A stretch of 63,946 nt of DNA, the filler included, from an uncultured Methanoregulaceae archaeon (lineage in GTDB: Archaea; Halobacteriota; Methanomicrobia; Methanomicrobiales; Methanospirillaceae): the NCBI GenBank assembly GCA_964530035.1. It is 4 parts of 4 records of this genome, joined end to end, with 100 filler letters (N's around TTAATTAATTAA, not from the genome) between each part and the next. Parts side by side here need not be neighbours in the genome. Positions count along the whole stretch, not along the records: positions 1 to 18,275 come from CAZGXZ010000033.1; 3 more parts are not named here. One strand, written 5' to 3'. The notes below the pieces were generated by a model that was not told the DNA's origin, did not search any database, and saw nothing but the letters and a program-made list of their open reading frames with translations. Of this stretch, positions 1-63,946 are shown piece by piece (position 1 is the first letter of the stretch; the number at the start of each line of letters is the position of its first letter). Made by a program: the position numbers and the translations under genes.

Positions 1-1
1 A

Positions 2-412
2 CTACGGGCAGCGGAGATCGGCATTCCTGAGCGAATTACTGTTGAAAATAATCTCTCCGGTCTTTTCATCTATGCAGACCCTCTTCTAGAGCGGGTATTT
101 TATAATCTTATAGATAATGCCCTCCGGCATGGGGGCCCAACCCTTTCGCATATCCGGTTTTCATGGCACTATGTAGATAATGAGGTGTGCATCTGGTGCG
201 ATGACGACGGTCAGGGTATCCCGGATGATCTCAAGGAGAGGATATTTGATCGGGGATATGGTAGTAATACAGGTCTTGGCTTGTTCCTTGTCAGGGAGAT
301 CTTATCAATTACCGGAATTCGTATCACCGAGATCGGTACCTCTGGCAAAGGCGCACGATTTGAGATCAGAATACCTTTCGGTGGATATTCTGAAAAATCA
401 CAAAATGAATAA
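2..412 (+). CDS. Sensor histidine kinase, C-terminal HATPase domain (5'-truncated by window edge)
   Basis: Open frame from position 2 reads ADPLLERVFYNLIDNALRHG (N box), DDDGQGI (G1), GLGLFLVREIL (G2); similar to the C-terminus of the kinase at 28133-29860. Confidence 0.9.
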   Translation, partial: LRAAEIGIPERITVENNLSGLFIYADPLLERVFYNLIDNALRHGGPTLSHIRFSWHYVDNEVCIWCDDDGQGIPDDLKERIFDRGYGSNTGLGLFLVREILSITGIRITEIGTSGKGARFEIRIPFGGYSEKSQNE

Positions 413-417
413 AAGAA

Positions 418-490
418 CGCCCAGATCGGAATTCGAATCCGAGTCGTCGGCGTGACAGGCCGACATGATAGGCCACTACACTACCTGGGC
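418..490 (-). tRNA. tRNA-Asp(GTC)
   Basis: Reverse complement folds as a cloverleaf: GCCCAGG/TCTGGGC acceptor stem, anticodon loop CT-GTC-AC, T-loop TTCGAAT. Confidence 0.95.
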
Positions 491-503
491 ACATGGTGAA
501 AGA

Positions 504-609
504 TCCCGCCTCCCGGATTCGAACCGGGGACATCGCGGTAGCCGCGCAGTTACCTGAAACGGTAATCCATACTACAGCCGCGCACTCTACCAGTCTGAGT
601 TAAGGCGGG
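504..609 (-). tRNA. tRNA-Tyr(GTA) with 32-nt intron at canonical 37/38 position (intron 540-571)
   Basis: CCCGCCT/AGGCGGG acceptor stem, CGCGG-CTGTAG|intron|A-CCGCG anticodon arm with bulge-helix-bulge-like junctions, GTTCGAATC T-loop. Confidence 0.93.
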
Positions 610-685
610 TTCTTGCCCTATGATATTAGAGAAGTCTCTTCATAAATATATCGATATCACGGCTCGATTCACCTGCACGGAGTGG

Positions 686-693
686 TTTAAATA
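686..693 (+). promoter_or_regulatory. TATA box for the leuA transcript (predicted start ~716-717, leaderless)
   Basis: TTTAAATA about 24 nt upstream of ATG 717. Confidence 0.6.
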
Positions 694-716
694 ATCAAAG
701 CGCCCACGATCCTATC

Positions 717-764
717 ATGTCACGCATGACGAGCCAGTCAGCGGGGAGCTGTCTTCTTCACTGA
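717..764 (+). other. Leader ORF MSRMTSQSAGSCLLH* overlapping leuA out of frame; candidate +1 frameshift cassette (GGGGAG-CTGT-CTT-CTT-CAC-TGA)
   Basis: ATG 717 and ATG 726 share a frame that ends at TGA 762-764 after tandem CTT Leu codons (753-758); the leuA frame is +1 relative to it. Confidence 0.65.
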
Positions 765-2274
765 CAGCTTTGCGAAGGAAAAGATCACTGTTTTCGACAC
801 GACCCTGCGAGATGGAGAACAAACGCCGGGTGTATCATTCCAGTTGGAACAAAAAATCGAGATTGCCAGACAGCTCTCTCTAATCGGCGTGAGTACGATC
901 GAGGCAGGGTTCCCCGCATCCTCATCTGCAGAGCGCGACACCGTACGAGCCATCGCTGGACTGTCCCTTGACTCGGCAGTCTGCGGCCTCGCCCGATCAG
1001 TCAGGTCGGATATCGATACGTGCCTCGACTGCGACGTCGACATGGTCCATGTCTTTATCCCTACATCGGATGTCCAGAGAGTCCATACCATCCAGAAAAG
1101 CCGTGAGGAGGTCCTCGATATTACCAGTTCTGTTGTTGGGCATGTCAGGGACCATCTTGGTTCCTGTATGTTCTCGGCAATGGACGCAACAAGGACCGAT
1201 GGTGATTACCTCATCGAGGTCTTCAGAGCTGCCGCTGAAGCCGGGGCGACTATTATCAACGTCCCGGATACGGTCGGGGTCATGGCACCGAGTGGAGTAA
1301 AAGCGCTGATCAGGAGGATTGCCAGGGAGGTCGATTGCCCCATTGACATCCATTGCCATAACGATTTCGGGCTCGCCGTTGCCAATACCGTAACCGCGGT
1401 CGAGGCTGGCGCCTCGCAGGTTCAGGTGACCGTGAACGGGATCGGAGAACGGGCAGGCAATGCCGACCTTGCGCAGACGGTCATGATCCTGGAGTCGATC
1501 TACGGGATAGGGACGGGCATAGTAAAAGAAAAACTTGTAGAAACGTCCCGTCTTATATCGCGATACTCAGGGATCGGTATCTCGCCCTGCCAGCCAATCG
1601 CCGGAGAAAATGCCTTCGCCCATGAAAGTGGCATCCATTCTCATGGAGTCCTGGCCTGTGCCGAGACATTCGAGCCCGGGATCATGACCCCTGAGATGGT
1701 CGGCCACAGGCGGAGGCTCACCCTGGGTAAACATGTCGGAAGGCACGCGGTTCGCCAGATGCTGACTGATGTCCATTTAAAACCGGATGATGCCCAGTTG
1801 GACACGATAGTTGAGCGGATAAAGCATATCGCAAGCAAGGGCAAACGGATGACAGACGGCGACCTGTACGAAATCGCCGAAAGCGTTCTTGGAATTGACA
1901 CGGGAAAAGCGGTTATCAGCCTGGGCAACATCGCCATCATGACCGGATCCGATGTAATTCCTACGGCGAGCGTAAAGGCCCTCGTCAACGGGGTCGAGCA
2001 TGTGTATTCGAGCACCGGGACAGGCCCGGTTGACGCGGCCATCAAAGCGATCATGGGGATCATGCCGATGGACATCCAGCTGAAGGAGTTCAACATCGAG
2101 GCGATATCCGGCGGATCGGATGCAATTGGTCATGTAACGATTGCAGTCGAAGATGGAAAGGGCAGGGTGTTCGGGGCGAGCGCATCAGGAGACGATGTGG
2201 TCCTTGCCTCTGCCGAGGCGGTTATTAACGCAATAAATCTTTTCTACAGGGTGTATGAAGAGAAAAAGGAATAG
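717..2274 (+). CDS. leuA: 2-isopropylmalate synthase (needs a +1 shift near 753-759, or has a 1-nt error; the track start at TTG 844 is too far downstream)
   Basis: DTTLRDGEQTPG (from 796) is in frame upstream of 844; EAGFP, CGLAR, INVPDTVG, HCHNDFG, GIGERAGN, HESGIH and the C-terminal allosteric domain (IMTGSDVIPTASV, GPVDAA) fit the MJ1195/LeuA type better than CimA. Confidence 0.85.
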
Positions 2275-2278
2275 GTGT

Positions 2279-2638
2279 TCAGGCAGCAGGCTGTGATTTC
2301 CCTTCAATAGCCTGCTTCACCTGTGCCTGGAGCTGTTCGAACTTTTCCTGGAGCATCTTCTCCTGCTTTTCAAGAGATTTTATCCTGATCTCCAGTGTTT
2401 CTACTTTCTCATTCAAGACTCCGGTGACGGTTTCCCGGTCTTTCTCCACCATGACCGTGCCAACGGTCATGTAGAGGGCGCGTCCTTCGGGCAGGTCCTT
2501 TATCTCTTCAAGAGCCCGGTTAGCTTCCCGTACTGCCATTTCATACTGGGTCTTCTGCGAGAGAATATTCTGCATCTGCTGCTGCATCTGCTGGAGCATC
2601 GCAATCTGGTTCTGGACCTTGGGAGGGATCTGGTTCAT
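2279..2638 (-). CDS. pfdB: Prefoldin subunit beta
   Basis: Coiled-coil Q/E-rich protein with YMTVGTVMVE hairpin; conserved position at the end of the proteasome superoperon. Confidence 0.92.
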   Translation of the reverse strand: MNQIPPKVQNQIAMLQQMQQQMQNILSQKTQYEMAVREANRALEEIKDLPEGRALYMTVGTVMVEKDRETVTGVLNEKVETLEIRIKSLEKQEKMLQEKFEQLQAQVKQAIEGKSQPAA

Positions 2639-2660
2639 TGATGGTACTTCCTATGCGGGA

Positions 2661-2942
2661 TCAGGTATGATGGCTGACTATATCATGCATCTCTTCTGAA
2701 ACCCCTGCAAGTCGCAGCCACAGGTTCAGGGATGCCCGAAGGGCAGGGATATCAGTGGCGCTGATTTCGATGACGACACGGTCAACACCCTGGATTGTAC
2801 AGCAGATATGTGAGCGGCACTGGTCGTCATTCTCTATCTCAGGCAGCAGGGCCTGTACTATTACAGGGGCTGCTGATGTCATGATCTCGAATTCTGCCCG
2901 ATGATTCAGGGATTTTTCATTCCCATGCATCTGAACCCGCAT
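2661..2942 (-). CDS. pcc1: KEOPS complex subunit Pcc1 (start uncertain)
   Basis: ISATDIPALRASLNLWLRL motif; synteny between rpo12 and pfdB. Confidence 0.85.
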   Translation of the reverse strand: MRVQMHGNEKSLNHRAEFEIMTSAAPVIVQALLPEIENDDQCRSHICCTIQGVDRVVIEISATDIPALRASLNLWLRLAGVSEEMHDIVSHHT

Positions 2943-3023
2943 TCATATACCCATGATTTGCCTTTTCCGGCAGGGTTTCATGGAGAAAAAAGAAACTTTG
3001 CAAGAAGGAGACAGGGGGATACC

Positions 3024-3158
3024 CTATCGTGCCCTGAGGTCCTTGGTCGCAGCACCGCGCTCCTTGAAAAGAATGCGGTGACCGCAGTACGGGCAACGGA
3101 CATTGATATCTATCTCGACCTTCTGTTTGCACCTGGCGCACTTGTACGAACCCGCCAT
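3024..3158 (-). CDS. rpo12: RNA polymerase subunit P/Rpo12 (44 aa, absent from ORF track)
   Basis: Manual translation [44 protein letters not shown]; zinc ribbon, synteny after rpl37ae. Confidence 0.95.
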
Positions 3159-3163
3159 CCTTT

Positions 3164-3457
3164 TTACAGAGCCCCTTTCTCCTCGCTCCGTTCAATTGTA
3201 CGGATCGCAACCCTCAGGTTGGGAGTCTCAGGGACATATGCTCCGCCTGCAAATTTATAACCACATTTTCTGCAGGCCCAGATGCCAGTCCCTTCACGCC
3301 TGACGGCCTTCACATCACACTTGGGGCAGATATGGGCAGCCCTGGACACACTTTCAATTTCCTTGACTCTTTTTCTGATGAAACGCCCATACCTGGCACC
3401 GAAACGTCCGGCGCTCCCAACGACCTTGCCCTTTGCCCTGGACTTTGATTTGTTCAT
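3164..3457 (-). CDS. rpl37ae: 50S ribosomal protein L37Ae (eL43)
   Basis: [26 protein letters not shown] motifs. Confidence 0.97.
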
Positions 3458-3497
3458 ATTGTATCCTCTGAAAGCCCTTTATAATAGTCCTTTGATC

Positions 3498-4202
3498 CTA
3501 ATATACTTGATTGAGAATCTTCACTTCGCCGGTACCACGGGTAACGCGGTTGACCTGATCTATGAACTCGCCCTGCATCCCTGCTGGAATTTTAACGATA
3601 CATATCCATGAGCCGTCATTCTGCCATTCATCCTTCTCCATCATACCCCCAAGCTGCAGCTCCCCATATGCACGGGCAGCATGATCAGGGGAGATTTTTA
3701 CAGCGATTCTCACTTCCTCGAAACGGATGGGAATGAGTGGACGCAGGGCCTTCATGGTCTCCTTGACCAGCTCATCAACGTGTTTAAACGGGTCGATATT
3801 CACCCTCGCCTCTTCCATGGCCATTTCTATCCGTTGCGGCGGATGAGGGAGCCCGGTCTGCGGATTGACGGCATGACGGGAGATAAAGGTGATGACCTGT
3901 CGCTTTTTCGAGGCGATCATCATCTTCCGCTGCTCGGATGTCAGGTGAATCTCGCCCTTTTCGATAATCTTTCTCGCGATCGTCTCGAAATCAACGGTAT
4001 GAAAAGCTTTTATCAGGCTTTCATCAGGTGACCGGCTCGCATGGGAGGCATTATCAAAAATATGGAGAGCGGCCACGGCATCCTCGACCGGGATCTGCTC
4101 ACCCTTCCGGATTTTTGCTGCGAGATCAGGATCCACCAGGATCTCGAACCGCTCCCCATGGCTCTCGAGTCGTGCCGTGACTGCCTTGTCGAGGGGGATC
4201 AT
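3498..4202 (-). CDS. Ribosome maturation factor SBDS/Sdo1
   Basis: GERFEILVDP, NPQTGLPHPPQRIE, IPIRFE motifs. Confidence 0.95.
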   Translation of the reverse strand: MIPLDKAVTARLESHGERFEILVDPDLAAKIRKGEQIPVEDAVAALHIFDNASHASRSPDESLIKAFHTVDFETIARKIIEKGEIHLTSEQRKMMIASKKRQVITFISRHAVNPQTGLPHPPQRIEMAMEEARVNIDPFKHVDELVKETMKALRPLIPIRFEEVRIAVKISPDHAARAYGELQLGGMMEKDEWQNDGSWICIVKIPAGMQGEFIDQVNRVTRGTGEVKILNQVY

Positions 4203-4227
4203 CTTAGTTTCCTTTTACAATCAGGAC

Positions 4228-4947
4228 TTATCCAGACTGGTCAACAAACGATGCAACTTCTTCCTTGCTCATCTTCCGGAAGACCGGGTTCTCAAGTTCA
4301 ATAATACCGATCTCCACGGTATTGACATCGAACTTGCCCTCTGTAGCATCATGAAGCGCCTTTAATCCAAGTGCAATGCTCTCCCGGACTGATGCCTCCG
4401 GAGAATACTCCTCCTCAAAAACCTTCATAACGGCGGTCCGGCCGATGCCAATGCCCGTAGCCTTGTATTCAAGGAGTGTTCCACTCGGGTCCGTTTCAAA
4501 AAGGCGGCACTCACCATCACTTATGCCGGCGATGAGAAGGGCCGTACCATACGGACGGGCACCCCCGAACTGTGTGTAGGTCTGCATATGGTCACAGAGC
4601 TTCTTGGCAAGAGCTTCAACATCGATCTGTTCATCGTATGAAACCCGGTTGATCTGGCTTTCCACTCTTGCACGGTCAACGAGGGCTCTCGCATCCCCTA
4701 CCAGTCCTGATGACGCGACACCAATGTGCTCGTCTATCATGAATATCTTCTCGATGGAAGATGCTTCCAGCAGCCTGGAGGTGACACGCTTGTCCACGAT
4801 AAGGACGACACCTTCACGGCATTTGATACCGACAGCGGTCGTACCCCGTTTAACGGCTTCCCTGGCATATTCTACCTGGTACAGCCTGCCATCGGGACTG
4901 AAGACCGTTATTGCACGATCATACCCCATCTGATATTGTGGTTGCAT
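4228..4947 (-). CDS. psmA: Proteasome subunit alpha
   Basis: [21 protein letters not shown] signature. Confidence 0.98.
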
Positions 4948-5432
4948 TATGCTCCATCTACCTCATGGGTGGTTATAAAACGTAATTCCTTTGGTCCGGT
5001 ATCATCGTCAGGGATATCGATGCGACCCTCTGAATCAGAAAGCCCGGTCACCACAGTCCCGGATATCCGGACTTCTTTTTGGGTCAATAACGGCGGAAGA
5101 TGTACTGACACGTACTGTTTTAACGTCTTTATTGTCCCTGATGTCCTGACAGGGCGAAGTCTAGTCTTTTTTCCGTTGATCTCGATAATTGTCTGTAAAA
5201 CTACGGTCAGATCCTCCTCTCCACCCCGTATACAACGAACAATGAGAAAACCCGGTGACATCTGGATGACGACAGGCTGGATCTCAGAAGTCCTTGCATC
5301 ACCGAACCATCCCCGGGAGACATCATTGATTGCATAATATACATCCTTCGGGTCAATGGATTCCCAGGCAGGAAATACCTGGCAGAGGATGTACCGGTGG
5401 TTATCCCGGAGGGAGGGCAGCAGGATTTTCAT
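4947..5432 (-). CDS. rnp2: RNase P protein Pop5/Rpp14
   Basis: [11 protein letters not shown] and RTSGTIK motifs; synteny. Confidence 0.88.
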
Positions 5433-6076
5433 GAAATTACCCTCACAGGGCTTTCATGAGTCAGGACCCGTTCTGGTGAATTCAGGGCGGCGATTGTCTC
5501 CTGATGGCTCATCCCAAAAAGGCTGCAGATAGCAGCCATATCTTCAGGTGAGCGCATTTCAAGCCAAGACCAGGCATTTGACGAAACAGTGAGCAGGAAG
5601 CCGTATTTTCGATGGAGTGCCAGGATATCACGGTATGTCTTGAGGACTTTCTGACGGTGGTGCCCGGAGGTTACCAGGAGGGGCCTGATGTCAATATCGA
5701 TAGCTACCCCCCTTTCGCAGGCTATCCGTGCAGATACGTGGTCAAATGACGGTTTTTGAGACTTGTGGAGATGGCGGAGCACGTCCAGCCCTGGAAAACC
5801 CAGGACACCGCGATTGAATGCCACGTCCCGTGCATTAACCATAATAACAGGCCGGATATCTGACTCGCATGCCTTCCGGATTACCCTGGTAGCTCCTTTC
5901 AGGGTTTGTTCCCGGATTATGACTGCGGGGGTGATTTCCACTCCTGCGAACCTGCCGGCCTCTCCTGCGGTTGAGAGGAGTCTGTCGAATCCCATGGATG
6001 ACGCTTCAAGGGCAAACCTGGAAAGGCTGGTATCCCCACCCGGATACGGGTGGACCGTTGCGTCTGTCGCGGTCAT
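5429..6076 (-). CDS. rnp3: RNase P protein Rpp30
   Basis: FDHVSARIA, VSSNA..EMRSP motifs; synteny. Confidence 0.88.
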   Translation of the reverse strand: MTATDATVHPYPGGDTSLSRFALEASSMGFDRLLSTAGEAGRFAGVEITPAVIIREQTLKGATRVIRKACESDIRPVIMVNARDVAFNRGVLGFPGLDVLRHLHKSQKPSFDHVSARIACERGVAIDIDIRPLLVTSGHHRQKVLKTYRDILALHRKYGFLLTVSSNAWSWLEMRSPEDMAAICSLFGMSHQETIAALNSPERVLTHESPVRVIS

Positions 6077-6090
6077 CCGCGAAAAAAAGG

Positions 6091-6681
6091 TTATTTCCCC
6101 CGGTTTGCATTGGACCGGATGCTCGGGCGTGTCTTCTCGGTACCACGGCCGCGGTATCTCATGCCACGCCCCTTAATACCGGCGCTGGTCTTGCCACGCT
6201 CGGCCCGGCCACGGTGGACTGAACTGCATATCCATGAGAGAGTCCGGTCTGATGAAATGCCCGGGTGATGTGGGTCCACAAGGATTATTTCATACCACTT
6301 CGAACGGCCGTCCTGGCCTACCCAGTAGGAGTTCAGGACTTCCATGTTAGGGTAGCGCCGGGATGCCCGTTCTTCGGCAATCCTCTGGATGCTTTTACCG
6401 GGTGTGAGCCGGCTCATACCCATGTTTGCAGACCTGCGGGCTCGGACGTAGCGTGATGCGCGCCTGCCACCCCTGCGTACTGCCGCCCGGACAACAATAA
6501 TTCCCTGCTTTGCCTTGTAGCCAAGCTCGCGGGCCCGGTCAATCCGGGTGGGGTGTTCCACACGGACTACGCTGCCCTCACGCCGCCAGACCTGCATGCG
6601 TTCCCACTGGAGCGCCTTTACCCCGGTTTCGTCAGGTTTTTTCCAAGCCTCCCTGACATAGGCATACATTGATCGTGCCAT
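6091..6681 (-). CDS. rpl15e: 50S ribosomal protein L15e (likely start MARSMY at 6681)
   Basis: [32 protein letters not shown] motifs. Confidence 0.97.
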
Positions 6682-6689
6682 TGTTTGTA

Positions 6690-6748
6690 TCACCACGAAG
6701 GTTCAGCCGGTAACGGCCACATTCCTGACAGGACGGATCCTGTGTGGC
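6690..6748 (-). ncRNA. Structured 5' leader of rpl15e (resembles the eL15-Euryarchaeota ribosomal leader)
   Basis: GCCACA/TGTGGC stem enclosing a CAGGA/TCCTG hairpin, then GGCTGAACC next to the GGTGA SD; TTTAAG TATA-like box upstream. Confidence 0.6.
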
Positions 6749-6777
6749 GTATAGATTCTCTTTTCATGTGCTTAAAC

Positions 6778-7261
6778 TCACCTGTCCGGCTGGTCCCCCT
6801 TGACTTTCCTGACAACATGGATCCCTTCAATCCGGGTTACTGGGTACTGGCCTGACCGGTCCTTCTCGGCTGATTTCACCATATCCCATATCGTGAGGAG
6901 TGCAACAGACACTCCTGTCAGAGCTTCCATCTCGACCCCGGTCTTGCCTTTGCTNNNNNNNNNNGGTCACCATTGCATCTATATAGTGGTCTTCCAGGTC
7001 GAAGTCAACCAGGATACCATGGACCGGGATTCCATGGCACATCGGAATAATTCCGGGGGTGTTCTTGACCGCAAGGGTCGCTGCAACCCGTGCGGTCGCG
7101 AGGACGTTTCCTTTCACAGCCGTGCCCTCGCGTATCGAGCGCATTGTCTCCTCTTTGAGGATGATGCGGCCGGCGGCCATTGCCTCGCGCCTGACCTCCG
7201 CCTTGTCACCTACATCGACCATCCGTACTGCATCGCCGGTTACATGGGTAAATTCAGTCAC
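6778..7261 (-). CDS. moaC: Cyclic pyranopterin monophosphate synthase (spans a 10-N gap)
   Basis: FTHV, MVDVGDK, KGNVL, IPMCH before the gap; [26 protein letters not shown] after it; GTG start overlaps the nnr stop. Confidence 0.93.
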
Positions 7262-8678
7262 GATCGCACCGTCCATATAAGATGCCCGGAAGTATATTGA
7301 GGAGATCGCTTGCCAGGATTCCCTCGCGACCATTCATTGCAGCCACCTCTCCTGCCCTGCCGTTGACGTAGGCTGCGATATAAGCAGATTCGAACCCGGG
7401 GAGCCTGCAGAAAAGAGCCCCTGCCACACCCGCAAGGACATCCCCTGTGCCCCCAACAGTCATCGCCGGGCAGCCCGAGCTGTTGAACTTCACCCTCGTC
7501 CCGTCAGAAATGACATCAATAGCACCCTTGAGCAGAATAACTCCGTTGTTCACATCCTGTGAAGCCTTCCTGGCGGCGAGGGCACGTTCAATTGGATCTC
7601 GTGGGGCAGAAGACCCGGTCATCCGGGCAAACTCTCCGCCATGGGGCGTATATATTGCCGATTCTGAAACAGGGAGAGGATTGTCAAGTGCATCGGCATC
7701 GAAAACGGCTTTTCTGCACTCAGGTGCGATATCCCTGATGACCGAACGTGCCCCCGGACCAGCCCCGTTCCCAAAAACCACCACATCAGAATTCCGGATA
7801 AGGGATACGAGGAGGTCTTTATGCTCATCTCCTATGGTATCTCCCGGGAGGGGATCATGGATGACATCTAGCCATTGTTGTCTGACGGGTGACGCAACCC
7901 GTACGAGGTCGGCGCCTGCCCTGAGGGCGGCGAGGGCTGACAGGTACGGGGCTCCCTGGTATGGTCCTCCCCCGATAACAAGGACTTTTCCACCGGCCCC
8001 CTTGCGGGCATCAGCCGCCCGCCTCGGGACAAGCAGGAGATCCCCCTCACCCGCAACAATATCGGCTGCAAGAGGGATGCCTATGTCGGCGACAACAGAT
8101 CCTTCCATTTTCGGGCGGTGAAACGCAAGGATGCGGGAGGGATGGATACCAGGTGTTGGTACATCGGCAGAGAGTACTGGCACACCCGATCCATTTGCCT
8201 CCCGGACCATCGCGGCAAGAGGTTCATTTACAGGACCTTGTACCCCTGTACCGAGTATGGCATCTATTATGAGATCTGCGCTGGTGAAACGGTCATGAAG
8301 AAAGGTGACTTCATCCGGGGTCTTCACAGGGATAAGGGTGACATCGCATCCCTTCAGGAGCCCGAGATTGCCGAGTGCCAGCTCTGAAGACCCCGGTCCT
8401 TCATGATAACATACGGTAACATCAGCAGATGATGAAAGATATCGCGCTGCAACAAATCCGTCCCCCCCGTTGTTTCCCCGCCCACACAGGACGAGAGTCC
8501 GTGATGAGCCCATTGATACAGCTTCACGGGCGAGGGCATGGCCCGCGGACTCCATGAGCCTGTCCGCAGGCAAGCCTAGTTTCGCGGCGTTTCTTTCAAT
8601 CACGCGCATTTTCTCAGCGGTGACAAGGCCGCTTTCCTTAAAAATATGTGCTCCATGGATCCAATAGCGCGATTCCAT
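7254..8678 (-). CDS. nnr: Bifunctional NAD(P)H-hydrate epimerase/dehydratase
   Basis: LMESAG, CGRGNNGGDG, DAILGTG (YjeF_N); TPHGGEF, GGTGDVLAG (carbohydrate kinase-like). Confidence 0.93.
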   Translation of the reverse strand: MESRYWIHGAHIFKESGLVTAEKMRVIERNAAKLGLPADRLMESAGHALAREAVSMGSSRTLVLCGRGNNGGDGFVAARYLSSSADVTVCYHEGPGSSELALGNLGLLKGCDVTLIPVKTPDEVTFLHDRFTSADLIIDAILGTGVQGPVNEPLAAMVREANGSGVPVLSADVPTPGIHPSRILAFHRPKMEGSVVADIGIPLAADIVAGEGDLLLVPRRAADARKGAGGKVLVIGGGPYQGAPYLSALAALRAGADLVRVASPVRQQWLDVIHDPLPGDTIGDEHKDLLVSLIRNSDVVVFGNGAGPGARSVIRDIAPECRKAVFDADALDNPLPVSESAIYTPHGGEFARMTGSSAPRDPIERALAARKASQDVNNGVILLKGAIDVISDGTRVKFNSSGCPAMTVGGTGDVLAGVAGALFCRLPGFESAYIAAYVNGRAGEVAAMNGREGILASDLLNILPGILYGRCDRD

Positions 8679-8798
8679 GCAGATCTCCTTCCCTGTAATG
8701 GGTACTGGTATGTAACTCCATATTGCCTTTTGCCGGAAGAGCGTCGGGCAGCCTTACAATCCACGAGTTATTTCCCTCTGTATGACCAACCGACAGGC

Positions 8799-10196
8799 AT
8801 GGGATTCCATGCGGATATCTGCAGAGGGATCAGGCGTCTCACAGAGGCAGGTGCTGTGACGGTCATCTCTCATATTGATGCCGATGGCATCGCATCGGAG
8901 GCGATCCTCAGTGAAGCCTGTTCGCGGGCAGGTATCCCGAACCGTTCAGTTTTTATCCGCCAGCTGGAACCACTTACAATCGGACTTGTCCCGCGGGACG
9001 GGAGCCTCAAGGTCTTTACCGATCTTGGCGCGGGACAGCAGCAGCTCCTTGCTGAAAATGGTTTTTCCGAGGACGAGGTCCTCATTATTGACCACCATGT
9101 GGGCCAGGAGGGGGATGTCCCCTACCTGCAGGTAAACTGCCTTCCCCACGGATATGGCAAGATGAGCGCTGCGGGAGTCTCGTATTTTATCGCAAAGGGC
9201 ATGGATCCAAGGAATACCGACCTGGCGAAGGTGGCCGTCGTGGGAAATGTCGGGGACATGATGGCCCGGGAGGACCTGGGCCTGGTCGGGCCGGCCCGCG
9301 AGATCGTTGCGGATGGAGAGCGGCGGGGAGATATCCTGGTCGAGGGCAAGAACCTGAACGCCTATGGTATCTCGACCAGACCGGTCCATATCTGCCTGGC
9401 CTATTGCGATGACCCATTTATCCCGGGGATCAGCAATAATATCCAGACTGCACTGAGATTCCTCGAAAACCTCGGGGTTCCGGTCCGTGACCGTGACGGG
9501 AGGTGGCTTGTATGGGAGGACCTGCCCAGGGAGGCACGGATACAGGTCATAAGCGCCCTCGTCGAACAACTCACTTCTCACGGGGAGCCACCGGACAGGC
9601 TCCTGGCCGAGACCTATACTTTTCCCGGTGAAATCCCGAAATCACCGGTTAGAAACGCCTCCGAGTTCGCAACGGTACTCAATGCATGCGGCAGGTGGTC
9701 AAAGCCAGCCATCGGCTCGGCAATATGCCGGGGACAAAGGGGTGAGGCACTCAGGGACGCAGAGCACATGCTGACAAACCACAGGGCGGTCATCAGGGAT
9801 CTGCTGCAGTATATCCTCGAAACGGGCGTGGTCGAGCTTTCACACCTCCAGTACATGCATGTCGGGAGCCGGTACCCGGACACGGTGGTCGGTATCGGGG
9901 CAGGAATGGCACTCAACAGGCTAAACTGGGAAAAACCGGTCCTTATCATGTGTGATCTCCCCCTTGAACCTGCTGTCACGAAAATTTCGATGAGGACGAA
10001 CGAACGCATGGTCAGGAAGGGTATAGATCTCCAGCAGGTACTGACCGTGGCATCCAGGGAAATAGGTGGCGCCGGGGGGGGGCACCGGATCGCCGCCGGC
10101 GCCTATATTCCGAAGGAAAGAGAACAATGGTTTGTCAACCGTGTCAATGAGTTACTCAGCGAACAGTCTCCTCCGCCGGCTCCAGGTCATTGCTGA
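8799..10196 (+). CDS. DHH/DHHA1 phosphoesterase, RecJ-like (GAN/Cdc45-related) nuclease
   Basis: SHIDADG, TDLG, IDHH, GGGHRIAAGA motifs; likely start ATG 8799. Confidence 0.9.
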   Translation: MGFHADICRGIRRLTEAGAVTVISHIDADGIASEAILSEACSRAGIPNRSVFIRQLEPLTIGLVPRDGSLKVFTDLGAGQQQLLAENGFSEDEVLIIDHHVGQEGDVPYLQVNCLPHGYGKMSAAGVSYFIAKGMDPRNTDLAKVAVVGNVGDMMAREDLGLVGPAREIVADGERRGDILVEGKNLNAYGISTRPVHICLAYCDDPFIPGISNNIQTALRFLENLGVPVRDRDGRWLVWEDLPREARIQVISALVEQLTSHGEPPDRLLAETYTFPGEIPKSPVRNASEFATVLNACGRWSKPAIGSAICRGQRGEALRDAEHMLTNHRAVIRDLLQYILETGVVELSHLQYMHVGSRYPDTVVGIGAGMALNRLNWEKPVLIMCDLPLEPAVTKISMRTNERMVRKGIDLQQVLTVASREIGGAGGGHRIAAGAYIPKEREQWFVNRVNELLSEQSPPPAPGHC

Positions 10197-10620
10197 TTTC
10201 CAGTTTGGCAGGGATGTCGGGACGAATCTTCTGCCAGAGGGCTGTACATTCATTCTTGCGAGGTCAGGTCAGCCGCGGCAGGTCCTGCTCGACGGAAAAA
10301 GACTTGCTACGCTCCGGGCATCGGACGGCAGGCTGACCCTCGGAATCGAGGGTGCCATGCGCCTCCACGATATTCTCAGCCCGCCTTCCTACCGCGTCGT
10401 GATACAGGAGGACGTGGCAGCCTACATCATGCGCGGTAAAAACGCATTCGCCCGGCATGTTGTATCCGCAGACGGATCCATCAGGGCAGGGGACGAGGTA
10501 ATTGTCGTCGGAGAGAATGACAGGATCCTCGGGACCGGCAGTGCAGTCCTCTCAGGAACGGAGATGATGGCCTTTAAGTCAGGTGTTGCCGTACTGGTAC
10601 GGCAGGGAACAGAACCATGA
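10147..10620 (+). CDS. PUA-domain protein (C-terminal part of a split archaeosine tRNA-guanine transglycosylase)
   Basis: IADFQFG, RLATLRASDG, GKNAFARHV, IRAGDEV, GVAVLVR. Confidence 0.8.
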   Translation: MSYSANSLLRRLQVIADFQFGRDVGTNLLPEGCTFILARSGQPRQVLLDGKRLATLRASDGRLTLGIEGAMRLHDILSPPSYRVVIQEDVAAYIMRGKNAFARHVVSADGSIRAGDEVIVVGENDRILGTGSAVLSGTEMMAFKSGVAVLVRQGTEP

Positions 10621-10955
10621 TGCCAGGAAACATGAACCCCAAGCGAATGAAGCAGATGATGAAGCAACTTGGCATGGAAGTTGCACCCATTGAAGACGTC
10701 ACATCAATCGTAATATCGACACCCAAAGGGGACTATGTATTCGATACGGCTGAAGTCACTGCCATGACGATGCAGGGCATCACGACCTACCAGATCGCCG
10801 GAACACCCCGCTTCAGGGAGGCTGCCGCCGTGATACCAGAGGAGGACATCGCCATGGTCGCAGAACAGGCGCAGGTAAGCCCTGATGATGCAAAGACCGC
10901 CCTCGTTGAGACGAAGGGGGATATTGCAGAAGCCATTCTCAGACTCGCGAAATGA
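10617..10955 (+). CDS. nac: Nascent polypeptide-associated complex protein
   Basis: MNPKRMKQMMKQLG N-terminus; UBA-like C-terminus GDIAEAI. Confidence 0.95.
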   Translation: MMPGNMNPKRMKQMMKQLGMEVAPIEDVTSIVISTPKGDYVFDTAEVTAMTMQGITTYQIAGTPRFREAAAVIPEEDIAMVAEQAQVSPDDAKTALVETKGDIAEAILRLAK

Positions 10956-11689
10956 TAACGCGGTGTATTGGGGAAGGAGACCGGCTTGTCATCACCGGGG
11001 AAAGCCGGACCTACTTTGTTAAGGCGGGGTCACCGCCACTGTCGACCGACCTGGGAATCATTGACCTGAAGGGGGTCATCGGGGCTCCGTTTGGTTCGAC
11101 CATCAAAAGTCACAAGGGGGTGTCCTTTACGATACGGCAACCCCGTCCAACGGACTATTTTTCCCATTCCCGGCGCACAGGTGCACCCATGCTCCCGAAA
11201 GACATAGGGATGGTCATAGGGTTTACCGGAATGAACAGGTCCGACAGGGTGCTTGATGCCGGGACAGGTAGCGGAATCGCTGCGATCTACTATGGAGGAA
11301 TAGCCGCACGCGTGGAGAGTTACGAACACAGGGAGTCTTTCGCACGGGCTGCGGCAGAAAACATCGCAGAGGCAGGTCTTGATAATGTGGAAGTCATACA
11401 CGGTGATGTCCTCAGTGCTGAAGGGACCTACGATATCGTCCACCTTGACATGCACATCGGTCCTGAGCATGTCAGGCTTGCGTCGGACCTCCTCGTACCC
11501 GGGGGGTACCTTGCATGTTATACCCCCTTCCTCGAACAGACCTTTACGGTATATGATACCGCGTGTGATCGCTTTAGTGAGGTGTCAATCCATGAATGCA
11601 TTGAGAGGGAGCTCACCAGGTCCGACCGTGGGACCCGGCCATCAACCAGGGTAGGTCACAGCGGGTATATCACCATAGCCCGGAAGTAG
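10952..11689 (+). CDS. trmI: tRNA (adenine57/58-N1)-methyltransferase
   Basis: PKDIG, VLDAGTGSG, RPSTRVGHSGYI motifs. Confidence 0.88.
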   Translation: MITRCIGEGDRLVITGESRTYFVKAGSPPLSTDLGIIDLKGVIGAPFGSTIKSHKGVSFTIRQPRPTDYFSHSRRTGAPMLPKDIGMVIGFTGMNRSDRVLDAGTGSGIAAIYYGGIAARVESYEHRESFARAAAENIAEAGLDNVEVIHGDVLSAEGTYDIVHLDMHIGPEHVRLASDLLVPGGYLACYTPFLEQTFTVYDTACDRFSEVSIHECIERELTRSDRGTRPSTRVGHSGYITIARK

Positions 11690-12066
11690 GGGAACCAGAT
11701 GGACATATCCAACAGTATACTCCCTGGGGCGGACAATACACGTCACTACAGGAGGAAAACGTGTTCCTCTGCAGGACAGGGATACGGGGTCTTCACTACA
11801 GACCCCGCCGTGGAAAAAGCGTCGTTACCCGGGGTTTTTGCCTATTTGGGGCATGAAACAGAAAAGTCATTGGTACAGGGAATGCCCGGGGCCACGGGAT
11901 TCATGCGGGACTGCTTATATAGTTTGACGAAATCAACCCCACCGGGCAGTAATGACAAAATATCCGGTTTTTTAGCGTTTTCCAATTACAGGACATATCC
12001 CGGTTTATTTTCCAAACGAGTGATGAATAATGATTTTTTCTTCTGAATTGTGCAGGATTAAGAGAG

Positions 12067-12079
12067 AAAGTTTATTAAG
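12067..12079 (+). promoter_or_regulatory. BRE-TATA promoter for the sheath-like gene
   Basis: Purine-rich BRE followed by TTTATTAA; AGGAGG SD at ~12131 before ATG 12143. Confidence 0.6.
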
Positions 12080-12142
12080 GGTCAGTAACTAAAAACAATG
12101 GTTGATGCTGAGAGTATCAGCATGAATTGTAGGAGGAAAATA

Positions 12143-12973
12143 ATGAAGTCAAACGGATTTGTAGGTGTCGCACTCATCTCAATGGCAGTGCTGGTTGCAT
12201 TCACCGGCTTTGCCATGGCTGACCGACTCCCCAACGCGACTCCTGAAAACCAGGTCTTCTCTGTGACCTCGGCTGTCGAGGCAATTGGAACCTATGCTGG
12301 CTCCCAGTCGCTCCAGTGGACCCTGAACGGACCCATGTATGCAGGCCTTCACACCGGTATCCTTAGGGCCGATGAAGTAAGAGCCACCACGGCATACTCC
12401 GAGTCAACCGAGACCAACGGTGGATACGCGTCTGAGACCAAGACGTTCGCGATGGACACCAGGAACAAGGCACTCGACCTGTTCAACGTCGAGACCTCGA
12501 AGACCTTCACGTACGCAACCGATGCAAACACCGGCAGTGTCGCCCAGACCTCTGAAATGATTGCAATCGACCTCATGGGCAACTCGACCCTGACGTCTGA
12601 TGTCATTGCATGTCCGTTCGGACCTTCTGTCAGCGAGTACTACCCCGCATTCTGTAACGTAGTCTACGCCAAGTCGATGAGCCAGGGTGTTACCTCGGCA
12701 GCAATGTCCAGCACCGCTCAGACCAGGACTGTTGCAGCAACCGCTGATGTCGGAAGCGCACTGAACTACAACTTCGATGTCAAGCCTGATGCATCTGCAG
12801 GTGTTGGCTACGCGATGGGTACCTTCGGCACTGAGTTCGGTGTCTCGATCAAGGAAGCCCGCGGCAACAACATGACGCCTTCACAGACCGTTGTCTACAC
12901 TGACAAGGCAACTGTTGCAGGCATGGTCGCGAAGTTCAACAAGCAGTACGCTTACAAGGGCTTCTTCGGCTGA
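12143..12973 (+). CDS. Secreted beta-rich protein, Methanospirillum MspA/SH-like sheath protein (paralog 1)
   Basis: Signal peptide ending FTGFAMA-D, NATPENQ, DTRNK, CPF-x(9)-FCNVV, AATADV, terminal YTDKATVAG..FNKQYAY; T/S/A-rich; strong codon bias. Family recognised from recalled MspA motifs. Confidence 0.7.
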   Translation: MKSNGFVGVALISMAVLVAFTGFAMADRLPNATPENQVFSVTSAVEAIGTYAGSQSLQWTLNGPMYAGLHTGILRADEVRATTAYSESTETNGGYASETKTFAMDTRNKALDLFNVETSKTFTYATDANTGSVAQTSEMIAIDLMGNSTLTSDVIACPFGPSVSEYYPAFCNVVYAKSMSQGVTSAAMSSTAQTRTVAATADVGSALNYNFDVKPDASAGVGYAMGTFGTEFGVSIKEARGNNMTPSQTVVYTDKATVAGMVAKFNKQYAYKGFFG

Positions 12974-12974
12974 A

Positions 12975-13017
12975 TAGGATCGGGGAGTTAATCCCTACTC
13001 CAAATTTTTTCCCTTTT
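12975..13017 (+). terminator. Hairpin plus oligo-T terminator after sheath gene 1
   Basis: TAGGAT..ATCCCTA / GGAGT..ACTCC pairing followed by T runs. Confidence 0.5.
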
Positions 13018-13190
13018 GCTGTTTTAAACCTGAAGTTCATCAGATCGTTTTAAACTGTTTTAAACCCTTATTCTGCAAAAACAATTGATTTTAGGCCCTT
13101 TCCAAGAGGCTTCGCCGACCCACATATAACAAAGTATATTACCAAGGGTAGCGTATGGGTAGTTGTTCAACCCAACGCAGTGAGGGTGAT

Positions 13191-14012
13191 ATGGTTATGG
13201 GAAAGGTTGTACGGTTAGCTATGTCAGTAGCGTCAATGCTACTTGTTCTTGGGATGGTCTGGGGTGTTTCAGCGGTACGTCCGATTCCGGGCGGAGCAGA
13301 ACATTCCGGTTTATCCACGATAGTCGACGGGTATTGTGAAGGCACGACCATTGTCAACACGGACCTGAGTTATGGCAGCTCCAATGAAGACCTCAACAAT
13401 GGAGCCGCACTGGCAACAGGCGAGGTCATGGGAACGATAGGGTACCGCCAGAATGTGCTTGCCCAGAACGGGACCACCGACTATGTGCGTAGTCTCGAGC
13501 TGGACACCCGGAACGCTACCGCGGGTAACAGAAACCTTGAGGTCCAGAATGCAATCTCCTACCTTGCAAATGGAACCGGCTCCATGGTGTACAGTGAGGC
13601 TGTAGCACTCGATATTTATGCCAACAGTACGACCGACAGCAGTATCAGCTGCCCGTTCGGGCCGAACCCTGCCGAAGTCCCGGCATCCCATGCAAGCATC
13701 GTGGCGGGAAGCGATATGATCGGGGTCAAGGAAGTAGCCCTGAACACGGAGTCAGGAGCTACATCGACGGCTGCATCGCTCGATGTGCCGGTAAGCCTGA
13801 CGTACAACTTCGATGCACAGGGTATTCCTGGCGTTGGTGGCGATGCCCTTGCCGAGGGTTCGGCAACGGTGTACATGACCGCATCAGTCGAGGGTGGCAA
13901 TGGCATGGGTAACGCTACGGGCACCCACATCGAGTACAATGATGTGACGCATGTAGACGGTCTCTTCGACCTCGCGAAACAGATGGGATACAGTTCCACA
14001 TCTGTCGTCTAA
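13191..14012 (+). CDS. Secreted MspA/SH-like sheath protein (paralog 2)
   Basis: Signal peptide; LDTRN, CPFGP, DVPVSLTYNFD, terminal YNDVTHVDGLFDLAKQMGY are collinear with paralog 1. Confidence 0.68.
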   Translation: MVMGKVVRLAMSVASMLLVLGMVWGVSAVRPIPGGAEHSGLSTIVDGYCEGTTIVNTDLSYGSSNEDLNNGAALATGEVMGTIGYRQNVLAQNGTTDYVRSLELDTRNATAGNRNLEVQNAISYLANGTGSMVYSEAVALDIYANSTTDSSISCPFGPNPAEVPASHASIVAGSDMIGVKEVALNTESGATSTAASLDVPVSLTYNFDAQGIPGVGGDALAEGSATVYMTASVEGGNGMGNATGTHIEYNDVTHVDGLFDLAKQMGYSSTSVV

Positions 14013-14856
14013 ATATTTTTTCTCTTTTCCGGTAGGATTACAGGGACCTCTGAACATATTGTTGCGTTGTCAGGGGAGGTGCATTCTCTCGGCCAAGCGG
14101 AGATAGTTATAAAAATCACCTTTATTCCCGCTGAGGCCAGAACAGAAAAAATTTGCCAGAAAACCCATTCCTGCCCGGCGTCGAGGCTGAAAAACCAGGA
14201 AAAACAGCGTTCCGCTGCAAAATGAACTGGGAACCCCTTCTCCAGCAGGGTCACCCCGAAAATCCCAGGTTTTGGATCTCCCGGAATATCCAGACCATAT
14301 TGAGAGGATAGTCCAGGGTTCTCTGTTGATGGAGTCTTTACAACCACCCGGTTTGCCTGAGTTATCGCTTCGTCTCTTTGAATCGGGGATTCTGTGGCGG
14401 AGAGGTATTTCCATAACTGTTCTCAGGTTATACCCTGTTTCTCTTGGGATTTGTCCAAGGTCATCCCCTAATGAAAAAGATCTCCTATCATCAGAACGGT
14501 CTCCACTTACGGCATTGCCACTAACCTTCACGTTACTACCTGAAGGTTGTCAGCCGGGCACTCTTATCCCGCCGAAAGTGAGGAGAAGTATCCTGGTGGG
14601 GACAGTGATGGTGAAATGATTTCAAGATACCATAGGATACTCTGATTCGCAGCGTGAGGGTGATTCCATCCCCGTTCTCTGCAACTAGAGAGGGCAACCA
14701 GCCCTTCGGGAGCATCTCATCATGCCTGCAAATGCTGGTTGGAAGGTCCTTTATTACGGAGAGATGCTTATTTTAATAGCCCTTCATACCAGGGGAATAA
14801 CAGGTGAAAAGGATCCGCAATAAGGGAATCAATGAAGGAATAAAAAAGATTAAACC

Positions 14857-15324
14857 TTATTTGGTTTTTACGCTATACGCTTGGCCAAACGAGGATGTAA
14901 AGGTACCAGCAATCGAGATACCGAAATCCCTTCCACTGGGACTGAATTTTACCCAAGGCCTGTCACTTCCGCTCTGGCTGAAAAGCTTGTTGTCCCAGAC
15001 AATTCCACCTGCCGAAGAGATATCGGATGGGAATCCTTTCGCATAATCATCGCTGGTGTATACCTTAACATCTGCCGCATTACTCGGAATAATACCGGCA
15101 CCGGTTGTGCTCCCCGACGTAGGGTAGTAGTATTTGGTTGTGTTACCAAATTTCGTCTTGGAAAGCCAGTCAGCGCTGTAAACATTATCTTTAACCGTGG
15201 ATTTCGCCGTGGTCGCACTCCCGAACTTCAGCGAAAGGGTCTGTGAAAATGCAGCTGTAGCCAGGCCGGCAAAGCACAGCGTCAGCACAAGAATGATTGC
15301 AATGAAGCGAACTAATCTGCTCAT
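14857..15324 (-). CDS. Secreted S/T/G-rich hypothetical protein
   Basis: GGAGGTG SD, Sec signal peptide (LATAA), beta-strand-like composition. Confidence 0.75.
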   Translation of the reverse strand: MSRLVRFIAIILVLTLCFAGLATAAFSQTLSLKFGSATTAKSTVKDNVYSADWLSKTKFGNTTKYYYPTSGSTTGAGIIPSNAADVKVYTSDDYAKGFPSDISSAGGIVWDNKLFSQSGSDRPWVKFSPSGRDFGISIAGTFTSSFGQAYSVKTK

Positions 15325-15712
15325 ATCACACCTCCCCGTGTACAGGGATATAATGAGTATTCATCCATATCACAAATAAATATTGGCATTTTTTGCGAAT
15401 GGAGACAGAGAAATCAGATGAAGATCGGGAGGAGAAAACCTGTAACCGCCTTTTATTCGAATTGTTTCCGAGGAGGCATTTTCATTATCCCTTACTGTGT
15501 TAAATAAACCCCGTCTTTTCAACCATATACAAAAAATGACGGATGATTTATCACTTCACCATATCGTATAAAGAAAAATGGGGGTATCCAAACGAAAATA
15601 TTCTCTGCTTAACCGGATGGTATGAACACCTTGAAAAGCGAGGAGGGTTTTCCAGGCGACTCCTCTCCTCATGATGTGTCAATAAAAATGGTTGAGCAGA
15701 AATTAAGAATTT

Positions 15713-16105
15713 TTACCAGCTGTTCGTATAGATAACCGCCGGTACATTTCCAAGGTCGATAAACCCATAGGAGTATGTCTTCGACATGCGGAACGTTCCA
15801 TTCAAAGCCGCCTTGTCAAGATAACTATTCTTGAACCATCCATAGTCATTCATGAGGTCAAACGTAATCCTGCTGTTCCCTGTGACGCCGGTGCTGCCGG
15901 ACGGGAGCTTGACCCCGCCTATCTGGAGAGGTTCACTCACCGCTGCAGGGTACAGAGAGGACCCCTTTTTAACCAGCGACTTGAAATTCCCTGAACCAAA
16001 GTCCTTTGCTGCAAAAACGGGTGATGCTATCAATACGAGTACTAACACCGCAGCAACAAACATGATCCCTGCATGATAGGGATAGGGGCGCACTGGTGAT
16101 TTCAT
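15713..16105 (-). CDS. Small secreted protein with a sheath-protein-like C-terminal motif
   Basis: Signal peptide (SPVFA); YLDKAALNGTFRMSKTYSY aligns with the C-termini of both sheath-like genes. Confidence 0.72.
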   Translation of the reverse strand: MKSPVRPYPYHAGIMFVAAVLVLVLIASPVFAAKDFGSGNFKSLVKKGSSLYPAAVSEPLQIGGVKLPSGSTGVTGNSRITFDLMNDYGWFKNSYLDKAALNGTFRMSKTYSYGFIDLGNVPAVIYTNSW

Positions 16106-16251
16106 TGAATAACGTATAGTGTGGTCTACACCGGAGATAAGGTTTCTTCCTTAGTAACTCCCTGTTCCTGCTCCCTCATGTCTGCCGTCATGACGAATGG
16201 TTTCATACCTTTCAGGAACTATTTATTGAATCGGAATTAAAAGTACAGGCC

Positions 16252-18048
16252 ATGCGATACGGGATAGCAATCCCCTTTCTCCTGATACTCCTTTTCATGG
16301 GGATTTCAGGGTGTACAACCCAGCAGGCGCCGGCCCTGCCCGCCCCTTCAGTTCAGGCCAACATGTCCATATATCATACGGCACTCACCCTTGAGAACTC
16401 TGGCAATGCTACCGCCGCACTTGCCGCCTACAATGAATCAATCCGCCAGTTCCCGGGGAATGCAACGATAATTGCCAAAAGGGGCAACCTTCTAGCCCGC
16501 ATGGGTGATTTCAGCAGTGCTCTTGAAGCGTACAATACAAGCCTGAAAATCGATCCGTCGCTTGCAATAGTATGGGGTTATAAAGGCGATATCTACTTCA
16601 ACCAGGGAAAGTACGATGCAGCCGTTGATGCCTATGACCAGGCACTGAAAATAGACCCAAAACTCCCGGTAGCATGGGGGTACAAGGGGATCACGTACCA
16701 GAAGATGAACCAGTCTGAGAAGGCGCTGGAAGCCTATACAAAGGCACTTGAGCTGGACCCGGGGAATGCTGCCCTGTGGGGATATAAGGGTGCACTCCTC
16801 AAGGACATGCAACGATATAATGAGTCTGTTGCCGCATACCAGGAGATGATCGCCCTCAATATGACCGACGCCCAGACCTACGCCGATATCGCACTTATGA
16901 TGAGTTCGATGGGAAAATTCAATGAAACCCTGCCGGTGTACCAGAAATATCTTGAACTGAGGCCGAATGACACCTATGCCTACGCCTATCTCGCATATTC
17001 CTATAACAGCCTGGGAAGGTTCGATGAAGGGATCTCTGCTGCGGACAAGGCACTTTCGATAGACCCCAGGAACCTTGTCGCCTTGAACAACAAGGGGTAC
17101 GCGTATTCTGCAACAGGCAACTTCAGCGCAGCATTGAACGTCTATGATGAGGCCGTCAAGCTGGAGCCCAAGGGGCCTGCAACCTGGACGAACAGAGGAT
17201 TTGCCCTTTCAGGCCTCGGAAAGCTGAACGAAGCCGATGCATCGTTTGCGAAGGCCATAGAGCTTGACCCGAAGAACGCCATGCTGTATTCATACAGGAG
17301 CAGCGTCCTGATGCGTCTCGGGAAGAACCAGGATGCCGGAAAGATGGCAGAAAAAGCTCTTGAACTTGACCCGGAGAATGTTCTCGCATATCAGAACCTC
17401 GGGAAGAGCTATTACTACCAGGCCCAGTACGACAAGGCACTATCTGTGTTCAACACATCACTGTCCATCGATCCCTCGAACCGGAACACCTGGGTTAGTA
17501 TGCTTGATACCCTGGAGAAACTCGGGCGCAGGGATGAAGGCGCAAAATTCTTCGATAAACTGCTCGAGAAGGATCCGACAAACGTGACCGCACTGATGAA
17601 CAAGGCCATTGCACTTGACCGACTTGGCAGGTACGACGAATCAAACAGGTTGTATGAGAAGGTCCTTGCCATCAGTCCGAATACAACAGATGCCGCACAA
17701 CAAAGGGGGTATGCCCTTATCAATGGGGGCAACTACCTTGACGCCATATCAGCCTTCGACCAGGTCCTCCTGGTTGACCCCAAGAATACCCTGGCGCTGG
17801 TCTACAAGGGTATTGCACTGTTCAGGGTGGACAGGGTCGATGATGCCATCGATAACTACAACAGGGCCCTATCCATAGAACCTGACAATGTCCTTGCATT
17901 AAACAACCTCGGCCATGCCTACTTCCGGCAGGGCAGGCTTGATGAGGCATACGACGCGTATGGAAAAGTACTCTCCATGGACCCGGGTAACTGGGAGGCA
18001 AACTACGGAAAAGACAGGGTGATGCAGGTATTCTATCCGAACAGCTAG
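16252..18048 (+). CDS. TPR-repeat lipoprotein
   Basis: Lipobox ISG-C; tandem 34-aa TPRs over almost the whole length; many N-x-S/T sequons. Confidence 0.92.
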   Translation: MRYGIAIPFLLILLFMGISGCTTQQAPALPAPSVQANMSIYHTALTLENSGNATAALAAYNESIRQFPGNATIIAKRGNLLARMGDFSSALEAYNTSLKIDPSLAIVWGYKGDIYFNQGKYDAAVDAYDQALKIDPKLPVAWGYKGITYQKMNQSEKALEAYTKALELDPGNAALWGYKGALLKDMQRYNESVAAYQEMIALNMTDAQTYADIALMMSSMGKFNETLPVYQKYLELRPNDTYAYAYLAYSYNSLGRFDEGISAADKALSIDPRNLVALNNKGYAYSATGNFSAALNVYDEAVKLEPKGPATWTNRGFALSGLGKLNEADASFAKAIELDPKNAMLYSYRSSVLMRLGKNQDAGKMAEKALELDPENVLAYQNLGKSYYYQAQYDKALSVFNTSLSIDPSNRNTWVSMLDTLEKLGRRDEGAKFFDKLLEKDPTNVTALMNKAIALDRLGRYDESNRLYEKVLAISPNTTDAAQQRGYALINGGNYLDAISAFDQVLLVDPKNTLALVYKGIALFRVDRVDDAIDNYNRALSIEPDNVLALNNLGHAYFRQGRLDEAYDAYGKVLSMDPGNWEANYGKDRVMQVFYPNS

Positions 18049-18057
18049 GACGGGGGT

Positions 18058-18273
18058 TCAACCCGTCCAGAAATGTTCATACCCCTTTTTTTCCAGGTAT
18101 TCTCCATCCACGAGCACCCTTTCCTCTTCAATAACACTGCCTATCACGGCCATTCCCTCCAACAGATGCTTCTCACGGCCTTGGGGGATTGTTGCGATGA
18201 GCTCGGAGTCCCCTCCACCAGGCAGTGTAAAGAGACGGGTCTCTTCCGTGGAAATACCTTCAGGACAAGGTAT
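18058..18273 (-). CDS. thiL: Thiamine-monophosphate kinase, C-terminal fragment (contig end)
   Basis: Manual translation ...GGGDSELIATIP...IGSV...VLVDGEYLEKKGYEHF resembles the ThiL GGGDYEL...GYxHF terminus. Confidence 0.7.
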   Translation of the reverse strand: MPCPEGISTEETRLFTLPGGGDSELIATIPQGREKHLLEGMAVIGSVIEEERVLVDGEYLEKKGYEHFWTG

Positions 18274-18275
18274 GG

Positions 18276-18375
18276 NNNNNNNNNNNNNNNNNNNNNNNNN
18301 NNNNNNNNNNNNNNNNNNNTTAATTAATTAANNNNNNNNNNNNNNNNNNNNNNNNNNNNNNNNNNNNNNNNNNNN
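18276..18375. other. Artificial contig spacer
   Basis: N44-TTAATTAATTAA-N44 with stops in all six frames. Confidence 0.98.
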
Positions 18376-19208
18376 CACGGTGAGAAGGGCAGCTGCGCCG
18401 ACTTCGTGAGCCCGGCGAAGCCGATGAGGGCTGCCGGCAGGAGGGCGACGGCCTGTCCGCCCGTGATGAGGGCAAGCATCTCGATCTGGCCGGTGGTCGC
18501 AGCGATATAGAGCAGTGCAACCGCGATCCCGACCCCTCCGAGCATGTTCATCCAGAGGGCCTTGAAGGCGTTGTCGGTCGCTTCCTGCGTCCTGGTGTAT
18601 CCAATGAGCAGGAATGATGCAAGGGTCGTTATCTCCCAGAAGAAGAAGAACCAGACGAGGTTGTTGGAGAAGACGAGCCCGAACATGGCCGACAGGAAGG
18701 CGAACATGACGAAGAAGAACGTCCTCTGCCGGTCGGGCACCTCGGGGTGGTGCCTGTGGAACTCGTCCATGTACCGGAGGGAGTAGACGCAGATCAGCGG
18801 GCCGATGATCCCGATGATCAGCACCATGATGATCGAAAACTGGTCGATCATGAGGTTCTCGACCGCATGGAGCTTTCCGCCGAACCCGACCTCGAGGAGG
18901 GTGATGAGGGCGGCAACCACCAGTACGAGGGCGAGTGCCAGGTATTTCCGGTATTTCAGGGTGAGATATACCAGGAATGCTGCGATGACCAACTCGAGCG
19001 CGAACATCCCGAGACCCGCCGCCTCCATCTCAAGGGGAAATGTCACCGTGCCGGCAGTACCATACCGGATAAGAGTCCATACTGATGCAGCACCGATAAG
19101 GAGTGATGATCCTATAACGACAGCTGCCCTTACTTTAGCCTCTTTCACGAGCAACAGGACGAGTGCGGCGAGGAACGGGAACAGAATCAGGAAGAGAAGT
19201 GCTTCCAC
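18376..19208 (-). CDS. echA: Ech hydrogenase subunit A / NuoL-like antiporter subunit (3'-truncated)
   Basis: IDQFSIIM, FFWEITTLASFLLIGY, TKSAQLPF; EchA-type N-terminal extension; GAGGAGG SD before GTG. Confidence 0.75.
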
Positions 19209-19454
19209 CTATATCCTCCTCGTGTGCATACATTCTATTTATCATTATTAATCATAAAAAACATTCGAAACGGCCCCCTTCCCGGGAACATTTTATCTCC
19301 CGTAGCATTGATTGATTCAAAAAATGCCCCGGAAATCCTCCTTGTACGGGTCTTAGTACCATGGCCCGTTCCCTCTGAAAGGACCTGTCATCACTCAGTC
19401 GGCAGCCATTCCGGACCGTTTCGCTTTTTACCGGTGTACAACATATCTCCGGGC

Positions 19455-20012
19455 ATGTCAGCCGAATCAGATGCGGTAGTACAGGTGGCCGGGCTCATGG
19501 CCCTTGCGGCACGGACCGCTCCAAAGTCCGTGGGGCTGGATTCCATCGTGATCGAGGTGGTTATGGAGAGTGATCTTGGGAGGATTGCTGACGAAATGGT
19601 CCGGATATCGGGTGAGAAGGGGAAGGGTTTCTTCAGGGTCAACGGGGAGCAGGTCCGTGCAAGCGATGCAATGGTCCTTATCGGCGTGAAGGGGAGGACG
19701 GCGCTCGGGCTTAACTGCGGTGGGTGCGGCTACGCCTCCTGCAGGGAGATGGAAACGGCCATTTCAGGGCTGGAGAAACCCGGGACCGAATACCCGGGAC
19801 CGAACTGCATATTCAAGGTTAGCGACCTCGGGATAGCCGTCGGGTCGGCGGTAAAGACTGCGAGCGTTCATAATGCCGACAACCGGATCATGTATTCGGC
19901 GGGTGTTGCCGCGATGAAGCTCGGGATGCTCGGGGACTGCAGCATCGTCTACGGGATTCCCCTGAAGGCATCAGGGAAAAACATCTACTTCGATGCGGCG
20001 ATGAAACACTGA
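19455..20012 (+). CDS. DUF2148 ferredoxin-domain protein
   Basis: AARTAPK, NCGGCGYASC, DLGIAVGSA, DNRIMYSAG, GKNIYFD. Confidence 0.85.
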   Translation: MSAESDAVVQVAGLMALAARTAPKSVGLDSIVIEVVMESDLGRIADEMVRISGEKGKGFFRVNGEQVRASDAMVLIGVKGRTALGLNCGGCGYASCREMETAISGLEKPGTEYPGPNCIFKVSDLGIAVGSAVKTASVHNADNRIMYSAGVAAMKLGMLGDCSIVYGIPLKASGKNIYFDAAMKH

Positions 20013-20056
20013 CCTGTCCACTCCAGGTCACGCGATATGAAACGGAGCGGTTGCAG

Positions 20057-20635
20057 ATGAAGGTCATTGCATTCAACGGAAGCCCGAACAGGGACGGAAA
20101 TACCAGCAGGCTTATCAGGTACGCCCTGTCGGAGATTGAAAAGGCAGGGATCCTGACGGAACTCGTCCAGGTCGGCGGAAAGGACATCCGTCCCTGTTCA
20201 GCATGCGGGAAGTGCTTCGAGAACTGCGACGAACGGTGCGTCCAGGACTCGGATATGGTGAACGAGTGCATAGGAAAGATCCAGGAGGCTGACGCTGTCA
20301 TCATCGGGACACCCACGTATTTCGCCGGGGTGACCCCGGAGATCAAGGCGTTCATGGACCGGGTCTTCTTTGTCGCCAAGGCAAACGACGACATGTTCAG
20401 GTTGAAACTCGGGGCCGCAATCGCAGCCCAGCGGCGGGCGGGAGCGGTCAGTGCCGTCGATGCGATCAACCATTACTTCGGTATCAGTGGGATGTTCACG
20501 GCAGGTTCAAGGTACTGGAACCTGGGAGTCGGCCTCGCCCCGGGCGACGTGGACGCCGACGAGGAGGGTATAGACACGATGCGCCAGCTCGGCCGGAACA
20601 TCGCGTGGTTCATCAGGAATCTGCATTCAACCTGA
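20057..20635 (+). CDS. Iron-sulfur flavoprotein (flavodoxin/NADPH-dependent FMN reductase family)
   Basis: NGSPN..GNT, CSACGKC..C cluster, GTPTYF, RRAGA. Confidence 0.9.
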   Translation: MKVIAFNGSPNRDGNTSRLIRYALSEIEKAGILTELVQVGGKDIRPCSACGKCFENCDERCVQDSDMVNECIGKIQEADAVIIGTPTYFAGVTPEIKAFMDRVFFVAKANDDMFRLKLGAAIAAQRRAGAVSAVDAINHYFGISGMFTAGSRYWNLGVGLAPGDVDADEEGIDTMRQLGRNIAWFIRNLHST

Positions 20636-20783
20636 TCCATCATCCATCAGGAGAACGGGCAGGCTGCACCGGACAAAGGCACATGGACTCCTTTCGTAGC
20701 GACCGGTTCCTGGTTCCCGGGGGCCACCCCCATATTAGGTTTCCCGGTGGTTTGTCCCGATTGAAGTATCCCTATGAAAAAAG

Positions 20784-22028
20784 TTATGAGCGGTAGTTCT
20801 GGTAGTTCGAGGAGATCTCACCCGCGGTAAGGCCGCGGTTGTAGAGGGCGAACGAACCGATGTCGCCCTTGAAATAGAACGGATAGATATCAGATGACTG
20901 CTTGGCGATGTTCAGGGGGTAGGCGTTGTCCTTCAGGGAGACGGCGGGTATCTGTGCCGGGTTGGTGATCTTTCCCACACCGGGCTGGTTCGACTGGAAG
21001 TAGCTGACGGTCTGGGGATTTCCGTTCACGCTCACGCTCATCCGCCGGGGACTCCCTGATACGCTCACTACGATGTAGTTCCACTTCGCCGCAGTCAGCG
21101 GCCCGCTGTCCGTCTCGATATGGTAATGCTTGTTTGTCACCTTGTCATCCCACTCGAAGTACAGCTTTCCGCCATCCATCGTGTAGAGGTCGTAGTTCTT
21201 GTCCTCGGTGTTGGCGTTGATCTGTTTCCCCTTGCCGATGACCTGATGGACCCCGCTTGTCGTCGACGGCCTGATCCACATCGAGATCGAGAGGTCGCCC
21301 GTGTAGGTGAGGGACGGGTCGTCCGGGATGGTCATGTACTGGTTCACCCCGTTGAAGGTCCGGTAGGTCATGTTCATCGGGGCCCCGGTAAACCCGGTCT
21401 GGGGGTTGTTGATCAGGGTGTAGTTCATCACCGTGCAGTCCGCCCGGAAGACCTTACCTCCGGCTGAACCCCCTGATACCGGTAGAGACGATGTGCCCTT
21501 GGTGATGACTGCCCGGGAATCGCTGGAGACGAGAAGGTTTGCATCGAGGTCTATCAGCTGGACGACCCACTGGCCGTTCGTCATTGCCCTCATGGCACCG
21601 GACGGCCGGGTCGAACTGACGATGTAGTCGCAGGACTCGGAAAGCCCCGAGGTATTGGGGTAGAGGTACAGGGTCTTCCCGTACAGGGTGCCGCTTATCG
21701 ATGAGGCATCAGGATAGATTGCCTTGCCGTCAGGGCTGATGAGGCGGATGGCCACCGGGGCACCCTGGACAGGGGGTTTCTGTCCGGAAAGGTGGAATGG
21801 GTCGCCGTTATGTACCAGCAGGGACAGCACCTGGACTGCGAGCCCGCCGTTCCCGATTACCTCCTCTGCCTTTGCTTCCGATGCGATGTATACCGATTTT
21901 TCCTCCAGATCAGCCATGCCGGTTATTGCCGGGACAAAAATAAGCATGATGCCCAACACGAGGATGATGAGGAATACTATCGCGATAACATGGGTAACGG
22001 CACTATCGCCCGTGACGTGGCCCGCCAT
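20784..22028 (-). CDS. Type IV pilin-like protein with C-terminal LamG/concanavalin A domain
   Basis: Class III signal-like GDSA|VTHVIAIVFLIILV; FNGVNQY, ISMWIRP, WNYIVV, FKGDIGSFALYNRGLT LamG motifs. Confidence 0.8.
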   Translation of the reverse strand: MAGHVTGDSAVTHVIAIVFLIILVLGIMLIFVPAITGMADLEEKSVYIASEAKAEEVIGNGGLAVQVLSLLVHNGDPFHLSGQKPPVQGAPVAIRLISPDGKAIYPDASSISGTLYGKTLYLYPNTSGLSESCDYIVSSTRPSGAMRAMTNGQWVVQLIDLDANLLVSSDSRAVITKGTSSLPVSGGSAGGKVFRADCTVMNYTLINNPQTGFTGAPMNMTYRTFNGVNQYMTIPDDPSLTYTGDLSISMWIRPSTTSGVHQVIGKGKQINANTEDKNYDLYTMDGGKLYFEWDDKVTNKHYHIETDSGPLTAAKWNYIVVSVSGSPRRMSVSVNGNPQTVSYFQSNQPGVGKITNPAQIPAVSLKDNAYPLNIAKQSSDIYPFYFKGDIGSFALYNRGLTAGEISSNYQNYRS

Positions 22029-22171
22029 ACCGATCACACTCCATTTACCAAGAAGGGATGTCCATACATATGAACCCGCCTTCCTGCTTTTCCCCACCAG
22101 GATCATCAGGTCATTTTTTCGTCCTGATCGGAACCACAGGGATTAAACACTTTTATGGAAACATATCTGTC

Positions 22172-22489
22172 ATGAAACGGATTGTCCGCGGCTTCATCGT
22201 CCTTTTTCTGCTTGTACAGGCCGCTGCCGCCCTTGCACCCCAGCAGGGGGATGCCAATATCACGCCATCGGTGCCAGTTGCCGAGTCAGTCACAGTGGCC
22301 TATGCCGACCAGACACCCGCCCCCGTTCCCGCCATCTCGACCGAGACCGTCCTGCCGGCGGCGTCCCATACCCTCGTCATCCCCCCCATTGTCCTTGTTG
22401 GAATCGCTATCATCGTCATTGCCATCGTGGGATTTGCAGCCCAGTACCTGTATTTCAATTACCTGAACCCACCGCCCCCGCCCGAGTAA
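22172..22489 (+). CDS. Small secreted protein with C-terminal membrane anchor
   Basis: Signal peptide, P/T/A linker, TM helix, poly-Pro tail. Confidence 0.65.
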   Translation: MKRIVRGFIVLFLLVQAAAALAPQQGDANITPSVPVAESVTVAYADQTPAPVPAISTETVLPAASHTLVIPPIVLVGIAIIVIAIVGFAAQYLYFNYLNPPPPPE

Positions 22490-22506
22490 AAGGGTTTAAG
22501 GGGATT

Positions 22507-23040
22507 TTGAAGTCCTCAATATCTTGAATTTTTATTCACCCTATAATGAGAGCCCTCCATCACCCGTAATTCCAATCATAGGATATCTAAAGAGCTGATT
22601 TTTTTGGTTTTCAACTTGAACGGGCAGGGTAGTGGATGGATGAGAACCGGGGGGCTGCTGCCCCCCTAACCCCCTGCATACGATAGCCATGCCAAGCCGT
22701 TGGTGATTCCGTTATTGGGCCTGTTTGTGGTTTGATTTTGTAGTTGTAGTCTTCAGCGAGATTTTTTTTCAGTTCGAGATCTTCATGAATCGCCGTGAGA
22801 CCGCCGCCGGGGCGCCCTTCGGGGGCGGCGGGGTATCTTTTCGGGGGTGTGGGGGTATGCCCCCACTGAAGGGTTGATTATTCACTCCACCATGGCAGAT
22901 CACCATCATCTGCAATTCCAATCATAGGACTCCCTATGAAAATGCTAAAAAAATTGCCTGATAATAAGGAGATTTTCTATGGGGATTTACATGGTCCGGG
23001 TGTGAACTCCCATTCATGGGTATTTCAAAAGAGCCGGTTT
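22507..23040. repeat. Modular intergenic repeat, copy A (modules X-Z-X'-Y)
   Basis: Extensive similarity to 53935-54390, including an identical GAGACCGCCGCCGGGGCGCCCTTCGGGGGCGGCGG hairpin. Confidence 0.88.
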
Positions 23041-23050
23041 AAGGATATTC

Positions 23051-23701
23051 TCATGTCCCGGCAAACCGGTTGACCGGGTTGACCCTGACCGGGACTGCCC
23101 CGGAAACAACCAGGGGGAAGCCCTTGTCAGGAAGAAGGGTAACGGAGAACTGCTCGCCCGGCCGGAGGGACAGGGAGGGATTGATGACAAGGTCAAACCT
23201 TTCCTGGGGTTCAAGGAGCGTGTCTTCATCAGCACGGGAGAACGGCGGGAGGTTTTTCTGGCGGGCTATCCCCCAGCCCGAGAGGGGGACGGGGCGCTCG
23301 GTCGTGTAATGGAGGACTTCGCCTGCCTGCCTGGTACTCATCGTCATGGTGCACGTGCTCATGGGGATCGCCGAGAGGTAGCCGACCGGGAGCTGGACTC
23401 CCATCAGCATGACGGGACCGGCGGTTGAAGGACTCGCTCCTGCAGGGACGACCAGCGGGACCGTATCCGCTGTTTTCGTGTCCCGGGAGAACACAAACGC
23501 CTCTCCGCCAAGGACCAGGGTCCGCCCCATGCTCCCGAGGGCCGATGACATGACCCCGGCCGGTGGTTCAGCCCCTCTTCCGCCCTGGACACCCAGGGTC
23601 ATGACAAGGTACACAGACAGGAGAACGAGGCCAAGGAGAACCAACGCTTCACCCCGCGTTATTGCGGTATCTGCTTTTTCCCTCTGAACCGTCCGGGTCA
23701 T
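23051..23701 (-). CDS. Divergent archaellin-like protein
   Basis: N-terminus DTA|ITRGEALVLLGLV (E at +5); C-terminus DEDTLLEPQERF..FSVTLLP..GFPLVVSGAVP resembles archaellin C-termini. Confidence 0.6.
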   Translation of the reverse strand: MTRTVQREKADTAITRGEALVLLGLVLLSVYLVMTLGVQGGRGAEPPAGVMSSALGSMGRTLVLGGEAFVFSRDTKTADTVPLVVPAGASPSTAGPVMLMGVQLPVGYLSAIPMSTCTMTMSTRQAGEVLHYTTERPVPLSGWGIARQKNLPPFSRADEDTLLEPQERFDLVINPSLSLRPGEQFSVTLLPDKGFPLVVSGAVPVRVNPVNRFAGT

Positions 23702-24435
23702 CCGGCGACTCCTGGTGCCGCACGTTTTACTGTCGGCCGGAGCCCCGTTCCTGACAACTGCAGTGCCCTGATCCCGTTCAGCACCGCCCGGTCAGTAACC
23801 AGTGCCGGGAACAGGAGGAGGGCAATGACAGGGTACCGGATACGGATGCGGCCTGATGCATCGATACCAAGGCAGGGGACGTTGAAATCAGGGACCATGG
23901 ACAGGTCGAACCGGCAGGTCTTCAGCACCGGTCTCAGGGCTGCAACAGCGCCATAGACCACCCCGGTGAGGGCCGGGTCATCGAACCCTGCGGAGATCCT
24001 GAGGGAGCCGTCCCATGACGTGGTGATGCGGAGCACCCGCACGGACCACCTGAACAAGGCCCGGAGCATCCCGGGGAAATGGGGGCCCATTACCTGGATA
24101 AGGCGGGTGATCCCGGCAGACCAGGGCTCTTCACCCGCGATGGCCCCTGAGGGGATCTTGCTGTCCGCAGGCCAGGTTCTTCTCCGCAGCTCAGAAATGG
24201 CCGGGACAGGAACCTTCCGGCCTGCAAACCTCACCTGCAGGCCATGGCCCCCAGGAGCTCCTCCCCATGACCCGGTGACAGAAAACGGTCCGTACCAGGT
24301 CCCTGCACGTAGCCCGGAACCGTTCGGACCGAGGGTAAGCGAGAGCCTGAGTTCCACCGGGGCCCGGATGACGAGGAATGCAATTGCGAGTTCCATCGCC
24401 ACCAGGACCACAAGGACAACAGCGGACGGGTCCAT
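23698..24435 (-). CDS. DUF2953 (YtfI-like) membrane protein
   Basis: GFDDPALTGVVYG..PDF motif; adjacent to a YtfJ/GerW gene. Confidence 0.75.
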   Translation of the reverse strand: MDPSAVVLVVLVAMELAIAFLVIRAPVELRLSLTLGPNGSGLRAGTWYGPFSVTGSWGGAPGGHGLQVRFAGRKVPVPAISELRRRTWPADSKIPSGAIAGEEPWSAGITRLIQVMGPHFPGMLRALFRWSVRVLRITTSWDGSLRISAGFDDPALTGVVYGAVAALRPVLKTCRFDLSMVPDFNVPCLGIDASGRIRIRYPVIALLLFPALVTDRAVLNGIRALQLSGTGLRPTVKRAAPGVAG

Positions 24436-24442
24436 TCACATA

Positions 24443-24844
24443 TCAGGTACTTTCAGTTTCCCGTTCCGGCACCTGCGTCCTTCCGCCCTTCCGTTCCTTC
24501 CCGGCGAAGTCCCGTGCGGCGTCGATCATCTGGGGGGCGAGAGCCTCGGCAAAGGACGAGATCACCTCGGCAACGGCGCTCCCTTTCTTGAGGGACATGA
24601 CCTGCACGCCTTCTGCTCCGCTCACGTCCCGGTGGAGGATGATGACCGCGACGGGGTCGATACCGAAACCCGCCCCTCCGGCGTCCTGGTCTTTTCCATC
24701 CCCGGCACCAAAGGCACAGCCGAACCGGAACACCGGGATGAGCGTCTTGTTCCCTATCTCGAGGGGTTCACCGAAAACCCCCCGGGCCGCCATCAGGTTG
24801 GACAGTTCTCGTGCCGTATCGGTGATTGCATCCTTCTCGGTCAT
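24443..24844 (-). CDS. GerW/YtfJ family protein
   Basis: VFGEPLEIGNKTLIPV..FGAG..GGAGFGIDPVAVI. Confidence 0.85.
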   Translation of the reverse strand: MTEKDAITDTARELSNLMAARGVFGEPLEIGNKTLIPVFRFGCAFGAGDGKDQDAGGAGFGIDPVAVIILHRDVSGAEGVQVMSLKKGSAVAEVISSFAEALAPQMIDAARDFAGKERKGGRTQVPERETEST

Positions 24845-25082
24845 GGTGAGATCACAGGAGATGTGTCTTTTTCGGAGAAGATGAAGGTATCCCGCTGCCC
24901 TTATCGTATCCACGGCTGTTTTGAGGGAATCAGGAGTCCCGGAGGGGCTGCCGGGGACCGCTCACCCGGACCGGGGCAGTACTGTCCCCCTCCCGGCCCT
25001 GGCAGGCCTGAGAATAACCCCGTGCAGGATAGATTTTTCACCATTGCGCAACTGAATGAAATGAAACGAAGGTGCCCGGCGA

Positions 25083-26324
25083 GTGGTTTCCGTCCTGTAT
25101 GTCGATGATGACCCGTCAACCCTGGAGGTCACCCGCCTTTTTCTCGAACGAAAGGGGGGCATGTATGTCCAGACCTGTTCTTCAACAGGTGAAGCGCTTG
25201 CGCTGTTGGACGAACACCATTTCGATGCGATCATCTCCGACTTCGCGATGCCCGGGATGGACGGGATATCCTTCTTAAAAGAGGTCCGTGCCCGGGGCCA
25301 CGATGCACCCTTCATCATATTCACCGGGAAACACCGCGCCCATATCGCCATCGACGCCCTGAACAACGATGCCGATTACTACCTCCAGAAGGGAGGAGAG
25401 CCGAACGACAATTTCCTCGAGCTGATCGGCATGGTGAACAAGGGGATCAGGCAGCGGGACTCCCAGAGAGAACTCAGGGAACGCGAAGAACTGTTCCGGG
25501 ACATCCTGGAACAACAGGAGGAACTCGTGTGCCGGTTCCAGCCAGACGGTGAGATAACCTTTGCCAACACGGCTTTTTTGCGTTTTTTCGGGGCGAACGC
25601 CGTCGGAATCCCGTTTTCCAGGCTGACAACGGGGCTGTCTCACGAGGAAGCTGACCGGGTCATGCACCACCTTGCTTCTCTGGGACCATCATCTCCTGCG
25701 GGACGTATCACCAACAAACACACTATCAGGGACGGTACCACCAGGGTGGTTGAATGGTCGGACAGGGCGTTCTTTAGCGAGGAAGGAGCCGTACTCGGCT
25801 ACCAGTCGGTAGGACGGGACGTTTCAGGACGGGTGAGCAGGGCAGACCACCGGGAAGAGGCCAAGGGGCAGGGACTTCCCCACAAGGACCCCGGACCCGT
25901 TGAAGGGATCTTCGATGAGCTGAGGCAAAGGATCGACGGCATATCCGACCCGGCCTTTGCCATAGATACCTCAGGGACGGTGCAGGCATGGAACCCCGCC
26001 ATCGAGACACTGTCAGGCGTCTCCGCCGGATCGGTCATCGGGAAGGCCGGCAATGCATATGCCACCCACCTGTTCGGCACCCGGAGGACCATGCTTATCG
26101 ACCGGTCCCTTGGCATGTCAGGCCAGGACGAGGAGGATGAGGTTGTAATCAGGGTCGGAAACGCCTTCTTTCATGAGTCCCGCGACGTGGAGGTCAGGGG
26201 GGTGGGCGGGACGGTTGCCGAGCGGGTGATCCTCCTGGAAGCTCCGGGCTGCGGGACGGTCGGTGCGGTCGAGATCATCCGTTTCTCACCCGACCAGGAC
26301 GATGATGATACGCCGGCCGGATGA
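25083..26324 (+). CDS. Response regulator receiver with two PAS domains
   Basis: VLYVDDD, ISDFAMPGMDG, FTG, YLQK; PAS motifs ITFAN..F, GYQSVGRD, AWNPAIE. Confidence 0.9.
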   Translation: MVSVLYVDDDPSTLEVTRLFLERKGGMYVQTCSSTGEALALLDEHHFDAIISDFAMPGMDGISFLKEVRARGHDAPFIIFTGKHRAHIAIDALNNDADYYLQKGGEPNDNFLELIGMVNKGIRQRDSQRELREREELFRDILEQQEELVCRFQPDGEITFANTAFLRFFGANAVGIPFSRLTTGLSHEEADRVMHHLASLGPSSPAGRITNKHTIRDGTTRVVEWSDRAFFSEEGAVLGYQSVGRDVSGRVSRADHREEAKGQGLPHKDPGPVEGIFDELRQRIDGISDPAFAIDTSGTVQAWNPAIETLSGVSAGSVIGKAGNAYATHLFGTRRTMLIDRSLGMSGQDEEDEVVIRVGNAFFHESRDVEVRGVGGTVAERVILLEAPGCGTVGAVEIIRFSPDQDDDDTPAG

Positions 26325-26557
26325 TATCCTGACACCCCGTTCCCTGGGCGACACCAGGGAACCATCTCGCCCGACGGGATAACCCGACCGCGCAACCACC
26401 ATCTGCCATCCCCTGTTTCAGCTCCTCTCAACAGGGTTTTTAACGGCCTCTCTTCGCAGGCCTGCTCTCCATCGGGGTCGGAAACAACGACGACCTGGTT
26501 CACTCCTCACCAGAAGCAAGGAAAGTATTCATAACTCCAGTCTCCACCTCGTGACAT

Positions 26558-27847
26558 ATGCGGATATTTGGAATAGGTCTCGTCCTCCTCCTTTCTGTCC
26601 TGCTGGCAGGGAATATCATGGCTGCCGGAGGTCCTGATCCGGCGGCGGGAGTGCCGGATATGATCAATGGAGACACCGGATGGCTGACCCGGGCAGGATC
26701 TGGCGGTGCGGCTCCCTCCGAGGTTTATTCGGCGGATAGTCCAGGTCTGGCATTCGGTCATGGATACCAGAATGCCGTTTCCTCCCTTACCCGTCAGCCG
26801 GAAAGCCGGTCATCCTTGAAGGTGGTGTTGTCATCCTCGTGGAAGACGTACACGACCGGGTCCTTCTCCTTCTCCTACCCCTCCGGGATGAGCGTGTCGA
26901 CAAGCTCGGACACCGCGAATACATACTACCTGATGAAAGGCGGGACGGCTACCCTGCCCTATGTCCAGATATCGTTTTCGAAACAGGCCTATTCAGGAAA
27001 AACGCTTTCATCACTGGTCAATGCGAACAAGGATGCAATCAGAAGCGTTTTTTCTGATGTCACCTTCATCGCTTCCGGAGATGGAAAGATTGGCACCCTT
27101 GATGCCCAGTGGGTCGTCTTTGACGCCACCACGACATCAGGCATACCGGTCAGGATGTACGGCACCTTTGCCCTGTCTCAGGACCGCCTGGTCCAGGTCG
27201 CATTCCCCCTGACGGCAAACACCCTGTCAAGCACTGAAGGGCAGAGGATCCTCTCGTCGTTCAGCTTCGCATCATCTTCGTCCGTTCCTTCCAGTGTAAC
27301 AAAGACGGTGACGAAGACACCCACGAAGTCAGGCCTGACTCCCACGAAGACCCCGACCAGGAAGACCACATCAGTGCCTTCAGGCAAGCAGGCGGCAGAT
27401 ACCTCGGGGTGGCCCACCTACAGGACCGCATGGTTCACGATGAAATACCCGTCGGAGTACTCCGTCGAGGTCCTTCCTCAGTCGACCAGCACGATCTATG
27501 CATTCAGGGACCCGTCCTCGACCACGGTCATCCTAGTCTCGGTATCCTCGGGCGCCACGTATGGGGACCTGACCCTTTCCGATATTCGGGACGCCGCTGA
27601 TGAGTTGGCCAGGCAGGAGGAGGGGTTCAGCCTGATAAGTTCAGAAATGACCAGGCTTGGCAGCATACAGGCGTTCAAGATGGTATTCACCGATTCGAGT
27701 AACGGGTATGTCACCAGGAGCCTTCAGGTCGGTACCCTGAGGAACGGTCGCCTGTTCATGGTACTTGCAGCCACACGGGAGACTCTCTTTGACACGAAGA
27801 GTCCATTATTCCAGGGAATGGTTTCGTCCTTCAGGTTTGCCAGTTAA
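26558..27847 (+). CDS. Secreted protein with two PsbP/DcrB-like domains and a T/K/P-rich linker
   Basis: Signal peptide; duplicated WKTY..FSFSYPS / WPTY..FTMKYPS and ILSSFSF / MVSSFRF. Confidence 0.75.
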   Translation: MRIFGIGLVLLLSVLLAGNIMAAGGPDPAAGVPDMINGDTGWLTRAGSGGAAPSEVYSADSPGLAFGHGYQNAVSSLTRQPESRSSLKVVLSSSWKTYTTGSFSFSYPSGMSVSTSSDTANTYYLMKGGTATLPYVQISFSKQAYSGKTLSSLVNANKDAIRSVFSDVTFIASGDGKIGTLDAQWVVFDATTTSGIPVRMYGTFALSQDRLVQVAFPLTANTLSSTEGQRILSSFSFASSSSVPSSVTKTVTKTPTKSGLTPTKTPTRKTTSVPSGKQAADTSGWPTYRTAWFTMKYPSEYSVEVLPQSTSTIYAFRDPSSTTVILVSVSSGATYGDLTLSDIRDAADELARQEEGFSLISSEMTRLGSIQAFKMVFTDSSNGYVTRSLQVGTLRNGRLFMVLAATRETLFDTKSPLFQGMVSSFRFAS

Positions 27848-28132
27848 ACCCCCTGGCAGCCACCCCTTGCATCCGAAAAGGAAAGCCTCCAGGTTATGAG
27901 CTGCTGCAGGCCCCGCCCGACCGACACCTTATGATAAAGTGGACTCTAGGGAGTTTTTCTGCATGGTCCCTTGATTATTTCCACATTGTTGCCAGAATGG
28001 GATCCCCTTAAGGGAAGGGTTGATTACAGAGCATATGCATCAGTACATCAGCCTGCTCCCGGGTGCGGAAACAACCCAGCCGGGAAGGGTTCAATGGGCA
28101 CCATTTCCGAAAAAAGCGGGTGATGAACGACC

Positions 28133-29860
28133 ATGGATACCTACCCCCATCTGGTGTCATTCTTCATTGAGAACCTTCAGAACATTGCCATCCTGGTTTT
28201 AATCATTTTTTGCTACAACTTCATCCCTGACCGTTTCTTCCTGGGAAAGAAGACCGCCTACCGGATTCTTGTCGGGGTCCTCTTCAGTATGGCCGCCATC
28301 ATTACTTTCCTCCTCCCGTCGGTCACGGGCAGCGGGGCACCGCCCGGCCCTTCGGGGCTCGGGATCAATAGCATCCTCATCCCTGTTGCCGGGTATGTAG
28401 GGGGCATTCTCTCGGCCGGGATTGCGGCGTTTATCATCATCGGGGTCGGTTACTTCCAGGGGAAGGTACTGATGCCCCCTGACATCGTCATGGTAGCAGG
28501 AACCTTCGTCGTGCTGTTCTTCCTCCGTCTCTCACCGCAGGAACATCTTTCCAAGGTGGATTCCCTCAAAAAAATCCTTCTTTTTTCCCTGGTCATCGCG
28601 GGTCTCACCGTCATCTCCATCCTCGTCACGATGCCCATCGGTCTCATGATGGAACCCGGCAGGCTCCTGGACGAGGCAGCTGTCTTCGTGGCGGCTTTCC
28701 TGGAGGTCCTGGTCATCCTGGCGGTCATCAAATCGATAGACAGGAAGAAGGAAAGCGAGTTCGAGCTGCTCGCCTACAAAGACCACCTCGAGGCCCTGGT
28801 CCAGGAGCGGACCTCCGATCTTGAACGGGCGAACCTCCTCATGGACGCCACCATCAACTCCACGGACGACGGCATCCTCGTGGTCGATTTTGAAGGAAAT
28901 ATCAGGGACTATAACACCACCGCGGCAGAGATCCTTGCAATCCCGAAAAAGGGTACCACTGTGCCGGAAGGACTGAACCTCCTTGTCCTCATCAAGAACC
29001 AGATCACCGAGCAGGAACTCCTGGAACATCCGTACACCCGGACACCCCCTGAACTCGAGAGGATCCTTACCACCACGTTTTCATTCCGGTCCGGCAGGAC
29101 CTACGAGGTCCACATCACCCCGTACCGGCTCAGGGACGAGGTCATCGGCAGGGTCGTGAACTTCAGGGACATTACCGAAAAGAAACAGAATGAAGAGACC
29201 CTGAAACGGTACAACCAGAAACTTCTCCTCCTGTCGGGAGTCACACGGCATGACATCCTCAACCAGCTGACCGCCCTCTCCCTCTACCTCGACCTGGCAA
29301 GGGAGGAGACTCCTGACAGGTTCCTGGCTGAAAACCTGGATAAAATGGAACATATCGTCAAGGTCATCAAGGGCCACGCCGAGTTCACGAGGGACTACCA
29401 GGATATCGGCCTTAAGGACCCGGTGTGGCTCAGCCCTGAGGCCGCCTTCAGGAGGGCGTATGAGCAGTTCCCTGACAGGGGGATAGCTTTTTCATCGAAG
29501 GCTGGAGAGATTGAGATCTTTTCCGACCCTCTCCTCGGACGGGTCTTTTACAACCTCATCGACAACTCGATCCGCCACGGCGAACATGTCACCTCGGTTC
29601 GGCTCAGCCTTGCCGGTGGCGGGGAGGAAATGGCGCTTGTGTACGAGGACGACGGGGCAGGTATTGCCCCTGAAGACAAGGAACGGATCTTCGAACGCGG
29701 GGTCGGCAAACATACCGGCCTCGGCATGTTCCTTATCAGGGAGATCCTCTCGATTACCGGGATTACCATCAAAGAAACAGGCACACCCGGAAAGGGGGCC
29801 AGGTTCGAGATCTGCCTTCCGCCCGGGACATATCGGCAGATGACAGATCTTCCAGGATAA
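28133..29860 (+). CDS. Membrane sensor histidine kinase (5TM-LytS-like input, PAS, HisKA-like, HATPase)
   Basis: Multiple TM helices, LEALVQERT coil, PAS, TRHDILNQL, YNLIDNSIRHG, GLGMFL. Confidence 0.92.
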   Translation: MDTYPHLVSFFIENLQNIAILVLIIFCYNFIPDRFFLGKKTAYRILVGVLFSMAAIITFLLPSVTGSGAPPGPSGLGINSILIPVAGYVGGILSAGIAAFIIIGVGYFQGKVLMPPDIVMVAGTFVVLFFLRLSPQEHLSKVDSLKKILLFSLVIAGLTVISILVTMPIGLMMEPGRLLDEAAVFVAAFLEVLVILAVIKSIDRKKESEFELLAYKDHLEALVQERTSDLERANLLMDATINSTDDGILVVDFEGNIRDYNTTAAEILAIPKKGTTVPEGLNLLVLIKNQITEQELLEHPYTRTPPELERILTTTFSFRSGRTYEVHITPYRLRDEVIGRVVNFRDITEKKQNEETLKRYNQKLLLLSGVTRHDILNQLTALSLYLDLAREETPDRFLAENLDKMEHIVKVIKGHAEFTRDYQDIGLKDPVWLSPEAAFRRAYEQFPDRGIAFSSKAGEIEIFSDPLLGRVFYNLIDNSIRHGEHVTSVRLSLAGGGEEMALVYEDDGAGIAPEDKERIFERGVGKHTGLGMFLIREILSITGITIKETGTPGKGARFEICLPPGTYRQMTDLPG

Positions 29861-30184
29861 GCAAAGACTTCCAGGTATCGTCATCCAGGTCTCGCGTACC
29901 ATCCTCTCATCCCTGCTATTGCAGGATCACCATATTATCCGCGTCCCCTGGTAGATTCAGGGCATCACGCGGAGTTTCAGGACGTATAGCAGGTCCAAGG
30001 CAGGGGATGACACGGAACGGCGGTACTCCGGGAACACATGAATCGAGGGTGCAGCCTGACAATTCCGGAAAATGATTGGACCCAGGGAAAATCCCTGCGA
30101 TGATGGCAGAAAGGTCATAACGAAATAGGCAGAGAGAACACCAGTGATACAGACCCGGTCAGGCCGGGGCAGGGAGAACCAGGA

Positions 30185-32164
30185 TTGTTCTGTCCCGTAT
30201 GCGGCACGGAAACCCCGGAAAATGCAAATTACTGCCATTATTGCGGAGCGGCAACAGGCCCCGCCGAGCCTGCTCACCGTGACTCCCCGGGCCATCCTGA
30301 CGCGAAAACAAAGAGCGATGCCCTGTATGCCGAGGGGGTGGAGCTTGTCCGGAAACGTCACCTCTCCGGGGCGATGGAGCGGTTCGACGAAGTCCTCCTC
30401 CTGGACCCCGGAAATGCCCCGGCTTGGAATGCGAAGGCCGTTGTCCTCGACCTCCAGGGGGACACCCTCCATGCATTCCAGTGTGTCGAGAACGCGATCA
30501 GGATCTCCCCGGATAACCGGAAATACCGGGCTAATCACCTGGCTCTCGAAAAAAAGATCCAGCAGGGCGGCGGTTACAGACCCGGGCCTCCACGCGACGC
30601 GGACCGGTACCGGCACGATGATTTTCCCAGGACGGTTCCTCATGGCAGGGACTCCCGCGAGGGCGGGTCAGGAGGACGACTCCTGAAGGTGGTCATTGCC
30701 ATAGGTTTCATCCTTCTCCTGCTCGGTTCCGTATCCCTCGTATTCCTGCCGCACCCACCCGGGGAACCATCTGCCGGCATACCACCCGCAGGACAGGAAA
30801 CGATCAGGCCGGCTGGTACGACGGTTGCAACCCCTGCACCGGGTCATGTATCGATACCTGAAAACAGGGTAACCGTTCTAACAACGACGCAGAAGCCGGC
30901 CCTTGCCACCGAGGAGGGTGGCATCAGGCGGGAGTTTGAATACGTCCTGAGGGGAAAAAAGGACACGGTACCGTTCTCCCTCGACAACAAAACCTATCTC
31001 TCCCTGAAATCGCTCGACCCCTACATCTATGTGGGCGAGGAAAACGGTTTTAACAAGTTCATTGGCAACCCCGAACAGGACACGGCACTCAAACCAATCG
31101 TCGCGGCCATCCGGAACAAGACCCCGGTCAGGGACGACCAGGCGAGGATTGCCATCAGCCTTGTTCAGAACATTCCGTACGACTATGACCTCCTCGAGTC
31201 GAAATCCCCGAGGGTCCGCTACCCCTACCTGGTCCTTTTCAACAACAGGGGTATCTGCTCGGAAAAATCACTCCTGGCTGCATACCTCTTAAAGGAACTG
31301 GGGTACGGTGTCGTGCTCTTCCGCTTCGACCAGGAGAGCCATATGGCGGTCGGGGTCCGGTCACCCGGGGAATATTCGTATAGAGGCACGGGGTACGCCT
31401 TTGTCGAGACGACCACACCCACGATCCTCACCGATGACCAGGAGGATTACATAGGAGCGGGACGGCTGACCTCCATGCCCGAGGTGGTCTTGATATCAGA
31501 CGGACAGTCGTTTTCCAGTATCTCCGAGGAGTTCCGCGACAGGAATGAGTGGATCGCGATCATGGAGAAATCGAAAACGAACAACAACTCCCTTGACCCG
31601 GCCTCGTATACGTCATGGAAACGGCTTGTCGCACAGTACGGGATACAGGTCGGAAGGTCGCGGGACCAGAACACACCGCTCGTGGATGTCGAGGACAGCT
31701 CCGTGACCAGTTCGTCCACGGGTGACGGCGACCGGGACGATGCGCTGTTTGTCAACGCCGCTGACAGGGAGTTCATCGACCGGGTGTTCGGGAAAACGGA
31801 CAACGGGCATATCAGTACCATAAGCCATGACTACTCCTGGGCCCTCGAAACCCTCCGGAACAGGAACTACGACCAGGCAAAAGTGTTTCTCGACAAGCTC
31901 GACGAGGACTGTGAAGAGGCGGTGAAGACCGGTTCGCTCGGAGTGAGTCCCGGCCTCGCCAGTCAGCGGGACGAGTTCGTCTCTGCCGTGCGGACCATCA
32001 GGAAGGGTTCTTCCGACCTCTACAAGGCGGTGAACGCGTACAGCTACGGGTCTGACTCGGACGAGTACTTTTCATCGGCCCGGACAGAGCTCTCCGACGG
32101 TTTTTCCCGCCTGAACGACTTCATCCTGGAAATGGACAGGAGAGGGTATGTCAGGCTGGCCTGA
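30185..32164 (+). CDS. Zinc-ribbon/TPR/TM protein with a transglutaminase-like domain
   Basis: CPVC..CHYC, TPR, TM helix, ISLVQNIPY, GICSEKS, HMAVG, YAFVETT (Cys-His-acid triad). Confidence 0.8.
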   Translation: MFCPVCGTETPENANYCHYCGAATGPAEPAHRDSPGHPDAKTKSDALYAEGVELVRKRHLSGAMERFDEVLLLDPGNAPAWNAKAVVLDLQGDTLHAFQCVENAIRISPDNRKYRANHLALEKKIQQGGGYRPGPPRDADRYRHDDFPRTVPHGRDSREGGSGGRLLKVVIAIGFILLLLGSVSLVFLPHPPGEPSAGIPPAGQETIRPAGTTVATPAPGHVSIPENRVTVLTTTQKPALATEEGGIRREFEYVLRGKKDTVPFSLDNKTYLSLKSLDPYIYVGEENGFNKFIGNPEQDTALKPIVAAIRNKTPVRDDQARIAISLVQNIPYDYDLLESKSPRVRYPYLVLFNNRGICSEKSLLAAYLLKELGYGVVLFRFDQESHMAVGVRSPGEYSYRGTGYAFVETTTPTILTDDQEDYIGAGRLTSMPEVVLISDGQSFSSISEEFRDRNEWIAIMEKSKTNNNSLDPASYTSWKRLVAQYGIQVGRSRDQNTPLVDVEDSSVTSSSTGDGDRDDALFVNAADREFIDRVFGKTDNGHISTISHDYSWALETLRNRNYDQAKVFLDKLDEDCEEAVKTGSLGVSPGLASQRDEFVSAVRTIRKGSSDLYKAVNAYSYGSDSDEYFSSARTELSDGFSRLNDFILEMDRRGYVRLA

Positions 32165-32276
32165 TGGCGGCAGAAGATAACTGTGCGTTGAAAATGGTGT
32201 GATGGCTCTATCCTTCGCACCGGACCTGTATTCCCTGTATGGGGGACCCGTCCGGTCGTTGCAGGGAGGAGATCAC

Positions 32277-32570
32277 CTAACTCTTTTCAGCATTGTAGTA
32301 CTGGCATTTGGGAGCATCGTTCCCGAAATAACCGATGCACTTGTCGCGGTGTTCCGCCGTGCACTGGTTCCTGCAGAAGTCGTTGAGAAATTTTGACGAA
32401 ATAAACGCCATCGCGTTGCAGAGGATGCTCCTCGCATTCGCCAGCTCGACATAATCGGTGTCCGAAAGGTTTTCCTTGTTCGAGATCTTCACGCACAGGC
32501 GGTGCACGACCGCTGCATGATCCTCGAGATCAATCATCAGCTCTTCAATCGACTGTTCCTCAGTTTTCAT
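32277..32570 (-). CDS. Hypothetical protein (Cys-rich C-terminus)
   Basis: Plausible SD and codon usage; no recognised motif. Confidence 0.5.
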   Translation of the reverse strand: MKTEEQSIEELMIDLEDHAAVVHRLCVKISNKENLSDTDYVELANARSILCNAMAFISSKFLNDFCRNQCTAEHRDKCIGYFGNDAPKCQYYNAEKS

Positions 32571-32928
32571 GTGTCAACCCACCAGACAGGTTCCGGCTGG
32601 CCTTTCCCCGACCGCTCATGGCAGCACACCTTTGAAGGGAAGTGCAGGCCGGATATCTTGAGATGCGGGCACAGGCTGGCCGGTACCGGAGCGTTGTCCA
32701 GGGGCCGCCCGGGAAAACCCGGCTTGATGACGAATACCCCTTCATGGACCAGGACTCCCTGGAGGAGGTTGTACGGTCCGCGGGAACCTGACCCGTGCCC
32801 TGATGAGAACCCTATACGAAGAAACGATACACCGCTACAAATATTTTGCCTTTTTCATGTCCTCATGAACACAGCCCGGGCCTGACCCCGGGCAGGGAAC
32901 GTGCTGCCGGTTACCGGTCCAAAAAGGG

Positions 32929-33330
32929 TTATCCAAGTACCGCAACCGACGGCTGTGCGGAAGCGTAGGAACCGACCTCGCGGCCCTGTTCAAGGCAGGA
33001 GGCAATTTTCTGGCATTTTTCGCTCTCCTTTCCCCGCCCTGACTGGCGGAGGGCTATGCCCCGGTTGTACCATGCCTCGGCATGGAACGGGTCGATCTGG
33101 ATCGCCTTTTCATAACATGCCAGCGCCTCGGTGACCCGGTTGAGTCCTTCGAGGGCCACTCCCTTGCTGTTCCAGAAGCAGGCAAAGTCCGGCACCGCCT
33201 GGATCAGCTGGTCATAACATCCTATTGCCTGCTGGAAATGTCCCTTGCCCGTCAGTTCATTCGCCTGGTGGAGCGTGAAGTCAGCTCCTGGCGGCATTAC
33301 ATGCATTGTTGCATTCCTGTCAATGGTCAT
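32929..33330 (-). CDS. Small TPR protein (paralog of 62867-63274)
   Basis: TPR motifs WNSKGVAL, AEAWYNRG; shared IASCLEQGR; SD before ATG 33330. Confidence 0.85.
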   Translation of the reverse strand: MTIDRNATMHVMPPGADFTLHQANELTGKGHFQQAIGCYDQLIQAVPDFACFWNSKGVALEGLNRVTEALACYEKAIQIDPFHAEAWYNRGIALRQSGRGKESEKCQKIASCLEQGREVGSYASAQPSVAVLG

Positions 33331-33734
33331 TGTCCTTACCCCCCATGCAGGGGCTACATTCAAAGCCCCCGTGATAACCCTGTGAAGGCACTCCTTCAAA
33401 GGACAGGTTACCGGTTATCTCCCCGTATTATAGTTATTTGCACAGCAGGTCTGCACGGCGGCTATGCCCGGCATAAGGCAGGGAAGGTGGGATTTGCTGG
33501 TCCGGCATGACCGTATGGTAAAAAAATCCCTCCCCGGAGGAAAAAAGCCGGGAGAGGGGAGCAGGCCATATGACGGAGTTACCATGAGCCTCAAGGAAAA
33601 GAAGTCCTTTTGGGCCCCGCCGGACGCGGGTTACCGGAACGTCCAGCCCGCTCGCTGATGACCGGTTTAGGAGATTTCGAAAGCATTAACCCGCTGACGC
33701 CGATAGTATGTTTCCTTATAGTGGCGTGAATGAC

Positions 33735-35120
33735 ATGAACGCACCTCGACGGATCGTACTGACGGGATTCCTGGTAATCCTCATTATCGTGGGTATTGCG
33801 GCCGCATCAGGTCCAGGTACTTCCATGACCGGTACCGCTGAAACCCCGGTCATCGGACCCGGGGATGACCTGGACATGATTCCAGGAGATACTGCCGGCC
33901 TGCAAAAAGAGGAGGAGGCGGTTTCCCAGCAGAAGAACTCCTGGAAGGGCCAGCCGACGATAATCACGAACACCGGGTCGATGAAATACCGGACACGGCT
34001 TGTGCTCCTTGGTACAACAGGAGGTATCGCCTACTGGCCGGCGACCACGCGTGCGACTTCATCATCTGCCATAGTGGTGGGAGACACCATCTACATTATC
34101 GATATGGGCCAGGGGTCCACCTACCGGCTGTCCGAGGCATTCAACACGGGGACGTTCGTGAACACCCCGGGTGGAAAAATCGAGGACGGATCACCCACGT
34201 TCCTGAAAAACGTCAAGGCACTCTTCCTGACGCACCTCCACCAGGACCATACCGCGGATTACCCGAACTTCCTCATGAACGGTCCCGGCGCGAACCTTGG
34301 ATGGACCGTTGACCCCAATACGGGACAGGTGAAGTACGTCCCGCTGCAGGTCTTCGGGCCTCCGAACCGGGGCCAGTTGGAGGACGACAAGACCAACTAC
34401 ACCGGGACCATCGTCTACACCGATAGTTCCGACCCGGAACTCATCACCGCCACGCCCGGGACCAGGCAGATGACCGCCCTCATCATGCAGGCCTTCGCCC
34501 AGACCGTCAACGACATGACGCTTGACAACGGCTACCCTGATTTCACGAAGGTCGTAAAAGTCACGGAGATCGGCGGGACACAACCCGGGGACATCCCGCT
34601 GCCGGTCCCGGTCCCTGACCCTGACAACGACACCTGCCCGGCCATGGACCCGTTCGAGGTGTACCGCGATGACCTGGTAAGGGTCACCTGCACCCTGGTC
34701 GACCACCACCAGGTGTTCCCGGCCTTTGCCTACCGGTTCGACACGGCCGACGGGTCGGTCACGTTCTCCGGCGATACCGGGAAAAACACGAAAGGAAACC
34801 TCCAGAAGCTGGCAAACGGCTCTGACGTCCTTGTCCACGAGGTCATCGACCGGGCATGGATTAACAAGAAGTTCGGTAACCCGGCGAACGGGACCCGGAT
34901 GTATGCCTTAAAGGAACATATGCTCAACTCGCATACGACCATCGATGAAGTCGGACAGGTCGCCACCGACTGCAATGTGAACACCCTCGTCCTGTACCAT
35001 CTCGTCCCGGGGAACACACCGAACGGACACCTGATCGAGGCGAAGAGGAACCTGACCGGGAAGCTGATCATCGGCCAGGACCTGATGCAGATCGGTATCG
35101 GAAGGCCGAAACAGGGCTGA
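33735..35120 (+). CDS. Secreted MBL-fold metallohydrolase (RNase Z/arylsulfatase-like)
   Basis: LLGTTGG, IDMG, THLHQDH, VDHH, FSGDT, VLVHE, SHT, LYHLVP; N-terminal signal peptide. Confidence 0.88.
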   Translation: MNAPRRIVLTGFLVILIIVGIAAASGPGTSMTGTAETPVIGPGDDLDMIPGDTAGLQKEEEAVSQQKNSWKGQPTIITNTGSMKYRTRLVLLGTTGGIAYWPATTRATSSSAIVVGDTIYIIDMGQGSTYRLSEAFNTGTFVNTPGGKIEDGSPTFLKNVKALFLTHLHQDHTADYPNFLMNGPGANLGWTVDPNTGQVKYVPLQVFGPPNRGQLEDDKTNYTGTIVYTDSSDPELITATPGTRQMTALIMQAFAQTVNDMTLDNGYPDFTKVVKVTEIGGTQPGDIPLPVPVPDPDNDTCPAMDPFEVYRDDLVRVTCTLVDHHQVFPAFAYRFDTADGSVTFSGDTGKNTKGNLQKLANGSDVLVHEVIDRAWINKKFGNPANGTRMYALKEHMLNSHTTIDEVGQVATDCNVNTLVLYHLVPGNTPNGHLIEAKRNLTGKLIIGQDLMQIGIGRPKQG

Positions 35121-35215
35121 ATATCATTAATAACGAAGAGGACCAGGAGGATTATCCCCTGTCCCCTGCCTGTTTTCTTCCGCAATGGAGGTTTTCTTCA
35201 TCTCACGCCGTTCAA

Positions 35216-35875
35216 TCAGGTCATTTCGAGGAGGAGGCGGGCCAGTTCCCCGGAATGGGTCGCCTGGCAGACATGGCCCGCCGGCAGGTCCAGGAGCGTC
35301 CACCTCTCCCGGTCCCTCTCAATTCTTTTCAGGGAAACCGTGATGAAACCGGCAAGCTCGCTTTTCATGCAGCGGATGAAGACCTTCTCCACAGGATGCA
35401 CCTTTTCCGGGTCGAACCAGAGTTTATCGACGTATGCCATGGCGGGTTCCAGGCCGGGAATGGATGCCAGGGGGTCCTGCCCGCTTTCAGCCAGAAGGTC
35501 GAAAAGCGACTGCCCGGGTTCCGGGACGGCTGCATCCAGGTATACCAGGCGGCGGATGGTCTCCGGAATGAGCGAGGCAACGCCGGTGATGACCATCCCT
35601 CCGTAGCTATGCCCCACCAGGGTGATGTCCCTGAGGGCGTGGGCGGCGATCATCAGGCAGACCTGTTCGATATGTCCGTGCAGGTTGCAGGTATGCTCGT
35701 CGATGAGGGTCGGGGCGAAGGTCCTGTGGCCGTTCGCCCGGAGCTCCCTGGTCACGTTTTCCCAGACCCTTCCCCCGAGCCGGCCGTTTGCTGTTTGGAC
35801 GGGAGCACCCCGGGACAGGCGGTTCCAGGTCTCAGTCGAGACATCCCCGCCGTGGACGAATACGAAGACAGTCAT
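35216..35875 (-). CDS. Alpha/beta hydrolase (esterase)
   Basis: FVHGG, GHSYGG nucleophile elbow, LVYLDA, C-terminal GH. Confidence 0.9.
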   Translation of the reverse strand: MTVFVFVHGGDVSTETWNRLSRGAPVQTANGRLGGRVWENVTRELRANGHRTFAPTLIDEHTCNLHGHIEQVCLMIAAHALRDITLVGHSYGGMVITGVASLIPETIRRLVYLDAAVPEPGQSLFDLLAESGQDPLASIPGLEPAMAYVDKLWFDPEKVHPVEKVFIRCMKSELAGFITVSLKRIERDRERWTLLDLPAGHVCQATHSGELARLLLEMT

Positions 35876-36079
35876 GTGAGATTCTCTTCAGGATTTGCCT
35901 TCACTATTGAAGGAGTTACGCAGTTGGTATATCATTCACCTGTCTGAAAGATACAAAACGGTGTATTCTTTTCTGGAGAAAATGATTCAGCATTATTTCT
36001 TCCATTCGAATAACATAATCCAGAAGAACCAAGAAGAGAATCATGCAACAACTGGTTTTGAATAAAAAAGGTCTTTTTA

Positions 36080-36105
36080 AGCCGTTGGAGGGAATTGAAC
36101 CCTCG
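36080..36105 (-). tRNA. 3' fragment of a tRNA (T-arm and acceptor; possibly Thr), cut by contig end
   Basis: Reverse complement CGAGGGTTCAATTCCCTCCAACGGCT: GAGGG/CCCTC T-stem with TTCAATT loop; anticodon not visible. Confidence 0.7.
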
Positions 36106-36205
36106 NNNNNNNNNNNNNNNNNNNNNNNNNNNNNNNNNNNNNNNNNNNNTTAATTAATTAANNNNNNNNNNNNNNNNNNNNNNNNNNNNNNNNNNNNNNN
36201 NNNNN
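36106..36205. other. Artificial contig spacer
   Basis: N-TTAATTAATTAA-N, 100 bp. Confidence 0.98.
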
Positions 36206-37260
36206 TGCCTGAGGACCCGCCCGATATCGGAAACCATCCGTTCCATCTCGGCAGGATCAAGGTAGTCGGCCCCTCGTCCGCCGGAATCCGCAGTCACGTC
36301 GTCTGAAAACATCGTCCCGGCGAGGTCGTTCGCACCGGAAAGGAGGGCCACCTGGGTCAGTTTTGTCCCGATTTTTCCCCACGCGACCTGGATATTCTCG
36401 ATATTGTCAAGATACAGCCGGGAGACCGCGGTGAGGAGGAGGTCCTCCCTCCCGGTAGCCCCGGCCCGGGAGATACCTTCCTTGTAAAGCCTGGTGTTCG
36501 CATGGACATAGGAAAGGAGGACGAGTTCGGTAAACCCGCGGGTTTTGTCCTGGACAGAGCGCAGGATATCTAGGTGTTCTGCCCTGTCACGCTCAGACTC
36601 GCATGACCCGTACATGATGGTTGCCGTTGTCGGGATCCCAAGGTTATGAGCCTCGGTGATGATCTTTACCCACTCGGCCGTCCCAATCTTCCTCGGGCAG
36701 ATGACCTTCCTTACATCGTCGACAAGGATCTCGGCAGCGGTGCCCTGGAGTGAGCCAAGACCTGCCGCCTTGAATTCCGAGAGGACATCCCTCGTGGAAA
36801 GCCCGCCCTTTTCAGCTGCATGGGCGACCTCGTCAGGCGAGAAGGCATGGATATGAACATGGGGGGCAATATCCCGGGCCAGGGATATGAACGAGAGGTA
36901 TGTATCGAGGGTAAAGTCAGGGTGAACGCCGGATAAAAGGCAGATCTCGGTCACTTCCCTCGATACAGCCCGACGGACCTTCTCACGGACAGTCGCCTCA
37001 TCGTCGCAGTACGCCCCCTCAGCGCCCTTGGGCCGCCCGAAGCCGCAGAATCCACAGACATTTTTACAAATATTGGTGATGTGGATGTTCTGGTTCCTCA
37101 CGTACGTGACGGTCTCACCTATGGTCGCCTCCCTCCTCTCATCAGCAGCTGCGAGCACCTGGAACAGGTCCCTACCGGTAACCTTCAGGAGATATGCCGC
37201 TTCACCGGGTGTCAGGCGGTGACCGCCGAGGGTATCTGACAGGAGTGTCCTGGTATCCAT
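36206..37260 (-). CDS. cofH: FO synthase subunit 2, radical SAM (3'-truncated)
   Basis: VTYVRNQNI..TNICKNVCGFC, GTAAEIL, TTATIMYG, GANDLAGT. Confidence 0.92.
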
Positions 37261-37266
37261 GCAGCT

Positions 37267-38010
37267 TTACCGTCTTCCTTTTTTTGACTCATCTTTCTGC
37301 TCTTTTCGCCTCCCGGAATACCATTCCCAGGCGAACATCGCAATAATGATGATGATTGCTACCGGGACGATGTTGAGCGGGATCAGACCTACCAGGGGTA
37401 TGGCGAAGAGCGCCTTTCCAACGATCCATTCCTTTTTAACCGGCTCAAGCGGGCCAAGGCCGCGGTAATCGGTATACCAGGCGAGCTGATCGGGGACAGG
37501 ATTGTTGTCACCCCAGGTTATGTAGCCCTCGTGCGGGGCGATATACTCCTGGCCGTTCTTGTCCACGAATGCCTTTCCCTTGATCTCCCCGACCGGACCC
37601 GGTCCGGTATATTGAATGGCACGGTGTATTATTGGGTGGACACCGCGCGACAAGAGCGGTATGGGGAACCCGGCCGATGCCCCGTTCGGCTGGTAGATGA
37701 TGACATCGCCATAGTCTCCGTATTTCATGTAACTGGTGTTCTTTCCTTCCTGCCAGGACTGGAGCGTGCCGAAACGGTCAGGGGCAACGACGACGACCAG
37801 GTCACCGATGTTCATATTCGGTACCATGCTTTCCGATTCAATGGTCACGATAGCCGGCCATGCTCCGCAGACAAGGTACAGACCAAGAGCAATACCGCCG
37901 ACGACAAGGGCTACGATAAGGAGTTCCCTTGCGAGTGCCACGGCCCAATGACGGCTTTTATCCTCTTTTGAGGAAAAATTACTGCTTTTTTCTTCTTTTT
38001 CCGGAGCCAT
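37267..38010 (-). CDS. Signal peptidase I (S26, Sec11-type)
   Basis: TM helix, IESESMVP, GDVIIY, PIIHRA, TWGDNN; likely start ATG 38010. Confidence 0.9.
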   Translation of the reverse strand: MAPEKEEKSSNFSSKEDKSRHWAVALARELLIVALVVGGIALGLYLVCGAWPAIVTIESESMVPNMNIGDLVVVVAPDRFGTLQSWQEGKNTSYMKYGDYGDVIIYQPNGASAGFPIPLLSRGVHPIIHRAIQYTGPGPVGEIKGKAFVDKNGQEYIAPHEGYITWGDNNPVPDQLAWYTDYRGLGPLEPVKKEWIVGKALFAIPLVGLIPLNIVPVAIIIIIAMFAWEWYSGRRKEQKDESKKGRR

Positions 38011-38161
38011 TACCTTCCGGTATAGGTCTTTTCCTCCGGTTATATACTTCTTGATACTTTCCCTCATCCGGAACCAGGCAGGACGCTCCCGTGAGTGACG
38101 ATATCCCCCTCCCTTGCAGCGGAGCCATACTCTAAACGATCGGAAAACGTAATACTGTACC

Positions 38162-39562
38162 ATGCTCGATCCGGCGTCGATCGTCCAGCGGTTTCTCGAT
38201 ACGAAACTGCAGGTCCACCCCGACGTCGTGCGATACATCAGTGAAAAGGGCGACCCTTCGCTTATCGACCAGATCCTCGGGGACATCCCTCCCGATGCCG
38301 TAGTGGTCTCACCCCGGCACATCCCGGGGATGGTCCCGATGGTCAGGGACGGGGCCAGGTTCCTCACCGATCCGCAGGTGGAGGTGGTATGGGGCAGTGC
38401 CGGGTCAACAGGCGGGGTATCAAGTCTTGAAAACTATTCCCGCTTTTTCCGCCACCGGTATGACACCCTCGGGGGGATGATCCGTGGCAGGATGAACGGC
38501 ATCCCTATTGAGGCGGTCCTGAAGAACAGCAGGTACCGCCAGGAAGAGACCTCAATCATCGGGATGGTGGCAGACGTCAGGACATCGACCAAAGGTCACC
38601 GTATGATCGACCTCGAAGACCCGACCGGGACCATCCCGGTGCTGTTCAACAAGAACCGGGAGGGTTTCGGCGAGGCTGAAAAGGTCCTCCCTGACGAGGT
38701 CATCGGTGTCCGGGGAAAACTCTCCCAGGAGGGAAAGCTGTTTTTTGCCGAGTCGCTCATACGACCTGACGTCCCCAACAGCAACGCTCCATTCATGAGC
38801 CCTGAACCTGGAAAAGCGGTTCTCATCTCCGACATCCATGTCGGGTCCAACACATTCCTGCCCGAGGCCTGGGGACGGTTCGCTGCATGGCTCGAGGACA
38901 GTGATGTTTCATACCTCCTCATCGCCGGCGACGCAGTGGATGGCATCGGCATCTACCCCGGCCAGGAAAGTGAACTGGTAATCCCCAATATTTATGAGCA
39001 GTACGAGAAGCTAGGCGACATGCTGTCGGCCCTTCCCCCCCATATCCGGATCATCCTTGGCCCTGGAAACCACGACGTCGTGAGGGGCGCCGAGCCCCAG
39101 CCATGCATTCCCGAACAATTCCGAAGCCATTTCCCGAAAAACTGCACCTTTGTTGAAAATCCTGCATTCGTAAGGCTCCAGGGGGTCGGCGTCCTGATGT
39201 ACCATGGCCGGTCCATCGATGACATGGTGGCGAGCATACCTGGGGCCAGCTACGAACGCGCCGGGGATATGATGGAGGAGATGGCCAAACGTCGGCTCCT
39301 TGCAGCCAGTTATGGGAAAAGAACCCCTATTGCTGCCCATGAACAGGACAGGCTCCTCATCGATCCCATTCCGGAGGTCCTGCATACCGGCCATGTGCAT
39401 GTCATGGGCCTTACCAGCTACCGCGGCGTTTTGTGTGTCAATGCCGGGACCTGGCAGTCTCAGACAGCATTCCAGAAACAGATGAACCTCATGCCTACCC
39501 CGGCCAGGGCGGTCCTCCTCGACCTCCAGACACTCCGTCCCGAAGTCCTTGATTTTTCATGA
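38162..39562 (+). CDS. polB: DNA polymerase D small (proofreading) subunit DP1
   Basis: OB fold LEDPTG; ISDIHVGS, AGDAVDG, PGNHD, YHGRS, HTGHVH, NAGTWQ. Confidence 0.95.
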   Translation: MLDPASIVQRFLDTKLQVHPDVVRYISEKGDPSLIDQILGDIPPDAVVVSPRHIPGMVPMVRDGARFLTDPQVEVVWGSAGSTGGVSSLENYSRFFRHRYDTLGGMIRGRMNGIPIEAVLKNSRYRQEETSIIGMVADVRTSTKGHRMIDLEDPTGTIPVLFNKNREGFGEAEKVLPDEVIGVRGKLSQEGKLFFAESLIRPDVPNSNAPFMSPEPGKAVLISDIHVGSNTFLPEAWGRFAAWLEDSDVSYLLIAGDAVDGIGIYPGQESELVIPNIYEQYEKLGDMLSALPPHIRIILGPGNHDVVRGAEPQPCIPEQFRSHFPKNCTFVENPAFVRLQGVGVLMYHGRSIDDMVASIPGASYERAGDMMEEMAKRRLLAASYGKRTPIAAHEQDRLLIDPIPEVLHTGHVHVMGLTSYRGVLCVNAGTWQSQTAFQKQMNLMPTPARAVLLDLQTLRPEVLDFS

Positions 39563-39813
39563 AAATGATAATTTCGCCATGAACATCAGGTTCAATGGTT
39601 TCTGACTTTCATCAGGGCTGCATAAGGGGTGAAAGGCAGCTTCCTGCCAGTCGTATCCTGATGGGCAAACCGGTGAAGTATCATATCCCCAGGGAATAAA
39701 ATGAATATGATGTACGCTACCGCATCGCGGATACGCCCGAAGATACCGTCCAGGCGCTGAAATTACCGGGCTCTTTGCGGTACACCGTACAGTCACGTCG
39801 GAGGTTGTAACGA

Positions 39814-41910
39814 ATGGGTGATCCCCTCGTATTCCAGGTTGTCTTAGCAATTATTATCATAATGTTCCTTATTGCGGCGTATCTCACGCGCAACGTGTTG
39901 TCGCATGGCATGGGGAACCAGGAGATGCAGGGCATCGCCGCTGCCATCAGCGAAGGTGCCAAGGCGTTTCTCCGGAGGCAGTACAAGACCGTTGCCCTGC
40001 TCGCCATTGTCGTAGCCATCATACTCTTCATCGCATTCTACGCAACGTCGGGAATGGGCGCGGCATCGATCACTGCGCTCGCATTCCTCTTCGGAGCTGC
40101 CTGTTCAGCGATTTCCGGAATTTTCGGCATGACCATAGCGGTACGTGCCAATATCAGGACCGCTGCGGCCGCTGAGAAGAGCTCGGCCACGGCACTGCAG
40201 ATCGCACTGCGTGGCGGAGCAGTATCAGGTCTCACCATCGTATCACTCTCGCTGCTGGGTATCTTCCTTACATATTACGTGCTTGAGCTCATGGGCGCGA
40301 CCCCGCAGACCATCCCGCTCCAGATCGTCGGGTTCGGATTCGGAGCCAGCTTTGTGGCACTCTTCGCCCAGCTTGGTGGCGGTATCTACACGAAGGCTGC
40401 CGATGTCGGGGCTGACCTGGTTGGAAAGGTCGAGGCATCTATCCCCGAAGACGACCCGCGCAACCCTGCCGTGATTGCCGACCTCGTAGGGGACAACGTC
40501 GGGGACTGTGCCGGGCGTGGTGCTGACCTCTTCGAGTCGATTACCGCGGAAAACGTCGGAGCCATGATTCTTGGAGTCGCCCTGTTCCCGGTATTCGGAG
40601 AGGCAGGTATCCTTTTCGCTCTTGTGGCATGTGCCTTCGGCCTCATTGCCTCCACCATAGGTGTGTTCTCGGTGCGGCCCAAAGAGGACGAAGACCCGGT
40701 GAAGCCTTTGATTCGTGGGTACTACGTGACAGCAGTAATCGCCGCGGCACTCCTGTACGTCGCGACGATGTGGCTTTTAAAGAACATCTGGTTCTTTTAT
40801 GCGGGTATCACAGGTATCGTGCTCTCAGTCGTCATCCTCTTTATCACCCTGTACTACACCGAGCATAAGTACCGACCTGTCAAGGAGATCGCCCAGGCAT
40901 CGGAGACCGGTGAAGCGACCAATATCCTGACCGGAATATCGGTTGGATTTGAATGCGTTGCACTCCCGGTTGTCGCCATCTCGGCTGCGCTCCTTATCTC
41001 GTACTACTTCGGCGAATGGTCCGGGGTGTACACCATGGTGCAGCTGGGCGGCCAGGACGTGAAACTGACCGGTGGGATCTTCGGTACCGCCGTGGCCACC
41101 GTAGGAATGCTTTCGACCGCCGCCTATATCCTTGCGATGGACACCTTCGGCCCGATCGCCGACAATGCGGGTGGCATCGTCGAGATGTCCAACGCACCGA
41201 AGGGCACCCGTGAAAAGATCGACCGTCTCGACGCCGTGGGGAACACCACGAAGGCCCTGACCAAGGGATATGCAATCGGGTCGGCAGCCCTTGCCGCGTT
41301 CCTGCTGTTCTCCTCGTACATGGAGGCGGTCTCCCAGCTCCGCGGTGAATACTTTGGTGTGGTCAACCTTGCGAACGTGCCGGTGTTCATCGGCGCCCTT
41401 CTCGGCGCCACCCTCGTCTTCCTCTTCGCATCCTTCGCGATCAGGGCGGTGTCGAAGACCGCGGGATACATCATCAGCGAGGTCAGGAGACAGTTCGCAG
41501 ACGGCGAGATCCTGGCGGGAAAGCGCAAACCCGACTACGGGACCTGTGTTGACATCACGACGACGGGGGCGCTCAGGAACATGGTCCTCCCTGGTGCGCT
41601 TGCGGTCGCATTCCCGATATTTGTCGGAGCCGTCCTGAAGTACGAGGCAATGGCCGCATTCCTCATGGTCGGCACGATAGGGGGTATCCTCGTCGCTAAC
41701 CTCATGAATAACGGTGGTGGCGCCTGGGACAATGCAAAGAAGTTCATCGAGTCCGGAGCATTCGGCGGAAAGGGCTCCCCGGCCCACAAGGCCGCGGTCG
41801 TCGGTGACACGGTCGGAGACCCGTTCAAGGACACCGCGGGTCCCTCTATCCACGTGCTCATCAAGCTCCTTGCCACCCTGACCCTGGTGCTTGCACCACT
41901 CTACATCTGA
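39814..41910 (+). CDS. hppA: Membrane pyrophosphatase, K+-independent type
   Basis: GGGIYTKAADVGADLVGKVE, EDDPRN, DNAGG, GNTTKA, GDPFKDTAGPS. Confidence 0.96.
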   Translation: MGDPLVFQVVLAIIIIMFLIAAYLTRNVLSHGMGNQEMQGIAAAISEGAKAFLRRQYKTVALLAIVVAIILFIAFYATSGMGAASITALAFLFGAACSAISGIFGMTIAVRANIRTAAAAEKSSATALQIALRGGAVSGLTIVSLSLLGIFLTYYVLELMGATPQTIPLQIVGFGFGASFVALFAQLGGGIYTKAADVGADLVGKVEASIPEDDPRNPAVIADLVGDNVGDCAGRGADLFESITAENVGAMILGVALFPVFGEAGILFALVACAFGLIASTIGVFSVRPKEDEDPVKPLIRGYYVTAVIAAALLYVATMWLLKNIWFFYAGITGIVLSVVILFITLYYTEHKYRPVKEIAQASETGEATNILTGISVGFECVALPVVAISAALLISYYFGEWSGVYTMVQLGGQDVKLTGGIFGTAVATVGMLSTAAYILAMDTFGPIADNAGGIVEMSNAPKGTREKIDRLDAVGNTTKALTKGYAIGSAALAAFLLFSSYMEAVSQLRGEYFGVVNLANVPVFIGALLGATLVFLFASFAIRAVSKTAGYIISEVRRQFADGEILAGKRKPDYGTCVDITTTGALRNMVLPGALAVAFPIFVGAVLKYEAMAAFLMVGTIGGILVANLMNNGGGAWDNAKKFIESGAFGGKGSPAHKAAVVGDTVGDPFKDTAGPSIHVLIKLLATLTLVLAPLYI

Positions 41911-42108
41911 TCCTTTTTTTGGAAAGGCATTCCACAAACCTTTTCTAATCCGTCTTCCAGCGAATCAGGAGTTGCATCATTCATTTTCATCAGGAAACAG
42001 CACTCCCGCTCGGATGAGATGTACTGGAATGTAACCCGGGTTTCCTGAGAACGAGCGGACCTGAAACCCAACCCGGGAACCCATGAACCTGTTAAGGTAA
42101 CAGAGCTC

Positions 42109-43323
42109 ATGCTAAGAGCGTCCATGCAGTATACCTATGCGACCAGGATGGAGACAACTCCCCGGTCGTTCATCCGGGAAATCCTGAAAGTTACAGAAAA
42201 ACCGGAAATGATCTCCTTTGCCGGGGGCCTGCCCAACCCGGATCTCTTCCCTGTCGAAGAGCTTGCGGAGATTGCACGGGACGTGATAGCCGGAGACGGC
42301 AGATCGGCACTCCAGTACTCGACCACGGAGGGGTATCCCCCTCTCCGCGAATGGATTGCAGCCCGTTATAAAAAATATTATCACATGGATGTTTCTCCCG
42401 ATGACCTCCTCATCACCAATGGTTCGCAGCAGTCCCTCGACCTGGTGGGCAAGGTCTTCATCAATCGCGGAAGCCCGGTTGCTATCGAAAGGCCCGGGTA
42501 CCTCGGGGCTATCCAGGCATTCTCGCTCTATGAACCGCGTTTTCAGGCCGTTCCCCTCGGGGCCGCCGGGCCTGACGCCACCTCCCTTGCCAGTTTCCTG
42601 AAAAAACAGAAGCCGGTCTTCTTCTACGGGATCCCAAACAGCCAGAACCCTTCAGGTGTCACCTGGTCACGGGACAACCGTCGCGAAGTTGCTGATATCG
42701 TTGCGGATACACAGGCAATTCTTATCGAGGACGATGCTTACGGGGAGATCCGTTTTAACGGGGTGCACCTTCCCCCCCTGCGGTCATTCCTCCCGGACCA
42801 GGTTGTCATGACGGGATCGTTTTCAAAGATCATTGCACCCGGTCTGCGAATGGGGTGGATTTGCGCCCCACGGGAGATACGGGAGCAGCTGGTGACCGTG
42901 AAACAGGGGACCGACCTGCACTCGAACATCCTTTCCCAGCACATCATCGCCCGTTTCCTGTCCGAGTTCCCGGTCGATGACCATATCAGGCGTATCACCA
43001 CAACGTATCACCGGCAGTGCACCTGCATGATCCAGGCGATTCAGGACTTTTTCCCAAAACGCATCACCTGTAACAGGCCTGACGGCGGGATGTTCCTCTG
43101 GGCTGAAATGCCCGAGGGGTACTCGTCGATGGAACTCTTTGAAAGGGCTTTATCCAGGGACGTTGCTATCCTGCCCGGTATCCCGTTCTACACCGACGGC
43201 GGGGGACTGAACACCATGCGGCTCAACTTCTCAAACCAGCCGGAAGACCGTATCAGGGAGGGTATCAGGAGGCTCGGAGAGGAACTTCACGCGTACCTTG
43301 AGCGCCCGGCCCATGATCACTGA
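42109..43323 (+). CDS. PLP-dependent aminotransferase (LysN/ARO8-like)
   Basis: ISFAGGLP, QNPSG, EDDAY, GSFSKIIAPGLRMGW, RLNFS. Confidence 0.9.
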   Translation: MLRASMQYTYATRMETTPRSFIREILKVTEKPEMISFAGGLPNPDLFPVEELAEIARDVIAGDGRSALQYSTTEGYPPLREWIAARYKKYYHMDVSPDDLLITNGSQQSLDLVGKVFINRGSPVAIERPGYLGAIQAFSLYEPRFQAVPLGAAGPDATSLASFLKKQKPVFFYGIPNSQNPSGVTWSRDNRREVADIVADTQAILIEDDAYGEIRFNGVHLPPLRSFLPDQVVMTGSFSKIIAPGLRMGWICAPREIREQLVTVKQGTDLHSNILSQHIIARFLSEFPVDDHIRRITTTYHRQCTCMIQAIQDFFPKRITCNRPDGGMFLWAEMPEGYSSMELFERALSRDVAILPGIPFYTDGGGLNTMRLNFSNQPEDRIREGIRRLGEELHAYLERPAHDH

Positions 43324-43447
43324 AAAACCACCATTTGCCTTTTTCCGGAAAAGGGGAGGGTTCAACCTTCACCGAAAAGGATGCAGGTGTACATAAACCA
43401 GCTTGCCCGCCCAGGTACCTGAAAAATGATAACCAGGGGCATCTCCC

Positions 43448-45568
43448 CTATTCCTGCACTATACGGGACACGACGAGACGATAGTCATTATCATAGACCA
43501 CGAGTGTCGTCCAGCGGGCCTCCCTGACAATGGTCCCTGTGGGACCAGTCCCTGGCAGGCTGTATGTCCCCACTCCCGAGTTTCTTACCGCCATCTGCCT
43601 GCCAAGGTCAAGAAGGGAGGGTGAACCCTCGTACATGGGATCGTTGAAGAGCCGCGTCCCGATCCGGGACGGGTCGCTGTCATATACGATCAGCCCGTCA
43701 GGCTGGACAACCCAGGTTTCATACGGATCGCCTGCAGAGGGGGAGTCAAACATGCTCCCGAAGAATAAAACAGGATTTACGGCAAGCGATACGGCTCCAT
43801 CCACATTCGCATGTACGGAATTATGGATTGGGTAGCTGACCGCGATCCCGTTTCCCCCCTCGACCAGGGGGGTCACGGTTGTGGAGGTCGGACGCGAGGT
43901 TGCGAAGAGCTTCTGGATATGCGTGTCGTACATCAGGTTCGTGCCAATAATGTTCCTGTAACGGTCGGGCTTCACATTGATGACCGTCGCTGCCCGGTCC
44001 ATCATCAGACAGTCGATCGAGGGCGCGATTTCTGCACACACACCTGACAGGACGCTTCCCTGTCGTGTGGTATTCATTCCCGATCTCCCGAGGGCGTCAG
44101 ATGCCCCGCTCATGACCATATCCATCGAGGCAAGCTGTGATGTCCCGTTCTCAAGGGCTGCGATAAGCAGTCGTTCAGCTCCCTCAGCGGACGAAACGGC
44201 TTTCGAACCACTCATGACAGGGGGCATCCCCAGGGTACGTGCACCGACTACCCTCCAATCCGTCCCGTACAGGCTCACGGTCTTCCAGATTGCTTCCTTT
44301 TTAACAATCCGGCCATACGTGTCCGTGAAGGTATAGGTCCCTGCTCCGGACGGTTCAACAGAAATGTGACGGGTGAGGGCAAGGAGAGAGGGATAGGGGG
44401 CATACAGGGGATCGCTGAATACATACTTCCCTATCTGGACCGGGTCGGCATCATAGACGATGAGGCCGTCAGGTTGCAGCACGAAGATCTCGTAGATTCC
44501 TTCAGGATCAGACTGGAGGACGGCATTTCTCCACAACGAGGTATTGTACACCAGGCTAACCGCCCCCTTCATGTACCCCTCAGGTGAATATACCGGCATT
44601 GCATTGTCTATTCCAGGATATCCTTCGACCATGGGGATTACACCACTTGTCACCGGTTTTCCGGTAGCAACGAGCCTGCGGATGTGCTCCTGGTCCATGA
44701 TGCTTTTTCCTATAATGCTGCTATATGCTGAAGGTACGACTGCCTTCACCCGTCCGTACGGGTCAACCGTGATGCAATCCACGGCATACGGGCTTGAACG
44801 GTGAAGAGAGGCCAGCGAAGAGAGGGCTTGGGGACTGTCTAGGTCCTCCAGGGCAAGGCTCCCGGCGGCCGAGACAAGACTTGAGTTTATGATTTCAAGA
44901 TGCGCAGTTGCATTTTCACTGACGGCAGTCACGGTCTGTTCAAGGTCCCGGGAGGTTTTTTCCAGCTGCGCCGTAGCTGTATCTGATCCCGTCACAGGGC
45001 CGAAGTAGATGCCGGACCCGAGCCACCAGTCATCATCGACCTTCATCACGTACCCGAGCTTCTTTTCAACAGTCCGGTTTCGCGTAGGGTTAATGTAAAA
45101 GAAATCAACGAAGCCACTTCCATTCGCGGCGGTGTCGCGGAGGTTCCTGATGAAGTATCCGCCTGAGGCGTCCTTTTCAAGAAGCCGGTTGACTCCCACT
45201 TTCTCAGGGTTTACCGGGTGGGCAATGGTTGTCCCGTTCCAGTCATAGGCATAAATATATAATTCTCCGTCGATGAACGGCCCGTTCCTGTCGGAAAAAG
45301 TCGACAGTGCCTTCTCCTTTCCATTGTCATGTGCGTATGCAACCGCTTTTTCCACAAAAGCGACCAGCTGCGTCCTGTTCCTGCTTGAATTTCCCGAAGG
45401 ACTCACGGCAGGAGGGACAGAGACAGGGGTTGCTGTCGGAGTATCGGTTATTTCCTCTGTCCCGGCAGGTTGCAGGCCCCCGGTGCCAGGGTTCTGAACA
45501 GTGCAACCTGCTGCCATCACCAGGGTAATGATACAGACAAGGAGAAGGAATCCCTCGGTTCCGCGCAT
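43448..45568 (-). CDS. Lipoprotein with one single-Cache and two dCache-like domains, no signalling domain
   Basis: Lipobox AAG-C; sCache YIYAYD..AHP..WWLGSGIY; duplicated QPDGLIVYDxDP..IG. Confidence 0.85.
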   Translation of the reverse strand: MRGTEGFLLLVCIITLVMAAGCTVQNPGTGGLQPAGTEEITDTPTATPVSVPPAVSPSGNSSRNRTQLVAFVEKAVAYAHDNGKEKALSTFSDRNGPFIDGELYIYAYDWNGTTIAHPVNPEKVGVNRLLEKDASGGYFIRNLRDTAANGSGFVDFFYINPTRNRTVEKKLGYVMKVDDDWWLGSGIYFGPVTGSDTATAQLEKTSRDLEQTVTAVSENATAHLEIINSSLVSAAGSLALEDLDSPQALSSLASLHRSSPYAVDCITVDPYGRVKAVVPSAYSSIIGKSIMDQEHIRRLVATGKPVTSGVIPMVEGYPGIDNAMPVYSPEGYMKGAVSLVYNTSLWRNAVLQSDPEGIYEIFVLQPDGLIVYDADPVQIGKYVFSDPLYAPYPSLLALTRHISVEPSGAGTYTFTDTYGRIVKKEAIWKTVSLYGTDWRVVGARTLGMPPVMSGSKAVSSAEGAERLLIAALENGTSQLASMDMVMSGASDALGRSGMNTTRQGSVLSGVCAEIAPSIDCLMMDRAATVINVKPDRYRNIIGTNLMYDTHIQKLFATSRPTSTTVTPLVEGGNGIAVSYPIHNSVHANVDGAVSLAVNPVLFFGSMFDSPSAGDPYETWVVQPDGLIVYDSDPSRIGTRLFNDPMYEGSPSLLDLGRQMAVRNSGVGTYSLPGTGPTGTIVREARWTTLVVYDNDYRLVVSRIVQE

Positions 45569-45679
45569 AATATGTTCTTCTTGCCTTTTTCACCCATAAT
45601 ATTTCTGAACTGTCCCCCGGGAGGAGGGCCTGGTCCCAACCGGCGTATTCTTGTAGGATTACGGCCAGATGTGCGCTTG

Positions 45680-46147
45680 ATGCCTGTCAGTCTTCAGACA
45701 ATCGGTCAGATTGAGACCCACCTCAGGTCCTTCGAGACGGCCTGTGCCGAACAGGACGTGCCGCGTCTCGCAGCGCTCCTCCACAGGGATGTCCATGGTT
45801 TTCTCCCATACCCAGGAGATGCATTTTCCAGCAGGGAAGAACTCCTCGGGATCTTCAGCAGTAATTTCTTAAAAGGCCTAAACCCGGCCCTTTGTATCTT
45901 TCATGAACGGATAGATGCAGATGGAGTTGTCGCCTGGGTATCCGCGCAATGCCGCCTCACCCTTCCCTCTCCAAAAGGAGCCTGCCACACCATCGGGAGG
46001 GCAACCCTGGTATTCAGGGGTACCGGCCATGCCTGGACCATTGCCCAGTTGCATGTTTCGCTTCCAGAGCCTCTACCAGAAACCCTTGGCGAGGAAGAGT
46101 GCCCGAAACATGAAAAGGGAGCGCCCCTGCTTCCTTCCCAAAATTGA
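45680..46147 (+). CDS. NTF2/SnoaL-like protein
   Basis: DGVVAWV, GRATLVF..WTIAQLHVSLP. Confidence 0.7.
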   Translation: MPVSLQTIGQIETHLRSFETACAEQDVPRLAALLHRDVHGFLPYPGDAFSSREELLGIFSSNFLKGLNPALCIFHERIDADGVVAWVSAQCRLTLPSPKGACHTIGRATLVFRGTGHAWTIAQLHVSLPEPLPETLGEEECPKHEKGAPLLPSQN

Positions 46148-46250
46148 CCAGGTCGCTGATAAAACGGCGGAAAAAAACCTCAAAGTCTTCATGCAGCCCA
46201 AGCCATGAAGCTTATCACACCACCTTGTCCGTATCGCCGTCGTGGCGGGT

Positions 46251-46838
46251 TCAGCGGATACCGAGTCTCTCCAGGAAACCGGTGTGAAGGCGGCGGTCGC
46301 CGGACAGCTCCGGGTGGAAGGCAAGTGCAAGGACCTTCCCCCTGCGGACGCCGACAATTCCACCGTTATACTCCGCAATAACCTCCGTTCCGGATCCAGC
46401 ACTGATGGCTACCGGGGCCCGGATAAACACGGCGTGAAACGGGGTGTCAAGCCCGAAAACAGCAATATCAGCCTCAAACGAATCTTTTTGCCTCCCGAAG
46501 GCATTGCGCCGGACCGTGATGTCCAGGATGCCGAGAGGCCTGAAACGGTCGTCATCGATGATGGATGTGGCGATGAGGACCATTCCGGCGCATGTTGCAA
46601 AAATACCGCCAGGAAAATTTCTTATCGCGTCTCTTAATGAATTTTTATCGATGAGACGGCAGATGGTGGTTGATTCTCCGCCAGGGATCACAAGGGCGTC
46701 AAGTCCTTCTAGCTGGTCGGCATCCCTGACCGGAAAGATTTCCAAGGGGATTCCAAGATGGCTGCCGGCCTCGCGAAACGCATGGATATGCTCGCTGACA
46801 TCACCCTGGAGCGCAAGTACCCCGATCTTACCAGCCAC
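46251..46838 (-). CDS. pdxT: PLP synthase glutaminase subunit
   Basis: GVLALQG, PGGEST, TCAG, RNAFGRQ, FIRAP, FHPEL; GTG start overlaps the pdxS end. Confidence 0.95.
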
Positions 46839-47724
46839 GCTTCTGCAGCACCTCGTCCTCGCGGAGAAGATGGATATCAAGCCCTTTCATGGGTTCTCCC
46901 AGGTCACGGCTGGCTTCCGCGATCCGTGCCGGATCATCGAAGTGGTTCACTGCCTCGACGATTGCCCGTGCTACCTTGTGAGGGTTCTGTGAATGAAAAA
47001 TTCCCGACCCCACAAAGACCCCGTCTGCACCGAGCTGCATCATCAGAGCCGCGTCACAGGGTGTTGCAATCCCGCCGGCCGAGAAGTTGACCACCGGGAG
47101 GCGGCCCATGCGGGCCGTCTCTATCACCAGTTCCGCCGGGGCTTCGAGTTCCCTTGCACGGGCAATGATCTCCTGGTCCGTTTTTCCAGAGAGCGCGCGG
47201 ATTTCACCCATGATGTTCCGCATGTGCCTGACGGCCTCCACGACGTTGCCCGTGCCGGCCTCGCCCTTCGTCCTGATCATGGCAGCACCTTCGCCGATAC
47301 GCCGCATGGCCTCCCCCAGGTCCCGCGCTCCGCAGACGAAGGGGACCTTGAATTTTTTCTTGTCGATATGGTATTGTTCATCGGCAGGTGTAAGGACCTC
47401 GCTTTCGTCGATCATATCAACGCCGAGGGATTCAAGGACCTGAGCTTCCACGAAATGCCCGATCCTTGCCTTGCCCATGACAGGGATCGAGACCGCATCG
47501 ATGATCTCGGCAATTTTCGTGGGGTCTGCCATACGCGCGACTCCGCCCTGTTTCCTGATGTCGGCAGGCACCCGCTCGAGTGCCATCACCGCGACCGCTC
47601 CTGCCTCCTCCGCGATGACCGCCTGTTCTGCGTTGGTCACGTCCATGATGACTCCGCCTTTCTGCATGGATGCGAACCCCCGCTTCAGGAGCTCGGTACC
47701 AAACCTGAGTTCCTCGAGCTTCAT
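46828..47724 (-). CDS. pdxS: PLP synthase lyase subunit
   Basis: [33 protein letters not shown]. Confidence 0.97.
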
Positions 47725-47729
47725 AGTTC

Positions 47730-48692
47730 TTAGATGTTAGCCGAGGCGTGCCATAAAAGTAGTGTCGTTATCACAGAAATCGAAAAAATGACGGCTCCCA
47801 TCCTGATTGCCATTAAAATATCCTTCCCCGCTCCTTTTAAGGAACGGGAGGGATCACCTATCCTGTACATCCCCGGTTTTTCAAACCTTACCCCGGTACC
47901 GCCGGCTATTAAGGACATGGTAATGCCGCCGTTAAAACCGGGGCGTTTTTTTCTGTCCCTCCAAAAGACCATCAGGGCCTGACTGGCGGTCCCTTTCAGG
48001 CAAAACCACAGGACGAGCACCATGCCCGTCAGCCTTGCAGGGATGAAGGTAAGAACGTCGTCCATACGTGCCGGGAACCATCCTATCCTTTCCCGTTCAT
48101 CACGGTATCCAAGCATCGCGTCCATGGTATTGGCCGCCCGGTACAGCAGGGCACCAGGGAGCCCGAGCACGGCAAACCAGAACAGGGGAGCAGTGATGCT
48201 GTCGGTCAGGTTTTCCGCCCCGGACTCGTAGGCTGCAGAGAGAACCTCTTCCTCCGAAAGGGTCGTCGTATTCCGTGAGACCAACATCCCGGCCTCCACC
48301 CTTGCCCTTTCAAGGTCTGACCCCGCACACTCCTCGACGGTCCGCATGTGTTCCTCAAGTGATCTCCACCCGATGCAGGCCTTGAGGATAAAAGGGGCGG
48401 AAATGAGAGAGAGCCAGAAGGGTGCGTACATGCTGTACACCACGACAGGAAGAATGACAAGGATGGCCGTAATAACCCAGAGGGAGAAACCTGCAGCCCT
48501 CTGGGCCCATTCAGGATACCTTTCCGGCCTTCCCCACACGCCAATGAACCTTCCCAGGACGGCCACAGGATGAAATACGGTCTTTGGGTCACCCACGAGA
48601 CGGTCGATGACCAGAGCGAGCACGAGGACCATACCTGCAGGTACAGGGGCCACCCATGGAATAAAAAGCATGGAAAAAAACGTAGGGGTCAT
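47730..48692 (-). CDS. cbiB: Adenosylcobinamide-phosphate synthase
   Basis: [40 protein letters not shown]. Confidence 0.93.
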
Positions 48693-48730
48693 TCAGGTCC
48701 CTTATGCACGGCGTGGAACCTTATACCAGT

Positions 48731-48925
48731 TCAGGCTTTAGTACCACGTTCAGGCACCCTGGGGAGGAGGTCAGGAATACCGTCGTGAATCGGGTAACGT
48801 GTGCAACATTTCGCACAGAACAGCTCTCCCTCCTGGATTTCCTCTTTTTCCTCTGCATCAATGGTAACCTCCAGGTCACCCTTGCACACGGGACAGCAGA
48901 GAATGTCAAGGAGCGAGTGCTTCAT
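48731..48925 (-). CDS. Trm112-like methyltransferase activator
   Basis: LLDILCCPVCKG..LFC..C..YPIHDGIPDLL. Confidence 0.9.
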   Translation of the reverse strand: MKHSLLDILCCPVCKGDLEVTIDAEEKEEIQEGELFCAKCCTRYPIHDGIPDLLPRVPERGTKA

Positions 48926-49932
48926 CAGATGTCCCTCATGTCAATGATTTGCGAAAGCTCCGGCCCGGTGGATATCAGCGTGACAGGTACTCCGATGTCA
49001 TCTTCTGCCATGGCAATGAAGTCCCTGGCCTTCACACTCAGCTTTGAAAAATCGGTGACTCCGAAACAGTCCTTGTCGACGCGGTCAATACCCGTGATGG
49101 CGGCCTGGGTACATCCATTGATCATGGCCGAGTACCGGGCCATACTGCCGTCCCATTCACCAATCCTCCGCTGGCGGTGGGTCACGGTCCCGAACTCCTG
49201 GATCCCCATCGCGTCTGAACGGTCCCGGGATAGTTCAGTTGAGAATGGGCCCTCCCCGACACGGGTCGGATAGGCCTTGAAAACGACGATGACATCGTCT
49301 ATCCGGGTCGGGCCGACGCCATTATCAGCGGCAATCTGGGATGCCGACGTGTCCTTGCTGGTCACGAACGGATATGTCCCGTAGTAGAGGGATATCCCAA
49401 ATCCCTGGGTGCCTTCAAGAAGGACATTATCACCCCGGTTAAGGGCCCCGTTTATTTCTTCAGGCACATCCACGAGGAAGGGCTCCAGCTCCGGGACGTC
49501 ATGTGCAAGCCTCGAGGTCCTCATGACACGATCTGAATTTGCCGGGCCGCAGCCTGAGCCGGTACTCCCGATCGTCTTTGCCAGGTGATCGCTTCCCTTG
49601 TCCCGGGCAATGTGATCGGGTTCGATAATACCACAACGCTTGTCAATGAAAGTCCTGTCCCTGACATGGACCAGGTCTATTTCATGGAGAAAGACGCGGG
49701 GATCGACCAGCACTCCCGTACCGATCATGAGCCGTGACCGGGGATAGACAAACCCGGAGGGTACCATGCGGACCCCGTAGCTCTTCTCTCCCACGAGTAC
49801 TGTATGGCCGGCATTCGGCCCGACCCCGCCCCTCGAGATGATTGATGGGTGATCGTGGTGTGCTATATGCGCAACGATCTTCCCTTTTCCCTCGTCTCCG
49901 AAAAATCCGCAGACGATGATGGTACAGCTCAT
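48925..49932 (-). CDS. purA: Adenylosuccinate synthetase (short archaeal form)
   Basis: GDEGKGK, NAGHT, EGTQG, YPFVTS, TRVGEGP, EFGTVT. Confidence 0.96.
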   Translation of the reverse strand: MSCTIIVCGFFGDEGKGKIVAHIAHHDHPSIISRGGVGPNAGHTVLVGEKSYGVRMVPSGFVYPRSRLMIGTGVLVDPRVFLHEIDLVHVRDRTFIDKRCGIIEPDHIARDKGSDHLAKTIGSTGSGCGPANSDRVMRTSRLAHDVPELEPFLVDVPEEINGALNRGDNVLLEGTQGFGISLYYGTYPFVTSKDTSASQIAADNGVGPTRIDDVIVVFKAYPTRVGEGPFSTELSRDRSDAMGIQEFGTVTHRQRRIGEWDGSMARYSAMINGCTQAAITGIDRVDKDCFGVTDFSKLSVKARDFIAMAEDDIGVPVTLISTGPELSQIIDMRDI

Positions 49933-50072
49933 TCGAACCATGATACGTGGGTGACCACTGGCAATAAACCTGACACCCGGTATCTGCCGGACATGAGATC
50001 GGAAGGCCGTGCTACTACCTGTACTCAGCAGAAAGAGGGGGGCGGGGGCTTAAAATCCCCGGTTTCCGGCCC

Positions 50073-51230
50073 TTACAGGGACCCGATAAACTCGCCTATC
50101 CTGGAAACCGCTTCTGCTAGATTTTCCCTTGAAACCGCATACGAACAACGGAGGTGGCCTGCCGCGCCACTTCCAAAAACACTGCCGGGCACAACGGCAA
50201 TCCGTTTCTCCTTGAGGAGTTGTTCGGCAAACTCGTCATCAGTAAGACCGAATTCCCTGACTGACGGGAACGCGTAAAACGCCCCTTCAGGCATGTGGCA
50301 TCCTAGGCCAATCCGGTTGAGTCCCTCCACAAAGAGGTTGCGACGGAGATGGTACTCCCTGACCATTGCGTCCTTGTCCTCCTCGCCGTTGCGGAGCGCT
50401 TCGACCGCTGCGACCTGGCCCATGATGGGGGCGCAGAGCATCACGTACTGGTGGATCTTGAGCGCGGCGTCACAGATATCCCTCGGTGCACAGAGATACC
50501 CGACGCGCCAGCCTGTCATGGCATACGCCTTTGAAAAACCGTTCAGGGTTATTGTCCGTTCCCAAAGGTCCCCGACGGTTGCTGCAGCAACATGTTTGCC
50601 TTCGTAGGTGAGCTCGGCATAGACCTCGTCGCTGATAAGTACCAGGTCATGGTCTGTGACAATATCCGCGATGCCTTTCAGGTCATCCTTTCTCATGACC
50701 GCACCAGTCGGGTTGTTCGGGAAGTTGATGATAAGCGCCTTGGTCCGGGAAGAGACACGTTCCATCAGTGCATCGGGCGTAAGGTGGAAGTGGTCCTTTT
50801 CAAGACACGGGACTGGCACGGGTATACCCCCTGCAAGGGTTACACAGGGAGGATAGGATACATAGATCGGCTCCGTTACAAGGATTTCATCCCCGGGGTC
50901 CACGACGGAACGGATGGCGATGTCCAGTGCCTCCGATACCCCCGTTGTTATGATCATTTCGGAATCAGACCGGTAGGAAAGTCCGTAATGGTCAGCCAGG
51001 TAGACGGAAAGGAGCGCTCTTAAGGATTCCAGCCCCCTGTTGGAGGTATACGAGGTTGTACCCTGTTCGATGGAGTAGATGCTCCGTTCGCACACACTCC
51101 ACGGGGTTGAAAAATCCGGTTCACCGACGCCGAGCGAGATAACGTCTTCCATGCCGAGGACCAGGTCAAAGAACTTCCTGATCCCTGATGGTGGGATTAC
51201 CTTCGCCCTTTCTGACACAAAATCTCTCAT
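50073..51230 (-). CDS. Class I/II PLP aminotransferase (YugH/AlaT-like)
   Basis: SGIRKFF, LGVGEPDF, NNPTG, SDEVY, GFSKAYAMTGWR. Confidence 0.93.
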   Translation of the reverse strand: MRDFVSERAKVIPPSGIRKFFDLVLGMEDVISLGVGEPDFSTPWSVCERSIYSIEQGTTSYTSNRGLESLRALLSVYLADHYGLSYRSDSEMIITTGVSEALDIAIRSVVDPGDEILVTEPIYVSYPPCVTLAGGIPVPVPCLEKDHFHLTPDALMERVSSRTKALIINFPNNPTGAVMRKDDLKGIADIVTDHDLVLISDEVYAELTYEGKHVAAATVGDLWERTITLNGFSKAYAMTGWRVGYLCAPRDICDAALKIHQYVMLCAPIMGQVAAVEALRNGEEDKDAMVREYHLRRNLFVEGLNRIGLGCHMPEGAFYAFPSVREFGLTDDEFAEQLLKEKRIAVVPGSVFGSGAAGHLRCSYAVSRENLAEAVSRIGEFIGSL

Positions 51231-51235
51231 AGGCA

Positions 51236-51727
51236 TCAGAAAGAAAAGGGAAGGCGTTCCTGCGCTTCCCTTTCGAAGTAGAGGTTACCGTTTTCCTTGT
51301 AGGTCTTCATGATGATATGGGTGGCTGTCTCACGGATCCTATCCATGGGAGCGATGTGTTCCGAGACGAACCGCGACACTTCCTGCATGTCCTTTCCCGC
51401 GACCAGCAGCTGGAGGTCATAGGTGCCGGTCATAAGGCGGCAGGACTTCACCTGCCTGAACTTGGATATCCGCTCGGCTATCCTGTCATAGCCGAAATCC
51501 CGCTCAGGGCTGACCTTAAGCTCGATGACTGCTGCTACCCCGCCGTCTCCCGCCCGGGCCCAGTCAACCACTGCGGAGTATTTACGGATGATCTGCGTTT
51601 CCTGTAGCCGGGTTTTCCGTGCGGACGCTTCCTCTTCAGGAATCCCCAGCATGGTGGAAAGATCGCTATCGGAAAGCATGCAGTTGTCCTCGATCAGGCG
51701 GAGGAGCTGGATATCAGTGTCATCCAT
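51236..51727 (-). CDS. Lrp/AsnC family regulator (YugG-like)
   Basis: N-terminal HTH, GYDRIAERI, LMTGTYDL, TATH..KTYK. Confidence 0.9.
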   Translation of the reverse strand: MDDTDIQLLRLIEDNCMLSDSDLSTMLGIPEEEASARKTRLQETQIIRKYSAVVDWARAGDGGVAAVIELKVSPERDFGYDRIAERISKFRQVKSCRLMTGTYDLQLLVAGKDMQEVSRFVSEHIAPMDRIRETATHIIMKTYKENGNLYFEREAQERLPFSF

Positions 51728-51734
51728 TCTTGAA

Positions 51735-53042
51735 TCACCGGAAGGCGCGCCTTATCCACGTTGCGTCGATTTCATTTAAGCCGTTTTTGGATAGACGCTG
51801 GTCAGCTTTGAGTACATCCCAGATCTTCTGGGTATTGATATCAAACCACATTTCTTTGGTCCTCCCGTACCTGCCCCGGCTTACAACGCGGGTATTAATG
51901 ACGCCCAGCATGTTCAGTTCTGATATAAGGTCGGTTATCCTGCGGTGCGTCAGGACATCGATCTCGAGTATGGGTGCAACATCCTTGTAAACCCGTAATA
52001 CTTCGCCACTGGTGAAGATGGTGAGATCGACCTGGTGGAGGAGGAACATGCAATACAGGATGACCTTGCTTTGCATGGGCAGGGTTGCAATGCACTCTAT
52101 CATGCTGTCAGTTTCAATTTTTGCCTGCGCCTGCTTGACATGCCCCTCCCTGACCAGGTCCGCATTTTCCCGGTCGGCGATCTCCCCGGAAACCCGGAGC
52201 AGGTCAAGGGCCCGCCGTGCGTCCCCATGCTCCTGAGCGGCCAGGGCTGCACAAAGGGGTATGACTCCCTCCTCAAGAGCCGACTCAACGAAAGCGAGGT
52301 TGGCACGCTGGGCAAGGATATCACACAGCTGGGGAGCATTATATGGTGGAAAAACCATTTCTTCCTCGGAAAGCGAGGAAAGGACACGGGGGTCAAGAAA
52401 GTCCTTGAAGGAAAGGTCGTTTGAGATACCGATGATGCTGACTTTGGAATTATGAAGGTCGCTATTAATCCTGGTCAGGTTGTAAAGGGTGTCATCGCCA
52501 CTTTTCTTTACTAGTTTGTCTATTTCATCAAGTATTATGATAAGAACCCCGCCAAGGGACTCAAGCTGGTTCTTGAGCTCCATGTAGACCTGGTCGGTGG
52601 GCCAACCGGTCATGGGAATGTGTGCACGAACCTTGTCGCTTGAATTTTCATCAACCGGGGCAATGCTCTTGGATATCTGCGCGAGGACCCGGTACTGTGT
52701 GTCTATGACTTCACAGTTAAGATGCACCACCTTGCACACCGTGTTCATTGCCGTGCTGGCGTGTTCGAGCTCCTGACCGACGTATCTGACACTTGCTGTT
52801 TTCCCTGTTCCGGTTTTCCCATACAGAAGGATATTGGAGGGTGTTTCCCGTTTCAGTGCAGGGGCAAGAATAGATGCAATCTGTTCAATCTGTGGCCGTC
52901 TATGGGGAAGGATATGGGGGCGATACGAATGCCGGAGGACTTCCCGGTCCTTAAAGATGCGATTATTAACAAGGAATTTTTTGAACAGGCCGGACGTGCC
53001 TTCCTGATCATGTGGACTGGTTTCCATGAGGGGGTGGATCAA
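51735..53042 (-). CDS. cdc6: Orc1/Cdc6 replication initiator (start 53042 or 53027)
   Basis: YGKTGTGKT Walker A, LDEID Walker B, HGDARRALDLL, SRGRYGRT wing. Confidence 0.97.
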   Translation of the reverse strand: MIHPLMETSPHDQEGTSGLFKKFLVNNRIFKDREVLRHSYRPHILPHRRPQIEQIASILAPALKRETPSNILLYGKTGTGKTASVRYVGQELEHASTAMNTVCKVVHLNCEVIDTQYRVLAQISKSIAPVDENSSDKVRAHIPMTGWPTDQVYMELKNQLESLGGVLIIILDEIDKLVKKSGDDTLYNLTRINSDLHNSKVSIIGISNDLSFKDFLDPRVLSSLSEEEMVFPPYNAPQLCDILAQRANLAFVESALEEGVIPLCAALAAQEHGDARRALDLLRVSGEIADRENADLVREGHVKQAQAKIETDSMIECIATLPMQSKVILYCMFLLHQVDLTIFTSGEVLRVYKDVAPILEIDVLTHRRITDLISELNMLGVINTRVVSRGRYGRTKEMWFDINTQKIWDVLKADQRLSKNGLNEIDATWIRRAFR

Positions 53043-53062
53043 TATGTGGACGGCCCTAATAA

Positions 53063-53180
53063 TTCCATCGAAATTACTGCAGATATAAACCCCTTAAATT
53101 CCAGTGGACTCAATGATAAATTCAGTTTTTTTCCAGTTTTCTATGGATTCTTGCGGTTATTGTTCCAGACGAACCAAAGG
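53063..53180. promoter_or_regulatory. ORB-like boxes upstream of cdc6 (candidate oriC, truncated)
   Basis: GTCCACTGGAATTTAAGGGGT (minus, 53089-53109), GTTCCAGACGAACCAAAGG (53162-53180), TTCCATCGAAAT (53063-53074). Confidence 0.6.
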
Positions 53181-53194
53181 TTCTTGAGGTCACG

Positions 53195-53294
53195 NNNNNN
53201 NNNNNNNNNNNNNNNNNNNNNNNNNNNNNNNNNNNNNNTTAATTAATTAANNNNNNNNNNNNNNNNNNNNNNNNNNNNNNNNNNNNNNNNNNNN
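53195..53294. other. Artificial contig spacer
   Basis: N-TTAATTAATTAA-N, 100 bp. Confidence 0.98.
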
Positions 53295-53477
53295 AAGTGA
53301 GAGGACTGCGAGGACAGGATAGAGGAGGTTGTTCTCGGCAAGGTATTTCGGGATCTGCGCGATAAACACAATGACAAGGCTCGTCCAGCCGGCGATACCG
53401 AAAAAAGACCGGTATCTGCCGGGGACCAGGTAAAGTACGAATGCCACGCACGATGCTGCAATGAAAGCCTCGATCAT
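53295..53477 (-). CDS. artA: Archaeosortase A, N-terminal fragment
   Basis: Hydrophobic ..LVPGRYR..GW..NNLLYP..LSL resembles Methanomicrobiales ArtA N-termini; catalytic region not present. Confidence 0.55.
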
Positions 53478-53593
53478 TCTTCTTATGGTTGGGAACCCTT
53501 TGATGAAAAAGTTCGTGAACCGGGAGCATGTATCCGGACGGATCTGAGCACCACGCAAGGCTTCATCTCATAAAAACACAGATAAATATTCTG

Positions 53594-53908
53594 ATGTTCT
53601 GTCCAGAATGTAAAAGTCTCATGATCTCCTCCGCAGGGTTCCTTAAATGCCGTAAATGCGGTTATATGAAAAAAATTGAGGAAGGGGACCCCCAGATGAA
53701 GAAAAAGGTCAGGATGAGTGAGCGTGAGATTGTCATCGTCGAGGACGGTGCAGCCATCAAGACCCTTCCCACTATCGCGATAAAATGCCCGAAATGCGAG
53801 CACAACCTGGCCGAGTGGTGGCTCCGCCAGCTCAGGTCGGCTGATGAGAGTGAAGTGCGCTTTTTCAGGTGTACCAGCTGCGGACACACCTGGCGTGAAT
53901 ACGACTGA
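53594..53908 (+). CDS. tfs: Transcription factor S
   Basis: MFCPEC, CRKC, CPKC, QLRSADE, FFRCTSCGHTWREY. Confidence 0.96.
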   Translation: MFCPECKSLMISSAGFLKCRKCGYMKKIEEGDPQMKKKVRMSEREIVIVEDGAAIKTLPTIAIKCPKCEHNLAEWWLRQLRSADESEVRFFRCTSCGHTWREYD

Positions 53909-53934
53909 GTTATAACCACATATTTTCAGCTTTA

Positions 53935-54390
53935 TTGAAATCCTCCACATCTTCAATTTTATTCACCCCATTATGAGAGATCTCCATCAGTTGCAATTCC
54001 AATGATAGGATTTCCTATGAAAATGCTAAAAATGGCCTCATAATATCGAGATTTTGTGCGGGGATTTTCATGGTTCTGGTGTAAACTCCCGTTCATTTGC
54101 GTTTCAAGAGCCGATTTTTTGGTTTTAACCTCGAACAGGCAGAGGATTAGAGAAATTAGGACAGGGGGCTGTCGCCCCCCAAACCCCCTGCATACGATAG
54201 CCATGGCAAGCCGTTGCCGATTCCGTTATCAGGGTTGTTTGCGGCACGGTTTTTGCAGTTTTGGTATTCAGCGGTTTTTTCCAGTTTGAAATCTTCATGA
54301 AGGGCCATGAGACCGCCGCCGGGGCGCCCTTCGGGGGCGGCGGTGTATCTTTTCGGGGGTGTGGGGGCACACCCCCACTGAAGGGTTGAT
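53935..54390. repeat. Modular intergenic repeat, copy B (modules X-Y-Z)
   Basis: Homologous to 22507-23040 with a different module order. Confidence 0.88.
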
Positions 54391-54556
54391 GTTTATCGGA
54401 TATCGGAAAAGGTGACTACGGGTATCCGGCAAGCTCTGAATCATTCTGAAAGGTCTTGAAAAATTTCAGATCCCTTTTCTTCAATCACGCAGATTACCTG
54501 AAAGAAATGTCCTGCAAGGAAGAATTATTCGTTAAAATTGAGATTTTTTGGCTCGG

Positions 54557-54634
54557 TTGAAATCCTAAACATCTTCACTTTTATTCTCCCATTATGAGAG
54601 ATATCCATCAGTTGCAATTCCGATCATAAGGATT
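54557..54634. repeat. Solo copy of repeat module X
   Basis: TTGAAATCCT..CATTATGAGAG..CCATCAGTTGCAATTCC matches 53935-54010. Confidence 0.85.
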
Positions 54635-54785
54635 CAACAAAGCCACATTTTCCGATTTTTTTCTCTTAACCTGGATTCTACGGCCTTATTTATTTCCGGG
54701 ACCCATGCAGTCCGTTTTGCTGCTAAGAGTGAAAGGCTCCAGAACGGGAGCACCTGGCTAAATCAGACTAAAAAGGAGGCCAAGG

Positions 54786-56849
54786 TTATAAGAGTCCGGG
54801 CGCCCGCGTCCTGAACTTCTGCCACAGGACCCTGCCGATGACCCGGTAGGTATAGTCAAGCTCGCCAAAGTTCGGGATCCCATTGTCCTTGAGGATTTTC
54901 CTGCCTACATCCATTGATTCTCCACCGAGGAGACTGGCGACAATCCGGTTCTCGGTCATGCCGGAAAAGGCGAGGATCTCATGGGCGAGATCCTCGGAGG
55001 TGAGGACGAGGTTCGGGAACCCGACGACGAAGGCGATGTCCCAGAGGTCAGAATGCCGCGAGAGGATCCGGAATGTCTGTTCAAAGCGGGACGCTGAGGC
55101 ATCACCCAGGAGGTCAACCGGGTTGCCTTTGTTCCAGTAATCAGGGAGGACCCCGTTGAGCTCCCCAATAACTGACTGCGGGAGGTCTACCAGCTCTATG
55201 CCATACCGTTCCGAGTAATCCGAGGACAGGACAGCAAAGCCGCCGGCGTTCGTGATGACCACCGCCCGCTTTCCTTTCGGGTAGCCCTTCGGATGGGAGA
55301 GCATTTCTGCAGCAAGGAACGCACCGGTGAGGGTGTGGACAACGACAACGCCGGAACGCCTGAAAGCCTCCATGTAGACATCATACGACCCTGACAGGGA
55401 ACCCGTGTGGGAGGAGGCCGCCTTCTGGCCCTTCTCGGAAGACCCCGACTTGATGGCAATCACGGGCTTCGTCTTCGCAACCTCGGACACGACATCCATG
55501 AAGGCCCTTCCGTCATGGATTTCCTCGATATACAGGATAACAGCCTTTGTACGTTCGTCGTTCTGGACAAACCTGAGGTAATCGAGAAAGTTCAGGTCGG
55601 ACTGGTTACCGACTGAAATAACCGCTGAAAAACCAATATTGGCTGAAATACTCCAATCAACAACAGTATTGATGATCGCCCCGCTCTGAGAGATGAAGGC
55701 AATGGTCCCGGGATAGGGGGACTGCCTGACATAGGTCGTATCAATCCCCCTGGGCGGGATGATGACCCCGAGGCAGTTCGGACCAATAATCCTTGTACCG
55801 TGGGAACGGGCGATCTGGACGATCCTGTCCTCGAGCGCCTTTCCTTCAGGTCCCATCTCACGGAAACCGGCGGTTATTATGACCACCATGGGAACCCCTT
55901 TCTGGCCGCATTCCTCGACCACACGGGGGACATGGATTGCCGGGACGGAAATGACCGCGAGGTCGACCGGTGCGGGTATCGAGAGGACGGTCGGGTACGC
56001 CTTCAGTCCCTGGATATCAGCCCGCTTGTTGTTCACAGGGTACAGCTGCCCGGGAAAGTGGAGGAGGTTGTGCATGACGGCATACCCCATCTTGGACGGA
56101 TCCTGCGAAGCCCCTATGACGGCAATGGACCGCGGGTTAAAGTATTCCATTGGCACGGGTACGCTTTCCGAGGGAGTATACACCTCGGGTGTGTCGGTGA
56201 GGATGATCCGGGCATCGACCGCACAGGCCCCTTTTTCATACAGGCGGAGAGGGTTTACATCAAATTCCTGGATCCCCGGGTTTTCCAGGAACATCCTGCT
56301 GACCGAAAGGATAATGGATACGAGGAGTTCGCTGTCCTTCGGTTTCATGCCCCGGTATCCCGTGAGGAGCGGATATGCATTGATCTCCCTGATCATGCCC
56401 CGTATGTCATCAGCTTCAAGCGGCAGGATCCGGAGGGTTACGTCCTTCATGAGTTCCACGAGCGTCCCGCCTATACCAAAGGTGATGACCTTGCCGAACG
56501 CCTTGTCAGTCTTCCCTCCGATAATCAGTTCAAGTCCGGGATTTGCCTGTTCCTCGATAATGACCCCCTTTATTGATGCATCAGGAAAAACCGACCTGAC
56601 ATTCCCCATTATCCGGGTGAATGCCTGGGAGGCAGCTTCACGTCCCCCGATACCGGTGATCACTCCACCTGCATCGCTCTTGTGCACGACATCAGGTGAG
56701 ATTATTTTCATCACGACAGGAAAACCAATCTCCTCAGCTGCATCTGCTGCTTCCTGTTCGGAATTAACGATGCGGTACGAAGGTACCGGGACCCCATATG
56801 AGCGGAGGAGATCATATCCTTCCGCTTCCGACATCATCCAATCACTCAT
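54786..56849 (-). CDS. Acetate/acyl-CoA ligase (ADP-forming), fused beta-alpha
   Basis: N-terminal ATP-grasp (FPVVMKI, HKSDAGGV, DVNP), CoA-binding IGAS, GPNCLG, SQSG, SHTGSL phospho-His, NPVDLLGDA. Confidence 0.93.
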   Translation of the reverse strand: MSDWMMSEAEGYDLLRSYGVPVPSYRIVNSEQEAADAAEEIGFPVVMKIISPDVVHKSDAGGVITGIGGREAASQAFTRIMGNVRSVFPDASIKGVIIEEQANPGLELIIGGKTDKAFGKVITFGIGGTLVELMKDVTLRILPLEADDIRGMIREINAYPLLTGYRGMKPKDSELLVSIILSVSRMFLENPGIQEFDVNPLRLYEKGACAVDARIILTDTPEVYTPSESVPVPMEYFNPRSIAVIGASQDPSKMGYAVMHNLLHFPGQLYPVNNKRADIQGLKAYPTVLSIPAPVDLAVISVPAIHVPRVVEECGQKGVPMVVIITAGFREMGPEGKALEDRIVQIARSHGTRIIGPNCLGVIIPPRGIDTTYVRQSPYPGTIAFISQSGAIINTVVDWSISANIGFSAVISVGNQSDLNFLDYLRFVQNDERTKAVILYIEEIHDGRAFMDVVSEVAKTKPVIAIKSGSSEKGQKAASSHTGSLSGSYDVYMEAFRRSGVVVVHTLTGAFLAAEMLSHPKGYPKGKRAVVITNAGGFAVLSSDYSERYGIELVDLPQSVIGELNGVLPDYWNKGNPVDLLGDASASRFEQTFRILSRHSDLWDIAFVVGFPNLVLTSEDLAHEILAFSGMTENRIVASLLGGESMDVGRKILKDNGIPNFGELDYTYRVIGRVLWQKFRTRAPGLL

Positions 56850-57249
56850 GGTAACTGACCTTGCCTGAAAAAAACTCCTTAACCTGCAGGACTTATCCGC
56901 ATTAAAGGTCTTGGAGAGAGTTTTTGTTTCGGATACTCCTTTACACATGTGCCTCCCGCCCTTATAAAGTACCAGTTTTGCCATGCTGCGAGAATAGATT
57001 CTGGAATTACCTCTATGGTCCGGAAAACCCTGATAATGCCCACGATGGGTCTGCCGGGGAGGCCGGGTGATGGGTTTCTCCAAAGGAATAATTCCAGAAT
57101 GAAGGATTTTAAGCAATATAGACCCGATTCCAGTCGCAGGGGTTTATCCATCGGGATACAGGATTCGCATCGGAATCAGGCGTTTTTCATGCATTTTGAA
57201 TGGGGGATCTACCCAACTGTTTATATAGTGCCCTGAAGTATTTATAAAT

Positions 57250-57810
57250 ATGAAGACGCGGCCAGAGGACTCCCTCCGGATAGAGAATATCGTCGCTTCA
57301 GCCAAAATCACGGATTATCTTGATCTCCCTGAAATCGCATCAAAGATTAAGGATGCCGAGTACAATAAGAAGCGGTTTCCCGGAGTGGTTATCCGGATGC
57401 AGGACCCGAAAATCGCCGCCCTGGTTTTCGGGTCAGGAAAGGTCGTCCTTACCGGTGCCAAAAGTATTGAAAGCCTGTCAAGGGGGCTTGATATCCTTGG
57501 AGACCTTCTCCGGGGCCTGCAGATCCAGATACCCGACACCCTCCAGTACAAGATCCAGAATATCGTTACTTCTGCCGATCTCGGGTCAGGTATCAACCTG
57601 AATAAAATTGCCGTCGGGTTCAACCTGGACAGGATTGAATACGAACCTGAACAGTTTCCCGGACTGGTCTACCGTCTTGAAAATCCGAAGGTCGTCGTCC
57701 TCCTCTTCGGATCAGGGAAACTAATTATAACCGGCGGGAAGGAGCCTGTCGATGCACGACTTGCCGTCAACAAGATCGTCAGTGACCTGAAAGGTCTCGG
57801 CCTCATCTGA
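57250..57810 (+). CDS. tbp: TATA-box binding protein
   Basis: Two repeats: ENIVAS/QNIVTS, FPG, FGSGK..TG. Confidence 0.98.
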   Translation: MKTRPEDSLRIENIVASAKITDYLDLPEIASKIKDAEYNKKRFPGVVIRMQDPKIAALVFGSGKVVLTGAKSIESLSRGLDILGDLLRGLQIQIPDTLQYKIQNIVTSADLGSGINLNKIAVGFNLDRIEYEPEQFPGLVYRLENPKVVVLLFGSGKLIITGGKEPVDARLAVNKIVSDLKGLGLI

Positions 57811-57931
57811 TTCTTTTTAACGAGGCAGCCCCTGAAAGGGCATTGAAATGTGGCAAGCCTTTATTAATAACGACAAATAATAATGTTTTTATTTATTGTA
57901 TAGAATAAAAGGAGCTGGGCGGGGGGTCTTC

Positions 57932-58303
57932 ATGAGGTCAAAAAATATTCTTTATTTTACCCAGAAAGAGGAGGACCTGGCAGAGCTCCTGATGCAGACA
58001 GGCCTGAAGAGGAATGTCGCACGGGTACTGGTATACCTCGCCAATTCTCCCGAGGCCACGTCACGGGACATAGAACGGGGGACAGATCTTCGTCAGCCGG
58101 AAGTCAGTATTGCAATGGGAGTACTTCTTGCACGGGAATGGATCTCCACGAGGGAGATCCGGACTGAGAACAAGGGCCGCCCGGTCAAGAAATATTTACT
58201 TTCACGTCCGTTTCTGGAGATTATTGACCGTATTGAAACCGAGAAGGTTACTGAACTGGACCACCAGCTTTCCCTTATCAGGAGCATCCGGGACCTGTTC
58301 TGA
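57932..58303 (+). CDS. Winged-HTH transcriptional regulator (COG4738-like)
   Basis: SRDIERGTDLRQPEVSIAM, KGRP. Confidence 0.85.
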   Translation: MRSKNILYFTQKEEDLAELLMQTGLKRNVARVLVYLANSPEATSRDIERGTDLRQPEVSIAMGVLLAREWISTREIRTENKGRPVKKYLLSRPFLEIIDRIETEKVTELDHQLSLIRSIRDLF

Positions 58304-58310
58304 ACACGGG

Positions 58311-59027
58311 TCACCTGTTTTGGCAGGTCTTTTGGGGAGTGTCCAGGACGTCGCAGCCTGCTGTTGTCCCGACAATAACGGTAGTCTTTTGGGAAAACTC
58401 GCAGAAGAGACCGCACCCGGTGACCCCGGGAAGGTTGTTCAGGTCTTTTTCAAGTTCCTCGGGACATTCAATGAAGGGAAATGACGCGTCGATGATAAAA
58501 TTGCCATTGTCAGATATGACAGGCCCGTCCTTTCTTAGTCCTTCGCGGATCACCGGGATCCCGCCATGTGCGATGATACGCCGCATGACAACAGGGGATG
58601 CGAAGGGGAGGACTTCGACGGGAATATCGCCTGATAATGCATTCTTCAGTTTTGATTCATCAATTACGATGATGAACCGTTCCGATGCATCAGCCACGAC
58701 CCGTTCACGCACCTGGGCTGCGCCCCTTCCCTTTACAAGGCGGAAAGAAGGGTCTACCTGGTCGGCACCGTCAATGGTAAGGTCGAGCACCGGGTGTTCT
58801 TTCAGGGTTGTCAGCGGTATACCCAGGTCTGCCGCACGCTGTTCAGTCTGGAACGAGGTAGGGACACCGAGAATGGTGTTTCCTTCCCGCACCAGGTCTG
58901 CAATCCTTTCAAGGGCATAGGAGGTTGTGGAGCCTGTCCCGATGCCGATGACCATACCGTCCCTGACGAGTTCTGCCGCCTTGTAACCGGCGCGTTGCTT
59001 CATCGAACCTGGCTCCATTGCTACCAT
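58311..59027 (-). CDS. rpiA: Ribose-5-phosphate isomerase A
   Basis: GIGTGST, IDGADQV, KGRG, SDNGNFIID. Confidence 0.96.
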   Translation of the reverse strand: MVAMEPGSMKQRAGYKAAELVRDGMVIGIGTGSTTSYALERIADLVREGNTILGVPTSFQTEQRAADLGIPLTTLKEHPVLDLTIDGADQVDPSFRLVKGRGAAQVRERVVADASERFIIVIDESKLKNALSGDIPVEVLPFASPVVMRRIIAHGGIPVIREGLRKDGPVISDNGNFIIDASFPFIECPEELEKDLNNLPGVTGCGLFCEFSQKTTVIVGTTAGCDVLDTPQKTCQNR

Positions 59028-59116
59028 ATCCGGATATTAATCACAATTTAGTACCAAAAAAAACCGCTGGTGCAGGTTTCAGTCATGATGTTTCTCCTCA
59101 CGAGGGGTTGCCTGCG

Positions 59117-59935
59117 CTACCTTCCTTTTCGGCAGCAGTCTCCCGAGATGCTTTCCCTTCCATACAGCTGCTTCAGGTCGTCATTTGCGTCGTACGCGGT
59201 GCAGTCCAGGGTTACAGGCGTGACAGAAACGTTGCCCTTGAAAACGGCATGGGCGTCAGTACCTTCCTCGGCATCGGCAAGGAGCGGACCGTTGATCCAG
59301 TAATACTCGCGGCCTCTCGGATCGAAACGCTGTTCCACACCGGTTGAAAAGAGTTTTCTTGCAAGCCTTGTTATCTCGTAATTTCCTGACCAGCGGGCGG
59401 GAATATTGATATTTATCACATCAGCACTTGCCGGAAAGCCCTTTTCGAGGAGCCTCGAAACAACCGTGCGGATGACCGTCTCGGCATTTTTAAAATCAAG
59501 CATCGAAAGGCTCGGGTCATCGAACTTCTCGCCCTGGTCCTCAACCTGTACGGAAAATGCGACTCCCGGGGCACCCTGGTTCGCAGCCTCGAGAGCGGCG
59601 CCGACCGTCCCCGAGGTCATGATAGACTCGTATGACAGGTTTTCCCCGATATTTATCCCGCTCACCACCATGACCGGGTCGAGCCTGAGCCCGTAAAGGC
59701 CAATGATCACTGCGTCCGTGGGTTTACCTCCAACGGCATAGGCAGCCACCCCGTTCATCGTGACCTTGCTCACCCGGATGGGCTCAAAGATGGAAATGGA
59801 TCTCCCGACAGCACTTTGCTGGGTCGCAGGGGCGACAATGGTCACATCTGCGAGCGGGATCAGGGCCTGGTAGGCCGCCCACAACCCTGCTGAGGAAATG
59901 CCGTCGTCGTTGGTGAGGAGGATCCTGGGTTTCAT
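59117..59935 (-). CDS. surE: 5'/3'-nucleotidase SurE
   Basis: ILLTNDDG, GKPTD, VSGINIG, SGTVGAA. Confidence 0.96.
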   Translation of the reverse strand: MKPRILLTNDDGISSAGLWAAYQALIPLADVTIVAPATQQSAVGRSISIFEPIRVSKVTMNGVAAYAVGGKPTDAVIIGLYGLRLDPVMVVSGINIGENLSYESIMTSGTVGAALEAANQGAPGVAFSVQVEDQGEKFDDPSLSMLDFKNAETVIRTVVSRLLEKGFPASADVININIPARWSGNYEITRLARKLFSTGVEQRFDPRGREYYWINGPLLADAEEGTDAHAVFKGNVSVTPVTLDCTAYDANDDLKQLYGRESISGDCCRKGR

Positions 59936-60025
59936 CGGGTATCACATTTAGAGTGTCAAGGGCATATAGGTGATTATTCAGCCAGGACGCATCCGTCACG
60001 TACATCCCCGGGTACCTCCCATGAT

Positions 60026-60931
60026 ATGGGTATGAAAGTCCTGCTCGCCGAGTACACCATCTTGCGTGACCCACACCTCGCCCCGGAGGGGGCAGCCATG
60101 TTACATGCCCTTATGACAAGCTTCGAACGGGCCGGACACGAGGTAATGACTCCTGAAAAGGGGGACTTTGGGGATGAAATCAGGCGCCTGGCGCCCCTGT
60201 GTGATGCCGGACTGATAATTGCACCTGACCACCTCCTTGCAGGGTTTACCCGCATCCTCGAGCAGGCGACGTGGAATATCGGTTGCGGGAGCCTGAATGT
60301 CGCGGTCTGTGCAAACAAGCAGCTGACCTCATCAATCCTTGCATCGAACGGTATTGATGTCCCTGGTGCACCCGGGGCTTCGAAAAAGGTTATAAAGCCG
60401 GTCAGCGGCTGTGGCTCCCAGGGTGTGAGAGTGACGGCAGAGGATGCAGGCCCCGGGGAAATCAGCCAGGAGTTCATCGAGGGCGAGCATATGAGCGTGA
60501 GTCTCGTCGGCAGCAGGGTCGTCGGCGACGTGTGCGAGTGCTACACGGGAAAACCACCCCTGGTGCTGGCTGTCAATCGGCAGGAAATTGGGATAGCGGA
60601 TGACGGGAGGATCTCTTACCACGGTGGAATAACCCCCGTGAAAGACCACCCGATGGGTGACAGGATTATCGGGACCGCGATAAAAGCGGTAACAGTCCTC
60701 GGATGCCAGGGGTACACCGGGGTCGACATCGTTGCCGGCGATCGGGTCGTCGTCGTGGATGTGAACCCCAGGATTACCACGAGTGTTGTCGGCATCATCC
60801 AGACAATGGACGAGGAACTCGCGGACATCCTTATCGAGGCTTCGTTCGGCAGGGGGCCCGTCGAGGTCCACCACCACGGGACCGCCCGGTTTGATGAAAC
60901 GGGCAGGGTGAAAGCGGATGATCGGGATTGA
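60026..60931 (+). CDS. mfnD: ATP-grasp tyramine--L-glutamate ligase (methanofuran biosynthesis)
   Basis: EGAAML, KPVSGCGS, QEFIEG, YHGG, GYTGVD, DVNPRITTS; coupled to an mfnF-like gene. Confidence 0.8.
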   Translation: MGMKVLLAEYTILRDPHLAPEGAAMLHALMTSFERAGHEVMTPEKGDFGDEIRRLAPLCDAGLIIAPDHLLAGFTRILEQATWNIGCGSLNVAVCANKQLTSSILASNGIDVPGAPGASKKVIKPVSGCGSQGVRVTAEDAGPGEISQEFIEGEHMSVSLVGSRVVGDVCECYTGKPPLVLAVNRQEIGIADDGRISYHGGITPVKDHPMGDRIIGTAIKAVTVLGCQGYTGVDIVAGDRVVVVDVNPRITTSVVGIIQTMDEELADILIEASFGRGPVEVHHHGTARFDETGRVKADDRD

Positions 60932-61835
60932 CGTGGGCGGGGCCAACTTAAAAATCGCTGACGATTCAGGCATCCACGTAATCTATGCACCCTTGTGGAC
61001 GGGCCAGAAGATTGCAGAACTCCTGGAACCGTTTCGTGGGGAGGGAAAACAGGCCGCAGTGGTCATGAGTGGTGAACTTGCAGACTGTTTCCAGACAAAG
61101 ATGGACGGCATCGGGTGGATCGTGCATGAGGTCCTTAAAGTCTTTCCCGAAGCGATTTTTTTTGGGACGGACGGCAGGTTTCACACCCGGCCAGAGCCTT
61201 CCCTGGCTGCTGCAAACTGGCTTGCCCCGGCAGTCCTGCTTGAAAAAACCCATGGAGGGCAGGTTTTCCTCGATATGGGCAGTACGACGACCGATATCAT
61301 TCCATTACACAACGTTCGTGACTTGTACGGATACACGGACATCCAGCGTCTTCGGGAGGGATTTCTTGTTTACACCGGTATGCTCCGGACCAACATCGCA
61401 ACACAGATTCACCACGCCGTGATCGGGGGGATGCCCACCCCGCTCGCCCGGGAGTATTTTGCATGCAGCGCCGATGCACACCTTGTCCTCGGACACATAT
61501 TCCCTGAGGAATATACCGTTCCTCCGCCCGATGGAGGGGAGAAAACCCTCGAAGGTGCAATGAGACGGTTGGCACGGTGTGCCTGTGCCGATATTGACGA
61601 GATAGGAAGAGCCGGGTGTACCGCCATTGCACGTGAGTTCTGGGCGTCGCAGCGATCAGAAGTGACCGGACGCCTCAAGGATGCGGAACTGAGGGGGTGC
61701 CCGGATGGAATCATCACTGCGGGGATAGGAGGAAGGCTGTTCACTTGTTATCCCGGCAGCATAAGTCTTGACAGGGAGTTCGGTTCTTATGCCAATGGTT
61801 TTCCCGCTTTTGCCGTTCGGGAGCTGGCTGGATGA
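60918..61835 (+). CDS. mfnF: Hydantoinase-A-like methanofuran biosynthesis protein
   Basis: GIDVGGANLK, MSGELADCF, AANW, DMGSTTTDIIP, YTGMLRT. Confidence 0.82.
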   Translation: MIGIDVGGANLKIADDSGIHVIYAPLWTGQKIAELLEPFRGEGKQAAVVMSGELADCFQTKMDGIGWIVHEVLKVFPEAIFFGTDGRFHTRPEPSLAAANWLAPAVLLEKTHGGQVFLDMGSTTTDIIPLHNVRDLYGYTDIQRLREGFLVYTGMLRTNIATQIHHAVIGGMPTPLAREYFACSADAHLVLGHIFPEEYTVPPPDGGEKTLEGAMRRLARCACADIDEIGRAGCTAIAREFWASQRSEVTGRLKDAELRGCPDGIITAGIGGRLFTCYPGSISLDREFGSYANGFPAFAVRELAG

Positions 61836-62062
61836 CCCGGCTGGCCCTCACACTGATAGTGCTTGCAGCTTCACTCACGTTCTCAGTCGTCCTCTTTTTT
61901 CTGGGAATCCCGTTCTTCGCCCTCTTCCTGTTCATCCCGCTGGTACCTCTCCTGACCCCCGGGAGAAATGTGAGGACCTGTCCCTCGTGTGGATGGGAAA
62001 CCACAGGCACGGAGAACTTCTGCCCCTACGACGGGGTGCCCCTCACCGGACCGGGCAAATAA
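61832..62062 (+). CDS. Small membrane protein with C-terminal zinc ribbon
   Basis: Two hydrophobic segments then CPSCG..FCPYDG; ATGA overlap with mfnF. Confidence 0.75.
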   Translation: MTRLALTLIVLAASLTFSVVLFFLGIPFFALFLFIPLVPLLTPGRNVRTCPSCGWETTGTENFCPYDGVPLTGPGK

Positions 62063-62572
62063 CTCAGAGAGAGTAATGACCGAAAGGGGAAGTGGCATAC
62101 CATAGAGAGGTAGTGCCGGCACAACCCGCCGTGACATCAGGGCATAGTTCCTGACCGTCCCCCTGTCAATGGAGACCCCCATCTGTTCCATGAGCCGGGA
62201 AGTGCGGTAGAAAGGATAAAACCCAGAAAGAGTACGTGCGAGGTCCACCACCGGAGAGCCGTGGCGGGTTCCCGGATAGAAGGGTTCGTCTGCATACATG
62301 AATGATTTGCAGGCTATGCAGTGATACCTTCCCACCCTGACCCTGACCGTCCGCAGACCCCGTTCTTCGATACAGTTCACGATCTGCTTATCCCGGAAAT
62401 CATGAATCCTCACCGCACCACCACAGACCGGACAGCGTTCAAGACCGGAAAAGACCACTCCGTCGAGCCCTGTAAGAGCGGACATCACAAGACCGGTGAC
62501 CATCAGTGGAACACGAACCAGCATTGCATCCCCGGGTACTGGTAGATGATAGGTTGCTCCTGAATAAGACAA
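61883..62572 (-). CDS. Zinc-ribbon/HTH protein resembling a transposase N-terminus, no catalytic domain
   Basis: CPVCG..RYHCIAC..PFYPGTRHG..GVSIDRGTVRNY; 3' end overlaps the small + strand gene. Confidence 0.6.
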   Translation of the reverse strand: MSYSGATYHLPVPGDAMLVRVPLMVTGLVMSALTGLDGVVFSGLERCPVCGGAVRIHDFRDKQIVNCIEERGLRTVRVRVGRYHCIACKSFMYADEPFYPGTRHGSPVVDLARTLSGFYPFYRTSRLMEQMGVSIDRGTVRNYALMSRRVVPALPLYGMPLPLSVITLSELFARSGEGHPVVGAEVLRACGFPSTRGTGPHISPGGQERYQRDEQEEGEERDSQKKEDD

Positions 62573-62754
62573 CGGTCCAAAGGACCTCGAAGCCGGTTGG
62601 TTCTCATCATGTGACGAAGGGATCCCTTGTGTGGTTCTCCCCGGTGTGTTTCACACGTCCGAAAATGAGAATGAGACAGTCGAATCCGGAACAGCCGGGT
62701 ATATTGAATCCAACGGGACTTCACCCGATATTGCATTTTAGTTTTGCACGGCAT

Positions 62755-62775
62755 ACCTGCTGTGCAAATAACTAT
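62755..62775 (+). promoter_or_regulatory. Conserved promoter element shared with 33430-33450 (minus)
   Basis: Identical 21-mer ACCTGCTGTGCAAATAACTAT upstream of both small TPR paralogs. Confidence 0.7.
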
Positions 62776-62866
62776 TATTCATCAGATGAACCGGACTTCT
62801 GTATTCATCCGCAAAAAATGGAGGTAAACGAGGTAAAACGTCCCCTGCCAGGGGGAGGGCGCGCGA

Positions 62867-63274
62867 ATGAAAACAGAAAAAGAAACGCATACAACCATTG
62901 AAATCATTTCACCCGAGGTCCTGTACCTGCACCGGTATGCAAACGAACTTGCGAGTAAAGGGCTGTTCGAGCAGGCTGTTGAGTATCTGGACAAGGCCAT
63001 CAGCGCCAATCCGGGGAATTCATGTCTCTGGAATGACAAGGGGGTAATCCTCGACGGCTTGGGCCGGACCGCAGAGGCCCTTTCCTGTTACGAGAAAGCC
63101 ATTAAAAATGATCCGTATCATGCAGAGGCATGGTTCAACAAGGGTGTCGCCCTGAGAAAGACAGGGCATAACAAGGAATGTGATACCTGCCACCGTATCG
63201 CATCCTGCCTTGAACAGGGAAGAGACATCCGGTCCCTGTTCCCAAATTTACCAGAACTTAATAAAAAGCATTGA
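62867..63274 (+). CDS. Small TPR protein (paralog of 32929-33330)
   Basis: WNDKGVIL, AEAWFNKG, IASCLEQGR. Confidence 0.88.
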   Translation: MKTEKETHTTIEIISPEVLYLHRYANELASKGLFEQAVEYLDKAISANPGNSCLWNDKGVILDGLGRTAEALSCYEKAIKNDPYHAEAWFNKGVALRKTGHNKECDTCHRIASCLEQGRDIRSLFPNLPELNKKH

Positions 63275-63872
63275 TTAATATATTTCTCTTAGCCGTTTTC
63301 GGATTCTATGAATGCGTGATTTTTTTTCACGTACATCGTTCATTCAGGCATTTGATGGAGTGATATGAGTATCCACGGGCGTGGTCGTATCAATGACAAG
63401 GAACCAATCCAAAAAGAAAAACACCTTTTAGCGGTCTTCAGACGAAAATAATGAAAGAACTGGTTTAGATGCTCCTGTTCAAAGACACCTCGCCCTACCT
63501 TTGATTCACATCCGGGAAATAAACCTAAAGTCCTTGATTCAAGGTACAGGTAAGGACTTTCAATGGCAGACCCAATGCCATAGTTTAAATATCGCGCACA
63601 ATACCTCAATTCCACCAATCGCTTTAATATGCCAGCATATATAATTTCAAGCGTTAATATTTTGATATTTGTAATTTAAATCAAAAAACATTTGAATTTC
63701 CATTCGATTACAGAATTTTAAAATTCAACTTTTTAATTGAAAAATTTCAAAATTTCTGGCGATTTGAAAAAAACGTCTCCTGATGATTTTTACCACCAGG
63801 AATGATCACCGAATTCTGAATGCCATGTACTTAATATAAGTATCTGAATTACCCATGTTTGTTCGAGGTTAC

Positions 63873-63946
63873 ATGATGGACATGAAGTACGTTCAGACCA
63901 CCTGTCCCTACTGCGGGACCGGGTGTTCATTCAACCTCGTGGTAAA
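63873..63946 (+). CDS. fdhA: Formate dehydrogenase alpha subunit, N-terminus (runs off window)
   Basis: [24 protein letters not shown]e-S motif; GAGGT SD. Confidence 0.85.

Follow-up and report, generated by a model that had tools for sequence, protein, structure and literature searches.

Regulatory +1 frameshifts are known from release factor 2 and antizyme. In bacterial prfB, which encodes release factor 2, the +1 frameshift is autoregulatory and takes place at CUU-UGA-C, with an SD-like element upstream. In the yeast Ty elements a slowly decoded sense codon in the A site leads the P-site tRNA-Leu to slip +1 on CUU, or leads to out-of-frame binding in the A site. The enterobacterial leuL and ilvL attenuators also have a leader ORF with cognate codons, and their output is transcription termination via alternative hairpins. 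The prfB frameshift and the +1 frameshifts of Ty1 (CUU-AGG-C) and Ty3 (GCG-AGU-U) at hungry sense codons are described in a major review, PMC5009743, where it is also stated that no hungry-codon frameshifting that yields a functional trans-frame protein is known. The 2021 review of archaeal recoding, PMC8211752, names the polyamine-sensing +1 frameshift of antizyme (OAZ), and among cellular genes of archaea it lists a demonstrated frameshift for fucA1 only, a -1 frameshift.

A search of the literature for a description of a leuA or cimA frameshift returned a single match, Pfeiffer and Dyall-Smith 2021 (PMC8305020). According to the excerpt available from that paper, leuA2 of Haloferax volcanii (HVO_1510) lacks a reliable canonical start; an out-of-frame ATG combined with ribosomal slippage was raised for this gene, and translation only without leucine was speculated upon. 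The same excerpt sets the idea beside a CTG start without deciding between the two and confines it to haloarchaea; no slip site, Leu-codon invariance, methanogens or cimA/Ile counterpart is given there. HVO_1510 belongs to the same orthologue group as the leuA gene analysed in this study and has the same start problem. The statement of the first-pass annotation that nothing of this kind had been described has to be qualified, since slippage and leucine dependence had been speculated upon for Haloferax leuA2 in the excerpt cited.

The window analysed in this study is a stretch of 63,946 nucleotides from a MAG (229 contigs, 86% complete) of an uncultured Methanoregulaceae archaeon, and all features described here lie on its plus strand. 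The leuA frame is open and intact over 514 codons (730-2271), ends at a stop codon at 2272-2274 and is closed upstream by a TGA (727-729). Between this TGA and the TTG at 844-846, the first canonical in-frame start, the frame has no ATG, GTG or TTG. Gene callers start leuA at this TTG and obtain a protein of 476 aa (database protein P0122) from which the catalytic motif is missing, as DTTLRDGEQ (796-822) lies upstream of this sole canonical in-frame start. A TATA box, TTTAAATA (686-693), is found 31 nt before an ATG (717) that opens a short ORF in the 0 frame, MSRMTSQSAGSCLLH-stop (717-764), with a second ATG at 726 and a TGA at 762-764; the TATA box and the upstream TGA were read from the sequence. 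The junction of the two frames consists, in order, of an SD-like GGGGAG (743-748), CTGT, CTT (753-755), CTT (756-758), CAC and TGA. The first CTT, 4 nt after the SD-like block, is the candidate slippery codon in the P site and would re-pair on TTC (754-756); the second CTT, also a Leu codon, is the candidate sensor codon in the A site. Read in the +1 frame the junction gives TTC (754), TTC (757), ACT and GAC and continues into LeuA as F-T-D-S-F-A-K-E-K-I-T-V-F-DTTLRDGEQ (757-2274). The first gene of leucine synthesis in this methanogen, leuA, thus lacks its own start codon, and ribosomes that begin one base out of frame apparently enter it solely via a +1 slip at a Leu codon. On re-reading, the positions assigned in the first-pass annotation to the catalytic motif, both TGA codons, the TTG, the TATA box, ATG 717 and the junction were all correct. 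A tRNA-Leu(GAG) was found in the window's genome; tRNA-Phe was not found among the 25 tRNAs detected in all in this incomplete MAG.

Overall, our analysis suggests that leuA is probably expressed via programmed +1 ribosomal frameshifting that serves as a gauge of leucine supply. Transcription would begin at or beside ATG 717, and ribosomes would read the 0 frame, M-S-R-M-T-S-Q-S-A-G-S-C-L, until CUU (753-755) occupied the P site and the second Leu codon, CUU (756-758), the A site. With ample charged tRNA-Leu, CUU 756 would be decoded and translation would stop at UGA 762, giving a 15-residue peptide and no LeuA. With scarce charged tRNA-Leu the A site would stay empty and the peptidyl-tRNA would re-pair +1 on UUC (754-756), whereupon UUC (757-759, Phe) would enter the A site and translation would run on into LeuA with the predicted junction ...A-G-S-C-L|F-T-D-S-F-A-K. 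The SD-like GGGGAG 4 nt upstream may assist the shift, as in prfB.

Comparison with the described systems revealed likenesses and differences in each case. As in the prfB type, a short 0-frame ORF with a start codon precedes a main ORF that lacks one, and the two overlap with the main ORF in the +1 frame; CUU in the P site would slip to UUN, a slowly decoded A-site codon would report the supply of the pathway product and a candidate SD-like stimulator is located within a few bases upstream. Unlike in prfB, a sense codon (Leu; Ile in the paralogue described below) would act as sensor and not a stop codon read by the gene's product, the host is an archaeon, the candidate sensed thing is a charged tRNA and not a release factor, and the shift would occur 5-25 codons from a probably leaderless start. 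In its proposed working the leuA cassette resembles prfB, yet it falls outside the prfB type, as a sense codon stands where that type has its A-site stop. As in Ty1 and Ty3, a slow sense codon in the A site would drive the +1 shift; in Ty, however, decoding is slow because the tRNA is rare, and two products result at a fixed ratio, whereas the leuA sensor CTT is an ordinary codon (22% of Leu codons genome-wide in the window's genome) and the speed at which it is decoded would therefore track the supply of the amino acid. The cassette resembles antizyme in that the frameshift would be both sensor and effector in a feedback loop on a metabolic pathway, but antizyme is eukaryotic, its frameshift takes place with a stop codon in the A site, and its signal is a small molecule and not a charged tRNA. 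With leuL and ilvL it shares a short leader ORF with codons for the pathway amino acid, in which ribosome speed would set expression; unlike in these attenuators, one or two sensor codons only are present, a search for conserved RNA structure found none, and leader and enzyme coding sequence overlap out of frame.

The survey covered 159 leuA-type loci, taken from Methanomicrobiales and from further orders of their phylum, with counts drawn from related genomes of which some were fetched twice. The cassette, defined as a short ORF that opens with ATG, runs one base behind leuA and contains NUU and a Leu codon followed by a stop 0-9 codons later, was identified in 142 of these loci. The ATG-led 0-frame ORF is present in all 142; its nearest ATG precedes the P-site codon by 4-24 codons, and its stop follows the sensor by 0-9 codons. 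The A-site codon was found to encode Leu in every cassette (142/142), as CTT (108 loci), TTA (21), CTC (10), CTA (2) or TTG (1). Five Leu codons therefore serve as sensor, across at least 18 families, and the choice among them varies by lineage; the leuA-frame residue at the same position also varies (F/Y/S/W/L). The 0-frame codon in the P site is TTT, CTT or GTT in 142/142 cassettes, and it begins with C or T in all 97 distinct Methanomicrobiales sequences. Re-pairing of TTT or CTT would be on TTT or TTC, as for CTT on TTC in the window, and an imperfect re-pairing, GUU on UUC with two of three pairs held, is predicted for five haloarchaeal loci. No ATG, GTG or TTG precedes DTTLRDGEQ in the leuA frame of 52 of the 142 cassette loci, and 76 have no canonical leuA-frame start upstream of the cassette. 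Every comparative check named in the first-pass annotation favoured its model: relatives retain an ATG out of frame, a stop in the 0 frame and the pair YTT-CTY, and an in-frame start is absent in many of them.

Analysis of the 97 distinct Methanomicrobiales sequences revealed synonymous-site constraint at the slip site. On the tree of these sequences, the parsimony changes at positions +1 to +5 number 0, 0, 1, 0 and 2, against 7-30 in most flanking columns. The Phe codon that overlaps the sensor is TTC in 96 of the 97 (TTC represents 66% of Phe codons genome-wide), and the Val or Ala codon before it ends in C or T in all 97 (purine-ending codons represent 36-49% genome-wide). On the same tree constraint extends to all three codon positions throughout the block from -12 to +6, and parsimony counts showed no clear codon-position period by which the shift could be placed. 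The exact site proposed for the shift rests on the universality of the NUU-Leu pair, not on periodicity.

The same cassette was found on a paralogue, the citramalate-synthase-type (cimA-type) gene, with an Ile codon as sensor in 46 of 47 cassette loci. It reads TTT-ATT (Phe-Ile) or ATT-ATT, which forces TTA in the main frame; TTA indeed occupies this position in 20/20 Methanomicrobiales loci and represents 2.5% of Leu codons in the window's genome. Re-pairing here would be imperfect (UUU on UUA and AUU on UUA). The invariance of Leu across the 142 leuA cassettes and the presence of Ile in the cimA type speak, at the level of sequence, for the leucine-sensing +1 frameshift that the first-pass annotation had proposed.

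Of 126 distinct 5' regions with a cassette, 100 have a TATA-like octamer whose first base lies 20-40 nt ahead of a 0-frame ATG, with a modal spacing to the ATG of 30 nt (53/100) and a spacing of 29-32 nt in 79/100. Placement of a start site from a TATA box rests on archaeal promoter geometry. From the TATA box 31 nt upstream, transcription in the window is predicted to start at or near ATG 717, which predicts a leaderless or nearly leaderless leuA transcript. The duplex of positions 737-752 with the 16S 3' end has a predicted energy of -7.3 kcal/mol; the mean over the cassettes is -7.9 kcal/mol against a background of -5.2 kcal/mol (sd 2.55), and 33% of leuA cassettes lie below the 5th percentile of the background. 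The 16S 3' end used for these duplexes was confirmed in four of five genomes, and that of the window's own genome was not found, its lone match having two mismatches and probably not being rRNA. These energies give moderate support to an SD-like stimulator upstream of the P site. In Methanoculleus the SD-like signal appears to be missing, as judged by eye, and the 0-frame codons GCG TAC TGT precede the slip site. No conserved RNA structure was found at the site (RNAalifold, 45 sequences, -0.17 kcal/mol, no helix), and the z-score of the window's own RNA fold is -0.65. Alternative terminator and antiterminator hairpins after the leader ORF, as expected of a leader-peptide transcription attenuator, were not found in the same 45-sequence RNAalifold analysis.

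Neither chance nor misassembly accounts for the leuA layout. Chance is ruled out by its recurrence in 142 of 159 leuA-type loci, and assembly error by recurrence in single-contig genomes, by identical contigs from other runs and by the 142 loci. Four sequencing runs were compared, all as contigs only. Contigs from two DNA runs of two studies, both of which are possible sources of the window, span 580-1360 with no differences and no gaps, an RNA-library contig (low depth; the library may contain DNA) is identical to the window over 745-1043, and a genome of the same genus has a layout identical to that of the window (genome G001, locus L034); the indel at the junction that would have fused the frames was accordingly not found. 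That the window's source is a fragmented and incomplete MAG would suit a reading of leuA as a pseudogene, or of the frame break as a MAG assembly error, but this reading has a negligible probability given the shared layout, the identical contigs and an intact 514-codon frame whose product exceeds the cut-off of its family. Slippage of RNA polymerase, or some other event at the RNA level that drops one base and brings the mRNA into frame, is very improbable: runs of five to six T are present in outgroup cassettes, whereas the window and most Methanomicrobiales have CTTCTTC, in which a homopolymer run is absent, and the RNA-library contig agrees with the DNA over its length, subject to the same low depth and possible DNA content.

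Two further explanations concern where LeuA translation begins or changes frame. LeuA may initiate at a weak or non-canonical in-frame codon (CTG, ATC, ACG or others, and TTG or ATG where present), with the short ORF as a regulatory leader that blocks or permits initiation. In 66 of 142 loci the leuA frame has an ATG, GTG or TTG shortly ahead of the cassette, before the conserved block, and many others have a CTG there, so internal initiation could serve part of the lineages; the NCBIfam profile begins at about that codon, and public annotations start MRG.. at TTG, MWG.. at CTG and MVLF.. at ATC. The codon at this place is nevertheless CAG in the window and AAG, ACG, ACA, CCG, GAA or CGA in other loci, a near-cognate codon is not conserved and several outgroup families, among them f7 and f14, have a stop directly before the block (for example, TGA GGG ATC). 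Initiation of this kind also leaves unexplained the constant 0-frame Leu of leuA and Ile of cimA and the synonymous choices of TTC and TTA, and we consider it unlikely. Lower still is the probability we give to a +1 shift upstream at the G-rich block (GGG-A, GGG-G, AGG-G), constitutive or under control other than by leucine. Re-pairing of GGG on GGA or GGG, or of AGG on GGG, would be good, and the leuA-frame block G-I-V/A-F varies conservatively and at third positions. From the SD-like block to the slip site, much of the variation occurs at third positions of the leuA frame (ATT/ATC, GGA/GGG/GGT), which would also fit an upstream shift or translation of both frames. However, a slippery codon is absent from this block in Methanoculleus, in the types represented by loci L009, L012 and L016 (GGC) and in others, while the NUU-Leu pair is universal, and the Leu/Ile specificity would be left unexplained.

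A +1 shift at the NUU-Leu pair being the preferred reading, a wider proposal follows, to which we incline with somewhat less assurance. In the phylum of Methanomicrobiales, related methanogen orders and haloarchaea, a modular charged-tRNA sensor, consisting of a short 0-frame ORF ending in NUU and a sensor codon (Leu on leuA, Ile on cimA), would admit ribosomes to the enzyme frame by a +1 shift only when the codon is hungry. Among natural hungry-codon frameshifts this would be the first that makes a functional protein, and among cellular genes of archaea the first case of a regulated +1 frameshift. The leuA layout is kept across many archaea and could let cells sense leucine shortage directly; if true, control of amino-acid synthesis would here be very compact, with neither a regulator protein nor an RNA fold, and a long-standing annotation problem (truncated genes, invented CTG or ATC starts) would be explained. 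The model suggests a portable, codon-programmable switch.

The product of the window's gene scores 669.7 bits against NCBIfam NF002085 (cut-off 517). PF00682 and PF08502 are precomputed on its orthologues, and the C-terminal LeuA regulatory domain was found. The citramalate synthase paralogue is also above the NF002085 cut-off (616 bits), and PDB matches do not split the paralogues; the LeuA/CimA split was therefore taken from source names. JGI names the window's group 2-isopropylmalate synthase and the paralogue group D-citramalate synthase, and UniRef names the latter putative CimA, these names being annotation and not assay. The Ile counterpart in the paralogue had not been foreseen in the first-pass annotation. 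The single exception among its cassettes is the cimA-type gene of one genome (G032), which has a Leu codon where Ile is expected. For the haloarchaeal second paralogue, four of five loci were unreadable with the anchor used. A third paralogue has an ordinary ATG start.

Analysis of the leuA locus, on the + strand near the start of the window, revealed a catalytic motif, DTTLRDGEQ (796-822), in a frame that is closed upstream by a TGA (727-729) and has no ATG, GTG or TTG from that stop until TTG 844, 3' of the motif. A TATA box, TTTAAATA (686-693), precedes a short ORF in another frame (hereafter the 0 frame), MSRMTSQSAGSCLLH, which runs from ATG 717 to TGA 762-764. In the 0 frame the junction reads GGGGAG (743-748), CTGT, CTT (753), CTT (756), CAC, TGA; its +1 reading, TTC, TTC, ACT, GAC, enters a 514-codon open frame (730-2271) that scores 669.7 bits with NCBIfam NF002085, 2-isopropylmalate synthase (cut-off 517). 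The motif, closed frame, TATA box, ORF and junction were described in the first-pass annotation, and that description matches the sequence at all these coordinates. A tRNA-Leu(GAG) is present in the genome.

Bases 1-18,275 of the window are one contig of a MAG that comprises 229 contigs and is 86% complete, and an indel therefore had to be excluded at the 5' end of leuA. Contigs of two DNA runs from different studies span 580-1360 with 0 differences and 0 gaps, and a contig from an RNA library is identical over 745-1043. The two DNA runs give weak independent support because the window itself may derive from them. An indel fusing the frames is ruled out by the comparative data, in which relatives have the same layout.

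A leuA orthologue was found in all 41 related genomes searched (six families, one order), with matches starting at residues 3-7 of the stop-to-stop translation, 5' of any start codon. The 5' ends of 30 of these loci and of a same-genus genome were inspected, followed by 80 named loci from Methanoregula, Methanolinea, Methanoculleus, Methanocalculus and other Methanomicrobiales. All of them share one anatomy: a TATA-like box about 30 nt 5' of a conserved (GT)ATG lying one base behind the leuA frame, and a short ORF of 10-18 codons that ends in [Phe or Leu]-Leu, 1-6 further codons and a stop (for example MSPITKVAGNCFLHR). The nucleotide core Y-TTC-TY is almost invariant: in a tree built from 97 distinct sequences, its five positions required 0, 0, 1, 0 and 2 parsimony changes, against 7-30 for most flanking columns. 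The leuA-frame Phe codon overlapping the second codon of the slip site is TTC in 96 of 97 sequences (genome-wide, TTC accounts for 66% of Phe codons), and all 97 have C or T as the last base of the Val or Ala codon before it (purine-ending codons make up 36% of Val and 49% of Ala codons in the genome). These frozen choices are those that the 0 frame requires for YTT-CTY. The alignment of Methanomicrobiales leuA 5' regions suggested by the first-pass annotation thus shows the out-of-frame ATG, the 0-frame stop and the Y-TTC-TY core to be kept. Methanoculleus leaders (L018, L020, L021 and the L073-L087 group) carry an approximately 18-nt direct repeat, AACGCTGAAGC twice, giving MNPTNAEAPGNAEAYCLLHR, which stretches the ATG-to-slip-site spacing to 16 codons.

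The cassette (0-frame start, NUU in the P site, Leu codon in the A site, stop) was further analyzed in 121 genomes of the phylum. It also occurs in families f7, f9, f10, f11, f14, f18, f19 and f24, and in f13, f21, f22 and f25, which appear to be haloarchaea, partly on the basis of a more divergent LeuA. A starker form is common outside the order, in which a stop immediately 5' of the conserved block closes the leuA frame (for example TGA GGG ATC G.T TTT TAC); the shortest 0-frame ORFs there are of the type MRDRFL-stop. A total of 159 leuA-type loci were anchored on the leuA-frame protein block, some genomes being fetched by two routes, with 103 distinct leader peptides. The cassette is present in 142 loci, including L028, mis-anchored by pattern and corrected by eye. 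Two loci have no catalytic motif within the fetched stretch, two have too short an upstream sequence, and 12 have an ordinary in-frame start (families f8, f12, f15, f16, f17, f20 and f23; one of them, L143, is a spurious anchor). The remaining locus, L088, from a long-read MAG, is listed separately: its cassette is intact, and one extra base about 20 nt 5' of the catalytic motif, likely an assembly indel, means that three frames are needed. In family f16 (L144, L138) leuA has ordinary ATG ATG or GTG starts plus an overlapping Val-Leu ORF, MRDDVLQQ-stop or MGECVLQRK-stop, and may represent an intermediate or degenerating form of the device.

All 142 cassettes carry a Leu codon in the A site (CTT 108, TTA 21, CTC 10, CTA 2, TTG 1), and the leuA-frame residue at the same place varies (F, Y, S, W or L). 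TTT or CTT occupies the P site, apart from GTT in the five loci of f13, f21, f22 and f25. The leuA frame lacks any canonical start before DTTLRDGEQ in 52 of the 142 loci and lacks one 5' of the cassette in 76. Sequence comparison indicates that this feature is real, ancient and under nucleotide-level selection.

The second synthase of the genome (contig C169) is 45% identical, and its main frame, which has no in-frame start, is closed by a TGA overlapping the ATG of a short ORF, ATG ACA GAT CGT TTT ATT CTC TGA (L002:1482-1505 on C169), that is, MTDRFIL-stop with an Ile codon in the A site. By annotation only, this group is named D-citramalate synthase (JGI) or putative CimA (UniRef) and the window group 2-isopropylmalate synthase; NCBIfam and PDB searches gave no separation of the two. 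A cassette was found in 47 of 68 cimA-type loci, and 46 of these have Ile in the A site (ATT in 44, ATC in the two f24 loci). The 46 comprise 34 with ATG-led Phe-Ile, three with GTG-led Phe-Ile (f10), eight with Ile-Ile (f7) and one (L199) that was mis-anchored and then read by eye. ATT in the 0 frame means that the main-frame codon must be TTA, and all 20 Methanomicrobiales cimA loci have TTA there, although it accounts for only 2.5% of the genome's Leu codons. The lone non-Ile cassette, in genome G032, has CTT (one locus fetched twice, L157 and L234, + strand; leader MSDYFLCR-stop, Leu replacing Ile). This gene lies head to head with the G032 leuA, itself with a Leu codon at this place, and this cimA-type gene may have acquired a different substrate or mode of regulation. 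The third paralogue, of homocitrate-synthase type, has an ordinary ATG start, MKPWNVEICDVTLRDGEQ. Leu on the leucine-pathway gene, Ile on the isoleucine-pathway gene and no device on the paralogue outside amino-acid synthesis form the strongest argument that the codon would act as a sensor.

A TATA-like octamer starts 20-40 nt 5' of the 0-frame ATG in 100 of 126 distinct regions, with a modal spacing of 30 nt (29-32 nt in 79 of the 100; 31 nt in the window). Archaeal promoter geometry allows the transcription start site to be placed from the TATA box, and the fixed distance argues for a predicted 0-frame AUG at or next to the mRNA 5' end. Predicted pairing of the 16S 3' end (confirmed in four of five genomes) with the 16 nt 5' of the P site averages -7.9 kcal/mol versus -5.2 kcal/mol for coding background; 92% of leuA cassettes fall below the background median, and the window has -7.3 kcal/mol. 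The block of family f9 has a different sequence and pairs even more strongly (-12.5). These values give moderate support for a stimulator like that of bacterial prfB. A conserved RNA fold around the slip site was looked for and none was found; an inverted repeat in the window (AGCTGTC, 747-753, and GACAGCT, 763-769) that places the slip site in a hairpin loop is confined to this genus and is absent as a conserved feature in relatives.

Overall, our analysis suggests that +1 frameshifting at a hungry codon, as the first-pass annotation had proposed, is the best-supported reading of the leuA cassette, at the level of a proposal. While NUU occupies the P site and the sensor codon stays unread, the peptidyl-tRNA could re-pair on UUY, or the next tRNA could bind out of frame; without the shift, the ribosome would terminate a few codons downstream. 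This mode of working resembles that of prfB, but the sensor is a sense codon. Against this reading, at most two of three base pairs would re-form in the five GTT loci and the cimA cassettes. Internal initiation may contribute to leuA expression in some lineages, since a canonical in-frame codon lies just 5' of the block in 66 of the 142 loci and CTG in many others. Starts at TTG, CTG or ATC are already annotated in public records. Variation from the Shine-Dalgarno-like block to the slip site partly tracks leuA-frame third positions, so that the frame may instead change at the G run or both frames may be translated; the G-run site, however, is absent in Methanoculleus and others.

The earlier statement that no such archaeal device is described holds in part: the literature searched contained no description of a leuA or cimA frameshift except in PMC8305020, where slippage at Haloferax leuA2 is speculated upon. 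In its passages on leuA2, Pfeiffer and Dyall-Smith (2021; PMC8305020) list a start-codon problem with two alternatives, an in-frame CTG or an out-of-frame ATG requiring ribosomal slippage, report peptides upstream of Met-93, and speculate that translation occurs solely without leucine. In these passages a leuA frameshift device is hinted at, and no more than that. A passage of PMC8211752 gives fucA1 (-1) as the sole frameshift shown in a cellular archaeal gene, and a statement in PMC5009743 is that there are no known examples of hungry-codon frameshifting yielding a functional trans-frame protein.

Public gene calls for these genes (P0122, P0123, P0126 and P0003) are inconsistent: that for the window's leuA is truncated to 476 aa and lacks the catalytic motif, and other records read TTG, CTG or ATC as the initial Met. 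Upstream, at 504-609 on the - strand, ARAGORN called a tRNA-Gly of 95 nt whose anticodon, ACC, is unusual; it is probably a mis-read intron-bearing tRNA. All four runs show very high depth over bases 568-609 and loose ends on both sides, as a tRNA exon shared by many organisms would give.
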